Source of the DNA: Octopus vulgaris
Lineage: Eukaryota
NCBI GenBank assembly: GCA_951406725.2
Contig: OX597825.1
Span: 44,206,001-44,270,000, forward strand
Direction: 5' to 3'
DNA: 64,000 nt
In this document: one piece after another, positions 1 to 64,000 of the stretch
Layout of the letters: every line of letters starts with the position of its first letter
How positions within the stretch are numbered: position 1 is the stretch's first letter
Notes under the pieces: generated by a model
Databases searched by the model: none
Seen by the model: the letters and a program-made list of their open reading frames with translations, nothing else
Told to the model about the DNA's origin: nothing
Made by a program: the position numbers and the translations under genes

Positions 1-26
1 AGAAAGATTTATCATGATTATTATTA

Positions 27-245
27 AGGTGGTGAACTGGCAGAATTGTTTGGGCGCCGAATTAAATGCTGTGCAGTATTCCTTCCGGCTCTTTAGGTTC
101 TGAGTTCAGATGCCGCCTACCTCGACTTGCCTTTCATTTTTTCAGGTCGATATAATAAGTACCAGTCAAGTACTGGGGTCGATGTGATTGACTTGCACCA
201 TCCTCTCAAAATTGCGGGCCCTGTGCCAAAATTTGAAACAATTAT
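27..245 (+). mobile_element. tRNA-derived SINE, family A (MetaSINE-like central domain), diverged
   Basis: A-box-like tggcagaattgtt, B-box-like gagttcagatgcc, central gcctttcat...gtcgat..aataagtaccagt and tail gtgccaaaatttgaaacaattatt; homologous to copies at 1389-1965, 30584-31018 and 32684-32880. Confidence 0.8.
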
Positions 246-1388
246 TTTTATTTTATTGCTGTTGTTTTTATTGTACCACCGGAACAATGAGACCCGTAGG
301 ATTTGGATTTTGAGCGCAGAACGTTGACCGTGATTGTTATTTGGACTATGTTCCTATGCTTTGTACCGATTTGTCAACTTTCTTCTTAGCACTGTGGATA
401 AGCAGAACTACTAAATCATTAGTCAAAGTGTCTTATGACATTTAGTCTCCTCGCTTTACGTTATGCTTTCTAATCCATTTTCTTTCATTCAATTAAATAA
501 GTATCATTGAAGTTTCAAGTTCTAGGGTCGTTATAATAGACTGTACCCTCTCCTGAAATGCGTTATCTTCTGCTATATGTTAGAAATCTTGACATAATTC
601 GTAAACACCCTTTCCCACACAAAAATACTTAGAATTATTTTTTATTCTTAGATCAAATTCAACCAAGGCTAACGTTGGTTTTCATTCTGTAGTCAAGTAA
701 CGAGATTGAAGTAACCGACCATGCCCCTCCCACTACACACCATAAATCTATGGTTTTGTGCATATTTTAGAAATTAGAAATCACTATTAACTATTTCATT
801 GTATGCCACTGAGGCAAACAAAATTGAATTACGAATTCGTGTTATTCATTTACGGAAGCAAATTGTTTTATCTGCAGATGTTGATCTAATTAACGCAAAA
901 ATGGAATTTTCAGTTTTTAGCTTTTCTTAAAATGGCAAAGAAAATTCCGGAAATCCCAAAATAAATTTCTTTCCTTGATTTTACTCCGCTCAAACTTTTT
1001 AATTTGTATGTACATATCTCGAGGGAAATAGCAAAATGCAATTCATTATATGTAAGTTATTAAGAGAAGTTTGGAATTAGGATGTCTTTTTATAGTTAAC
1101 GCACAACTTTGCAAATATTTCGAAGGAGTTCCAGAATGGAATTTTGGTAATCCTGTTCGGAATTTCTAACATTTCGTGGTTTTTAGCTATTTTTATCCAA
1201 TAAACTATTAACTTGGGAGTATCTCAGAATTCACCTATTTTTCATACATTCTTGTTTTTTTCATTTGAACACACACTTTTAAAGTGATCCATCATAATTT
1301 ATATCAATACCTCCTGTCAGAATTACGTAATATCCATGTACTATACTTTTCTTATTAAAACTCACTCTCCATTTTAAAAAATATTTTT

Positions 1389-1965
1389 TTCTACTCTAGG
1401 CACAAGACCCGAAATTTTGGGGGAGAGGGTCAGTCGAATAGATCGACTCCAGTACGCAACTGGTACTTAATTTATCAACTCCGAAAGAATGAAAGGCAAA
1501 ATCGGCCTCGGTGGAATTTGGACTCAGAACGTAAAGACTGACAAAATACCTATTTCTTTACTACCCACAAGGGGCTAAACACAGTGAGGACAAACAAGGA
1601 GAGAGAAACGGATCAAGTCGATTTTATCGACCCCAGTGCGTAACTGGTACTTATTTAATCGACCCCGAAAAGATGAAAGGCAAAGTCGACCTCGGCGGAA
1701 TTTGAACTTAGAACGTAGCTGCAGACGAAATACCTATTTCTTTACTATCCACAAAGGGCTAAACACAGAGGGGACAAACAAGGACAGACAAACGGATTAA
1801 GCCGATTACATCGACTCCAGTGCGTAACTGGTACTTATTTAATCGACCCCGAAAAGATGAAAGGTAAAGTCAACCTCGGCGGAATTTGAACTCAGAACGT
1901 AACGGCAGACGAAATACCGCCGAGCATTTCGCCCGGCGTGCTAACGTTTCTGCCAGCTCGCCGCT
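1389..1965 (-). mobile_element. SINE family A with internal 184-bp tandem triplication
   Basis: Reverse complement begins gcggcgagctggcagaaacgttagcacgccgggcgaaatgc. The motif aaatacc recurs at 1544, 1728 and 1912 (184-bp period), and each unit carries gagttcaaattccgccgaggtcgactttgcctttcatc or a close variant. Confidence 0.9.
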
Positions 1966-2356
1966 TTAAAAAATATATGGCACACGACTAAAACCTTTAT
2001 CACAAATTTTGATAGTAAAATCCGAATTGGGAGATTACTGTATCGGTAAAATGGTTACTCCAAGAGTATTAGTTGGGCGTCAGTAAGTTCAGCTGCGCAA
2101 TAATAGTTTGGTTGACAATATATGTTACAACACATTCCGTTGATGGATTATAACACCAGCTTTTTCGAAACCACACGTCAAAAATAGCAAATAAGCTCGC
2201 TTAGATTTCAGAAGTGTTCTTTTTTTACAACCTTACTCATTCTACTGTAGTTATATAATTTACTTAGTTAAAATTGATAAAGTTTTTTAAAGTAAGAAAA
2301 TACTTCAACTATGAAAAAAATATCAGGCAAAAATAACGCTTAATTTAATCATAAAC

Positions 2357-2535
2357 TTTAAGACAGCAACATGGCAGAATGGTTACTGCGCTGGGCAAAA
2401 TGCTTAGGAGCATTTATTCTGGGTTTAAGCTCTGGGTTCAAATGTAGCAGGGTCGTCTTTATCTTTCATCATTTCAGGGTCGATGAAATGAGAACTGTGG
2501 TCGAAATAATCGACAAGTGCCCCAACCAAAATTTG
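2357..2535 (+). mobile_element. Degenerate SINE family A
   Basis: atggcagaatggttactgcgctgggcaaaatgcttag...gggttcaaat...ctttcatcatttcagggtcgatgaaatgag. Confidence 0.65.
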
Positions 2536-3091
2536 ATTGATTTATTTTGTATTGCATCCGTATTTAGGCTAGCGCGTGCACATCTATAATGAATCAAACC
2601 ATTAAAATGCCAATGCTCAGCAAAATGTCATTATCACTTTTAGAATTTTTCATCTGTTTGCATATCACTGCAAATATCAGCATATTGACAAAGTGAACAT
2701 GAGTCATATTAACTACTATTCAACATTGCGTCTCTGCCTCAGTCTAAGCAATAAAGAATGGTATTATCGATGTTTCAAGAGAATATGTCTTTAAAAGGCG
2801 CAGGCATGGCCGAATGTTTAAGATACTAACTTCACAATTTTCAGTGTTTGCTTTCAATTACAGTAAGCGATACGTTGGTCTCTTCCAATAACTAACTAAC
2901 ATATTCGCTATTATCGACTGAAGTAGGGTATTCTCTATATTCTACTTTACATAGATACACTGTAGAAAGCTAAAAAAAAACAAAAAAACACGGTTATCGT
3001 CTCGAGGCATCATTTCCTATACATATATAGTGCTAAAAACACAGAAGCATATCAGTAGCAGACGAAAAAGTGTCCAGTATGGGCGACAGAA

Positions 3092-3136
3092 TTGTTAAAT
3101 ACATGTTTCCGCTTTCTTAAGGGTCATCAGTAGCAA
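3092..3136 (-). ncRNA. Type I hammerhead ribozyme motif (within a decayed cluster, 3000-3380)
   Basis: Minus strand: ttgcta-CTGATGA-ccctt aaga aagcg-GAA-ACATGT-A-tttaacaa. Palindromic stem III, GUA site. A related decayed core lies at ~3330-3366. Confidence 0.55.
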
Positions 3137-3687
3137 GTATCCACAGCATGATTAAATAAATTTAGCTTCTACTGATATAGAAAAAAAACAGTAAATAGCA
3201 AATCGTTGGTGTCGCAAATAGAGGGTCAAAATTCGTAATTAGCAACGGATGCAGTATTAGCTCAAAATAGCATTCCATATTTTGTACTCAACGTAGATAT
3301 ACTGCAGAAAGCCACAAACCGCAGTATTCGTATAGATTTCCGTTTCCCTGAGCATCATCAGTAGCAAATAGCCACTAGCAAAGCCCTCAGTTTTGTACTT
3401 TTTCTATAAACCTCTAATTTCAATCATAATATATCTGTCTATCTATCTATCTTCGGAGAAACTTACCAGATGCATCAACTAATGAAGAGACTCTTAACCA
3501 TGTTGCTGTATTTCATGACGAAGCTTTGAGTAGAAACGGAGTCATCAACAGGATCGAATATATACACCTCTTCAAATGTTCTCTAGAAATACCATAGAAA
3601 GTTAAGCTTCAATGGCTGATTTAAGATCCACAATAACTAATAAATATTTCTCCAGTAGGTTTTCCACAGAATTTTTAAGCGATATAT

Positions 3688-3751
3688 AAGGAATTATCCA
3701 TGCAGTTGCAACTTAACATTGGTTAAGTTGCAACTGCATGGATAATTCCTT
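3688..3751. repeat. Perfect 30-bp-arm hairpin (4-nt loop)
   Basis: aaggaattatccatgcagttgcaacttaac-attg-gttaagttgcaactgcatggataattcctt. Confidence 0.95.
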
Positions 3752-3835
3752 TAACAAGAATGAATTCTTTCTACTGCACTTGATTCCTCACCATCAATAC
3801 TCTTTTATAAACCTTGAGTCTCCCATCATATTTAT

Positions 3836-3884
<49 letters not shown>

Positions 3885-4052
3885 TGCTAATGTACACATA
3901 ATTCTCACATTTACTGGGCACATTCACTTCTGCAACAAGCAGTATCATGTACTTTATCGATCTGCTATTAATGTCCTATGGATGCAAAAGATTTTTTTAA
4001 ATTCTGTATTTTCTATTATTTCAGAATTTTTTTTTTATTTGATTCCACATAA

Positions 4053-4197
4053 GCGCAGGAGTGGCCGTGTGGTAAGTAGCTTGCTTACCAACCACATAGT
4101 TCTGGGTTCAGTTTCACTGCGTGGCACCTTGGGCAAGTGTCTTCTACTAAAGCCGTGTGAGTGGATTTGGTAGACGGAAATTGAAAGAAGTCAGTCG

Positions 4198-4264
<67 letters not shown>

Positions 4265-4545
4265 ATGTATGTATGTATGTATGTATGTATGTATGTATGT
4301 ATGTATGTATGTATGTATGTATGTATGTATGTATGTGTATGTTTGTGTGTCTGTGTTTGTCCCCTCAACATCGCTTAACAGCCGACGCTGGTGTGTTTGC
4401 GTTCCCGTAACTTAGCGGTTCGGCAAAAGAAACCGATGGAATAAGTACTAATCTTACAAAAAATAAGTCCTGGGGTCGATTTGCTCGACTAAAGGCGGTA
4501 CTCGAGCATGGCCACAGTAAAATAACTGAAACAAATAAAAGAATA
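4053..4545 (+). mobile_element. tRNA-derived SINE, family B (CORE-like domain, internal microsatellite, CR1-like tail)
   Basis: gcgcaggagtggccgtgtggtaag (A box), gggttcagtttc (B box), gcaccttgggcaagtg (CORE-like), internal (TA)n/(TATG)n, tail ggcggtactcgagcatggccacag...ctgaaac. Confidence 0.9.
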
Positions 4546-4628
4546 AAATAAAAATATAATATCAGCAACATCATAACGTTCATATTTATGCATACTTGAT
4601 TTTGCGTCGCATACGCATCTGCATATGT

Positions 4629-4679
<51 letters not shown>

Positions 4680-4681
4680 TT

Positions 4682-5427
4682 ATATTAATAGATCTCTCTA
4701 AAGGAGACTACAGCAGCAGTACTGAGTATTAATAGTTATGCTGCCGTTGATTAGCTCCAAGAAGCCATTGCCTCTAACTAGCTATGTAACACAAACCTGC
4801 GTCCATTACAACCTGCGACAGGGGAGGTCAGCATCTTCCCCGTGCTCGTTCAACATCCACAGATTAGTTTCTGGGTGACTGCCCCTTCTCAGTGTCGAGT
4901 AGTCGAACCCAGTAGGCGTCACTGCTGATTGTCTATTCGAAGGTTTATTAACCTGTATTCAGTGGAACACATCGCCTCATTCTCAAAAATAACAGCGATA
5001 CCTGCTGAGTTCGTCGTTCGTCTACACGACATTGCTAAGGGACAATCAACCCGAAACTAGTCTGTGACTGTTGAACCAGCAAGGGGCAGCTGTTGACTTC
5101 CCCTATTCGAAGGTTGTAATGGACACAGGTTTGTGTGACACATAGCTAGCTAAAGGCGATGGCTTCGTGGAGCTAATCAACGGCAGCATTCGTGCTTTAG
5201 CTAGCTATGTGTCACACAAACCTGTGTCCATTACAACCTTCGAATAGGGGAAGTCAACAGCTGCCCCTTGCTGGTTCAACAGTCACAGACTAGTTTCGGG
5301 TTGATTGCCCCTTAGCAATGTCGTGTAGACGAACGACGAACTCAGCAGGTATCGCTGTTATTTTTGAGAATGAGGCGATGTGTTCCACTGAATACAGGTT
5401 AATAAACCTTCGAACAGACAATCAGCA
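4682..5427. mobile_element. Fold-back HHR-bearing non-autonomous element (PLE pLTR/retrozyme-like), family 1
   Basis: Near-perfect 233-bp inverted arms 4923-5155/5195-5427 plus a third diverged copy at ~4739-4920; (TA)n on both flanks; HHR motifs at 4859-4895(-), 5029-5065(+) and 5285-5321(-); homologous to 49068-49375. Confidence 0.8.
5029..5065 (+). ncRNA. Hammerhead ribozyme motif, U3-A8 type with A6C substitution
   Basis: aca-TTGCTAA-ggg acaatcaa ccc-GAA-ACTAGT-C-tgt; mirror copy at 5285-5321(-). Confidence 0.65.
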
Positions 5428-5463
<36 letters not shown>

Positions 5464-5492
5464 CAATAATATGTTACATTACTCGGTAGTCA

Positions 5493-5555
5493 AGATAAAA
5501 CTCTGAGTTTCAGATGCCGAAGTGGAAATCCACAATACCATCTCTTCGGTTATCT
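5493..5555 (-). ncRNA. Type I hammerhead ribozyme motif
   Basis: Minus strand: agataa-CCGAAGA-gatg...catct-GAA-ACTCAGAGT-T-ttatct; 6-bp stem I, GUU site; lies in a (TA)n-flanked segment at 5460-5825. Confidence 0.65.
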
Positions 5556-5849
5556 GGCTATTTGAAAACGCTATGAAAAAATACCGTTAAATAAAGGGAA
5601 ATTACTCTGTTATAACTCTGCTTGCCTGCGTACTTATACATCACTCGCATTTTTCGTCATAAAAATTATATAAAAATACATAAAAAATATCTAAAAATAT
5701 CTAAAAATATATAAATTCTTCTTGGGACATAACATAGAAAGCATGTTCTATCTGTTTTCTTTAGGGGACCAAAAACGTAACAGAAATTTAGTCACATGTG
5801 GGCATGATCCGAAAAGCTCTGTCAATGTATATATATATATATATATATA

Positions 5850-5897
<48 letters not shown>

Positions 5898-7189
5898 AAC
5901 GTATATATATATACGTATATAAATGTGTATAAATATATAAATATATATATATGCATGCGTAATCGTTTATGTACATTTGTGTGAATTGCCTGAATATATT
6001 TTATCATATTCTTTTCTCTTTTATTCCTCTTTCATACAAGGATATACCTGTGTGTACGCATGTGTGTGTATGTGTGTTTGTGTGTGTGTCTGTGTGTGAG
6101 TGTGTGCGTGTGTTTCTCATCTGTGTGTGTGAGTGTGTGTGTAAGCTTGCTGCTTATACTTGTACGTATGATTCTAATATGTCAGCAATATTGAACTGTA
6201 GTAAATTGATATGTAATTATCTATACATATGTACACACGCGCGTGCGCGCACACACATATGTTGAATTAGAAATTATGTGTATAAGTAGATGCGTGACTG
6301 CTACTGTTATGTTTAGAGCTTCACGTAGATTTTCATTATCAAGTCTGCTTTCCGTATATTTGCTAATTAACCAGTATACCGAGTTGTATTACCAGTTACG
6401 CGTTACAGAGCAAATGTAAACATAAACACAAAAATAAGCATAAACACAAATCTATATTCAAGCTCTAATGCGTGTTTCACCATTATAGTGTTTAGGAACC
6501 CTACGATAGAAATTCTAAATGGGTATAAATGCTAAACCACAACAGATTCTCAGAGAACTCGTTATTGTATAAAATTACACCTATATAATGACATAGCCGT
6601 CTCTAACTTGATACAATAAAGCGTTTCCTGAGGAACATTTTATTGTACGATATGGAAGACATGTTGTTGCCATGCAGCGTGTTCTTGCTCTCCATATCAA
6701 TGATCGATCCAAAGAACAGCATGGTCGTTCCAATTTGGTGTCATCGTCGTCGCAGAAGATGCCAGAACGAGGTTGTAGACAATATTGAACTGCCTCAGGA
6801 GCCTCAATTTCCGATTTTTCCGCAATGTTTACTCCCGAAACAACCTTGAAAGCTGGGTGTGGCTGTAAGGCAGCAGAGTTTTGGAGTTAGCCTATTCCTT
6901 CTTGTTGGTGTGTTGTCTTCCTAGTTAACGAGCTCTATGTAACCGACTGATTTCCTAATTAACCCATATTTGTGACTCTAAAAGGTTCTGATACTCCGGC
7001 CCAAGTAGACCTGGAAACAATAGTGGCTAAGATGTGTTTCCACACTCTTCAAATCCCTGGAACTCCCGAACAAGAACCCCACTACTGGATGCAGTTTAAA
7101 GTCATAGCCAGGACATATACTTTCTGTCAGTCACTTTCTTTCTTTCAGCTGTAACAACACTTTGAACACACCCGCTGCTTGTCAAAACT

Positions 7190-7790
7190 GATTAGTGTGC
7201 AGAAAGCAGTGGGACGTTTGGAAGCTTGCTATGCAACACAGTTTTGTGATAAACTGAGTAAAACAGCCACAGAAACTTATGGAATATTCCAGAGTGCTTA
7301 TGGATTAACTTTTTTGCAGGCAAAAAAGGCTGGAGGACGGTAGAGATAAGGTAAAAGACGATGAAAGGTGTGGAAACCGGAGGGACATCAGAACGTCAGA
7401 GTTGGTTGAGAAAATTAGTAATTTTCTGGAAAAGAACCGTCGTTTGTCTAAAGAACGATGAGCATACAGTTTGGAGTTGGTGTGGTCTATAAGAACAATG
7501 GGCATATAGTCTGGGGTTGGTATGGCAATTGCTCACGGAATTATTCATGAAGATCCGAACATAAGCAAAACTTGCGCGAAGATTATTCCCAGGGCGCTCA
7601 GTGACAAGCATTGTGGTAGGCAACTACTTGACAAAGATGGGCAGTAAAACTGTCTTTCACCCTCTCTAGAGTCCAACTTTTATTCCCAGTGACATTTGAC
7701 TGTTCCCCCACGCTGAAGGGAAACCTCGAGCTAATCATTTTGAAGACGTTGAGAAGATGAAAGAGGCTGTGACAAGCAGTATTTAGTAGA
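7190..7790 (+). pseudogene. Decayed mariner transposase
   Basis: Translates to YATQFCDKLSKTATETYGIFQSAYG...DGRDKVKDDERCG and a degenerate HPPYSPDLAP.D..LFP.LK motif (caccctctctagagtccaact...ctgttccccc); stops and frameshifts present. Confidence 0.75.
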
Positions 7791-7799
7791 GTGTGTAAA

Positions 7800-8660
7800 A
7801 ATTTCTGTTACAGCCGCCTCCTTCAATCTGAAATAACAAAAGTTAGCTTATTAGATGTATAGTGATGATATACAAAATCTACAATAATCTATCCCAATAA
7901 TAACGGCCTCTCCTAAAATGTCCCCAAAAAGCCTGCAATGCACCTATAAAGTTACCTTTTTCTTGACCCCCTAATGTTAAATCATATATCAATAAGCAAT
8001 AAATTTGTCTCTAAATATGCCCAGAATGCACATATAGAGACAAATCTAAATGTCCTTTAGGATAGGAGTGTGATATATATTTCGTTGTTTATGAAGTACA
8101 TATTTCAGCGAACTACGTCAACAGTTGTACGTTATATCGGAGCCGTGGAAGCAAGATTTAAATCCAGATATAACAACTATATCTCGAATTTTAGGGTCCG
8201 TGATAACAGACATTCAACAACCGTTTCAGCTTTAATCTGGAAATTTAAAGACAAAGGGACCAGTTTCGACATGAAATACAAAATCTTCCTCCAAATCCAG
8301 CCCCTATATTAACGGGTCCAACTGTATCTCTTTAAAAACTTGAGAACCGCCAACGAACACGTAAATTCGAGGAACGTGATTTTTTCTGTGTCTGCGTTTC
8401 AAGAAATTCATCTTGTCAGAATTTAAAAATAGGCCACCGGACAATTAGTAAACCATTAAGTCAGCTTGACACCAAATTATTGTAATGTTGGTTATCTCCC
8501 TTGTGTTTTTCTTCTTGTCTTCTTCCTTACCAACGTCTCTTGTCTAAATGTTATCTGCTCAAAAGACAACTGACAAACGGTCTTGTTTTCAGCTTGATAA
8601 ATGGTGAAATAAATTATCATTTCGACCAGGAAGCCCTGGGTAGCTGTATTTACAAGATTC
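7800..8660 (+). mobile_element. Penelope-like element 3' remnant (Nematis-type GIY-YIG endonuclease plus HHR)
   Basis: CTYRDKSKCPLG*EC...VVYEV...RYIGAVEARFKSRYNNYISNFR...STTVSALIWKFKDK matches the PLE GIY-YIG pattern; followed by the HHR at 8590-8646. Confidence 0.75.
8590..8646 (+). ncRNA. Hammerhead ribozyme motif, U3-A8 core
   Basis: cagc-TTGATAA-atggt...accag-GAA-gccctgggt-A-gctg; 4-bp stem I, GUA site, A15.1G substitution. Confidence 0.7.
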
Positions 8661-9352
8661 TTGTTTTTCTTTTTATTGTAAGGTTACATACATAAATACA
8701 ATGTATGCACAAGGCAGGATAAAAATATGAAATTAAGTATAACACAAATGACAGTACTAGTATAATTACAAAAATAATAAAGTTAAAATTAGTGAAGCTA
8801 ATACATATAATAATGAAATAGTATATCCTAATAAGCAAATAACGAAAACTCCCAATAATAGTCATAAACATAACATCAACAATAAACACTACTATCATCA
8901 TTATAATAACAATGCAAAAATAAAAAAAAACTCAAGTATTATGAGCACCACAACAGAAATACAACTCAGAAAAAGAATATAAATCTTAATAATTACCACC
9001 TTCCTATAAATACTGGCAACTGTATAATAAAATATGAAGATAGGAACATTAAGGCAGCAAACAGAAAAAACAGGAATAATCAAAATAAGACAATTTACTA
9101 TAATGATATGAATATCCATAATACTCTAATTGATAAGAATAAAAACAACATAGTGAAAAAGAAATCTATACCATGTATGAAAAGATTTGACTCTCTGAAT
9201 ATAACCTAATTCTTTACCAAAGCAGACAACGAGAAAATCATTCGGATAATAATTCCCGTTGCAAAATACTTAAAATCGAACTTTATTAGATCCACCAGAA
9301 TGATTATTAATAAAAACTTTAAAAACCCTACATATGCAAAAATATTTAATAA
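8660..9352 (+). pseudogene. Further decayed PLE ORF fragment (Asn-rich region and linker)
   Basis: A/N-rich strand-biased sequence ending FIRSTRMIINKNFKNPTYAKIFNN, similar to the PLE linker motif KHF...KIFN; truncated by the Helitron. Confidence 0.45.
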
Positions 9353-10435
9353 CTAGCTTAAGGTGACCTGCTCTATGCGGGTGTGAGGGTGTGGTTGTTA
9401 CTTTCTGTTTCTTATCGCCACATTCTCCCTCTTAGTTTCTCTCTCACTTTCCCACTCTCTTACTCTTCCTTTCTCTCGGACTCTCCCTCGCTTTCTCTTA
9501 CTCTCTATCTTTCTCTATCTCTCTCTCTCCCATTTATAAAAAACAAAAGATAAGTTGAGAAAGAAAATATTTTGAAAGATCAATCATAAATATCAGGCAG
9601 TGACAACGGAAAGCACACTTGCCTTTTGTACGTGCCACTATTTGAGAGATTAAAAATAAGGAAAAAAAGGATTTCTTTGTTAAATTTAGTACTTATTTTG
9701 GGAATTTTTCGACGATTGACCATGCTCTAAACACGTAAACAATAAAAAATAAAAGGCAAAAATACGTAAAAATGAGAAATTTCTTTCAACTTCAAAGATC
9801 TTGCCTTAATTTTCAAGATTTCGAACCTATTTTCCGCGCTTAAATTACAAATCCGCTTCCACTTTACCATGTTGAAAATTTGATTGAAATCGGTTAAAAG
9901 GTGTCAAATCTAGACCCCCAAGTGTCCCCCAAAATCAATAAAATCTCCGTTTTCACTGCAAAGTAACCACTGTAGCGCCCCAAAACCTCACCCAATCAAT
10001 TTCTCACATAAAGTTACCCCCTCCTGTAAATTTTAATCCCCTCCCAGCCCCATTTAGACCCCTTTTTACATAAAAATCCAATTTGTATCAACGTTCGCTT
10101 TCTTCATTTTATAGATTAGATTAAAGATAACCGCCTCTAGCCCCTGCAGCAATACGAAAAGCTACCATTATTCAAACAGCGCAACCTGTCTATCCTATAA
10201 AACACAAATTTTCCCATATTCCTCACCATGGCAACCAAGCAACTTGCCCATGGCAACCAAGCCCCGAGCAACTTGCAACCCTCCTCACACCATTGCCCAC
10301 ACCACTTTACCCCCAGTGTAAATTGTGGGGCAAATCCGACTCCATCTACCGCCCCTTGAACCATTCCCATCCCAAAAGGAGACAAATAACCAAGAAATCA
10401 AACAACTTTTTCACATTTCAGTTTTATAGATATTG
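9353..10435 (-). mobile_element. Non-autonomous Helitron, copy 1
   Basis: On the minus strand ends in the hairpin acccgcatagagcaggt then CTAG|T; the first ~270 bp are homologous to 10437-10727; T(C/A)TATAAAA-type 5' ends near 10120 and 10430. Confidence 0.7.
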
Positions 10436-10436
10436 A

Positions 10437-11647
10437 CTAGCATAAGGTGACCCGCTCTACGCGCGGGTAAGAGTGTGGTTGTTACTTTCTATTGCTTCCT
10501 TTCTGTTTTTTATCACCACGTTCTCCCTCTTTGTTTCTCTCTCCTTCCTCTCTCACTTTCCCACTCTCTTACTCTTCCTTTCTCTCGGACTCTCCCTCAC
10601 TTTCTCTTACTCTCTATCTTTCTCTATCTATCACTCTCCCATTTATAAACAAAAAACGATCTTGAGTAAGTTGAGAAAGAAAATATTTTGAAAGATCAAT
10701 CATAGATATCAGGCAGTGACAACGGAAAGGTCTGCTTCAAGGCAGACAGCAAAATACTAACATTTAAAAGGGATAGACGAACTTGCGAGCTGAATAAAAA
10801 ATTAAAAAAATATTGGAAACCATAGTTTGAAGGGATAGAATCTGAGGATAGTAGAGTCACCATGGCTGGCATTTCTTAACGACGGACAGCAACGTAGTGG
10901 CAATTTAACGGCTGGCGTAAGATTTTGAACTTGATGTAAACACCAAGCTTTGAAGTGATTCTTTCTCACGACAGTAGACTCACCATGGCAAGCATTCAAA
11001 ATTTCTTTATCATGGACGGCAACAAATTGATGTGTGTGTGTGTGTGTGTGTGTACGCATTATATATACAAATGTATACAAATTATATATATATATATATA
11101 AATTAAATTAGAGATAAAACCACTATTAGGCAAATAAAACAGTGAAAAACAAACCAAAGCATAAAAATAAAAATATAATATACAAAATATATAAAATATA
11201 AAATTTAAAAATTTAAATTATTTGAATTTAAAATTAAAATTATTAATTTATATTTATAATTTTTTAAAAAATATGTAACTGTCAAAAAGTATTAAAAAGT
11301 TTGATATACATAAATACAGATATATACATTTTTGTATATATACATTATATATACATATTTATATATAGAACACACACACACACACACATATATATAAATT
11401 AACCCAATAAATAGCTGATTCATAATACTTGTTGAGATGATTGTGTGGTGGTGGGGGTGGTGAAATAAGATGGGGATTTCTAACAGAGCCCAATCGCATC
11501 CTCACCTCATTTTACATGTCCCTGTAAATTTTGGAGTCAATCCGACGGGGTCTAGTGGCCTTTAACCCGTTCTCAATGCAAGCAAACTTAACCCGTTCTC
11601 AATGCAAGACAAACAAGCAAACTTTTCGCATTTCACAGTTATAATAT
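10437..11647 (-). mobile_element. Non-autonomous Helitron, copy 2 (with nested PLE-type fragment at ~11098-11310)
   Basis: actagcataaggtgacccgctctacgcgcgggt is the reverse complement of hairpin + CTAGT; segment 11490-11645 resembles 10270-10430. Confidence 0.7.
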
Positions 11648-11648
11648 A

Positions 11649-12045
11649 CTAGCAGTATCGCCCTGCGTTGCTCGGGTTTGTAAGGGAAATAATTATATAA
11701 GCATTTTTAGAGATGTAAAGTATAATAGCCATCTCAATATGGCTAACCACAAAGGGGGAGGGGTGTTACTGTAGCTTTTTACGTTCTGAGATTTAATAAT
11801 AAATTTTAGAGAGTTACTTCCCTTATATATGTCAAAAATGGATTAAAAATGGGAAAAATTGATGGTTTTTTTTTTTTTTTAAATCGTAGACCCATCGTAG
11901 ACGCGCGCTAATACCCAGACGGTCTCGATATGAATCACGACTATAAGATACCCGGTTTTGGTTAAACTGCACCGCAAAATGTGGGAGTAGTTAGGAATCT
12001 AAATCGTAGGAGACAGACACACAACCTCACTTTTATATATAAAGA
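11649..12045 (-). mobile_element. Non-autonomous Helitron, second family, both termini present
   Basis: Minus strand starts A|TCtttatatataaaagtgagg and ends cccgagcaacgcagggcgatactg-CTAG|T (5' TC, 3' hairpin + CTAG, A|T target, no TSD). Confidence 0.85.
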
Positions 12046-12108
12046 TTTCCTCTATTTACATAATATTGAGGTCTCTTTCTTTCTTTTGTTATCTTACTGT
12101 TTTTACCA

Positions 12109-12152
<44 letters not shown>

Positions 12153-12157
<5 letters not shown>

Positions 12158-12476
12158 CAGAGATGTACTTGCATAGCAAGTGACTTGATCTGAGATCGTG
12201 TGCTGGAACGAAAACAGTTGCAGCGTTGAAGGTGTTTATAAGCCATTTAAGAAACACACAAAAACCGTTAGATTCACTTCAACATTTAAATTTAATTTGT
12301 CAAAATATTTTCGTCGCTTTGAGACCGCGACCTGTTAGCACGATATTTTTGTCAGTGAACAGGTCGCGGTCTCAAAGCGAGGAAAATATTTTGGCAAATT
12401 AAATTTAAATGTTGAAGTGAATCTAACGGTTTTTGTGTGTTTCTGAAATGGCTTACAAACACTTTCCACGCTGCAA
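12153..12476. mobile_element. Fold-back HHR element, family 2
   Basis: 119-bp inverted arms 12218-12336/12358-12476, (TA)n on both flanks, HHR at 12350-12396. Confidence 0.8.
12350..12396 (+). ncRNA. Hammerhead ribozyme motif with G3-C8 core
   Basis: tgtca-GTGAACA-g-gtcgc ggtctcaaa gcga(g; c in left arm)-GAA-AATATT-T-tggca (tgaca in left arm). Confidence 0.6.
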
Positions 12477-12494
12477 TATATATATACACACATA

Positions 12495-12530
<36 letters not shown>

Positions 12531-12559
12531 TGTATGTATGTATGTATGTGTGTATATGT

Positions 12560-12803
12560 GTATGCATGTATGTGTGTGTGTGTGCGTGTCTGTGCTTGTG
12601 ATTGTCCTCCACCACTGCTTGACAACGAATGTTGGTTTGTTTACATCCCTGTCACCTAGTGGTTTGACAAAGGAAACAGATAGAATAAGTACAATGCTTA
12701 CAAAAATAAAACTGGAGTTGATTCATTAAACTACAATTCTTCAAGGCATTGCCCCAGCATGGCCACAGACCAATGGCTGGAAAAAGCAGAAGAATAAAAG
12801 AAT
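12560..12803 (+). mobile_element. SINE family B, 3' half
   Basis: ccactgcttgacaacgaatgttggtttgtttacatccc...gatagaataagtac...ggcattgccccagcatggccacag. Confidence 0.8.
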
Positions 12804-12869
12804 ACATTCTCTGCTTTGGTCTTATGTTCAAGGCATGAGAAAGCTTGAGTTTACATGAGAAGGCCTAAC

Positions 12870-13137
12870 AGACCTGGTAGAAACAGCAGCCAAATCTCCC
12901 TCAAATCACACCTTACTGTCTTATGTATGTATATATATATGAGCCAATGAGGGGGACCTCTACATGGTAGCTAGACCTGGTAGAAATAGCAGCCAAATTT
13001 CCCCCAAATCACACCTTACTGTCTTATCTATGTATATATGTATGTATGAGCCTATGAGGGAGACCCCTACATGGCAGCTAGACGTGGTAGAAATAGCAGC
13101 CAAATCTCCCTCAAATCACACCTTACTGTCTTATGTA
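12870..13137 (+). repeat. Three tandem copies of a ~105-bp repeat fragment
   Basis: agacctggtagaaatagcagccaaatctccctcaaatcacaccttactgtctt (with variants) at ~12870, 12973 and 13080. Confidence 0.9.
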
Positions 13138-13139
13138 GC

Positions 13140-13604
13140 CACTACGGTTATTTAATGTAAAGTCTTCCTCAAATCACTCTCGCTATTTACTCTCTTCCAA
13201 GAACATTTTCACTCACTCTTATCTCTTAGCTTGCCATACATTTTACTCATGTATCTATCAGCGTGATAGACAGAAACAAATAATACATCGCCATCGCCAT
13301 CGCATTCTATTGTCTACCTGTCAACACACACACAGTGAATTACTTTCATTTTATTCGTTGCACATTGTGTGTGTGCGTGTGGTGTAAACCACATTAAGAA
13401 AAGCATTTGACATACACACCAGAATGTGAGTTTTCTGTAAATTCTGCTTAATTGGAGTTTAAATTTGAAAAACTGAACCTGGCATGACCCGATGCATTCT
13501 ACTCTTAAAAATGCTAGGTAAATTGTAATTGAAGAAATCCTATATTGTAGATTTCTATAAGTGACAAAGGGAGGTAGATAAAATCTGCCTTTTATAATAA
13601 GAGA
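13140..13604 (-). mobile_element. Probable Helitron 5' portion abutting the satellite
   Basis: Minus strand starts A|TCtcttattataaaaggcag, a Helitron-type 5' terminus; no 3' hairpin/CTAG found. Confidence 0.35.
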
Positions 13605-16600
13605 TTAAGATTACCGTCATTAATGTCCAGGAGTTGATGACGATAATATATTAAGATTACCGTCGCTAATGTTTATGGGTTAATGACGAAAATATATTAA
13701 GATTACCGTCACTAATGTCTAGGATATGATGACGATAACATATTAAGATTACCGTCACTAATGTGTAGGTGTTGATGAGGATTATATTTTACGATTATCG
13801 TCACTAATGCCTAGGAGTTGATGACAATAATACATTAAAATTACCGTCACTAATGTCTAGTTGATGACGATAATATATTAAGATTAACGTCACTCTGTCT
13901 AGTAGTGGATGACGATAATATATTAAGATTACCGTCACTAATGTGTAGGAGTTGATGACGATAATATATTAAGATTACCGTCAATAATGTCTAGGAGTTG
14001 ATGATGATAATATATCAAGATTACCGTCACTAGTGTCAAGGGGTTGATTATGATTATATATTAAGATTACCGTCACTCTAAGGCTAGGAGTGGATGAAGA
14101 TAATATATATATAGATTACCGTCACTAATGTCTAGGGGTTGATGACGATAATATATTAAGATTATAATGTATTAAGTTTACCGTCACTAATGTACAGGAG
14201 ATCATAACGATAATATATTAAGATTACCGTCACTAATGTGTAGGAGTTGATGACGATTATATATTACGATTACCGTCACTAATGTCTCGGAGTTGATGAC
14301 GATAATATATCAAGATTACCGACACTAGTGTCTATTGGTTGATGATGATAATATATTAAGATTACCATCACAAATATCTAGAGGTTGATGACGATAATAT
14401 ATTAAGATTACAGTCATAAATGTCCAGGAGATGATGACGATAATATATTAAGATTACCGTCAGTAATATGTAGGAGTTGATGACGATAATATATTAAGAT
14501 TACGGTCACAAATGTCTAGGATTTGAAGACGATAATATATTAAGTTTACCCTCACTAAAGTCGAGTGGTTGAGGACGATAATATGTTAAGATTGACGTCT
14601 CTGATGTCAAGGAGTTGATGACGATCATATATTAAGATTACTGTCAGTAATGTCTAGGATTTTATGACGATAATATATTAAGATTACCGTCACTAATGTC
14701 TAGGAGTTGATGATGATAATATATGAAGATTACCATCACTAATGTCTAGAGGTTGATGACGATAATATATTAAGATTACCATCACTAATGTCTACGAGTT
14801 GATGACGATAATATATTGAGATTACCGTCACTAATGTCTAGGAGTTGAGGACGATAATATATTAAGATTATAATATATTAAGTTTACCGTCACTGATGTA
14901 CAGGAGATCATAACGATATTATATTAAGATTACCGTCACTAATGCGTAAGAGTTGATGACGATTATATATTACGATTATCGTCACGAATGTCTCGGAGTT
15001 GATGATAATATATCAAGATTACCGTCACTAGTGTCTATTGGTTGATGATGATAATATATTAAGATTACCATCACAAATATCTAGAGGTTGATGAAGATAA
15101 TATATTAAGATTACCGTCACTAATATCCAGGGGTTGATGACGATAATACGTTAAGATTACCGTCACTAAATTCCAGGATTTGATGACGATAATATATTAA
15201 GATTACCGACACTAATGTCTAAGAGTTGAGGACGATAATATATTAAGATTACCGTCATAAATGTCCAGGAGATGATGACGATAATATATTAAGATTACCA
15301 TCACTGATGTCTAGGGGTTGATGACGATAATGTATTAAGATTACCGTCAGTAATATGTAGGAGTTGATGACGATAATATATTAAGATTACGGTCACAAAT
15401 GTCTAGGATTTGAAGACGATAATATATTAAGCTTACCGTCGCTAATGTCTAGGGGTTAATGACGATAATATATTAAGATTACCGTCACAAATATCCAGGT
15501 ATTGATGACTGTAATATATTAAGATTACTATCACTAATGTCTAGGAGTTGATGACGATAATATATTAAGATTACCGTCACTAATGTCAAGGAGTTGATGA
15601 CGATCATATATTAAGATTACTGTCAGTAATGTCTAGGATTTTATGACGAAATTATATTAAGATTACCGTCACTAATGTCTAGGAGTTGATGATGATAATA
15701 TATGAAGATTACCTTCACCAATGTCTAGAGGTTGATGAAGATAATATATTAAGATTACCGTCACTAATGTCCAGGGGTTGATGACGATAATATATTAAGA
15801 TTACCATCACTAATGTCTACGAGTTGATGACGATAATATATTGAGATTACCGTCACTAATGTCTAGGAGTTGTTGACGATAATATATTAAGATTACGGTC
15901 ACTAATGTCTAGGATTTTAATGACGATAATTTAATAAGATTACCTTCACTAATGTCTAGGAGTTGATGACGATAATATTTTATGATTACCCTCAATAATG
16001 TCTAGGGGTTGATGACGATAATATATTAAGATTACCGTCACTTTAAGTCTAGGAGTGGATGACGATAATATGTTCAGATTACCGTCACTAATGTCTAGGG
16101 GTTGATGACGATAATATATCAAAATTACCGTCACTAATGTGTAGGAGTTGATGACGATTATATATTATGAATATCGTCACTAACGTCTAGTGGTTGATGA
16201 CGATAATATATTAATATTACCGTCACTAATGTCTAGGCATTGAAGAAGATAATATATTAAGATTACCGTCACTAATGTCTAGGGACTGTTGACGATAATA
16301 TATTAAGATTATCGTCATTAATGTGTAGGAGTTGATGATGATTATATATTACGATTATCGTCACTAAAGTCTAGGGGTTGATAAAGATAATATCTTAAGA
16401 TTACCGTCAGAAATGTGTAGGAGTTGTTGACGATAATATATTAATATTACCGTCACTAATGTTCATGGGTTGATGAAGATAATGTATTAATATTACCATC
16501 ACTAATGTCTAGGGATTGATGACGATAATATATTAAGATTTACGTCATTAATTTGTAAGATTTCATGACGATTACATATTACGATTATCGTCACTATTGT

Positions 16601-19600
16601 CTAGGTGTTGATGTCGATAATATTTTAAGATTACTGTCGCTAAGGTGCAGGAATTTATGACGATAATATATTAAGATTACTGTCACTCATGTCTCGGAGT
16701 TGATGACGATAATATATAAAGATTACTGTCACTAGTGCCTATTGGTTGATGATGATAATATATTAAGATTACCATCACTAATATCTAGAGGTTGATGAAG
16801 ATAATATCTGAAGATTACCGTCACAAACGTCTAGGGGTTGATGACGATAATATATTAAGATTACCGTCACTAATGTCGAGAGTTTCATGACGAAAATATA
16901 TTAAGATTACCGTCACTAAAGTCCAGGATTTGATGACGATAACATATTTAGATTACCGACACCAATGTCTAGGGGTTGATGACTATAATATATTAAGATT
17001 ACCATCACTAATGTCTAGGAGTTGATGACGATAATATATTAAGATTACTGTCAGAAATGTGTAGGAGTTGATGACGATAATATATTAATATTACGGTCAA
17101 TGATGTCGAGGGGTTGATGACGATAATAGATTAAGATTACCGTCAGTAATATGTAGGATTTGATGACGATAACATATTAAGATTACCGTCACTAATGTCT
17201 AGGTGTTGATGACGATAAAATTTTAAGACTACCGTCGCTAAGTTGTAGGAATTTATGACGATAATATATCAAGATTACCGTCAGTAGTGTCTAGGGGTTG
17301 ACGATGATAATATATGAAGATTACCGTCACTAACGTCTAGGGGTTGATGACGATAATATATTAAGATTACCGTCACTAATTTCGAGGGGTTGATGACGAT
17401 AATATATTAAGATTAGCGTCACTAATGTCTAGGGATTGATGACGATAATGTATTAAGATTACCGTCATTAAATTCCAGGATTTGATGAAAATAATATATT
17501 TAGATTACCGACACCAATGTCTAGGGGTTGATGACGATAATATATTAATATTTCCGTAACTAATGTCCATGGGTTGATGAAGATTATATATTAAGATTAC
17601 CATCACTAATGTCTAGGGATTGATGACGATAATATATTAAGATTAACGTCATTAATTTGCAGGAGTTGATGACGACTATATATTGCGATTATCGTCACTA
17701 ATGTCTAGGTGTTGATGACGATAATACTTTAAGATTACTGTTGCTAATGTGTAGGAATTTATGACGATAATCTATCAAAACTACCTTCACTAATGTCTCG
17801 GAGTTGAGGACGGTAATATATCAAGATTACCGTCAGTAGTGTCTATTGGTTGATGATGATAATATATTAAGATTACCATCACTAAAATCTAGAGATTGAT
17901 GAAGATAATATATGAAGATTACCGTCACTAACGTATAGGGCTTGATGACGATAGTATATTAAGATTACCGTCACTAATGTCCAGGAGAAGATGATGATAA
18001 TATATTCAGATTACCGTCACTGATGTCTAGGGGTTCATGACGATAATATATTAAGATTTCCGTCAGTAATATGTAGGAGTTGATGACGATAATATATTAA
18101 GATTACGGTCACTAATGTCTAGGATTTGAAGACGATAATATATTAAGATTACCGTCACTAAAGTCTAGAGGTTGATAACGATAATATATAAAGATTACCG
18201 TCACTAAAGTCTAGAGTTTGATAACGATAATATATTAAGATTACCGTCATTAATGTCCAGGAATTGATGACTATTATATATTATGAATACCATCACTAAT
18301 GTCTAGGAGTTGATCACGATAATATATTAAGATTACCGTCACTAATGTCCAGGAGATGATGACGATAATATATTAACATAACCGTCAGAAATGCGTAGGA
18401 GTTGATGACGATAATATATTAATATTACCGTCACTGATGTCGAGGGGTTGATGACGATATTATATTAAGATTACCGTCAGTAATATGTAGGAGTTGATGA
18501 CGATAATATATTAAGATTACCGTCACTAAAGTCTAGGGTTTGAGGACGATAATATATTAAGATTACACTCAATAATGTCCAGGCGTTGATGACTATAATA
18601 TATTAACTTTACCGTCACTTATGTCTAGTGGTTGATGACGATGATATATTAAGATTACCGTAAGTAATGTCTAGGGGTTTATGACGATAATATATTAAGA
18701 TTACCGTCACTAATGTCAAGGAGTTGATGACGACAATATATTAAGATTACCGTCACTAATATCAAGGATTTGATGAAGACAATATATTAAGATTACCGTC
18801 ACTAATGTCAAGGAGTTGATGACCATAATATATTAAGATTACCGTCACTAACGTCTAGCGGTTGATGACGATGATATATTAAGATTACCGTCACTAATGT
18901 CCAGGAGTTGATGACTATAATATATTAAGATTACCGTCACTAATGTCTAGGGGTTTATGACGATAATATATTAAGATTACCGTCACTAATGTCAAGGAGT
19001 TGATGACGACAATATATTAAGATTATCGTCACTAATGTCTAGGATTTGATGACGATAATATATTAAGCTTACCGTCACTAATGTCTAGGGGTTTATGACG
19101 ATAACATATTAAGATTACCGTCACTAATGTCAAGGAGTTGATGACGATAATATATTAAGATTACCGTCACTAATGTCAAGGAGTTGATGACGATAATATA
19201 TTAAGATTACCGTCACTAATGTGTAGGAGTTGATAACGTTAAGATATTAAGATTACCATCACTAAGATTTAGGAGTCGATGACGATAATATATTAAGATT
19301 ACCGTCAGTAATGTCTAGGAGTTGATGACGATAATATATTAAGATTACCGTTACTGAAGTCTAAGGGTTGATGACGATAATATATTAAGATTACGGTCAC
19401 TAATGTCTAGGATTTGAAGACGATAATATATTAAGATTACCGTCACTAAAGTCTAGGGGTTGTGGACGATAATATATTAAGATTACCGTCACTAATGTCT
19501 AGGGGTTTATGACGAAAATATATTAAGATTACCGTCACTAATGTCAAGGAGTTGATGACCATAATATATTCAGATTACCGTCACTAATGGCAAGGAGTTG

Positions 19601-22366
19601 ATGACGATAATATATTAAGATTACCGTCACTAATGTCAAGTAGTTGATAACGTTAAGATATTAAGATTACCATCACTAAGATTTAGGAGTTGAGGACGAT
19701 AATATATTAAGATTACCGTCAGTAATGTCTAGGAGTTGATGACGATAATATATTAAGATTACCGTCACTATAGCCAGGAGATGACGATAATATATTAAGA
19801 TTACCGTCAGAAATGTGTAGGAGTTGATGACGATAATATATTAAGATTACCGTTACTGAAGTCTAAGGGTTGATGACGATAATATATTAAGATTACGGTC
19901 ACTAATGTCTAGGATTTGAAGACGATAATATATGAAGATTACCGTCACTAAAGTCTAGGGGTTGAGGACGATAATATATTAAGATTACCGTCACTAATGT
20001 CCAGGGGTTGATGACGATGATATATTAAGATTACCGTCACTATTGTCCAGGAGTTGATGACTATAATATATTAAGATTACCGTCACTAATGTCTAGGTGT
20101 TTATGACGATGATATATTAAGATTACCGTAAGTAATGTCTAGGGGTTTATGACGATAATATATTGAGATTATCGTCACTAACGTCAAGGAGTTGATGACG
20201 ACAATATGTTAAGATTACCGTCACTAATGTCAAGTATCTGATGAAGACAATATATTAAGATTACCGTCACTAATGTCTAGGATTTGATAACGATAATATA
20301 TTAAGCTTACCGTCACTAACGTCAAGGAGTTGATGACGACAATATATTAAGATTACCGTCACTAATGTCAAGGATTTGATGAAGACAATATATTAAGATT
20401 ACCGTCACTAATGTCTAGGATTTGATAACGATAATATATTAAGCTTACCGTCACTAACGTCTAGGGGTTTATGACGATAATATATTAAGATTACCGTCAC
20501 TAATGTCAAGGAGTTGATGACCATAATATATTAAGATTACCGTCACTAACGTCTAGCGGTTGATGATGATGATATATTAAGATTACCGTCACTAATGTCC
20601 AGGAGTTGATGACTATAATATATTAAGATTACCGTCACTAATGTCTAGGTGTTTATGACGATGATATATTAAGATTACCGTAAGTAATGTCTAGGGGTTT
20701 ATGACGATAATATATTAAGATTACCGTCACTAATGTCAAGGAGTTGATGACGACAATATATTAAGATTACCGTCACTAATGTCTAGGATTTGATGACGAT
20801 AATATATTAAGCTTACCGTCACTAATGTCTAGGGGTTTATGACGATAATATATTAAGATTACCGTCACTAATGTCAAGGAGTTGATGACCATAATATATT
20901 AAGATTACCGTCACTAATGTCAAGTAGTTGATGACGATAATATATTAAGATTACCGTCACTAATGTGTAGGAGTTGATAACGTTAAGATATTAAGATAAC
21001 CATCACTAAGATTTGGGAGTCGATGACGATAATATATTAAGATTACCGTCAGTAATGTCTAGGAGTTGATGACGATAATATATTAATATTACCGTCACTA
21101 TAGCCAGGAGATGACGATAATATATTAAGATTACCGTCAGAAATGTGTAGGAGTTGATGACGATAATATATTAAGATTACCGTTACTGAAGTCTAAGGGT
21201 TGATGACGATAATATATTAAGATTACGGTCACTAATGTCTATGATTTGAAGACGATAATATATTAAGATTACCGTCACTAAAGTCTAGGGGTTGAGGACG
21301 ATAATATATTAAGATTACCGTCACTAATGTCCAGGGGTTGATGACGATGATATATTAAGATTACCGTCACTATTGTCCAGGAGTTGATGACTATAATATA
21401 TTAAGATTACCGTCACTAATGTCTAGGTGTTTATGACGATGATATATTAAGATTACCGTAAGTAATGTCTAGGGGTTTATGACGATAATATATTGAGATT
21501 ACCGTCACTAACGTCAAGGAGTTGATGACGACAATATATTAAGATTACCGTCACTAATGTCAAGGATTTGATGAATACAATATATTAAGATTACCGTCAC
21601 TAATATCTAGGATTTGATAACGATAATATATTAAGCTTACCGTCACTAATGTCTAGGCGTTTATGACGATAATATATTAAGATTACCGTCACTAATGTCA
21701 AGGAGTTGATGACCATAATATATTAAGATTACCGTCACTAATGTCTAGGTGTTTATGACGATAATATATTAAGCTTACCGTCACTAATGTCTAGGGGTTT
21801 ATGACGATAATATATTAAGATTACCGTCACTAATGTCAAGGAGTTGATGACCATAATATATTAAGATTACCGTCACTAATGTCAAGGAGTTGATGACGAT
21901 AATATATTTAGATTACCGTCACTAATGTGTAGGAGTTGATAACGTTAAGATATTAAGATTACCATCACTAAGATTTTGGAGTTGATGACGATAATATATT
22001 AAGATTACCGTCAGTAATGTCTAGGAGTTGATGACGATAATATATTAAGATTACCATCACTTACGTCTAGGAGTTGATGACGATCGCATATTAAGAAGAT
22101 TTATAGATATTGATCCCCGTCAATAATGTTAAGTGGTTGATGGCGATAATATATTAAGATTCCCGTCACTAATGTCTAAAGTTTTGATGACGATAATATA
22201 ATAAGTTTACCGTCACTAATATCTAGGTGTTGATGTTAATATATTAAGGTTACCGTCATTAATGTCTAGGAGTTGATGACGATAATATATTAAGTTTACT
22301 ATCACTAATGTCTAGGGGGTGATGACGATAATATATGAAGATCACCGTTATTAATATTACCGTCAT
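13605..22366. repeat. 46-bp minisatellite/satellite array, ~190 units, self-complementary unit
   Basis: Consensus attaccgtcactaatgtctaggagttgatgacgataatatattaag; attaccgtca pairs with tgacgataat; higher-order block repeats present. Confidence 0.97.
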
Positions 22367-22369
22367 TCG

Positions 22370-24600
22370 ATATTTTTTAAAGTCACATTATATTCTCCGT
22401 TATTACTCACTGTAGAACCTTATCGTAGCCCAATTGTTTTACTATAACATGAATTCCCTTCATATACTTTATTTTAATATTTCCTTTATGATAACTGAAG
22501 CACTTTCTATATATAGAGTTATTATGCAAACAACGTCTCTCTATACTTTTTCAGTATGCGTTTGTATATATGAACTTATACCGGTTTTTTTTCTTATTTA
22601 CTCCTATGTTTTTGCACATATGCGTATGCTTTTATGTGTGCTATGTGCGTACATATGTATGTTTACCTGTACATGCATACATTTGAGTATATACACCCAA
22701 TATGTGTGTATATATACGTATATTTATATGCTGATGTATATGGGTGTTGTGTGCACATTCATATGGATATGTGTAAGATACACCATCTTCTGCATGTGTT
22801 TTTTGTATAACTATGTATTTGTAAATGAGTATACATATACATTTCTACTTGTATGTATACCCTTATATGCCTATGTATATGCATTCTCATTTTCTCTCCC
22901 CACCCCTACCAACATAGCTACTCCACTAAATACTTGTATTTGCTATTAGTTATTCCATCTTATATACTTCCATTAAGTATATTTTCAATACTTGTTTATA
23001 TACAGTTATAGTGTGGTTGTGCATGTTTACATCTATATCTGCATATCTATGTATACCTCTATGTGTATCTATGTTTGCATATATTTGTCTTTTTGTGTAT
23101 ATGTATGTTTATATGTGTGTAAGTACGTGTATATGTATGTGTATGTAAGTGCATATATATATGTCTGTGTATATATATGTATATGTATTCGTATGTATGT
23201 GTATATGTATATGCGTGTTTATTTACATATGCATGTGTGTATTTGTACTTGTATATACATGTGTAATGGATATGTATATATTTGTGTATATATATGTGTA
23301 TGGATATGTATATATTTGTGTATATATATGCTTATATGTGTATGTATGCCTATATTTACATATTTGATTGCTTATACATTCACCCTGATCCATATGATAA
23401 GCATTTTATCCTATAATTTTGTAACTTTATATATATCCCTACATGTATCTATCTACATGTAGATCATAATGATAATTATTTTTAATATATTTACATGCAT
23501 TGAACCCATATAACGTGTATTTTTATTCACCACGATCATATATAGCCATACCATATCACACAATACTCAGCAATAATAATACTCTCGTCATAACTTTTTA
23601 TATATATAAAATATTCCTTTTGTATAACATTATCCTACACATTCAATACATTTATCTTTATCTTTTTTCTATTTTTAACATTCACTTCTCGCATTATATC
23701 CCAAACTTGATCATTATTATTAGTTTTTATTCTTATTTATCTCCCCTACGCTAATAAAATTTTGTTTCATTTTCACCCTCTCTAATTTATTACCTTATCG
23801 CTTCTATATTTCTCTTCTTACTACATCTAATATGTTCTCTTATCTCTATTCTTAACAATGACTTCGTAAGTATTTACAACCTTAATCATCATATTTCCAT
23901 TTGAATTACTACTTTTCCTCATCTCCTTTATTATACTTCCATGTTACCTTAATATGAATCTTGAGTAAACAAGAGTCCTTAATCCACTTCCACTTCATTC
24001 TTTTTAATTCTTCCCCCTCCCCCATATTTTCACAAATAACATCATTAACTTTCTTGTTTTACAAACAATTTTTTTACGCTAAACTTTTATCTGTTTATGC
24101 TTATTTATAAATAAATACCAAGTATTGTTTTTAACGGTTAGATTTAATTTACATTTGGTAATGTTTTCTCATTGGACATTTCTCTTACTTACTCACCATA
24201 TGCTGCACATATGGATATTTAGTTAGCAAATCTATACTAATCTATAGAGAGAGTGTTATCGGTATCTCTATATTTATATCATCATCTAACCGTTCATCTG
24301 TCAGTAGTGGTTTAATATTTGACATCGCACACATATAGGAACAGATAAACAGGAAACTCATAGATCCAACTTCTCTGTTCTTTTTTTTAAAGTTACTATT
24401 ATCATTTTCTCTCTGCACTGATGAGTACTATGATAATTTTCAAATTCATATATTAATTAATATCTATGTACGAAACAATTGTATGCATGAATAAACTTCT
24501 TACAATTTTTAACATCTTATCTCCTCCATTTTTGGCAAATGTGATTGGATTTGTAGAACTTCATTCCATAAATTAATCATATACTTAATATTCTAATACA
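22370..24600 (+). mobile_element. Long low-complexity segment ending in an HHR, probable PLE 3' UTR/pLTR
   Basis: Decayed (TA/TG)n then T/C-rich strand-biased DNA leading to the HHR at 24412-24490; architecture resembles 51370-52741. Confidence 0.45.
24412..24490 (+). ncRNA. Type I hammerhead ribozyme, canonical core
   Basis: tgca-CTGATGA-gtac...gtac-GAA-ACAATTGT-A-tgca; palindromic stem III, GUA site. Confidence 0.85.
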
Positions 24601-24745
24601 ATGTATGCATATATATTTGGCTTAGGCATTGCGATACAAATAACCGCGTGTCGATCTCTATATACGTATGCTTCTGAACGAAGCGTAAATCAGGTACAGA
24701 GTAGTAATAAGAAAAGAGATGACAAAGGAATCTTTTGAATTTCAA

Positions 24746-24829
24746 TAGTTTACAGCTGTTTCTACAATAAGATGAAGTAGACTCGCTGTTGAGTGTCTGA
24801 GTAACACGTTACATCTTCATCAGAGCCTA
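24746..24829 (-). ncRNA. Type I hammerhead ribozyme, canonical core, weak stem I
   Basis: Minus strand: CTGATGA-agatg...catct(tattgta)-GAA-ACAGCTGT-A. Confidence 0.7.
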
Positions 24830-25301
24830 AAACATGAAGTGCAATTTATTACACATATGCGCGGGCGTGTATCAGTGTGGGTGAAGAATGTGCTTATATA
24901 CATATATATGTTTTCGAAATGGAACATAGTCAAGGAAGTCTTGTACATTTTATAATTGCTAAAGGAAAGTGATTACAACTTTCGATGGTCCTGGCAAGAA
25001 ACTCAGAGTAGTGAGGAAGTGTGATTTACAGCAGTCACATCATTACTAAAGTTTGACAGAGAGAGAGAGAGATGGGGAAGAGAGATGAGAGCGAGAGATG
25101 GAGAGGGAGAGAAAATAGGAAAGAGAGAGGAGAGGGGAAAGAGAGGAGGGGAGAGAGAGGAGAGAAGAGAGATGAAAGAGAGATGCAAGGATAGCGTGAA
25201 GGCTGGATGTAAGCCATTGATTACGAATTCAGCCCAAGGCTGCAAAGTCCCCTCATTAAGAGTGAAACTATTTGTTCTTGTTCATCCCTAAGTTAGTCCA
25301 A

Positions 25302-25671
25302 TCATCATCATTCATCATTGTTCGACCGTGGTCGAGACAATGGAATTTACTATGTTACGCCAGACTTCACGGTCCATCATAGCATCACGGAGGTCCTGTT
25401 GCTGGATGCCTGTATCCCTGGAGGTTACATCAGGGTAGGAGAGTGTGCGCCCTCTGGTATTGCGAGTAGATGGCTTCCAGAGGAGAAGAGTAGAAATTAC
25501 TTCTTTTTCAGCTCTATAACAATGTCCAGCAAACTGGACTCTCCTACCTTTCACAAGAGATGACACAGGTGGTAGTCTCCCATATATTTGCATTTTGGTT
25601 GGATGGCGCTTCCACGAGAGATTTTGAGCTCTCATAAGGAGGCGAGTGTAGGTTCCATCCAACCGCCTCTC
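25302..25671 (-). mobile_element. 5'-truncated RTE-clade LINE with 12-bp TSD
   Basis: ORF ...RRVQFAGHCYRAEKE...LLWKP...MMDREVWR (RTE C-terminus), (TGA)n tail, TSD aagttagtccaa at 25290-25301 and 25672-25683. Confidence 0.9.
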
Positions 25672-25974
25672 AAGTTAGTCCAAAGATGCTCCCCCTGTGA
25701 TCTTCCCTCTTCTTTTAAAATGGTAGAGGGTAATCTGATGGAAATTTGACTACTATTTCATAGGTCTCCTTTTTGGATAGGCAATAAAATGAAACTGAAT
25801 GGCATATCTAATCAGTGTAATTAGATAGCTGTACCGTATATTTAATTACATCAACGAGATTCTCGGTACACGAAGTCGGGACACAAAGAACCCTGAGTAC
25901 TGCGAGGCATTTTGTTCTATGCATAGAAGTGTCTATCAATCTACTCTCCTTTAACATTATTTCTTCCTTACTAC

Positions 25975-26042
25975 TTCTGAGGTCGATGTAATCGACTTAC
26001 CCCTCGCCCAAAATTCCAGGCCTTGTGCCTCTAGTAGAAAGG
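25975..26042 (+). mobile_element. 5'-truncated SINE family A with 19-bp TSD
   Basis: ggtcgatgtaatcgactta...ggccttgtgcctctagtagaaagg; TSD attatttcttccttactac at 25956-25974 and 26043-26061. Confidence 0.8.
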
Positions 26043-26194
26043 ATTATTTCTTCCTTACTACATAGTGGATTTTGAGGGAGCAAGCATAACCAAATGTTGA
26101 AGACATCCGCTTTGTAATCGCTATGTTCTGCGTTCGATCTCACGACCACTCATCTTGGGCAAACTTTGTTTTGCTCTTAATATTTATATACTAT

Positions 26195-26374
26195 AGGTGA
26201 AGGCATGGCTGTATGGCAATGCAGCCCCCCCCTCCATACCACCACCACTTTGTAACTTCATTCTTCGGGTTCAGGCCCACTATACGGCACTTTAAACAAG
26301 TGTATTCTACGGTCCCGTGCTGATCAATGTCTTATGACCGCATTTAGGAGACGAAAACTGTGTGGAAGTCCATC

Positions 26375-26378
<4 letters not shown>
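26195..26378 (+). mobile_element. Degenerate SINE family B, 5' half
   Basis: ggtgaaggcatggctgtatgg...gggttcaggcccactatacggcactttaaacaagtg...agacgaaaactgtgtggaagtccatcgt. Confidence 0.65.
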
Positions 26379-26457
<79 letters not shown>

Positions 26458-26494
26458 CGTATGTGTGCGTGTGTTTTCCCACTCTGCAATTTAT

Positions 26495-26535
<41 letters not shown>

Positions 26536-26887
26536 GCATATAGGGGAAATATTTAGTAATCAGATAACTATATCTTTTGGCGCGCTCCTTTCTGAGTTTA
26601 ACCATTCAGTGCAGCTTAGCAGCTTGAGGAGACGACAGACATACGACGAAAACTGTGGACAGCAGTTTACTCAAGCTGACCACACAAAAGCAATGAACAG
26701 GAGGTGAACAAGAGACATTATCTTCAAACTCTATCGTTTTTCGTTTGTAATAACGACAGTATTGTTTTTTACGAAAAGAATATTTTGTTCACCAACAATC
26801 TCAACAGATATTAGTGTTCTTCATAGCATATATATAAGCATGTGTATCTCAATATGTTTGTTGTATGTATATACGTATATATATTCA

Positions 26888-26925
<38 letters not shown>

Positions 26926-26943
26926 CGTGTGTCTGTATGTAAA

Positions 26944-27022
<79 letters not shown>

Positions 27023-27517
27023 GTCGCACACGCATGTGTATAAATCATGCATGCATATAACATAAGTTTCTTTAGGAATGGTCTTCACATAAACTGAAGT
27101 CAATTAGCAAGCAATTCAGTTTAGTACGTAATATTGAATTTTCTACTTCAATTTCCAACTGACTCTACTAAATTACGACTAAGGCCGTACATTTTTATTT
27201 TTACGTCCCTATGCAGATACGACGGATACACACCCACTCACTCACACGCGCTCACGCGCTCACGCGTGCACACACGCATACAATCATAAATAATATAAAT
27301 AGTTTAGCGCACAAGTGTGCTATTTATTCTACATGTGTCTATATGGCAATAACTTGTATGTACGTATGTACATATTTACGTATGTATGAATGTATGTATG
27401 TAGGTATGTTTGTAAGTGTATTTGTGTGTGTGACTGTCTGTCTGCCTGTTTGAATGTGTATTTGTGATGCATATGTATTTACGAATGTATGTATATACGT
27501 ACACACACACATATATA

Positions 27518-27557
<40 letters not shown>

Positions 27558-27830
27558 ATATATGCCAAGTGTGTATGTATACATATATCTGCACACACTC
27601 ATAGTCGCATGCGCTCACACACACATATTTTCGTTGTTATAACTATTTACCAATACTACAATCCATATATGAATTATGTGACAATTAAATTTGACTACAC
27701 AAGTGATCCACTCAATAAAGGTGAAGTTTACTTGAAATAATACTTTGCCTTTAGCTATTATCAATTTGATTTTTATACTAAACAGATTAATTCTAGCTAC
27801 GACACACACACTCATATACATGATACGCGT

Positions 27831-27904
<74 letters not shown>

Positions 27905-28155
27905 CACACACACACACGCACACACTTTTACAAGGATTTGTGTATGCATGCTTTATTAAACCAGAATCAGAAAAGTGATGTAGTAGAGCTTATTGTTCAT
28001 TTGCTGGAAACAGTTAGCTTCAATTTCTTGCTCCTCTGAGATTTCTGCTGGCATTCTTTTGAAGAATCGATTGAGTATTTTAATTGAAAATGTTTTACTG
28101 GATGCATGATTTGTGACAATCTTATTGAATCACTTCAGTGATCAATTTCTTTCAG

Positions 28156-28245
28156 TATGACGCGAGTGGAAACATGTGTGCTGTTGCTACCGTTATATTC
28201 CTGCTGTTGCGACTGGCACTTTCCTGCACTTACAAACCTATGGAT
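28156..28245 (+). CDS. Candidate host-gene exon encoding a signal peptide (MCAVATVIFLLLRLALSCTYKPMD)
   Basis: Acceptor tttctttcag| at 28155, aacATG at 28174, hydrophobic core followed by small residues, donor |gttagt at 28246 (phase 0); apparently unique sequence. Confidence 0.3.
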
Positions 28246-29009
28246 GTTAGTGTTTCTGTTTATAGGTGGAAAAAAGTATTTGACAAAGAAACTGTTACAC
28301 CACTATTTTCATATTATCTCAGATATTTTTTCTGTTTAGAATGATGATCGGTTGTATAATCGAGTGTGTGTGTCTGTGTGTGTATCTGTGTGTGTCCGTG
28401 TGTCCGTGTGTATGTGTGTGTATATATATACATATATATATACGTATATATACACACATTCATACATACATGCATACTTACATATGTGCATACATACATA
28501 CATACATACATACATACATGCATACACACATACATAATACATACATACATACATGTTTATGTGTATATACATGTCTATATTTTTTCCGAATTTGTGTAAA
28601 CGTGTATAGAGCAATATATCAGTTGAATAAAGTTAAATCATGGACCGGTTTTCACGTTTTTTATTATGGTATTTTAAAAAAATATTTTTTTTACAATGTT
28701 GAAGTATGTTAAACATTAAAAAATATTTTGTAATGTTTATAAAGTTCAATTAGCGCTTTCATACGTTCGTAGTAATCATCAGATTTCAAAATATATTTAA
28801 CTGACTGTTGAGTTCTTAACAGTTGTAGTAAAATGACTGACTTCTCCATTTTTGTGCCTCTTAGAAAGCCGATTAGAAACATCACCGTAAACTGCGCATA
28901 TTTCTTTGGTTGCTTGTGAGGCATTTTTCCCTTTACGGAAAAAGAAAAGCATCAAGTGCCGAAAATGAACTTTCTTGTCTTCCCTTTTAAAGGGTTACAG
29001 AATAAACAC

Positions 29010-29164
29010 AGGTTATAGGAACATAAACCTTCTTCTACGAAAAGATAGCTTAAACTGTGCTCTAGATGGAAGTGTAGTCAAATCCTATTTTATGGACTCA
29101 ACCATGTTCTAAAATAAGTCGAAAGCTACTATAAATCGGCACGAACTTTCCGGACAACCCAATA
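29010..29164 (+). mobile_element. Mariner 3' end and TIR fragment
   Basis: Degenerate FY..I.KL..RW C-terminus and terminus atcggcacgaactttccggacaacccaata followed by TA. Confidence 0.55.
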
Positions 29165-29309
29165 TATACATACATAGATACATATATATATATATATATG
29201 CACATACATATATGGATACGTATATACATATACACATATATATGTATACGTAGATGTGCGTCTGCGTGTGTGTGTGTTTGTGCGTTTGTGTGAGTGTATA
29301 TATATATAT

Positions 29310-29383
<74 letters not shown>

Positions 29384-29899
29384 TTAAATACGATAATCGT
29401 TGAAGCAATATTTTTATTCTTTTGACAAAACATTAGTTTATTAAACTAATGGTTCCATAGGGCATTGGAAGGCGTTCTGTCATCTGATAGCGAGTATATC
29501 GATCGGGTAATTTCTTCCACCTAAAAGCATTATACTAGAATTAGCATAGCTCCGTTCATCATAATAGCGTACAACAGCGGTAGTAGATAGAATTCTACTT
29601 GTAACAAACTACTAGAGTTTGATCATTGAAGTCAATCAATAAGAATATTGTCAGAAAGTATGCATCCAATAATACCTTTACAATTAACATGTTCATGTTC
29701 AATGATACCTTGAAAGAATGCCTGAAAAGAAATCTCAACAAATTGCAGCTCGATTTCCAACAAATGAACAAATAAATTCTGCCACAATAGAAAAAATGCT
29801 TGTACTTGGCGGTTTGCACTTGTTTGAAGTACAGAAACAGTTGATAATATAGAAACAATGGTAGCAATACTTTGAAAAATCATACGGCTACAATAACGC

Positions 29900-30430
29900 A
29901 TTCTTAAAAACCGAGGGTGGGATTATATTGCATTACAATTTAACTAAAATATTTGAAGCTATAACATCAATATATTAATTTCGATCAAATGAATATGTTT
30001 TAGAATGTATGCTATAAGTATTTAATCTTATTTCATATGTCGAATACTAGTTGTTAAGCAGAAGACCAGCAACTACAAGATGTTCTAAGTAAGTATTGTT
30101 TTCTCATTTCTTTCGCTGCCCGTAGCAGGATTATAGCAGCTCAATAGAGCAAGCTAAAGAAACAATTATCACTTTATGCAATTTAGCAGATACATTTACT
30201 TTTCCTATTCTCAATGAAGTCGATTATGCCAATGAAAGGTATCTCCGGATACTCAACTACAACAGCAATGCGCAATACATATTCTTCTACAGGTTGTCCA
30301 ATGCTCAATGGATTTAGACAAACTATCATATTTCTGTTTGATAAAATTTGACATGTGAATGAAATATTCTTTTAAATATCACCTGGTTAAGCAATAACTT
30401 ATTCATATAATACATTGATGTCTAACATAG
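29900..30430 (+). pseudogene. Possible decayed hAT (Charlie/Buster-type) transposase
   Basis: Degenerate RWLSRG-like (tagttgttaagcagaaga) and LCNLADTF...ILNEV (cf. LAYL.DIF..LNE) motifs in the correct order. Confidence 0.4.
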
Positions 30431-30474
30431 ACATGATACCAGTTTAGCAGATAAACTAATTTTTAATATTGATA

Positions 30475-31018
30475 TCAAATTTTGGCATTACATCGATCCA
30501 GTGTTCAACTGGTACTCATCACCTCGAAAGAGTGAAAGGCAAAGTCGGCCTTGAACCAATTATTAATATTAACATATGGAAAAGACAGCGAGCTGAAGAA
30601 TCGTTAGCACGCCGAGCAAAATGCTTGGCGTAATTTATTCGTCTGCACATTCTGATTTCAAGTTCCACTAAGGTCGACTTTGCATTTCATCCTTTCGGGG
30701 TCATTAAAATAAGTACCAGTTAAGCACTGGGGACGATGTAATCGACTCACATCCTTCCCCAAACTTGCTGGCCTTGTGCCAAAATTTGAAACCAATATTC
30801 GCATATGGCGAACTGGCAGAATTGTTAGCGCACTGGAAAAATGCTTAGCAGTATTTCATCCGACTTTACGTTCTGAGTTCGAATTCAGCCGATGTCGGCT
30901 ATGCTTTTCATCCTTTTGGGGGTTGATGAAATAATTGCCATTTGAACACTGGGGCTGATGTAATCAACTTCGTTTCCCCACTGAAATTGTTGGACTTCTG
31001 CCAAGATTTGAAACCAAT
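30475..31018 (+). mobile_element. Cluster of SINE family A: minus fragment 30475-30555, full copies 30584-30797 and 30807-31018
   Basis: Two head-to-tail copies with A/B boxes, central domain and aaatttgaaaccaat-type tails. Confidence 0.85.
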
Positions 31019-32683
31019 TTTAGCATATGGCTAGTTTAATGATGCGATATATTGCTCCGACATCTAGCATTTTCTTTTTACTGCCGCATGATCTAAAAAT
31101 TTATTACTTAACTATTATTCGTATAATCCTTTAGTATATTTACAAACAATTTCTTAATAATAGTCGTCTCGTTTTGACTTTAAATCTATTTCATGTCTAT
31201 TGATATAGTAAAATATTTTATTTCATATTTTTTGTTTCGTTTGCATAACATCGAATAAAAAAAGGAGTTTTACATTATTGACTTGAATAAATCGACATAT
31301 TTATACATTCAAATACTGTTGCTGATGGAGTAGCGCGCGCGCGCACACACACACACACACACAGACACACCTAGAAAACAGTTAAAACTATGCTTGTTGT
31401 TCAGTCCTACCATTTCGACATGCAGTGTTTAGAAATGCAGATTCAGTACGAATGTTAATGAAAATTAAACAAATATGTTTAAATAAAGGATCGCTATTCA
31501 GGCTTTGTTTTTCTACTAATCATGATTGTGACAAATTTCCGAAAAAAATAATGTAATTGTAGTGAACATATCTTCGTAACATTTTGCATTTTGTATAACT
31601 GCTTTCGTTTTCCGTATAGGATACAGCGTTATTAAGAAGCTGCATTTTAAAAAGGGAAAAAGAGTATATAAAAATAAACACACACACACACACATATTTA
31701 TATTTATATTACCTTGCTCAGCACATGTATAAGTAATTTAGATTAACCGGGTTGAGTCGGTTTTGCAGTTACAGAATAGATATAGAAGCAGTTGATCTAT
31801 AGCAGTGAACCTGAATAAAAGCAGTGGCATACAATCTTATGGTGGTTGGATATTCTAAATGATAAGAATAATGGTAAGGGTGAAAAGAAGCTTAGAATAT
31901 CTGTCAATTTCTTAGATTTTTAGAATGAAATATTCAGATGCTGAAAAATCACATTCAAATTTATGCTAATTTAAAGCTAAGTATGATTTTCAATATGATT
32001 TTCCTTCTGAGAAGATGTCTAATCTTAAATGTCTTCTGAAAAGGTAAAAGTGATTGAACCTTATTTGCAGATTCCTTTTCTGCATTTAATTGTTTCAAAT
32101 ACCGATCTATATGCATGCGTATGTAAATTATTACCGAAGAAATAAACTGAAATTATACAGTAAACTGATTAAAATTACTCTTAAACATTTGACCAAAATG
32201 TAAAATTAATTGTCATTACCAAGTATATTAGAAAGTGCCAAGTTTCCAAGTTTCAGTAAAAGAAAAAATGTTAAGTCGAGCATATCGTATCCCAGATAAG
32301 TGCCATTAACTTGAAAGGCAAATGTTCCATTAACATATGTATCTGTCTCTTCACTATTGCTCTCATAATTACCATTGCTCTCTTTAACTCGCTGCCTCTA
32401 TGCTACTCCTACGAAAATTCACCCAATACATATGTATTTTCTTTTCCGTCATTCCAATTGAATTTCCATCAAGACAACCTCTCCTGTACACTAATCCAAT
32501 TCCTCTTGCACCTTGAAACACCTTTATCAATGAATTCCTACGAAGTGAATCATAGAAATAAATTAGTTATCCTTATGTCCCATTTTAGTTTAGACACATA
32601 CAGACGTGTATTGATTCTCTGCCTTATTTTGTACTTTCTCTTCATCCTCGTATTAACAACTAGCATTATTCTCTCTACTGCAA

Positions 32684-32880
32684 GGCGGCCAGCTGGTAGA
32701 AAAGTTAGCGCACTAGGCGAAATGCTTAGCGGTATTTCGTCTGTCTTTGCATTCTGAGTTCAAATTCCGTCGAGGTCGACTTTGCCATTCATCCTATTGG
32801 GATCGATAAATTAAGTACCAGTTGCGTACAGGGGCCTCCTCCTCCCCAAAATTTTGGGCCTTGTACCTAGAGTAGAAAAG
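32684..32880 (+). mobile_element. SINE family A with 16-bp TSD
   Basis: ggcggccagctggtagaaaagttagc...; TSD attattctctct(a/g)ctg at 32665-32680 and 32881-32896. Confidence 0.9.
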
Positions 32881-33411
32881 ATTATTCTCTCTGCTGGTGA
32901 TTTAGTGTACTACTTTAGATGTTATGGTGTATCTCTGCAAGAAATATGATATATGATTACATAAAAAAGCAAGGTAAGATTTTATTTGAAAGGATTTAAA
33001 AGTATTTGAAGAATATCGTGATATCCCATTCTAATATGAAATATTAAAAGATATTATAGATACCTTACAAAACAAAGAAAAAAGCATTTGTTTTTTCATT
33101 GTGACTTATGGTAGTTTCATTCCATCATGTATCGCGATTTATAAATTTAACAGAGTTTCTTTTTTAAACTTATAATGGTCAAAAAAAGAAAATTTATTTT
33201 GTAAAATTTATATCATCTCTTCACAGCTTAAGCTTGTCTGCGTAGCATATTGCTTTGTACAATCTGTTAAAAAAACAAGTTGCTTCGTTCTTGCTTCTTT
33301 TTTTATTAATTTTCTATTGTGGATAAACCCGTTAATCAATCATACTTTTATTACTAAATAGTATTGCATTCTCAATGCGCTTAATTTATAAAGATTACCC
33401 CCTCTCTCTCC

Positions 33412-33454
<43 letters not shown>

Positions 33455-33469
33455 GGTTCGAGTGTTGGG

Positions 33470-33725
33470 CTGGGATGTATCTTCAATGATACTTACCAAA
33501 GCCAGTCTTACAGGCACCCTATTATAATGGAGTGTTGCCCTGTTGAAGATATCCCTACTTGCCGATAGAGTGGGGATTATTTTGTTTATACCTATGATTA
33601 AGTTTTAGATTACAGTGAGAGGCGTAAATCTCTTGTTTCTTCGTTTGCCTTTCAGTATGGGTTGTAATTACTTGTCTTGAGGTCTAGAATGACATCTAAG
33701 TATTTAACCATTGTCAAACCATGAG
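33470..33725 (-). pseudogene. Decayed PLE reverse-transcriptase thumb fragment
   Basis: MVKYLDVILDLKTSNYNPY resembles the PLE motif V.FLDVTLDL....Y.PY. Confidence 0.5.
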
Positions 33726-35122
33726 AGTAGCGTGACCGTTCGTATGGCGTAAAATAAATTGGCCGTCTTTGCTGCACCAGACTGAACTGTGGGGATGTCT
33801 GCGTTACTTTAGAGCATCCAAGATAAATAACCAAATTAGATCAGTGACCACAATCTCGTCGTTGTTTTCACTAAGGATACACCCTGTTAATAAACTTCAA
33901 GTCTACTGAAAATCTACCGCATTCCTAGTTTGCTTACTGACATTTGAATGCTATACGATACCCGTTTAACCACAGTTGGATTATTCATCTTTCCACTTAG
34001 TTTGTTTTCACTCGGTTATTACACCACGCAAACTTATATGTAATCTGACACCACTAAACCTGTTATGTGGTACGTTGTTGAACTATCAAATCCGATAGAG
34101 CACCAACTACTCGACTCCGTTATACTGCCTTTTGTATCATATAGAGCATATAATGAAATCAACTGTTATCGCTCTTTAGCGAAGGAAAGGGTAGCCACGT
34201 TGTCTGAACTGAAAAGTAGGAGCTAGCCACCGTCCAATTGTAGGAAATCATTCCCTTTTCAGGCTCTCCTATATGAGACTTAATGACCACTATCCTAATT
34301 TTCATTTCGAATGAAATTGCCGTCCCCTGAGTGCAAGATAGGCATGGTGAGAAAACGCATTCTCGATGCAACCAACTCTGATATCAGATAGGATACATGG
34401 TTGATTCAGTTGGACTTCATTGCCACTGCAGTTAACTGGTTCTTCAACATCAGTAAGAACGCAGGTATCAAATTCACCCGCTAATTGTGGATTTTTACCT
34501 TTAATACATTTATATTCTTCATCCTAAACACCTTAGACCTTGGTACACAGTTTACTAAACATCAGAATCGATCTAAACGTAGGTAAATCACTCTTATTTT
34601 ACGATGATTCCTACTGAATAAAATAAAGGAAGAGTACTGTTGTTCCATGTATCGATGAAGAGCTACAACGGGACATGGTTCTCTAACTTCATTGGGATAT
34701 TTATCCTCATTCCATTAAACGCATACAACTCAAACCACAAGTGCAGCCCTACATTGTAATGATTGCAATATCGAGCTGTATTAACAGCTTCGCCACTTTT
34801 ATGCTTTTACCATGGATGGCTTTAGAGATGTCATTCTTCAACTCAAGACAAGCAAGCACTACCTTATCAAAGCAACTGTGTATATCCATATAACCTTCAA
34901 TCACCATTGTAATTTGTAAGTTAGTCACAGGTATCAACAGAAGTATCTCCACTCTGCTGGTAGACGTAGGTCTTTAACAGGGTCACTGACTTTATAAAAA
35001 TGTACTTATGAAGAAAAACGTTGCTAACAGGCTAGCAGAAATAAAATATAGCTCATCCTTGCTTATAAACAGGATGTGAGCAACAAAGAGAAAGGTACGC
35101 AAAAAATGTGGAAGCACATCGT

Positions 35123-35238
<116 letters not shown>

Positions 35239-35539
35239 GCACACACAACTTATAAAATTGAATTGGACGAGTGGGCAATATTTCGGGAATAGTAAAACAC
35301 GGAGTGCTGGTGTTAGACATAAGATAAATATGAAATTTACAAGCAGTTTTAGAAGGAAATGTTTTCATTTTTCGTTTTTCTGATTACGTAAATAAAGTTA
35401 AAGGGTAAATCATTTCTACTCAGTGCAGAATAAAACACCTGTAAAAATCAAAGTGACCAAGTCAGATAATTCATGTAATTTCGTAAAGAAGTAGGGGCTG
35501 GAAACTGTACAATTGCATTTACCTTTCCCGCCATCGGAC

Positions 35540-36410
35540 GATTACTATTGCTATCAATAATGTGACCCCCAAAATTAAAGATTAAACACCAAATTTACAT
35601 TTCCAGAGTTAATGATTACTCTGCAATGTGCTCAGCTAGTGAAGAGGTGATTTAGACGATGTTTTTGTTCCAATTCCGATGTACTAGCGTTGAATATAAG
35701 CAAAAATGAGTAACTTCATCAGTTAGTCTTTGGAAGGAATTCACAGAATTCGGGGGCCCGAAAGGTATACTAACGAATTCATATAGCCTCAAAAAATGAT
35801 GCAGTAATAGCCGTATTATGAATTCACTCGGTTCAGTGGAAATCCGGTAACAGGCCCGAACTAAATGTATCTTCGAAAAAACAATAGCACCGTGTAAAGA
35901 GGATGAGAAATCTTAAAGGTAGGATATGTATCCGACACCATTTTGATATCCTAAGTGACCTTCGGCCTTTTTGGGAACCACATATAAGGAAAAAGAACAA
36001 TCACTAGAAGAAGGTCGAAAAATACCGAGCTGCAACATGAGGCTAAATACTTCGTAAGCAATTTTCAACTTCCTAAAATGCGAAGCCGAATGCATAAAGA
36101 AACGAGGTCTTTCTCAAAGCTCCAGTTTTTTTACTGAGAATACCTCGATTTTGTCATACTGCTGCCACGTCGTATGAAAGATAAATTCTTCTAAAGAAGT
36201 TTTCCAGTAGTTCCTTTATTCTTCTTATGAGTTGTAAAGGCTTTTTATCTCCTAAGGTTTTATTGTACAAAAGTTGGCCCAAGCGCTTCTGCTGCGAACG
36301 AGCGATACATTTCAGTATTCCTGCTTAATTTCCTGATACGAATTAGTATCTGTGAGAGCAGTAGTTAAGTCTCTGACTTCATCACTGGAAGAATGTTTAT
36401 TAATAAACTA
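35540..36410 (-). pseudogene. Ty3/Gypsy gag-pol remnant, internally deleted
   Basis: MLQLGIFRPSSSDCSFSLYVVPKK; LHGAIVFSKIHLVRA...LYEFVSIPFG (Gypsy RT domains); gag-like DEVRDL...YQEIK upstream. Confidence 0.8.
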
Positions 36411-36429
36411 ACTTATACGACTTCGAATT

Positions 36430-37292
36430 CTACTGGTCCTCCTTCAATCCGATCTGTGCACCAGATACGGGAATGTTCCAGTCTCCACGGGCGATCTTCC
36501 TCTTGGGTATGTCCCATTTAGTCCCGGCACCTTGAGGTACCAGCTCCACAGTTCTTGACCTCTCTTGATCCTGCCAACCTCTGCGTGTAATTCCAATAAC
36601 GTCGCGAAGTTTCAGCATGCTTTCAGCCTGTATGAATGTGGTGCTAGCCACCCATTTTCGTCTGGACCTTCTGATATCTGCATGTCCGACTCTCACATCC
36701 TGGGAGTCTCTGTAGGTTATCACAACTCTATATTTCGCGACTTTGAATTCATCCACTACAGATGACAGAGGAAGTTGTAGCTGTCCAGATTTTATGTACA
36801 GACCTATTGAAGTGAAGCTTGAGGGCACACCTAGCCACTTCGGAGGTATTTATTTACCTTCCTTTCCATCCTTTATACTCTTGTCATTGCAATAACTATA
36901 TGAGCCTTGGAAGCAGTCCGTCTTGGTAGAGACAGGCCTTGTATTTTCCTGATTCCTGATCTTTTAGTCCTTTTCAGTCACTCCTCCGCTTGCTTCTCAG
37001 TATTGGTGACATTCCTTCTGTCTTAGAGCGAATTGTTAAACTTCTTCTCAAAGCATTTGATAGGATTTTCCTTTATTGGTGAAATAGCTTCTCTTGGCTC
37101 CTGTAGCTTGATTTCTTTTGTTAATTTGTCTCTCTTGATCATCATATCCCCAGGTTTCTTGGGCTTAAACTTCATTCTGTCTCTTTTTCGCCTTCATATC
37201 AGTTGTGGTTGTAGGTTGTCATTGTAAGATCATCCATGAAACTCCTCATTGGATATTGTTGGCTGCCTGATTCAGCAGCTGTTATGAGGAGA
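36430..37292 (-). pseudogene. Hero-like (RT-RLE) non-LTR retrotransposon remnant
   Basis: PMRSFMDDLTM, RMKFKPKK, WLGVPSSFTSIGLY..SGQLQLPLSSVVDEFKVAK...RDSQD...RKW motifs. Confidence 0.75.
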
Positions 37293-37497
37293 CTCGTTAC
37301 AGACAGACAGACACACACACACACATACGCACGCACGCGCACACACACATACACACACACTCACGCACACACACTCACACACACACACACACACACACAA
37401 TGACTCTCCTCATAACAGCTGCTATTTTAAGACAAGCTCATTGGCTAATCGCGACACCAGCGCCTGTTGAGACACTGTCTTTCTACATATCACTGTT

Positions 37498-37611
37498 GGG
37501 GAGATGAGTAGCTGCTACCTCTAGTAGTCGAGCATTCTATCATTGATAAGAATGAAAAAGGTTGAGATCACGTGATCTCAGTGCTAGAGGTGGCAGGGAT
37601 TTATCTCCTCG
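37498..37611. other. Branched hairpin (MITE-like or structured element)
   Basis: Outer stem ggagatga..ctgctacctctagta / tgctagaggtggcag..ttatctcc enclosing cattct...agaatg and the perfect palindrome tgagatcacgtgatctca. Confidence 0.55.
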
Positions 37612-37879
37612 CTAGCAATAGAAACAAGTGTGCATTGCCCACCAAAAACCAACATGAGAGTTTCTTTCATGGTATCTACCACAGTATAGTTTGTTCTAAC
37701 AAAACATCCGCGTTTTTAAGTGGAGATAAACATTACCTCTATCTGTCCCTCACCCTCTCTCTCTTTCACACACACACACACACACTCTCTCTCTCTTTGT
37801 ATATACATACACACGCATACACACAAGCAGAAAGTATCACACAAGCACAGACTAACACACACACACACACATATGACTA

Positions 37880-38000
37880 TATGTAAAGTACTAGACTTAC
37901 AAAAAACGTGCTAGGGTTGATTTCTTTTACTAAAATCTTTCAAAGCGGTGCCCCAGCATGGTCGCAGTCACATGTATGAAACAAGTGAAAACAAGATAAA
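37880..38000 (+). mobile_element. SINE family B tail fragment
   Basis: aagtactagacttacaaa...agcggtgccccagcatggtcgcagtca..tgaaacaagt. Confidence 0.7.
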
Positions 38001-38633
38001 ATATGTACGTATGTTTGAATGCATGTGTATGTGTGATTGTCTCTGTCTGCGTACGCGCGTGTATTTCCTTTGTGCGTTAGACATTGTGGAATAATGAGAA
38101 AATAAATGAATGATCATAATGAGTAAAGGCATGTACGATTCCAATGGTGCGTATTCGAATGAATTGATAAATTTCTTAACATTTCGAAAAAGACTGATGG
38201 CAGAAACAGATACAGAACATGCTCATGCAGTATTTAGTTATGTGCTTTATATTCCGAGTTCAAAACTGATAATGATCTTTGATCTTCTTGTGTGTAGTAA
38301 ATAGCTTATACTTAAATACTGGAATCGATTAAACCACCCCGAATTCGTGACTCTGAGTCAGTCTCAGAGAACATTTTCACTACTGAAAGGCAATGCCATA
38401 GCAGAAATGTTAGAATGCTAGACAAAATGCCCTTCAGTTTTTATTTACCTCTCCCTACCGTCTGAATTCACGAGATATTGACGTAAATATAAGTTAAGTA
38501 TTTTATTGAATCCTAATAACTAAACCATATCTCGTATTTGCATTAATCCAAAACAAAAACCTTCAATATTTTGCTTAAGATACATACTGAGAAGGGAATC
38601 ACAAGTTTAACTGCAAACAGCTTACATTGATTA

Positions 38634-40566
38634 CACTGGTCTGCGTGATTTTTTTATTAGTTGTATGGTATCTTTTTCTGAATATATATGAAAAATAATG
38701 AGTGTTTTAAATTCATCTCTGTCACATCAGGCTGTCAAGTTTTACGGAGATGTTACTTTTCTCTTCTGTATAACATAAGTAAATGATAAATTAAAATGCT
38801 TACCTTATATTGACTTAAATGTTAAATATAATATAGTTTTCTTTAGTTTCAATCTGTGAATATGTCTAAAGGCTGCGTCAATTCACCAGATATATTCTGC
38901 TGTCAGTGGGCAATTCACCCCTTCAGATTCCCGGAGCAATATTACTCCTTTGTTGAAGCGCTGCTATTTAGCATATTTTGGCTGCAGACTGGGAGACCAG
39001 GACAAGCCAGTTGCACCCCACAAAGCTTGCAAGAGTTGCATCAGTAAGATTCAAATGTGGTCAGTTTGAAAACTTAAAAGTATGCCCTTTGGAGTACCAA
39101 TAGTATGGCAGGAGAAAATGAAACACTATGATGACTGCTACTTTGGATTCAACAAGAAGACTAAGGATCGCATAATATACCCAAATATTCCTTCAGCAAT
39201 AAAGCCTGTTCCACACTCAGATGATATTCCTGCACCTGTGCAACCTGAGACACGGGAAATTTTATCAGAGTGTGATTCTAGTGATACTTATGAGATGGAA
39301 GCAGAATATGAGCCACCAACAAATGACAACCCTAAATTCTTCAACTACGTTGTGCTCAGTGACTTGGTTAGAGACCTTAACCTTCCAAAAGAAAGTGCAC
39401 AGTTATTTGGCTCTAGACTGCAAGAACACAAGCTTCTAGCTCCTGGAACAACATTCTCTTGGTACTGTCATCATGAAGCGGATTTCACTCAGCTCTTTGA
39501 GAAAGAGGATTCTTTAGTTTTCTGTTCAAATATTTCTGGCCTTATTGAATACATGGGGATCGTAAAAAGCAGATGAATGGAGGCTCTTCCTTGATTCTTC
39601 TAGGCAGTTCTTCTCTACAATGACAACATAGCTGCATCTGTGCCAATTGGCAATAGCGTCTAAATGCTAGAAACTTACGAAAATATGAAGATAATAATAA
39701 TCATAATTTTTTCATGTGTGGTGATTTAAAAGTTATTGCTCTCCTAGTAGGTATTCAAGAGAGATACACTAAGTATCCCTGTTTTCTGTGTCTTTGGGAT
39801 AGTAGGGCAGAGAGCCAGCATTATGAACAAAATGATTGGCCACCAAGAAACAGCTTCTTACTCCGAAATCACAACGTGAAATCTGTGCCACTAGTTGATC
39901 CCCCCAAATTCTGCTGCCACCACTCCACATCAAATTAGGGCTTACGAAAAATTTTGCGAAGATCTTGAACAAGAATGGATCTGCTTTCAAGTATCTGGAG
40001 TCAAAGTTTTCTGGTATAAATGAAGATAAGCTGAAAGCAAGAATCTTTGTTGACCCTCAGATTCGGGAATTGATGAGGGACAAGCATTTTGAGGAAGCAT
40101 CAAGAAGTTCCATCAAGATATTTGCACCATGGAAACTCGATACAAGGGCAGATGGAATGTCAAATTGATGGTGGATTACTGCTGGTCATTGAAACGTAAT
40201 GGTCCCGATGCACAACACAAGCAGAAATCAAAGCGGTCCTCCTTCCTTTGAATCAACAACCATTAGGAGCATATTCTTTTTACATTAATTTGCTTTGATG
40301 TTGATAATTCTGATTCATTTCATGATGAACGTGGTTCATTTCAAAACTAACAAAATGTGCTTTTCCTTGATTACTTGATCCATTTTGATAAAGTAACGAT
40401 TTATTAAAAATTCACATTTTTTTTTATTATTATTAATTTGTATTTTATTCAATATCCTTATCTAACAGAGCAAAATGGTTTAGATATTTAAAATCAGCGC
40501 CCCAAGAATATGTAACATTACATCCATGAATAAAAATATTAAAAAAATCCCAAATGCAGACCAGTG
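38634..40566 (+). mobile_element. Chapaev3 (CMC superfamily) DNA transposon, both ends present, transposase disrupted
   Basis: TIR cactggtctgc/gcagaccagtg, 3-bp TTA TSD; CVNSPDIFC, MPFGVPIVW..HYDDCYF, LSDLVRDLNLPKE, WRLFLDSS, CGDLKV...TKYPCFLCLWDSR, LPPLHIKLGL motifs. Confidence 0.9.
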
Positions 40567-41420
40567 TTATTCATTCAAACTTTAGTGAAATCATATATGA
40601 AGTAACATTGATAAAAAATGTTTTTGTGAAATAGCGGAAGGGAAAAGATTATATTTAATCTAGTCCTGAAGGAATATTCGAGTAAATAGTTCAAATGCAT
40701 GAAAGATCACATGATCAGAAAGTCGTAGGATTGCAATTTAAAAACTTGATAGATTGTGAACGCATTTAATATAGTTGAAGTCATATACTAAGTTCGTATA
40801 GAATAGTATGGGGGTGAGGCGAGAAACCAACAACTATTAGATGCCATAGGTAGGCTGCTTTGTGATAAGATCTTATGATTAAGGTATAAAGGGACAACTA
40901 GTATATGATGTGGGAGAGGACGGCAATAGTTTCTGTTTGGTGACCCTATTTGTGACTGCTGACGTAGGTAAAATATAAAATAATGTAAGATAAAATAGTT
41001 TTAAGATTATCCCTCAACAACATAGTCCTAAGAAACTCCTATAAATCACAAGTATGCAATACCTGAGTGTGTATTCACGTTAGAATTAACACACACACAT
41101 ACATAAATTGTACTTACACACACAATTCTACATAATATTTTTGAGCATCCCGCGCTGAGTGTTGAGCATGCACCTGCACCTACATGCGAAAGCCTGCGCA
41201 AGGATTCTTGTGTAAGACGAGCTATTGCCTCTACCTACCCACAATTACTGTTCAGAAATAAAACTTCCTAGAAAGATCGATATAGCATGTCTTCAGTAAT
41301 GTTACGGATGTTACCGTTAGAACACGAAGACTTAGTACGGATTCCGCTAGGAATCTCATTTGATTTCTAATGGAGCTGTTAACATTTTTATCGATTCCGA
41401 AAGGATGGATGTCAGTACAG

Positions 41421-41482
<62 letters not shown>

Positions 41483-41491
41483 ATATATATA

Positions 41492-44261
41492 TGATTTTGA
41501 TTTTGATTTTGATTTTTCCAGTTTCAGCTTATGAGCTGTGGCCATGCTGGGGCACCGCCATTTGGTGTTGCTACTTGGTTTCACTTCATGAAGGTTTCTA
41601 GCAACTGCTATTTGGTGCATGAGAGAGTTCGATGCAGCTGCCCTCATCTGCCCCTCCTGCCGTCAAGTTGGTTCATCTGGGACACCTGACAGGAAGAGAT
41701 CCAGCTTCATTTTAAAGACATCTGTATCCACCCCATGCAGGTCTCTCAGGTTCTTCGGGAGGATATTGAAGAGCTGTGGGCCTCGGAAGCCCAGGCTATC
41801 ACATAATCTTGTCCTACATCTTGATGGCAAGTTTGGAGTCCTAGGCACCACGCAGTGGCGCCCAGTTCTGGCATTTGCGTAACTCTCGATGCCAAAGTTC
41901 AGGACACTTCCCTCCAGGATCTTCCAGATGTATATTATGGCATATCTTTCCCGCCTACGCTCCAGGGAATATAATTTTAATTTCCTGAGCCTTTCCCAGT
42001 AGTTTACATTCTGCATAGAGGCTATCTTCTTCGTGTAGCTACGTTGGCTCGCCTCGAGCTCTGTGATCAACTTGACACTGGATGGTGACCATAACTGAGA
42101 GCAATAGTCAAAGTGGCTTAGGACAAGTGTCCTCCAGAGGACCATCATGGTTTCTTGTTCTCTTGTTCTAAAGGTTCTAAGGATCCATCCGGCCAGTCGT
42201 CTACATTTCAGTGCCAATTTAGCAACATGTACACGAAAGGTCGCGTCATCACTCATGTAAATACCTAGGTCACGCACTGATTGTGCCTCTGGGATTGCTA
42301 TTCCTCCGGGTCCAGTGTATTCATTGGGTATTGCATTTAGTTTTGCATGCTGATAGTATAGAGCTTGAAACTTTTCAGCATTGAACTGCATGCTATTCTT
42401 TTCGGCCCACTTGTATATTTTGTCTAGCTCACATTGCAGGTGTTTAGTGTCCTCAGGGTTCTGTATTGCCTGTGAAACTTTTGTATCATCTGCATAACTT
42501 GTGATCGTGGCTCTCTGCGTGGCTGAGGGCATGTCTGAGAGGGCCATTATGAACAGTAGTGGTCCCAGAACAGTGCCCTGCGGAACACCGCTCACTATTT
42601 GCGTGTTAATGGAAGTGGCCCCATTGGCCACTACCACCTGACTTCTATCTTTCAGAAAGTCATGAAGCCATTCTCCCAGTTTTCCAACTATGTTGAGATC
42701 ACGCAGTTTGTGACATATCATTCCATGATCGACTTTATCAAAGGCCTTTGCAAAGTCGAGATATATCACTTCCACATTTGAGTGGTTGAGCAGCCGTTTT
42801 AGCACCCAGTCATAGTGTTGTAGGAGCTGAGTTAAACAGCTTCTCCCTGGTCGGAAACCATGTTGGGTGTCGGGCAGCAAGTCATTTTCTTCAAGGAAGG
42901 TGATCAGCTTCCTTCTGACTATTCGTTCCATGACCTTGCTGATGTGTGAGGTCAGAGAGATAGGTCTATAGTTCTTGGCTTCCGCTCTGCTACCTCCTTT
43001 ATGAATGGGGCATATTTTACCTTCATTCAGTTTTCTTGGAAGTTTGCCAGCTGCAAGGAAGCTCTGAAAGAGTAACTGCAGTGGTCTTGCTAGGACTCTC
43101 TTACATGCTTTTAGGAGGATTGCCGGGAATCCATCGGGGCCAGTAGCTGAGTCTGTTTTCATTTCATCTATAGCCTTGATTACATCGTCTTCCTTTATAT
43201 CGATGTAATCTATCGTCGCCGCCTCTGATTTTATATCTGCAGTGGTAAAAAAGTCAGTTGGATTGGTGATTTGGAGATGCCCAAGAAGTGGAGTGAAAAC
43301 ACTCTTGAATTGCTCATTCAGTATCTCACTTACCCTCATTGGTTTTCCTGTAAGTGTGCCGTCCTCTTCGAGGAGTGGCCCTATTCTACAGTGCACCGTA
43401 GCTGTTTCTTTGGCATACCTGTAGAAAGCTCTGGAGTTAGATTTTATGTTGTCTATAGCCCAGGCTTCTTTGTCTGCTCTTTCCTTTTCATGGGAGAGTT
43501 TCAGACATTTTTCGATTTCCAACAGTTTTATTTTTAGGCGGGACTTTTCACTGCTTTCAATCTGTTTGTTTAGGCGATTTGAAAATTTTGGACGCCGTCT
43601 CATTAGAATTTTCCTCTCTCTGGGGATTTTGTTCGTGTGTACAGTGGCCTTTCTCTCTGGGACATATTTGTAGCATATGGCTTGCATTACAGACATGAAT
43701 TGTTGAAGTTTCACGTCGATGTCTGGCGAGGAGAGACATTTAGGCCAGTTTTGTTTGAGGATCTCTTTCTCAATTTGTTTCCAGTTTGCCTTATGGTAGT
43801 TCAAGCTGGAAAGATTCTGGGGGTTTCTTGTAGGCTGCATGTCCGTGCTCTCTTTTGGCCCGTACATGGTCAGCTCTATCATGTTGTGATCCGAGAGTAG
43901 TGTCGGTGTCACTTTCACATTATGGATGAGATCCATGTCATTTGTGAAGCAGAGATCCAGTGTGTTACCTGCCCTGGTTGGTTGGAGTATTACCTGCTCC
44001 ATGTACAGGGTGTTGATGAGGTTCAGGAGGGACCTCGCCTGTCCTCGTTCACATCTTGTCATTCCTGAGAGAGAAAGGCCCTCGGGCCATCTGACATTTG
44101 GCAGATTGAAGTCTCCCATAAGAAGTACACTTATGTGTTGTTCTAATGTGGTTAGAACTTCTTCTATTTTTATAAGGCAGTCTTCAAACTTGCCCACATG
44201 GCTTGGGGCATCTGGAGGGCGATATGTAGCACACACAACTACATCAAGTTGCCTAATATGT

Positions 44262-44265
<4 letters not shown>
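41492..44265 (-). mobile_element. 5'-truncated CR1-group LINE inserted in a microsatellite
   Basis: APE + RT ORF, 3' stem-loop tail ggcggtgccccagcatggccacag and (AAAATC)n end; flanked by (TCTA)n/(TA)n. Confidence 0.95.
41663..44265 (-). CDS. LINE ORF2: partial APE endonuclease plus reverse transcriptase (~865 aa open)
   Basis: YRPP, MGDFN, LDLCFTN, SDHN; GPDG, YRPISLTS, QHGFRPGRSC, YLDFAKAFDKV, GVPQGTVLGPLLF, YADDTK. The ORF track's N-terminal ~27 aa is microsatellite read-through. Confidence 0.93.
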
Positions 44266-44299
<34 letters not shown>

Positions 44300-44731
44300 T
44301 ATAATAATAATAATAATGACAATAATAATATTAGGGAGTAAATCCAAACTTACAGGGTAAAAATTAGATTTAGAATTAAATCTAATTTTACAGTATAAAT
44401 ATATATATTAAATTAGAGATAAAACGACTATTAGGCAAATCAAACAGTGAAAAACATAAACCAAAACATAGAAATAAAATTAGTTAATATAATATACAAA
44501 AAATATATAATTTGAAGTTAAAATTTAAAAAAAAATTTTAATTATTAATTTATACTTATAAATTTATATATATGGATATATAATTCGTAAATAAGAGCAA
44601 TCGAAAAAATTTCTAATGCCAAATAAGCCGAAAAATTGGACATATTGTCCATTAACCATATAATTTTTTCACAATACGCACGCTACTCAGAAAAAGGTCG
44701 ACAGAAATTTCTAAAAAAATTCCATTATTAC

Positions 44732-44788
44732 CATATCGGACCGATTTCAGGATTAGCTTATAACAGCCCTCCCTTCTTCAGTGATACA
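44732..44788 (-). ncRNA. Type I hammerhead ribozyme (left-arm copy)
   Basis: Reverse complement of 45364-45420 with few substitutions. Confidence 0.8.
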
Positions 44789-45363
44789 TGTGGCAAAAGA
44801 AATAAATGAGAAACTTACTCATACCCATGGAAGAAGCAAACACTAAGTCATGAGTACAATTAAGTACCCCAAATACATCCAAAATAGAAATACTCCAGCC
44901 TATTCGAGACACGTGCGATTTGAACTGAGGCTCTCACAGAGTGAAAGAGTCCGGAAGTGAACGCTTAAATTTATATCAAATGTAGGATAAAATATTTTTC
45001 GAAAAAAATCCTTTTAGAAAAAAATTTTATCAATGGCCAGCATATTAAAAAATACCTTTAAAGGTTAAATTTATAAACAATTGCCCTTATTTACGAATTG
45101 TTTATAAATTTAACCTTTAAAGGTATTTTTTAATATGCTGGCCATTGATAAAATTTTTTTCTAAAAGGATTTTTTTCGAAAAATATTTTATCCTACATTT
45201 GATATAAATTTAAGCGTTCACTTCCGGACTCTTTCACTCTGTGAGAGCCTCAGTTCAAATCGCACGTGTCTCGAATGGGCTGGAGTATTTCTATTTTGGA
45301 TGTATTTGGGGTACTTAATTGTGCTCATGACTTAGAAGTTTCTCATTTATTTCTTTTGCCACA

Positions 45364-45420
45364 TGTATCACTGAAGAAGGGAAGGCTGTTATAAGCTAAC
45401 CCTGAAATCGGTCCGATATG
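45364..45420 (+). ncRNA. Type I hammerhead ribozyme, canonical core
   Basis: tgtatca-CTGAAGA-aggg...ccct-GAA-ATCGGT-C-cgatatg; GUC site. Confidence 0.85.
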
Positions 45421-45714
45421 GTAATAATGGAATCTTTTAGAAATTTCTGTCGACCTTTTTTTTTAGTAGCGTGCGTATTGTGAAACAATTATATGGTTAA
45501 TGGACAATATGTCCAATTTTTCGGCATATTTGGCATTAGAAATTTTTTCGATTGCCCTTATTTACGAATTGTTTATAAATTTAACCTTTAATGGTATTTT
45601 TTAAAATTTTTTCGAAAATAATTTTTTCGAAAAATATTTTATCCTACATTTGGTATATATATATATATATTTGGTATATATATATATTTATTATTTTTAT
45701 TTTTATTATTATTT

Positions 45715-45780
45715 CAGCGGTGGTGCCCTAGCATGGCCGCGGCCTTCGGGCTAAAACATTTTAAAGGATTTTAAGGATTT
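45715..45780 (+). mobile_element. Very short CR1/SINE-B-type 3' tail insertion
   Basis: ggtggtgccctagcatggccgcggccttcgggctaaaac followed by attttaaagg-like repeats. Confidence 0.6.
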
Positions 45781-45885
45781 ATTATTTCATATTTTTATTT
45801 TTATTTTTTTATTTTTTTATATTTTTTTTTTTAATATATAACTATCAAAAAGTATTAAAAAGTTTAATATAAGATAAAAAGTAAA

Positions 45886-45983
45886 ACCACTACGATCGTT
45901 TCATGCCCATAACCTAATTCGAATAACAATAATTTAAATTCAATTAATAATTTGAATTATGGTTATAGTCCATCTTCAGGTTA
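45886..45983 (-). ncRNA. Type I hammerhead ribozyme with long stem II
   Basis: Minus strand: aac-CTGAAGA-tggactataacc...ggttatgggcat-GAA-ACGATCGT-A-gtggtt. Confidence 0.8.
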
Positions 45984-47165
45984 ATGATAATATTTAAATA
46001 AATAATCAAATATATTTAAACAATTTTTTAAAAATAAATAAATAAATAATAATTTTTCTTATAAGAAACTCTATTATCAAAGTAGAAACTTTAACGATTA
46101 TGATTATGTCATAACAATCGATTATAATGTTAAATATTAATTTTTAAGTAATAATTTTTAAGGTAAGAATAGATAGAAAATGTATTTATTCAGATATAAT
46201 ATGGTTTTAAAAAAACATAATAAACCCACAAATAATCAAATTTCAGTTATAGTCAATATCTAATTACCTAAATATTTAACAAAAAACACTATTCATATTA
46301 TTAAATTTAATTTCAAGTCAAATAATTATATAATACTTGAATAATAACTGAATTATCAATGAATATATATAAATGTATACAAACATAAGAATTAAAATCT
46401 AAAATTATCTCTATCAATAAATATATATGCACGTATAATAAATTAATTATTCATTATTACTTATAAATATATTAAAAAATTGAAGATGAAAAAGCTAATT
46501 GTAAACAAACAAACTATCTTAAAAGAACGCTATAACTAATTAACGATCCATATATCTCGTTGGCTAAATAATAACTTACAAAAACCGTATAGTTAAGAAT
46601 TAAAAGGAAATAAAAAATACTTAATGAAATAATCAATCCGTAGTTATATAGTGAAATAATCAATCCGTAGTTATATAGTATCCAATATATGCTACGAATA
46701 TATCTATCAATGGAAAAAATGCTATTACTAATTATCCACTGAAGAAATCAATATATATGTTATAATAGCAATTATAAAATATTTAAAATAGCTCTCAACA
46801 AATATAGTTATTAAAGACTAAAATTTATGCTATCAATACATGTCTATACATGAAACCTAACTTTAAAAAACTCGTATAACTGTTAACGATCTATATATCT
46901 CTTTGGCTAAGTAAAGTCTTACGAATAAACGTAGAGTTAAAATCTAATAATTATATAAAAAAAACTATGATAACCAAATCATTACATAACAATCAGTATT
47001 TATATAAATACAAAATTATACAATAATACATATTAAAATATTTAAATTTTAAAAATTTAAAAATCTTAAATATAAATATATACTTAGCTTTGCAAGGTTT
47101 AACTAATTTATAACAGAAATATAACAAAATATAAACTTAACTCTAGTATAAGATAAGTATATATA

Positions 47166-47578
47166 CAGGAGCGGCTGTGTGGTAAGTAGCTTGTTTACCA
47201 ACCACATGGTTCCGGATTCAGTCCTACTGCGTGGCACCTTGGGCAAGTGTCTTCTACTATAGCCTCGGGTCGACCAAATCCTTGTGAGTGGATTTGGAAG
47301 ACGGAAACTGAAAGAAGCCCGTCGTATATATGTATATATATATATATATGCGTGTGTGTGTTTGTGTGCCTGTGTTTGTCCCCCTAGCATTGCTTCACAA
47401 CCGATGCTGGTGTGTTTATGTCCCCGTTACTTAGCAGTTCGGCAAAAGAGACCGATAGAATAAGTACTAGGCTTACAAAAGAATAAGTCCCGGGGTCGAT
47501 TTGCTCGATTAAAGGCGGTGCACCAGCATGGCCGCGGTCAAATGACTGAAAGAAGTAAAAGAGTAAAAGAGAGTAAGA
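47166..47578 (+). mobile_element. SINE family B, near full length
   Basis: caggagcggctgtgtggtaag...gcaccttgggcaagtg...ggcggtgcaccagcatggccgcggtcaaatgactgaa and (gtaaaaga)n tail. Confidence 0.92.
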
Positions 47579-48275
47579 GTATATATATATATTATATATC
47601 ATATTATTAATATTCAAAATAAATACTAATCAATTGATTATTTCATTAAGAAATTTTTTATTTCAATTTAATTCTTAACTATACGGTTTTTGTAAGTTAT
47701 TAATTAGCCAACGAGATATATGGATCGTTAATTAGTTATAGTGTTCTTTTAAGATAGTTTGTTTGTTTACAATTAGCTTTTTCATCTTCAATTTTTTAAT
47801 ATATTTATAAGTAATAATGAATAATTAATTTATTATACGTGCATATATATTTATTGATAGAGATAATTTTAGATCTTAATTCTTATGTTTGTATACATTT
47901 ATATATATTCATTGATAATTCAGTTATTATTCAATTATTATATAATTATTTGACTTGAAATTAAATTTAATAATATGAATAGTGTTTTTTTTTGTTAAAT
48001 ATTTAGGTAATTAGATATTGACTATAACTGAGATTTGATTATTTGTGGGTTAATTATGTTTTTTTAAAGCCATATTATATCTGAATAAATACATTTTCTA
48101 TCTATTCTTACCTTAAAAATTAATATTTAACACTATAATCGATTGTATGACATAATCATAATCGTTAAAGTTTCCAGTTTGATAATAGAGTTTCTTATAA
48201 GAAAAATTATTATTTACTTATTTCTTTAAAACATGTTGTTTAAATATATTTGATTATTTATTTAAATATTATCAT

Positions 48276-48374
48276 TAACCTGAAGATTGACTATAACCAT
48301 AATTTGAATTATTAATTGAATTTAAATTATTGTTATTCGAATTAGGTTATGGGCATGAAACGATCGTAGTGGTT
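48276..48374 (+). ncRNA. Type I hammerhead ribozyme (right-arm copy)
   Basis: CTGAAGA at 48280-48286; GAAACGATCGTA at 48357-48368. Confidence 0.8.
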
Positions 48375-48418
48375 TTACTTTTTATCTTATATTAAACTTT
48401 TTAATACTTTTGATAGTT

Positions 48419-48720
48419 ATAGCCTGTACTTCAGAGGCCCACAACTCTTCAGTATCCTCCCGAAGAACCTGAGGGACCTGCATGGGGTGGATGCGGAGGT
48501 CTTTAAAGTAGGACTGGATCTCTTCCTGTCAGGTGTCCAGGATGAACCAACTTCACGGCAGGAGGTGCAGATGAGGGCAGCTGCATCAAACTCTCTCATG
48601 CACCAAATGGCAGTTGCTAAAAAGCATTCGTGAGGTAAAATCATGTAGCAACACCAAATGGTGGTGCCCCAGCATGGCCACAGCTCAAGAGCTGAAACTG
48701 GAAAACATAAACCAACATAA
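48419..48720 (+). mobile_element. CR1-group LINE 3' fragment (same family as 41492-44265)
   Basis: SLYFRGPQLFSILPKNLRDLHGVD...QDEPTSRQEVQMRAAASNSL; same tail ggtgccccagcatggccacagctc..gctgaaactgg. Confidence 0.92.
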
Positions 48721-48722
48721 AT

Positions 48723-48803
<81 letters not shown>

Positions 48804-49067
48804 TTATAAGTTAATAATAAAAAATTTTTTTTTTAAATTTTAACTTTAAATTTAAATAATTTAAATTTTGAATTTTATATTTTATATATTTTTTGTATAT
48901 TATATTAATTAATTTTATTTCTATGTTTTGGTTTATGTTTTTCACTGTTTGATTTGCCTAATAGTGGTTTTATCTCTAATTTTATATATATATATATATT
49001 TATCTACATGTCTGCCTGGCTGGCTGTCTGTCTGTTTGGCTGTATATATAAATATATATATATATAT

Positions 49068-49368
49068 AGTTATCGCCAAGCTAACATGACAGTCCAAGAA
49101 AATAGGACGAATGCTGCTCTTCATTAGCTACAAGAGGCCATCACCTCTAGCTAGCTATGTGACACACGAACCTGTGTCCATTATAACCTTCGAACAGGGG
49201 AGGTCAACAGCTTCCCCTTGATGGTTTGGCACCTACAGACTAGTTTCGGGGTAGTTGCCCCTTATCAATGTAGAGTAGCCAAACCCAGCAGGTGTCGCTG
49301 TTAGCTTGGTGATAACAATTAATATCCATTACCGCTGCTGCAGTCTCCTTTAGAGAGATTTAGAAATA

Positions 49369-49375
<7 letters not shown>
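49068..49375 (-). mobile_element. HHR element family 1, second locus
   Basis: Homologous to 4682-5427; short inversion gttatcgccaagctaaca / tgttagcttggtgataac; (TA)n flanks. Confidence 0.8.
49233..49273 (-). ncRNA. Minimal hammerhead ribozyme, intact, U3-A8 core
   Basis: Minus strand: ctaca-TTGATAA-gggg caacta cccc-GAA-ACTAGT-C-tgtag; all helices perfect, GUC site. Confidence 0.88.
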
Positions 49376-49404
<29 letters not shown>

Positions 49405-49407
<3 letters not shown>

Positions 49408-49830
49408 TCAAGTAGTTAGCGTGAAGATTTTATCCTATTTTTAAATTATAAATTTCACCGGCGTATATTCAATACTGAATTTTTATTCCAAACAAGCACG
49501 TTGTTACCGAAATGGAATTCGAAAAAGCCCGCCGTTTACATAGATGTATAAGGGGTGAACAGTTCTATATGCTACGGTGGATACGATGGTTGTTCGTCTG
49601 GTATGTTGATTTTGTCCATTCATTATAAATCTTGAATCATGCTGGCACCGATGAGTAAAGGACGCAAATACTGCGTTAATTACGAAATCACTGGTGATCT
49701 GCAGCTATATTCTGTTTTTAAATGACTTGCTTCGAGACTTGCATTCGGTACGATATGTTTATTTTGATAATTTTGACTTTAAGAGCCCCTCCTAGCGTGC
49801 GGCATTTATGTGTTATATATATTATGTGTT
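49405..49830 (+). mobile_element. HHR element family 5
   Basis: (TA)n-flanked; starts with a short inverted piece atcaagtagttagcgtgaa; HHR at 49641-49705; homologous to 62580-62955. Confidence 0.8.
49641..49705 (+). ncRNA. Type I hammerhead ribozyme (U4C core)
   Basis: gctggca-CCGATGA-gtaa...ttac-GAA-ATCACTGGTGAT-C-tgcagc; AUC site. Confidence 0.78.
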
Positions 49831-49841
49831 ATATATATAAA

Positions 49842-49871
<30 letters not shown>

Positions 49872-49873
<2 letters not shown>

Positions 49874-50686
49874 CCGGAGTAAACACATAAATGTGAAACA
49901 AGGTGGAAAAAGAGTACTCAAATACCAGTAGTAGAGTAATATGCTTTATTTAAGCAGAGAAATTCAACAAAATCTGTACTCTGAGTTCTCGTTGCCGTTC
50001 ATCAGACAGTTTTGCTAGAATGGAACATATATATTAATTCAATCTATACTTACAAACGCTACACCTTTAAAGAATGGACTTGTTTGATTGCTTTAGAAAA
50101 ACGGTCATTTCGAGCGATAAACAAAAAGGTCAAAATATATGTATATATATATAAAATTATAAAATTATAAAATCCGAGGAAAATACCGAGAAAACCTGTT
50201 GCCGTTAATGAAGACAGTACAAATTAATGCATAGAAATTAAACCTGTTACAAATACTGCAATACATATTTATATTAAAATCCACATATATATATCAACAT
50301 ACATATTTCTGCAATACGCGCATCCTTTTGTGTATGTTGATATATATATGTGGATTTTAATATAAATATGTATTGCGTATTTGTAACAGGTTTAATTTCT
50401 ATGCATTAATTTGTACTGTCTTCATTAACGGCACTTTTTCCTCTATTTTCCTCGGATTTTATAATTTTTATAAGTTTTTATATATATATACATATTTTTG
50501 ACCTTTTTGTTTATCGTCGAAATTGACCGTTTTTCTAGGGCAATCAACAAGTCCATTTCTTTAAAGGTGTAGCTTTGTAAGAGTATAGATTGAATTAATA
50601 TATATGTTCCATTCTAGCAAAAACTGTTGATGAACGCAACGAGAAACTAGATAACAGATTTTGTTGAATTTTCTGCCTTAAATAAA

Positions 50687-50687
<1 letters not shown>
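49872..50687. mobile_element. Fold-back HHR element, family 6
   Basis: Inverted arms ~49944-50303/50331-50687; HHR-like motifs at 49974-50009(-) (ctgt-CTGATGA-acggcaacga-GAA..ctcagagt-a-cag) and 50624-50657(+). Confidence 0.8.
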
Positions 50688-50762
<75 letters not shown>

Positions 50763-50827
50763 TATATATATAACACATAATATATATAACACATAAATGC
50801 CGCACGCTAGGAGGGGCTCTTAAAGTC

Positions 50828-50867
<40 letters not shown>

Positions 50868-50891
50868 TACATACATACATACATACATACA

Positions 50892-50923
<32 letters not shown>

Positions 50924-51166
50924 AACACACATTCACATATATAGTAAATAACTGATGCAAATTCAATTATATATAAAGTAAATTACTGGATATACCCCAG
51001 AGTTAATTTCTGGGTGGAAAATAATCTCTGCTGCTACACCAGTAATTTACCTCACAGAACTAACGGTCGAAAATATGTCAAAATATGTCAAAAATATACA
51101 AATCAATACACCTAATTTAGATATAGGTGTAATAAGTGTCTTTAAATACAATTTCGCTGTGGTGGT

Positions 51167-51221
51167 TAAAGTGGTGATGAGAGTATACTAACACTTGAAA
51201 CGACACTCCAGTCGTCCCTTA
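51167..51221 (+). ncRNA. Hammerhead ribozyme motif with C3G substitution
   Basis: aagtg-GTGATGA-gagt atactaac actt-GAA-ACGAC actcca GTCGT-C-cctt; lies in a (TA)n-flanked segment at 50940-51315. Confidence 0.65.
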
Positions 51222-51478
51222 CTGTGAATTTGCATTAACACTGACAGACGTTTACGACTGTTTCTAACAAAGCTAATTAATTTATAGCTACTGCAGTGAT
51301 GGGTAGGATACATCCATTATATATATATATGTATGTATGTATATGTATGCATATATGTATATATATATTAGAAGAAATGAGGTAATCAGAAGATCGGATG
51401 GTTCATATTTACAGATATTTATTTATATATTACAATTTTTACATATATATATCATATCATTCAGATCATATCATTCAG

Positions 51479-51522
51479 ATCATTAGCGCTTTCTCCCATT
51501 CTAGTGGGGTTTTCAAATCAAA
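51479..51522 (-). ncRNA. Hammerhead ribozyme motif, U3-A8 core, in the PLE 3' region
   Basis: Minus strand: gat-TTGAAAA-cccca ctagaa tggga-GAA-AGCGCT-A-atgat; palindromic stem III, CUA site, weak stem I. Confidence 0.65.
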
Positions 51523-51971
51523 ATAATTCCTTTGTGTGGAATTTTAATCATTTTATAGAGTTTCATAGTGGTGGGGAGGAACAAGCCAGCACAAGAGGGT
51601 GAAGTGGATGAGGAGGAAATGAGAGAGAGAACATGTGTGTATGTGTATGAGTGTGTGTGTGTGTGTGTGTGTGAGTGCGTTTGTATCTGAGGCTAAAGAG
51701 AAAGAGGGGAAGGGAGAGGGAAGAAGAAGAAGGATTTCCTTTGGCCTGCTGGACCCCCAAGGGAGTTCTAAGAATTTTAGCTTTTGTCTATTCTAGTGTC
51801 ACTGAGTGTGTGTTGGTGGGTAGGCAGGCCATAAATTACACCTTTTATGATTTTGAGGATGGTCAAATGCCATTTGGGGTCTAAGAACTCTTCTACTTTG
51901 TATGATTGTTTTGTGGAGGTGTATGTGTGTGTCTCTGTGTGTCCGTGTGTGTTTGTGTGTGTATGTGTGCG

Positions 51972-52003
<32 letters not shown>

Positions 52004-52149
52004 CGTGTGTGTGTCTCTGTGTGTTTGGAGAAGGGGAGAGAGACAAAAAGAGAAAAGGGAAAATAAAAATAAAAATAAAAATAAGGGAGGAAGAGGAGAA
52101 GAAAAAAAATTTTGTGTGTTGATATTTATACCGCTACATATATATACAC

Positions 52150-52730
52150 AGACTTATACATGAAATATTTGAAAGAAAACTTTTTATCGGTTCAAAATGA
52201 ACAACCAAATTACACCATCTTGAAAATAGTATATCATAGGAAAGTTAAAATTAAAGTGACAATTAAAAAGTAAAGATGGAAGTAAATTATAAAAATAATA
52301 ATATAATGTATATAACAGGCAATATATATATATACACATACACACACATATACATATATACACATTCAGACATATACTAAATGTTCTACTATATTAGATT
52401 GTAAATCGAAAGATGCGTCCTTCAATGTCACTATATATATATATATATATACATACATGCTTACACATGAAATATTAGAAAAAAACCCACCTTCTATCGA
52501 ATCAAAATGAACAATCAAATTACACCATCTTGAAAATTGCATATCATAGGAAGGTTAAAATTAGAATGACAATTGGCAAGTAAAGATCAAGTAAATTACA
52601 AAAACAATATAATGTATATAACAGGTAACATATATATATACACACACCTATATATATATATATACACACACATATTAAATGTTCTACTATTTTATATTGT
52701 AAATCGAAAGATTTGTCCTTCAATGTATGT
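52150..52730. repeat. Diverged ~305-bp direct repeat in the PLE 3' UTR
   Basis: caaattacaccatcttgaaaat...atgttctactat...gtaaatcgaaagat...ccttcaatgt present twice (52160-52428 and 52468-52726). Confidence 0.85.
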
Positions 52731-52741
52731 TGAGTAAAGTT

Positions 52742-53923
52742 TCAGCCATTTAATTTGGGGGAGAACTTAGCTATGAAATATTTTTCCATATTCCTCCTGA
52801 AAGAGGTGTCGTTCTTCGGACACTTGTAGAAGGGAAAGATCTTAAATTTTCCTTCTCCACATGTAGCTACATGTGTACTTAGTGGTATTTTGCGTAGTTC
52901 TTCCTGCCGAATATGTCGGTGAATCCTGGCTCGCTGGCACAAAGAATTACCAGTTTCACCTACGTAATTCTCCTTGCACGTGGGGCAGGTTATGCAGTAT
53001 ATGACGTTCTGCGTCTTGCAGTTCATATCTGCATTTACTTTGAATATGTCACCATTTTTAAATCTCATCTCTCTGTTACCCTCTCTGTATTTGTAGGTGG
53101 GGTTGCTGCAGATCCCACATCTACCATCTCCGCACTCTTTTGCAAAGAATTCCGTTTTAGTTTCTGAAGAGAATTTCCCTCTTGTTAGGTGTTTCTTTAG
53201 GTTTTTGTCCTGTCGTCTACTGTTTTTTATGCTATATTTGTTTAATATGTTTTTCATTTTGGGGCTTTGTAAGGCTATTGGTAGGTTTGAATGTATGGTT
53301 TGGAAGATGTTGGTAACTCCAGGGTTGTGTGTGTTTATAAAAGGGATAGTGTTTTCTTTGTTTTTTGTTTTGGGTGTCCTGAGTTGTGCGATGTCTAGTT
53401 TTAATGCTCTTGTGATTCCATTTTCTATTAGTTTAAGGGGGTATTTTTGCTCTAGGAGGAAGTTTTTGAGTTCATCTAGTCTTATAAGTCGTATTTGTGA
53501 ATCAGTTACTATGCTACATATTCGTCGTGCCATACTATATGGGATGTTTCTTTTTGTGTGGGATGGGTGGCAGGAGTGGAAATTTAAGTATTGATGTGTG
53601 TCAGTTTTTTTGTAGTGGATGTCTGTTTTGACGATGGAGTTGTGTATTTTGATGTTGATGTCTAGGAAGGGACGTTCGTTGTGGCTGATATCTATTGTGA
53701 AGTTGATTGATGGGTGCAGCGTATTGAGGATGTTGTGGAATGTTTGTAGGTCCTCTTCTGATCTGTTCCAAAAGATGAAGCAGTCATCGAGGTAGCGTTT
53801 CCACTTTTTCTTGATGTCTTCTCTGAAGTCGTGTTCGAAGACTTTCCCTATTTCATCATATAGTTTGTTCTCCAGGAAACCCATCACCAGGTTGGCATAT
53901 GAAGGTGCGAATTTTGTACCCAT
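52742..53923 (-). CDS. PLE RT C-terminal half, Zn-knuckle and GIY-YIG endonuclease
   Basis: MGTKFAPSYANL, WKRYLDDCF, FLDI, HPSHTKRNIPYS, CGDGRCGIC, NVIYCITCPTCKENYVGET, FSPKLN. Frameshifted upstream pieces (DKGGAIV, GLPKIHK, MRPIVAG) extend to 54640. Confidence 0.9.
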   Translation of the reverse strand: MGTKFAPSYANLVMGFLENKLYDEIGKVFEHDFREDIKKKWKRYLDDCFIFWNRSEEDLQTFHNILNTLHPSINFTIDISHNERPFLDINIKIHNSIVKTDIHYKKTDTHQYLNFHSCHPSHTKRNIPYSMARRICSIVTDSQIRLIRLDELKNFLLEQKYPLKLIENGITRALKLDIAQLRTPKTKNKENTIPFINTHNPGVTNIFQTIHSNLPIALQSPKMKNILNKYSIKNSRRQDKNLKKHLTRGKFSSETKTEFFAKECGDGRCGICSNPTYKYREGNREMRFKNGDIFKVNADMNCKTQNVIYCITCPTCKENYVGETGNSLCQRARIHRHIRQEELRKIPLSTHVATCGEGKFKIFPFYKCPKNDTSFRRNMEKYFIAKFSPKLNG

Positions 53924-54640
53924 AGCTGTGCCTTTTATCTGTCGGTATGTCTTGTTGTTGAATGAGAATGTGTTTTCTTCGAGTATTAGTTGGTGGCTTG
54001 GGTGATAAAGTTTGTCTTGAAGCGTTCGTCTATAAGTTCTCTGTATTTTTCTATTGATTGTTTTATAGCTTCTAGACCTAGGGTGTGTGGTATGTTTGTG
54101 TATAGATTTGTGACATCAAAGCTTGCATTATGGTGTTTTTCGGGACTGTATTTGGAATGTGTGTGAGGAAGTCTATGTCATCCCTTATGTAGCTTGGTAT
54201 CTGTGGGCATAAAGGTTTGAGGAGTATATCTATGAAGTGGCTTAGTTGTTGTGTTGGTGCCTGGGGTCCTGCCACTATTGGTCTCATTGTGAGGTCTGCA
54301 GGCCTTTGTACTCTTATATAGTGGTTCCTTTATGGCTCTCTGTATTTCAGAGCTTTTATGAATTTTAGGTAATCCAAAGAAGTTGCTTTCTTTGGTTCGT
54401 GAGTTGCATAGATAGTCTTTCTCCTTATCTGTAAAGGAGTCCTGATATTCATTGACCAAAGTTCTAATTTTTTTTATTGTTGTTTTCTCCGGTGGTGTTG
54501 GTTCCTCTTTATAGTATGTCTGGTTGTTCAGTAACTCCAGTATCTTTTCTTTGTAGTAATCTGTGTCCATAATTACTATTGCTCCACCTTTGTCAACTTC
54601 TTTTATAATGATTGATTTGTCATTTTTCAGTTTTTGTAGG

Positions 54641-55246
54641 GCTAACACTGGACATCCTAAAAGGACACACACATGGAACAATATACAAATGGATAGAAAT
54701 CAACACATAACCTACAACAAACATCGAGGAAATCGAAACCACACAAACACCAACCACATGCAACCCCACAAATTTACAAGATGGATAAAAACAACTCCCA
54801 CTATCAATACAATACAAACACAATACATGAACCATCCACCTACCCACAAAGAAACCTAAACCCCAGTAATAGATATTGGCTCAACAAACACAGAAGATGG
54901 GAAGAAAACAACTACCAAAGACAAAACAACACATACAGACCACACAGACCACCCCAACTACAAGAAAACCTAAGAACTGAAAATGGAATTTGGAGACGTA
55001 ACAACACAACCCATTTTTTAGGGAGAGGATACTTCAACCATACTCCAGACCCAATACACCAAAAATTCCGGATGAACTCACAAAACACATAGACCCCAAA
55101 ATAATAAACTTATCTAAAAGAGAACTTGACGAAAATGAAATGAACCTACTACTAAAAGGCCTCAAATTTACACCTACACCCACTCCAAACCTCATAGAAC
55201 TAAAAACTGATATAGACAACTTCAGCCACTACCTCCGCTTTATGGA
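54641..55246 (+). pseudogene. Inverted N-terminal segment of the same PLE ORF
   Basis: IINLSKRELDENEMNLLLKGLKFTPTPTPNLIELKTDIDNFSHYLRFME is the conserved PLE N-terminal motif, on the opposite strand. Confidence 0.85.
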
Positions 55247-56250
55247 AATAATACAGCATAAAATAATTTACTGCAGTAGGTTTTGCCGATTTGAGAACGT
55301 ATTAATTTAAAATTAAAACTAAAATGAGGGTGAAAAAATCAGATATTTATTTGATAATATCAATTTAACACCAGTGGTCTAGCATATTAAAAAACTGAGG
55401 TTCAGTAAATAGTGTTACATACATATAAGAGGGATTATCACAATGTGGACACCCTAATGCTAGAAGTAGATCCGCTATGGTCTTACCACTAAGAATTGTC
55501 CTCTAGAAAATTTAGCAAACACCAGAAACGTAAGCGAGCAAGACAAATGAAAAGTAACAAAAATATAGATTAATCATAAATATAGATTAATCATGAATCA
55601 TAAAATATAGATTAATCATCCCACTTATATGTATGTAATACTATTTACTGAACCTCAGTTTTTTAATATGCTAGACCACTGGTGTTAAATTGATGTTATC
55701 AAATTAATATCCGACTTTTTCACCCTCATTTTAGTTTTAATTTTAAATTAATACGTCTCAAACCGGCAAAAGCTACTGCAGTAAATTATTTTATGCAGTA
55801 TTATTTCTGGTAATTTAGCGCGCCCCAAAGCGAGGACCTTTGAAAAATAACTACAAGTGTAATAGGTAGAACTACATACATATTCGACCTCGTGTGGATG
55901 TCTGGTGTGTAGTTCTGCAAATTATATTTGTATGGACGATCATACTGAAGACCTACAGATACATTGCTTAAGTAAAATTACGTAATTTGTTAATAGTGAA
56001 ACATTGTTTATGATTAATCTATATTTTTGTTTGTTCGCTTACGTTTCTGGTGTTTTATAAATTTTCTAGAGATCAATTCTTAGTGGTAAGACCATAGCGG
56101 ATCTACTTCTAGCATTAGGGTGTCCACATAGTAGTAATCCCTCTTACATGTATGTAATACTATTTACTGAACCTCAGTTTTTTAATATGCTAGACCACTG
56201 GTGTTAAATTGATGTTAATTTTTCACCCTCATTTACATTTTAATTTTGAC
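55245..56250. mobile_element. Fold-back plus 1.2-mer HHR element, family 7
   Basis: Unit ~55629-56147 (~519 bp) with its start repeated at 56148-56250; inverted arm 55245-55578; HHR at 55938-56015. Confidence 0.88.
55938..56015 (+). ncRNA. Type I hammerhead ribozyme, canonical core
   Basis: gatcata-CTGAAGA-ccta...tagt-GAA-ACATTGT-T-tatgatt; 7-bp stem I, GUU site, predicted cleavage after 56008. Confidence 0.82.
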
Positions 56251-56311
<61 letters not shown>

Positions 56312-56459
56312 CTAATATAGTTATAAAGTGGCTAATTGTGAAAATCGAATTCCTCGCGATATTAATTCCGAATTGCGCTCTGTACTTTTGTGCATATATA
56401 CGTATGTACATAATGTGTGCAACTGTATATATCAGCTGGGATTGAATGGAAATGTTATG

Positions 56460-57900
56460 CAACTAGTTAGTTTAAATGTCAGAAATCATGATATTAGCAA
56501 CAAGAAAAGCAGAAAACAAAGGCCCCGCAATTATGAATAAGTGAGATACATAAGTTTTATTAGGCCTTATTTGGGCTTTAGAGAGATTCCGTGATTGATC
56601 AGAGCTCAAATGAGGTAAAGAAGAAAGCAGTTTTGGTAATATATTTGTTTCGTCGGTTTGCAAGATTTCCACAGAGTGGTAGTCTGAGCTTTAGCGTTGT
56701 GTTGATAATGACTAGATTTGATGAAATGCATACATGAGTTTTCTTCTTGATGTTAGTTTTCTACATGATGTCAGTGTTTGCGTGTTTGCGCAACTGAAGG
56801 GACTTGGTTGTTATCTAACTAGTGAAGTATATACACTTAAGGTCTTCTCCTCTGGAGGGAGAAGTGGTTTAGTGTGAGATATGTATGACATCAATATGCA
56901 TAAGATTAAGGAGGTGTAAAGATTGATCTCATTTTCAAAAGTACGTGTGTTATTTACAGTTACAAGTAGGTTACCAATATAGAAGGAACTATTACTGAAC
57001 ATCAGAGTTGGGTCAAAGATATCTCCAGTTACACTCACCTGCAATAATGTAGTCTTCTAGGTCTAAGAAAACAAAAGCAGATCTATCTAGAAGCTTCTCG
57101 TGAGATAAGACGAAGATTTTTACGATGTTAAGTGTTACAACACTTTGACTGAAAATTGAAAAGGGCCAAGAACGACAGTTATACAAGAAAATTCTCCTAG
57201 AGGCTTGAGTTTGAAACGAACTATGTAGCAATAGTGGAGAGGTTTTCAGCGACGATGCGGCTAAGCGAGTCATGACAATTAAAGAGTGGTAAATAGAAAA
57301 CTTCTAAAAACTTAGCTATCTCCGTTGGCAATGTAACCAGAAGAATCAATTGTAATTATGAAGTGAGGAGAGCATGCAGAGTGTGATCTATTAAGACACT
57401 TATAGTTATTTTTTGACGATATCCTTGCCATAGTAAATAAAAGTTGCAATCGTTGATAAGTCACAAGTTGGTAATGATAGTTTTAATTCGTTCAAATTCT
57501 GCATGGAATTATATTTGCCCGTATTGATGATTGTGTAAGGAATTTCGGGAAGTATACTTCAGACGATGGTTTCAATCACTTAGGTGACTCATATGGGTCA
57601 GGAAGAACAAGAAGTACTGCAAAAGTAGTCAATATATAACTGATCACTCAATTAACTTGAAATACTAGAGCGTTTGATGGAATGGATCGGTATGAAAATA
57701 TGGAGTATATTCCTTTGATTAGGTAGCGATCAGATGGATATAGAGACAGATTTGGAAATAATTGTAGGTTAAGGATGTCTATGGTAATGATGTCTTATCG
57801 CGGATAGCAAAGAAATTGGCAAGAGTAGTTGTAGACACTGAAGTGAGGAATGGTGATTTTAGAGAGATAATTATATTTTTATACAACTGTTGACATTATG
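56460..57900 (-). pseudogene. Highly decayed PLE (Penelope/Poseidon-type) ORF
   Basis: TSPLL...FLYNCR...TLNIVKIFVL (cf. GSPL...FL.NCP...RYVDDIFVL) and RTFENEIN (cf. FT.E.E.N) in the correct order. Confidence 0.45.
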
Positions 57901-58094
57901 CGGATAAAAAGAGACAGTTATGTTTTTAGATATCGAAAGAAATATTTCATCTAATAAAAACGATCTAATACATAAAAATGAACATAAATAAAAATTAATT
58001 AATTAAACGAGAATATTTATGGATAGTAAATGGATATTTTATATTGAGCAATGAATTATTGAACTGTGCCTAAATGAACAATAATGTTTCACTT

Positions 58095-58250
58095 AGGTGC
58101 TGGCATAGCTAAATGCTTGACAAGTTCCATTCGTAACCATGTCCCACGTAACTACTAAGCCCAACTGCTCGACATTTTCTGCTAAAACTTCGGGCAGGAC
58201 AATGCATTATGACTGAATTTGGTGGACAGGGTCAGTACGGAAGTCCCTCT

Positions 58251-58288
<38 letters not shown>

Positions 58289-58515
58289 AGTCTTTATGTT
58301 AGTATTTGTCTCTCACCGCTTGACAAATTAAGTTGGCTTATTCACGCCTCTGCAACTTAGCAGTCTGGCAGAAGAACTAATAAAATATTACTAGACGTAA
58401 ACACAAGTACTGTTGGGTCGGTAGGGGGAAATTGATAGGCTAAACCTTTCAAGGCAGTGCCCCAAAACGACCGTAGTCCAATGCCTGTCACAAGAAAAAA
58501 GACTAAAAGAATAAA
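58095..58515 (+). mobile_element. Old SINE family B copy
   Basis: ggtgctggcatagct..., internal (TG)n, accgcttgacaa...aacttagcagtctggca..., aaggcagtgcccca tail. Confidence 0.65.
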
Positions 58516-59118
58516 AACAATCTAAAATTGGTTAGCTTAATATACTAATTATATAAGCTATATATCTTTACACATAATAATTAAAAGTAAAAAGAAATAG
58601 ATAAAAAAATTTGTATGCATAAAAATTATAAACATATATTTAAGTATGTGTGAAATCCTGTTCTGGAGGAATACTCGCGAGTATTTACCTTTCTAAACAT
58701 GTTAAAGCTATTTGCAAAGTCCAAATGTTGTTGATTGTTATACCTGGGATCGAAAACGTGAAATGCAAGAATTAAGATGTTTAGTCATGTAAGTTAATAA
58801 ATTCAAGCAATGAAATTAAATGAGTTTAAACTAAAAAATATAGAGGTATATAATTAAATTCTAACGAAACTTTATAGGTTTATTGTGACATATGCACAAA
58901 CAGAAGCATACACATACACATGTATATGTATGCATGTGTTTCTTCTTTTGCGCAATCCCTTCCCTATTTTATAAATCCTGTCCGTGTAACTATTGATGTG
59001 GAAGTTGCCAATAGTAAATACTTTTTTTTAGTATTCAAGTCGAAGTTGTGAATTTCTTTAAACGTGCCAGATTTGTGTGAGCAAAATCTACTGAAGTATT
59101 GATTTATCACTCTAGCTA

Positions 59119-60653
59119 TATTTAGAGCACAATTATTTGCATTCCTTGTGAAAAATGAAATTTTATTGCATTTCTCGTTTAAATTAGATGTCTACAAAAA
59201 TGCTCTATGTCACAATAAAGTGAACAACTAAAGCATACATTTTGCCAAAAGCGATGTTTAATATAGTAATCTCAGCTGATAAGTATTTCAAGCATGGTTC
59301 AAAATTATTGGCACTTACATAACTATTTGATTATTGCGTTGAAAAACAAAACACTGATTTGGGCTACAATATGAGAATACATCTCAATCGATAGAGGTTA
59401 CGTCATTCTAAGAAAGTTCTAAGTTCTGGAATAACACGTGACAAAGCTATGTAACATCGCTTGCACAATGTTTTTTCTACCTTCTTTTAGTGAAAAAAAT
59501 TCTATTTACGGCACCTTGATGAAGGTAGAGGAGCACAGTTCTGATGCTCACGATTCTAGAGATGGTATAAAATAATAACAAAAAATTCCAATGTGGATAG
59601 ATCAACTGTTTGTCACATAATCGTGTAGCATCGAGAGACCGGTTTGTTGGAGAATAAGAGTAGACGCGTCAGAAATAAGCCCTTTTTAAACGAGATGAGC
59701 GGATGTTAACTAAAATGGTGAACAATGAAAGCCAATTTGACAGCTATCAGAGTTAATGCTTCAAGGCCAATGATTATCCGAACTCTCTACAGAGGTGGCT
59801 TGAAGGCATACTGTTTCCGAAAGACGCCGTTTGAAATTTGTGAGGGATATTCTGAAGAGGTCTGAACGATATTGGCACTCTGTTCTGTAATCTAACGAAA
59901 CCAAACTCGAGTTGTTTTGTCACAACTACCATTTGGTGAAAAGAGGAGAAACCTACAATCTGAAGAATACTATCCCCACCATCAAACATGACGGAGGCAT
60001 TATAATGTTGTGGAGCTATTTTTCTGCTATAAAGACATTGGAAAATTAATTCTAATTGAAAGAACGATAAAAAATGAAAGAGAATGACCTTGATATTTTG
60101 AATGAAAATCTGGAGTCATCGGTAAAGCAGTTGGGATCAGGACGTCGTCGAATCTTCATGTAGGACAATGGTCCCAAGCATACATCTTTTTAATCCAAAA
60201 TTGGGTGAAAGAAAACAAAGTCCTGACATAAACGCGATAGAAAATTTATGGTGGGAGCTATAGAAAAGAGTGAACGCAAGAACACCATCTAACTTGAAGC
60301 AGCTGAATGAATTTGCGATTGGAGAATGAACTAAAATTACTTCTGATCTGAAGGTGAAGCAATCTAAAACTACCCTGGCAGATCGAAGGAAATTACTAAG
60401 CATAAACGATATACTATCTGATTGTTAATCATCGAATGTTGTAGAGGTGCCAATAATTTTGAGCTGTTCAATTATTGGTTTCATGTTTTTCTTGTAGAAA
60501 ATTAATTATTTTGGAAATTTACCTTTTGTTTAGTGTTCCTTAAACAATTGTGCCTACATTGACCAAAAATTAATTATGAGATTCTACTTTTAGGACGAAA
60601 TTCAATAAAAACTCGTTTTTTACAACGGTTACCAATAACTGTGCGCATGACTG
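59119..60653 (+). mobile_element. Tc1-like transposon with ~200-bp IR/DR-type TIRs, decayed
   Basis: Inverted matches 59119-59315/60446-60653 (tcaaaattattggcac/gtgccaataattttga; right end actg|TA); PTIKHDGGIIMLW, DNGPKH, SPDINAIENLW motifs. Confidence 0.85.
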
Positions 60654-60659
60654 TACATT

Positions 60660-61694
60660 GCTGCTGTGACTAAAGCCAGAAATACAAAATAGTACTTCCG
60701 TAGACTCCGGCAAAAATGGAACTGAGAACTGTCTGCATTTAACAAGATCGTATCTCACAATGCTTTTGCGGTGCTAGTGCTAGTACCAACATTTGAGATA
60801 TTGGACTGGATACTTGACAAGATCTATATTCTAGACATCAAAACTAGAAAGGTACTGACCACCACTGGTAACTTCCACAGTAACAGCGACACCGACAGGA
60901 TCTATGTGAGACAAAGTGATGTTAGTAGAGGTATAAGGTCAGTCCAGACAACCCTTGAATATTGCATTGTATCACTCAGACAACACCTGCTGAACAGTAA
61001 AGAAAGAAATGACAACGTTCCATTGCATGCTCAAAAGTGAGAGCAATAACAGCTTCGGAGTTGGAGAAGAACTACTGTGCAGGTAATCTGAGAAAACAGA
61101 GGCAACTGGATTGGCCTACCCATACAGAAGCTTGGATGAGAAGAAGGTATAACACGAGCAAAAAGTAATGCATGGGTGAAGATATTAACAGCATTGATAG
61201 GAAGAGTAGCCTCTTCTTGAACTCTGATAGCTATATTACATCCCACCTAAGGATATGCCTTCGCTATTCAAGAACAAGAGATAGCTACTAAATATCTGAT
61301 AAACAAGAGGAACAAAGATACGATTAAACGTCGGCTCTGCTATACCAATGTGAAAGATATCAACTAGATCATCAGCAGTTACCCCAAAATGTCTACCAGA
61401 TAGTACCTGCCCAGGAGGCATGATATATTTGTAAATAATATTTACAATGCTATCCACAGGAAGGACATCCTGAAGTATACATCAAAGGCATGCCAGAACT
61501 AGCATGTATTCACACCTTTAAAAACAAGGAATATTGATGGAACACTCCAATAAAACCAGCAAGACAGGAAATAAAAGTCATACACTGTTATAGAGGTCAG
61601 CTCCGTAGCCGATGTGAATGTACAATCAAAAGTTCAGGAAAAAGAGAAAAATTGTGGTGAAGTAATGTGAAACTTACAGCTCTTGTACCCTTTA

Positions 61695-61700
<6 letters not shown>
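60660..61700 (+). pseudogene. R4/Dong-like non-LTR retrotransposon 3' remnant
   Basis: ELSAFNKIVSHNAFAV...LDIKTRKVLT...HSNSDTDRIYV...RG; GYAFAIQEQEIATKY; degenerate CRLC...H...CP...RHD zinc knuckle. Confidence 0.78.
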
Positions 61701-62355
<655 letters not shown>

Positions 62356-62369
62356 CACGCACGCGCACG

Positions 62370-62432
<63 letters not shown>

Positions 62433-62579
62433 CCATTTCTATTCATTTTTATAATTTAATATATACTCATGTAACTTGTAAAGTGTTTTCCTCTGCAAAA
62501 TTGGGTATTAAACTGTGGAACCAGAGAAAGATTGGATGTTTTCATCCTTATTTTCCCTGGATTATACATAAATATATAT

Positions 62580-62955
62580 TATTTATATTGAGGGCATTAC
62601 TATACATAAATGCCATACGCTAGGAGGGACTCTTAAAGTCAAAATCTACCAAAATAAATAAGCACATAGTATCGAATACGAGGGAATGCAACTCCCGAAG
62701 CGAGCCCTTTAAAAACAGAATTCGGGCTCGCTTCGAGAGTTGCATTCCCTCATATTCGATACTATGTGCTTATTTATTTTGGTAGATTTTGACTTTAAGA
62801 GTCCCTCCTAGCGTGTAGCATTTATGTGTAGTAATGCCCTCAATATAAATACATTATATTTAAGAGGAAAATTGATGGAGAATTCTCTTTATGAGGTTTT
62901 CACGCTAACTACTTGATAAATTCTTATAAAGATTTTATCCTATTTTTAAATTGTA
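62580..62955. mobile_element. Fold-back element, family 5, second locus
   Basis: ~128-bp inverted arms 62580-62707/62724-62851; shares ttttgactttaagag.ccctcctagcgtg and gattttatcctatttttaaatt with 49405-49830. Confidence 0.85.
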
Positions 62956-63046
62956 TATATACATATGTATATATATATATATGCATATTTACACACACAC
63001 AAAATATATGTAAGTATATAAGCGTGTGTTGTAAATTTGTATGTAT

Positions 63047-64000
63047 CTCCTCGCTGGAATGACATCACTTGAACAGAGACAGACAGAGTCCTTGTTGGCT
63101 CTCACACGCAAGTCTTTCATGGAGCAAGCAGTGCTTCGGCCAACAAGAGGTGAGAATGTCTTGGACCTCTGTTTCACAAGCAACCCGATGCTCATCCACA
63201 ACATAATGGTAACACCTACAATTCTCTCAGATCACAACTTAGTAGAGGTAATGATATATGGTATGAGAGAGTTAGTTGAGACGCAGCCATTAGAAAATAC
63301 CACAGGCCTATCCAGTCTAAACTTCCATAAGGCAAACTGGAAGAAGATCAACGAAGAGATCCGAAAACATGACTGGAGTGACTTCATCACCACACAAGAC
63401 ACCAACACACATTTCCAACATTTCATGACAACAATACAGAACATATGCCATAGGTTTGTCCCGGAGAAAAAAGCCAGCGGGCATAGGAACGTTATTCCCA
63501 GAGACAGGAAAATACTTATGAGGCGAAGAGCTAAGCTCTCGAAGCAACTGAATGCACGGCAGAGAAACAATGAGGGACTCCACCTGAAGCTTTTTGAAAC
63601 GGAAACTGCACTCAAACTTTCCTATGAGAAGGAGAGGGCAGAGAGAGAAGCCAGGGCCATAGAGAATATTAAAACAAACCCTAAAGCCTTCTTTAAATTT
63701 GCGAAAGAAACCACCTCGGTACACTGCAAGATTGGCCCACTCTTTGATAAAAAGGGCTCTCTAACTGAGGACCCCCAAGGGATAAGTGAAATACTAAAGG
63801 AACAGTATAAAAGTGTGTTCACATCCCCTCTGGGGCACATGCAAATCACAAACCCAGAAGTTTTCTTTGATGCCACAACACTCCAAAACCAAACAACAAC
63901 CATCGACCACATAGACATAACAGAGAGGGATGTAATATCTGCCATAGAAGAAATGAGAATAAACTCAGCTGCTGGACCAGATGGATTCCCAGCAGTCCTC
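63047..64000 (+). mobile_element. CR1-group LINE, diverged subfamily, running off the window
   Basis: MEQAVLRPTRGENVLDLCFTSN...ILSDHN...NFHKANWK...NIKTNPKAFFKFAK...SAAGPDGFPAVL, colinear with the 41663-44265 ORF. Confidence 0.92.

Follow-up and report, generated by a model that had tools for sequence, protein, structure and literature searches.

A hammerhead-bearing palindrome in Octopus vulgaris with the architecture of a non-autonomous Penelope-like element

Insertions of Penelope-like elements (PLEs) have been characterized as typically comprising an inverted 5′ copy, a partial tandem, a tail of 30–40 bp at one end and a bias toward (TA)n targets, and non-autonomous forms consisting of the pLTR only are known (extracts of PMC8557442 and PMC3846280). 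Self-priming has been proposed as the origin of PLE palindromes (PMC3846280). With a purified PLE, both target strands were cut and extended, reverse transcription (RT) began at two internal sites, which delimit the tail, and hammerhead cleavage proved dispensable, according to the extract of PMC11167929. Two further systems are close. In Schistosoma mansoni, pairs of hammerheads on opposite strands, 100–700 bp apart, have been ascribed to truncated PLEs (PMC4209133). Animal non-LTR retrozymes are described as tandem hammerhead repeats that are expressed as circles (PMC7229834); they appear to derive from PLE pLTRs, and one of nine retrozyme dimers tested cleaved in vitro (bioRxiv 10.64898/2026.07.22.740005). 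For the retrozymes of mussel, coral and axolotl, the RNA is described as ligated into a circle.

Here we analyze a palindrome of ~1.1 kb in a 64,000-nt stretch of Octopus vulgaris DNA (“the window”; contig OX597825.1, positions 44,206,001 to 44,270,000), to which all coordinates below refer. The locus (44582–45653) has the structural hallmarks of a non-autonomous PLE: a hammerhead, a partial tandem with an inverted copy, a one-ended tail and a (TA)n target. As in the EN+ PLEs (Penelope/Poseidon, Neptune, Naiad) and their pLTR-only derivatives (e.g., Chlamydomonas MRC1), the inverted 5′ copy stands head to head with the partial tandem (PMC8557442; PMC3846280; PMC11167929), and the one-ended tail, the microsatellite target, the type I hammerhead within the repeat and the two preferred 3′ ends are likewise shared with EN+ PLEs as these sources portray them. 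Unlike those elements, the locus has no ORF, its tail measures 83–103 nt rather than 30–40, and its inverted arm is a full unit instead of a truncated one. The architecture is already known; what sets the locus apart is the length of its tail and an inverted arm that spans a full unit.

The resemblance to animal non-LTR retrozymes, as far as their published outline goes, lies in a non-coding unit of low GC content that carries a single type I hammerhead, a head-to-tail junction, abundance and a PLE ORF nearby. The unit length of 471–497 nt exceeds the 170–400 nt given for retrozymes in one source (PMC7229834) and falls within the 51–972 bp given in another (bioRxiv 10.64898/2026.07.22.740005), and in contrast to the “active” retrozyme dimer there is only one hammerhead per strand. 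Like the S. mansoni pairs, the two hammerheads lie on opposite strands, 590 bp apart, with a long helix II and a 5-bp helix I; unlike them, helix III is here a longer palindrome of 4–5 bp, and the likeness is a structural one (extract of PMC4209133).

Architecture of the locus

Four parts follow one another across the palindrome, i.e., an inverted unit (44582–45082), a 13-nt loop, a direct unit of 471 nt and a re-entry of 83 nt, and the arms pair around the loop (44582–45082 with 45096–45570). By self-comparison, the left arm (44582–45082, minus strand) is an inverted full unit that lacks a tail. Identical AATT motifs stand at its two ends (as reverse complement), and these ends join as they do at 45570|45571, so that the arm is made up of a 497-nt unit plus a 4-nt overlap. 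Its outer (3′) end stops 4–7 nt before one of two family ends described below (end A). At the center, the last 20 nt of an upstream unit (45080–45099, plus strand) supply the loop (45083–45095), and the head-to-head junction shows 3 bp of microhomology. The direct full unit (45100–45570, plus strand; 33% GC) is followed by a 3′ tail (45571–45653, plus strand) that represents the first 83 nt of a next unit and terminates at the second family end (end B); in the coordinates of the first copy the tail extends over 103 nt, given a 19-bp deletion. A sequence-only reading of this DNA had proposed that the right part re-enters its own start (45080 = 45551) and that the left arm is one full inverted monomer whose ends join as in the right arm. 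Both proposals stand, the former with 96% identity between 45080–45136 and 45551–45607 at a spacing of 471 nt. In the ORF list of the window, no ORF of at least 120 aa overlaps the palindromic element.

The outer ends of the palindrome both abut TA tracts. On the left, a TA-rich tract (44565–44581) is the likely target, and an AT-rich repeat (44384–44582), matched at 80–82% by 11080–11266 and 48783–48998, terminates at the junction. On the right, (TA)n occupies 45654–45692, and a 21-bp tandem duplication (45648–45692) takes in the last bases of the element. Because both ends lie within TA tracts, a target-site duplication cannot be distinguished at the palindrome.

The arms differ at 13 places, one of them a 26-bp stretch absent on the right (at 45335/45336), a deletion that accounts for the unit lengths of 497 nt (left) and 471 nt (right). 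All 13 differences fall in the outer 320 bp, and the inner 181 bp (44902–45082 and 45096–45276) are identical (P = 0.003 under an even spread, with the boundary picked post hoc). Conversion between the arms is one possible reading of this identity; six other palindromes that were scored showed no clear gradient from center to edge. Between the tail and the first copy, the 19-bp deletion is accompanied by seven further changes, a level similar to that between the arms. One allele is common to both arms and not found in the tail, which would fit later arm-to-arm conversion near the center, though it sits in an A/T run where the alignment is uncertain.

We further compared the arms at 14 sites at which the left arm departs from most of the public contigs (taken from the best 40 of 70 variants listed). 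The right arm carries the left-arm allele (i.e., the family-minority allele) at eight of these sites and the family allele at six, and those six minority alleles are hence private to the left arm. Judging from these alleles, both arms appear to stem from one source lineage and to have diverged later on both sides, a pattern that argues against a library chimera.

Hammerhead motifs and neighboring elements

A motif scan found one type I hammerhead with a complete core in each arm: at 44729–44786 in the left arm (minus strand; core at 44781, predicted cut after 44734) and at 45366–45423 in the direct unit (plus strand; core at 45371, predicted cut after 45418). In this motif, stem I has 5 bp, stem II is long and interrupted, and stem III is a palindrome; no such motif arose in 2000 dinucleotide shuffles of the unit. 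In Rfam, the hammerhead had no match at the gathering score; a scan up to E 10 gave 18 sub-threshold matches, with no hammerhead family among them, and the best of these were microRNA hairpin models on the fold-back center. In both arms, the active hammerhead fold is predicted to lie 7 kcal/mol higher than the fold of minimum energy. The earlier description of one intact ribozyme per monomer therefore holds for the core-complete motif in each arm, “intact” being meant in that sense only, with cleavage a prediction.

Variation in the family spares the essential parts of the motif. Among the best 40 of 70 variants listed, seven lie within the hammerhead, where they affect either N7 or stem/loop II and leave the invariant core, stem I and stem III untouched. 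They include a G-to-A and a C-to-T change on the two sides of one stem II pair, the phase of which is not visible. These variants suggest that the hammerhead is conserved at the level of the family. At the locus itself each strand bears one hammerhead, and two same-strand units with a hammerhead each are not found here, so that double self-cleavage cannot free an RNA of unit length from the locus; for copies elsewhere, the longest contig pieces listed (~200 nt) are too short to show same-strand dimers.

The window also holds a decayed, frameshifted Penelope-like ORF with RT and GIY-YIG domains (52742–54699, minus strand), after which comes a 290-bp tandem repeat (52135–52726). Its CxxxxCxxC linker recalls the Neptune clade, and among the best 120 relatives listed, the eukaryote-named ones are from bivalve molluscs and several others are named mollusc symbionts. 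As a parent of the hammerhead unit this ORF is not supported (best blastn E 0.069, no tblastx hit).

Several other repeats of the window were recorded alongside. An unrelated repeat at 55245–56252 has the same layout as the locus, with an inverted arm (55245–55580), a unit of ~519 nt, a re-entry (56137–56247) and (TA)n at 56253; a hammerhead-like motif within it (55945, plus strand) has an unpaired stem II and comes from a relaxed scan that gave 0–3 matches in each of 30 shuffled windows. A solo type I hammerhead motif with a long stem II and a palindromic stem III lies at 24413–24488 (plus strand), its sequence unrelated to the unit of the palindrome. Another 1.1-kb palindrome (83%) stands between TA tracts at 49753–50848, with decayed hammerhead-like motifs recognized by eye in its arms near 49975–50010 and 50625–50655 and related half-sites at 5511 (minus strand) and 24998 (plus strand). 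Further palindromes occur at 4646–5463 (nested inversions, with a related copy at 49104–49405), 12218–12476, 61695–62227 and 62569–62862, with arm identities of 69–95% and most of them beside TA or CA tracts; hammerhead scans of these four found none. Directly to the right of the 1.1-kb hammerhead palindrome, an 800-bp inverted repeat (45837–46637 and 47633–48421) has 95% identity and a 1-kb spacer. To the left of the hammerhead palindrome, a LINE ORF with endonuclease and RT domains (41421–44260, minus strand) is truncated 5′ by (TA)n at 44265; related to this ORF are a fragment at 63162–64000 (67%) and a 3′ fragment (48416–48797). A satellite array with a 46-bp unit occupies 13597–22359 in about 184 copies.

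The repeat family in public contigs

Parts of the stretch are contained in 20 listed public runs (10 studies, four organisms), at most 0.47 of its words in any of them, and none was listed as an RNA run. Four runs were aligned onto one unit at 85% likeness. In the two guessed to be DNA, 5,688 contigs of run X1 (of which ~80% was read) and 4,602 of run X4 fell on a single unit: the hammerhead repeat is very abundant. The two runs guessed to be RNA, a type that is unconfirmed, contributed 359 (X15) and 69 (X20) contigs, to which we gave no weight for or against transcription or circularity; contigs as such do not reveal the form of an RNA. Exact-pattern scans of metagenome contigs and viral contigs returned no match to the repeat, and we found no published description of the family, though Repbase and Dfam lay outside this search and may catalogue it.

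Loose ends of the contigs (the best 24 of 487) point to two apparent ends of the family. At 44588, 25 contigs of X1 and 29 of X4 run a few bases beyond the junction before entering (TA)n (end A), 4–7 nt beyond the left end of the locus; at 45012, 32 and 39 contigs, respectively, run on for ~20 nt before entering (TA)n (end B), ~2 nt or less from the right end of the locus. The two ends are ~80–100 nt apart. What triggers these loose ends is local mismatch, many of them being short (median 13–29 letters), and ends A and B were accordingly read from consensus letters, not from whole copies. The head-to-tail junction at 45080/45082 is found in 106 contigs of X1 (53+53) and 86 of X4 (46+40), and a joint from 45080 back to 44588 is present in X4. 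Since the sixth loose end listed for X4 has only four contigs, ends A and B and the junction dominate, if it was the best that were kept.

Changes of strand recur in these contigs. They make up six of the best 15 of 28 joints, at scattered places and 129–299 nt out of register, and one of them (44677/44976) was found in both DNA runs, which suggests that inversion is a habit of the family. None of the listed contigs spans the flank or the fold-back center of the locus itself. Summed contig depth is higher over the tail than over the body, lowest at 44900–45014 and without a step at the hammerhead site; as it does not give copy number and the variant in the window differs at 44900–45014, we gave it no weight.

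Template and origin of the inverted arm

We propose, with a probability of roughly 0.6, that the locus is one insertion of a ~0.5-kb non-coding hammerhead repeat, likely copied in trans by a Penelope-like RT–endonuclease from an uncleaved linear RNA longer than the unit. Its classification as a PLE-type non-autonomous element is firmer than the linear-template mechanism, and we hold it with high confidence. In the proposed sequence of events, a partial-tandem copy elsewhere would have been transcribed through the unit junction. By analogy with PLE biochemistry, a GIY-YIG endonuclease would have nicked the TA tract, and RT would then have initiated internally on the RNA, at either of the two fixed positions seen as family ends A and B. 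The right part of the locus stops at B with a tail, while the left arm stops at A without one, and the template was continuous across the hammerhead site. Because the outer ends of the locus coincide with the two preferred 3′ ends of the family, what had looked like a “1.2-mer” resolves into a 20-nt remnant, a unit and a fixed tail.

The arms would have been joined head to head through the 3 bp of microhomology. We favor a scheme in which copying began from site B on one target strand and from site A on the opposite one, after which the cDNAs annealed by their 3′ ends, since two cDNAs, one per nicked strand, explain why each outer end is a family end. Alternatively, snap-back of a single cDNA, as the sequence-only reading had it, would yield an identical junction, but offers no reason to stop at end A. 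The common origin of the arms that a snap-back implies is upheld by the minority alleles shared at 8 of 14 sites; any single-source event, however, predicts this equally. Thereafter the arms would have drifted apart, with the inner 181 bp homogenized later. Three observations sit less comfortably with this proposal. The unit has no meaningful match to the one PLE of the window, the tail is longer (83–103 nt) than the 30–40 usual in PLEs, and the inverted arm is almost exactly one unit, with both inner ends within 20 nt of the left-arm end point, a coincidence to which rough arithmetic assigns a chance of ~1 in 10.

That same coincidence is the main attraction of a circular template, on which a unit RNA, released by hammerhead cleavage from tandem copies elsewhere, was ligated to a circle and a PLE RT, starting from fixed sites, copied one turn for the left arm and 1.2 turns for the right part: the left arm then equals one unit within 4 nt as a matter of course. 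The continuity of the template across the hammerhead site and the lineage features common to all three parts are also to be expected from a circle, and animal retrozymes with type I hammerheads are reported to be expressed as circles (PMC7229834). Folded as a circle, the unit surpasses 40 shuffles in stability (z −3.4 and −2.6), but these scores set the circular form against shuffles only and are not specific to circles. The sequence-only reading was right that RT read past the ribozyme junction, on a template longer than one unit; its inference of a circle from this layout was not upheld, as ordinary PLE insertions have the same layout and their partial tandems account for junction and tail alike. 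It had also named randomly permuted ends as support for a circle and fixed ends common to all copies as a refutation. The outcome largely goes against the circle: the ends are common among copies, the best-supported ones entering (TA)n at the two ends of the locus. In addition, the right part would need to run past its own start, the locus contains no dimer that bears two hammerheads on the same strand, and a PLE in vitro preferred unprocessed RNA (extract of PMC11167929). We thus regard a circular template as unlikely, while fixed internal start sites could act on a circle too, which leaves it unproven rather than refuted. A more particular version—a circle of ~0.48–0.50 kb, primed by a dimer of the Penelope-type enzyme from both target strands at two fixed sites 80–100 nt apart, with both products kept head to head at the locus and one of them exactly one turn long—is a still longer shot; if true, it would be the first genomic record linking retrozyme circles to PLE twin priming.

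Three further explanations place the fold-back at the level of DNA or of the data. In one, a unit with its tail was inserted first; the DNA was later broken or nicked close to the junction, folded back on the 3 bp of microhomology and gave rise to an inverted duplication when copied. The near-symmetric hairpin with its 13-nt loop, the alleles shared by the arms, the identical inner 181 bp and the many palindromes of the window are all in keeping with such an event, yet the inverted copy ends at family end A within a TA tract, with neither tail nor host flank, and PLE insertion regularly yields inverted arms; we judge it improbable. A chimera formed by fold-back in the library or the assembly would likewise leave an identical center, and the center and flank of the locus are spanned by none of the listed contigs. 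Such an artifact is nonetheless very improbable, in view of the 13 differences between the arms (including a 26-bp indel), the private changes on both sides and the strand-change joints in contigs of two independent runs, with 44677/44976 in both. Finally, a palindrome with TA on both sides recalls a Foldback or MITE-type DNA transposon with long terminal inverted repeats. However, the right end lies 83 nt beyond the mirror of the left end, each arm contains a hammerhead, and in other copies the inversion points are scattered and unequal and a head-to-tail junction is present; unequal ends and variable inversion points largely refute this explanation, and we give it next to no credence.

As matters stand, the locus adds a further copy to an abundant PLE-type repeat. 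The family to which it belongs offers variants by the thousand, many inversion joints and two ends that appear fixed, and could serve to test how the inverted arms of PLEs originate, i.e., by self-priming or from two cDNAs. It could equally be used to test which template animal retrozymes use for integration, a circle or a linear tandem transcript.

Follow-up and report, generated by a model that had tools for sequence, protein, structure and literature searches.

A head-to-head hammerhead repeat whose inverted arm ends, with short re-copies of its end, at the predicted ribozyme cut

Main finding

In the 64,000-nucleotide stretch of DNA analysed here (the window), which is AT-rich, microsatellite-rich and eukaryotic, with repeats reminiscent of an octopus genome, the inverted arm of a 519-nt hammerhead repeat ends at the cut predicted for its ribozyme, is followed by three short re-copies of that end, and then meets a longer sense copy of the same unit. 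The locus is a real and tidy junction of a new hammerhead-repeat family in a known architecture, likely made from one cut template. This one junction is most economically read as run-off of a reverse transcriptase (RT) at the self-cleaved 5' end of the RNA with re-copying afterwards. We regard the arm end at 55578 as one suggestive fossil, by which a general rule is left unsupported and in vivo activity is not proven. The matter at stake is whether the RNA that goes into the genome has in fact been cut by the hammerheads of Penelope-type elements: in the sole in vitro study cleavage was dispensable, and for R2 the same question has been answered by genomic junctions.

A type I hammerhead motif and its predicted cut

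A descriptor scan placed a type I hammerhead motif on the forward strand at 55930-56024, with the predicted cut between 56008 and 56009; positions are numbered from this cut, +1 being 56009, the first nucleotide after it. The scan thereby re-found the motif and the cut after 56008 of the original prediction, and none of 30 shuffled windows (0/30) contained a hammerhead match with a helix I of at least 7 bp. The type I elements CUGANGA, GAAA and an NUH triplet lie around three helices, open at helix I, and the core consists of CUGAAGA (55945-51) and GAAAC (55998-56002) with the loop AUU and the triplet GUU, cleavage being predicted after 56008. Helix I has 7 bp, then a 2-nt/1-nt internal loop and then 7 bp more, while helix III is one pair with a 3-nt loop inside a near-palindrome (not a perfect one), much like the very short palindromic helix III by which hammerheads of the Penelope-like element (PLE) type can fold as dimers. 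With Rfam, no match in the whole window reached gathering score, and in 55600-56300 hammerhead families were absent at E<=10, the sole matches there being chance microRNA ones. A long hairpin lies just 5' of the hammerhead (55851-55933), and there, too, Rfam gave chance microRNA matches alone. Pattern-scan matches at two metagenome loci and one viral locus were judged to be chance, since their flanks share no similarity.

The motif of the 519-nt unit is without the G10.1-C11.1 pair closing helix II, a trait of PLE hammerheads, in which this pair is described as conserved and cleavage in vitro as poor (PMC4209133). The first helix II pair is C.U in the 55930-56024 copy and U.U in about 90% of the aligned contig depth of the family, and an axolotl hammerhead with U.U at the base of helix II is reported to cleave, better as a dimer (PMC7229834). 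By computation, the active fold of the monomer lies about 4.8 kcal/mol above the MFE, and ACAUUGU can pair with a second copy (6/7 pairs, -2.3 kcal/mol). Self-cleavage of the hammerhead would be plausible, more probably in dimeric form.

A multicopy, circularly closed, non-coding unit

The non-coding hammerhead unit has a repeat period of 519 nt and a GC content of 32%. As the original prediction had it, a sense 1.2-mer follows the junction on the forward strand: it begins at 55620 (+131), is 630 nt long and stops near 56250, and it is made of one full unit (55620-56138) and a partial second one from +131 to about +240 with a 16-nt deletion, which forms its 3' end (56139-56252). It abuts a (TA)n microsatellite (56253-56307) that is likely the right-hand target. 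There is one complete hammerhead in this sense 1.2-mer, to be set against the two or more consecutive complete ones by which Li 2026 recognises an active copy. No stop-to-stop reading frame of 60 aa or more lies inside the unit, and for the RNA, itself predicted only, the circular fold of the unit has -112 kcal/mol (z = -2.1 against 40 shuffles).

BLAST found no second copy of the unit elsewhere in the window. Contigs from 4 of 24 listed sequencing runs were aligned to 55757-56252, and 855, 276, 1101 and 1143 contigs, mostly 90-95% alike, matched this segment in the four runs. No single contig among those listed covers the whole unit, and contigs in 4/4 runs close the 519-nt circle by joints that lead from 56208-56247 back to 55757/8. 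Because contigs of all four runs continue from the end of the aligned segment into its start, we call the unit multicopy and circularly closed, and it is, judging by its sequence, a non-coding hammerhead repeat that resembles an animal retrozyme in its working. Two segments, 56063-56130 and 56182-56215, have an aligned depth about tenfold higher, and a more abundant sister family has the same segments; lying downstream of the cut, they are a candidate protein-binding or initiation signal. Single-protein queries found no related loci and the alignment query found none in viral contigs; in genome contigs the alignment query returned 29 loci, from which the hammerhead families of G001 and G002 were taken. 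G001, G002 and G003 (L005-L032), filed as bacterial bins, include a large amount of DNA that looks eukaryotic and carries Penelope-like elements together with minimal hammerheads by the dozen.

The inverted arm and its re-copied end

The inverted arm (55245-55578, minus strand) runs from +318 to +1 of the unit, to which it is about 95% alike (mismatches at 11/209 and 9/188 aligned bases, and one 15-nt indel). Its start is possibly 55244, to which the family majority letter C at 55808 would lengthen the match, and its end is ambiguous within 55577-55580; BLAST carries the arm to 55580, which is -1, and this first end thus lies between -1 and +2. The original prediction had the arm end at 55578, at the cut, and both BLAST and alignment bear out the coordinates. 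Three re-copies follow on the same strand, namely 17 exact nucleotides from +18 to +2 (55578-55594), a short piece of 7 nt made of one unmatched G plus +7 to +2 (55595-55601), and 18 exact nucleotides from +19 to +2 (55602-55619), the last two bases of which (AT) fit the sense copy too. A terminal 16-mer had been said to be repeated twice over 55579-55619; the two long re-copies are indeed there, but a third, short one exists as well and the lengths are 17, 7 and 18 nt. The terminal 17-mer is found at 55561, 55578 and 55603 and in the sense copy, plus one place elsewhere in the window with 2 mismatches. All three re-copies stop at +2 or no more than 3 nt away. Of the four ends, two can be placed firmly, both at +2 (the next base being G and C, respectively), and the other two may lie anywhere from +2 to -1 because 55578-80 reads AAA.

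The short C run before the sense part, formerly described as a separate element, turned out to be templated, as the first letters of the sense copy: TAATCCCTC is what the unit has both in the arm and in the second copy, and an untemplated addition was rejected on this ground. Two antisense copies of the unit RNA thus meet head to head at the junction, with a 2-nt AT overlap at the joint between the third re-copy and the sense copy. The segment from +131 to +209 is present three times with star-like differences (1, 1 and 2 private changes in 79 nt), and because the copies differ in this fashion a single shared template is compatible with them. It is very improbable that two neighbouring copies were rearranged afterwards into this junction or that it was produced by misassembly, even though it is contained in no contig among those listed, a target-site duplication was not found and the left neighbour is truncated, since the arms are about 5% apart with separate 15- and 16-nt indels, unlike a read-level fold-back, and since the head-to-head layout is typical of these elements as described in PMC8557442 and has four cases in the window.

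The repeated stops at one base suggest a physical template end. The restarts of the re-copies (+18, +7/8 and +19) sit at unpaired edges of the two helix I segments and suggest that the helix zipped up again and that priming was renewed on RNA; a U-run at +16 to +20 alone accounts for 2/3 of the restarts with no structure needed. As strong evidence the restart positions were rejected, their nominal p of 0.007-0.07 being post hoc and confounded by the U-run, and the stutter copies were likewise rejected as independent evidence, as the re-copies are not separate events.

A Penelope-like element on the left

The left neighbour is a decayed Penelope-like ORF on the minus strand (52742-54648) with several frameshifts, which contains RT, a CX4CXXC linker and GIY-YIG and matches residues 169-802 of P0001. 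Between it and the arm lies, on the plus strand, an inverted 5' piece of a Penelope-like ORF (54649-55247) that matches P0001 residues 58-110, about 58 residues being missing between the two ORF pieces. The inverted piece ends in a Glu codon that shares GAA with the start of the arm, or its terminal GGAA given the family majority letter. GIY-YIG scores above the cut-off and RVT_1 just below it, and the published definition of EN+ PLEs places a CX2-5CXXC linker between RT and the GIY-YIG found at the C terminus (PMC8557442); with its RT, linker and C-terminal GIY-YIG, the neighbour would be an EN+ PLE of the Neptune/Nematis type, as assigned by domain order.

Two copies of a 3' repeat of the PLE, each of about 310 nt, lie at 52120-52745 on the minus strand and agree at 234/269 aligned bases (87%). 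They have no BLAST match to the 519-nt unit, and the possibility that the unit is the pLTR of this PLE was rejected because the two are unrelated. The PLE 3' repeats are, on sequence grounds, older than the copies of the 519-nt unit. Our reading is that the PLE was inserted first and then served the unit as its left target, although the opposite order, or a single concerted event, is also conceivable. No target-site duplication was seen at the insertion, which is flanked by the PLE fragment and (TA)n.

Proposed twin priming with run-off at a cut end

We rate at somewhat better than an even chance the whole account in which twin priming took place, one of the cDNAs ran off an RNA that the ribozyme had cut, and the free end of this cDNA was copied again while the joint was made. 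A non-autonomous hammerhead repeat would have been inserted by a Penelope-type RT/endonuclease with both target strands as primers. The first cDNA would have taken its primer from the (TA)n side, begun at about +240 and run through the hammerhead junction (in an uncut dimer or in a closed or nicked circle) to +131, while the second would have been primed from the older Penelope fragment via the 4-nt GGAA match at +318 and extended to the RNA 5' end generated by the hammerhead. The free 3' end of the second cDNA would then have slipped back, re-copying the terminal 17, 7 and 18 nt, before joining the first via the 2-nt AT overlap. The template may have been a dimer in which only the first hammerhead had cut, or a circle nicked but kept together by helix I, so that one RT crosses and the other runs off. 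Purified Poseidon protein has been reported to cut and extend both target strands and to initiate internally, and in the same in vitro work cleavage was dispensable and unprocessed RNA was the main substrate, with zero RNA-seq reads beginning or ending at the cut (PMC11167929).

The original prediction had the RT switch strand after re-priming. The sense copy contains +319 to +519, with the whole hammerhead, and because this part is missing from the arm, a fold-back on the arm cannot have made the sense copy, which we take for this reason to be a separate cDNA of a twin-priming event, primed from the (TA)n side. A single RT that reached the cut end, re-primed, turned, copied its own cDNA into the sense part and made further jumps would, with an arm of only +1 to +318 and a sense copy of 630 nt, still require at least one extra switch to an antisense template, and we consider this path improbable. 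What speaks for it is that the turn has the 2-nt AT overlap and, close by, a match of TAATC with GATTA; the same is true of a true fold-back elsewhere in the window (45082-45096, with a 13-nt loop and central arms 99% alike) and the R2 snap-back junctions described in PMC11331408.

Twin priming with run-off has likenesses to L1 twin priming and alternative end joining as described in PMC11702581 and PMC2895639, in which the second cDNA is primed by 2-4 nt of microhomology (secondary priming of L1 by short microhomology, PMC11702581), and the two cDNA ends are joined by a short overlap with repeated templated filler. The locus differs from L1 in its lack of poly(A) and of a target-site duplication and in a cDNA overlap of 188 nt as against the 1-10 bp duplications reported for L1 inversions (PMC11702581); because the overlap so far exceeds these, two RNAs or strand displacement would be needed.

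The stutter marks a free end at about +2 without naming the polymerase, because RT re-priming and end-joining both fit, and we hold an RT acting on RNA and a host end-joining polymerase acting on DNA to be about equally probable. The earlier picture of an RT that reaches the self-cleaved end and re-primes on it therefore stands as to run-off and re-copying, but not as to the role of the RT, as end-joining gives like insertions. Penelope RT is the sister group of telomerase RT. A more specific scenario, which we think unlikely, is that Penelope RT carried out telomerase-like repeat addition in the germ line at a ribozyme-cut template boundary, where helix I closed again and pushed the new cDNA end aside, and the RT took up new positions at the unpaired helix edges (+8 and +17 to +19) and copied the segment three times. 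If so, both ends of the template for the repeats would be set by the ribozyme, and hammerhead cleavage would be readable from the genome at junctions of this kind. Should +1/+2 ends with stutters recur in the 519-nt family, this would demonstrate the use of cut RNA, and the family would offer a substrate for testing repeat addition by a telomerase-related RT.

The cut site among other ends

A cut template is favoured by the position of all four ends, which lie in the range from -1 to +2 around a cut that structure alone had predicted. Were the RNA uncut, structure should have stopped the copying at the 3' edge of helix I (+7 or +16, where the pairs have p about 0.7) or inside or upstream of the motif, the region in which outside copies cluster, and not at +1. 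Against it stand the single locus and the AAA at 55578-80, which also fits -1 to +1 of an RNA left uncut if it matched 3 nt of the U-run at +16 to +20. One end falls by chance in a 4-5 nt window of the 519-nt unit with a probability of 0.8-1.0%, and at least one such end among the eight inner ends of the window has a probability of 6-7%. The head-to-head layout recurs four times in the window, and 1/8 inner ends lies at the cut and 7/8 far off: the other pairs have inner ends at -322 to -361 (44569-45663, period 471), at -735 and -746 or beyond (45837-48421), and at -62 and -139 (4700-5425), relative to cuts that in these three families were assigned by motif, some of the cores being decayed.

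In the contigs of the 519-nt family, none of the 15 joints listed (of 28) and none of the 24 loose ends listed (of 483) fell at 56007-56011, and no pile-up of ends was reported. Two skips start at 56004 and 56005, the letters of the latter continuing through the cut, and of the three strand changes listed (55843/56147, 55944/56062 and 56058/56161) 0/3 are at the cut. The contig evidence on ends is weak because contigs lose rare forms.

The outside test used PLE-bearing eukaryotic DNA within prokaryotic bins, that is, other hammerhead families of another organism. The G002 sample comprised two families with 31 fetched loci out of 46 + 78 matches, one duplicate and the matches not reaching past +5 being left out, and candidate scoring covered 40/88 and 40/97 candidates. 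One of 46 5' ends fell at -2 to +3, with 1.1 expected if ends were uniform over 250 nt, whereas 27/46 lay at -60 to -15 and 10/46 at +5 to +30 (37/46 together), and 0/28 inner ends (14 pairs) were at the cut; some of these ends are alignment ends of diverged subfamilies, and some loci are possibly duplicates. The one exact case is a 51-nt solo copy, 98% alike, that starts at +1 of its family's predicted cut (L090:1501-1551, G002:C4:78334-78384). Counted per query, 0/9, 0/10, 1/46, 0/78, 0/7 and 0/5 of the matches began no more than 2 nt from the predicted cut, most of the 78 belonging to another repeat upstream. The enrichment of arm ends at the NUH site that was foreseen for other copies was thus negative in every sample (window, family contigs and G002), none of them a full census of the 519-nt family, and cut RNA templates appear to be the exception rather than the rule.

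The junction had been put forward as sequence-level evidence that the ribozyme was active in vivo, which is more than n = 1 with re-copies that are not independent can carry; such activity would here be no novelty, because self-processing of animal hammerhead repeats has already been published, with self-cleavage and linear and circular monomers shown in vivo in other species (PMC7229834). On the assumption that cut RNA gives rise to about 2% of ends and that 1-3% of the others land in the same few bases by chance, we estimate that an end at the cut site was made by cleavage with a likelihood between equal to and twice that of chance. The main competitor keeps twin priming and lets the second cDNA stall or be trimmed near the motif of an uncut RNA by coincidence, the stutter then being slippage between the AAA (-1 to +1) and an A-run 17 nt off plus one end-joining duplication. 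Indeed, 55595-55619 can also be parsed as one DNA-templated duplication of 55571-55594, of 24-25 nt and with two changes (a period of 25), templated iterative insertions of the pol theta type are known from host end-joining (PMC2895639), the P for one such end among the eight of the window is about 0.06-0.07, ends gather around hammerheads anyway (37/46 in G002), and Poseidon in vitro chiefly uses unprocessed RNA (PMC11167929). Such a coincidence, however, requires repeated stops at +2 without a block there, its 24-25-nt parse costs two changes versus one for the three-piece parse, and the 0/28 outside inner ends imply that the cut base is no general stall site. We consider it possible but doubtful, and place run-off from a cut RNA above it because of the estimate just given, raised slightly by the repeated stops.

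Relation to known elements

The unit shares with the animal (non-LTR) retrozymes described in PMC7229834 and 10.64898/2026.07.22.740005 a unit that is short, AT-rich and free of coding sequence and has a single type I hammerhead in each period, an insertion of more than unit length and coexistence with Penelope-like elements, their proposed mobilisers. Its 519 nt exceed the 150-450 bp of PMC7229834 and lie within the 51-972 bp of 10.64898/2026.07.22.740005. In contrast to retrozymes, the locus has one complete hammerhead and is known here from sequence alone, and a head-to-head arm with stutter is not among the features described in the parts of those two sources on which we draw.

With EN+ PLE insertions (PMC8557442; PMC11167929) the locus shares a partial tandem with an adjoining inverted truncated copy, a microsatellite target, no clear target duplication, a hammerhead in the repeat and internal 3' ends; for PLEs, a 5'-truncated partner in inverted position and a microsatellite as target are the usual picture (PMC8557442). 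It differs from those accounts in that the unit has no ORF and that its arm is truncated at the predicted cut, in elements whose hammerhead function has been termed unclear (PMC8557442; PMC11167929). As in R2 (PMC3774820), a ribozyme cut would fix the 5' end and be readable from genomic junctions, in some of which short pieces occur two or three times over (Fig. 5 legend), whereas R2 as described there has an HDV-like ribozyme, many junctions that back the rule, repeated pieces that are 28S-like and no head-to-head arm. In searches of the main texts of open-access papers, we found no description of a PLE or retrozyme arm that ends at a hammerhead cut with re-copied ends, a point on which Fig. 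S2 of PMC11167929, a map of genomic copy ends, may bear.

Other repeats of the window

The pair at 44569-45663 is a near-perfect palindrome of an unrelated 471-nt hammerhead unit with a 13-nt loop (45083-45095), an uncut hammerhead in both arms and a TA-rich end, and from its sequence it looks like a cDNA snap-back via a 3-bp ATT/AAT match. At 45837-48421, 805-bp inverted arms (95%) of another hammerhead repeat, both with 3' ends about 52 nt beyond the predicted cut, enclose a SINE-like insert, and an exact 27-nt tandem duplication (46625-46679) is present where the start of the right arm maps. An outer inverted repeat (44394-44529 and 48860-48998, 93%) surrounds two hammerhead insertions, and the nested cluster sits inside a LINE-like fragment (41500-44260 and 48420-48700). 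A short hammerhead repeat with a decayed core forms an antisense, sense, antisense cluster at 4700-5425 with a tail-to-tail palindrome and has a solo copy at 49104-49400. An intact-looking hammerhead with palindromic helices (TGCA, GTAC and an AATT loop) and no inverted partner lies at the end of a T-rich stretch (24408-24495), and an 8.7-kb satellite at 13597-22359 consists of about 190 copies of a 46-nt unit.
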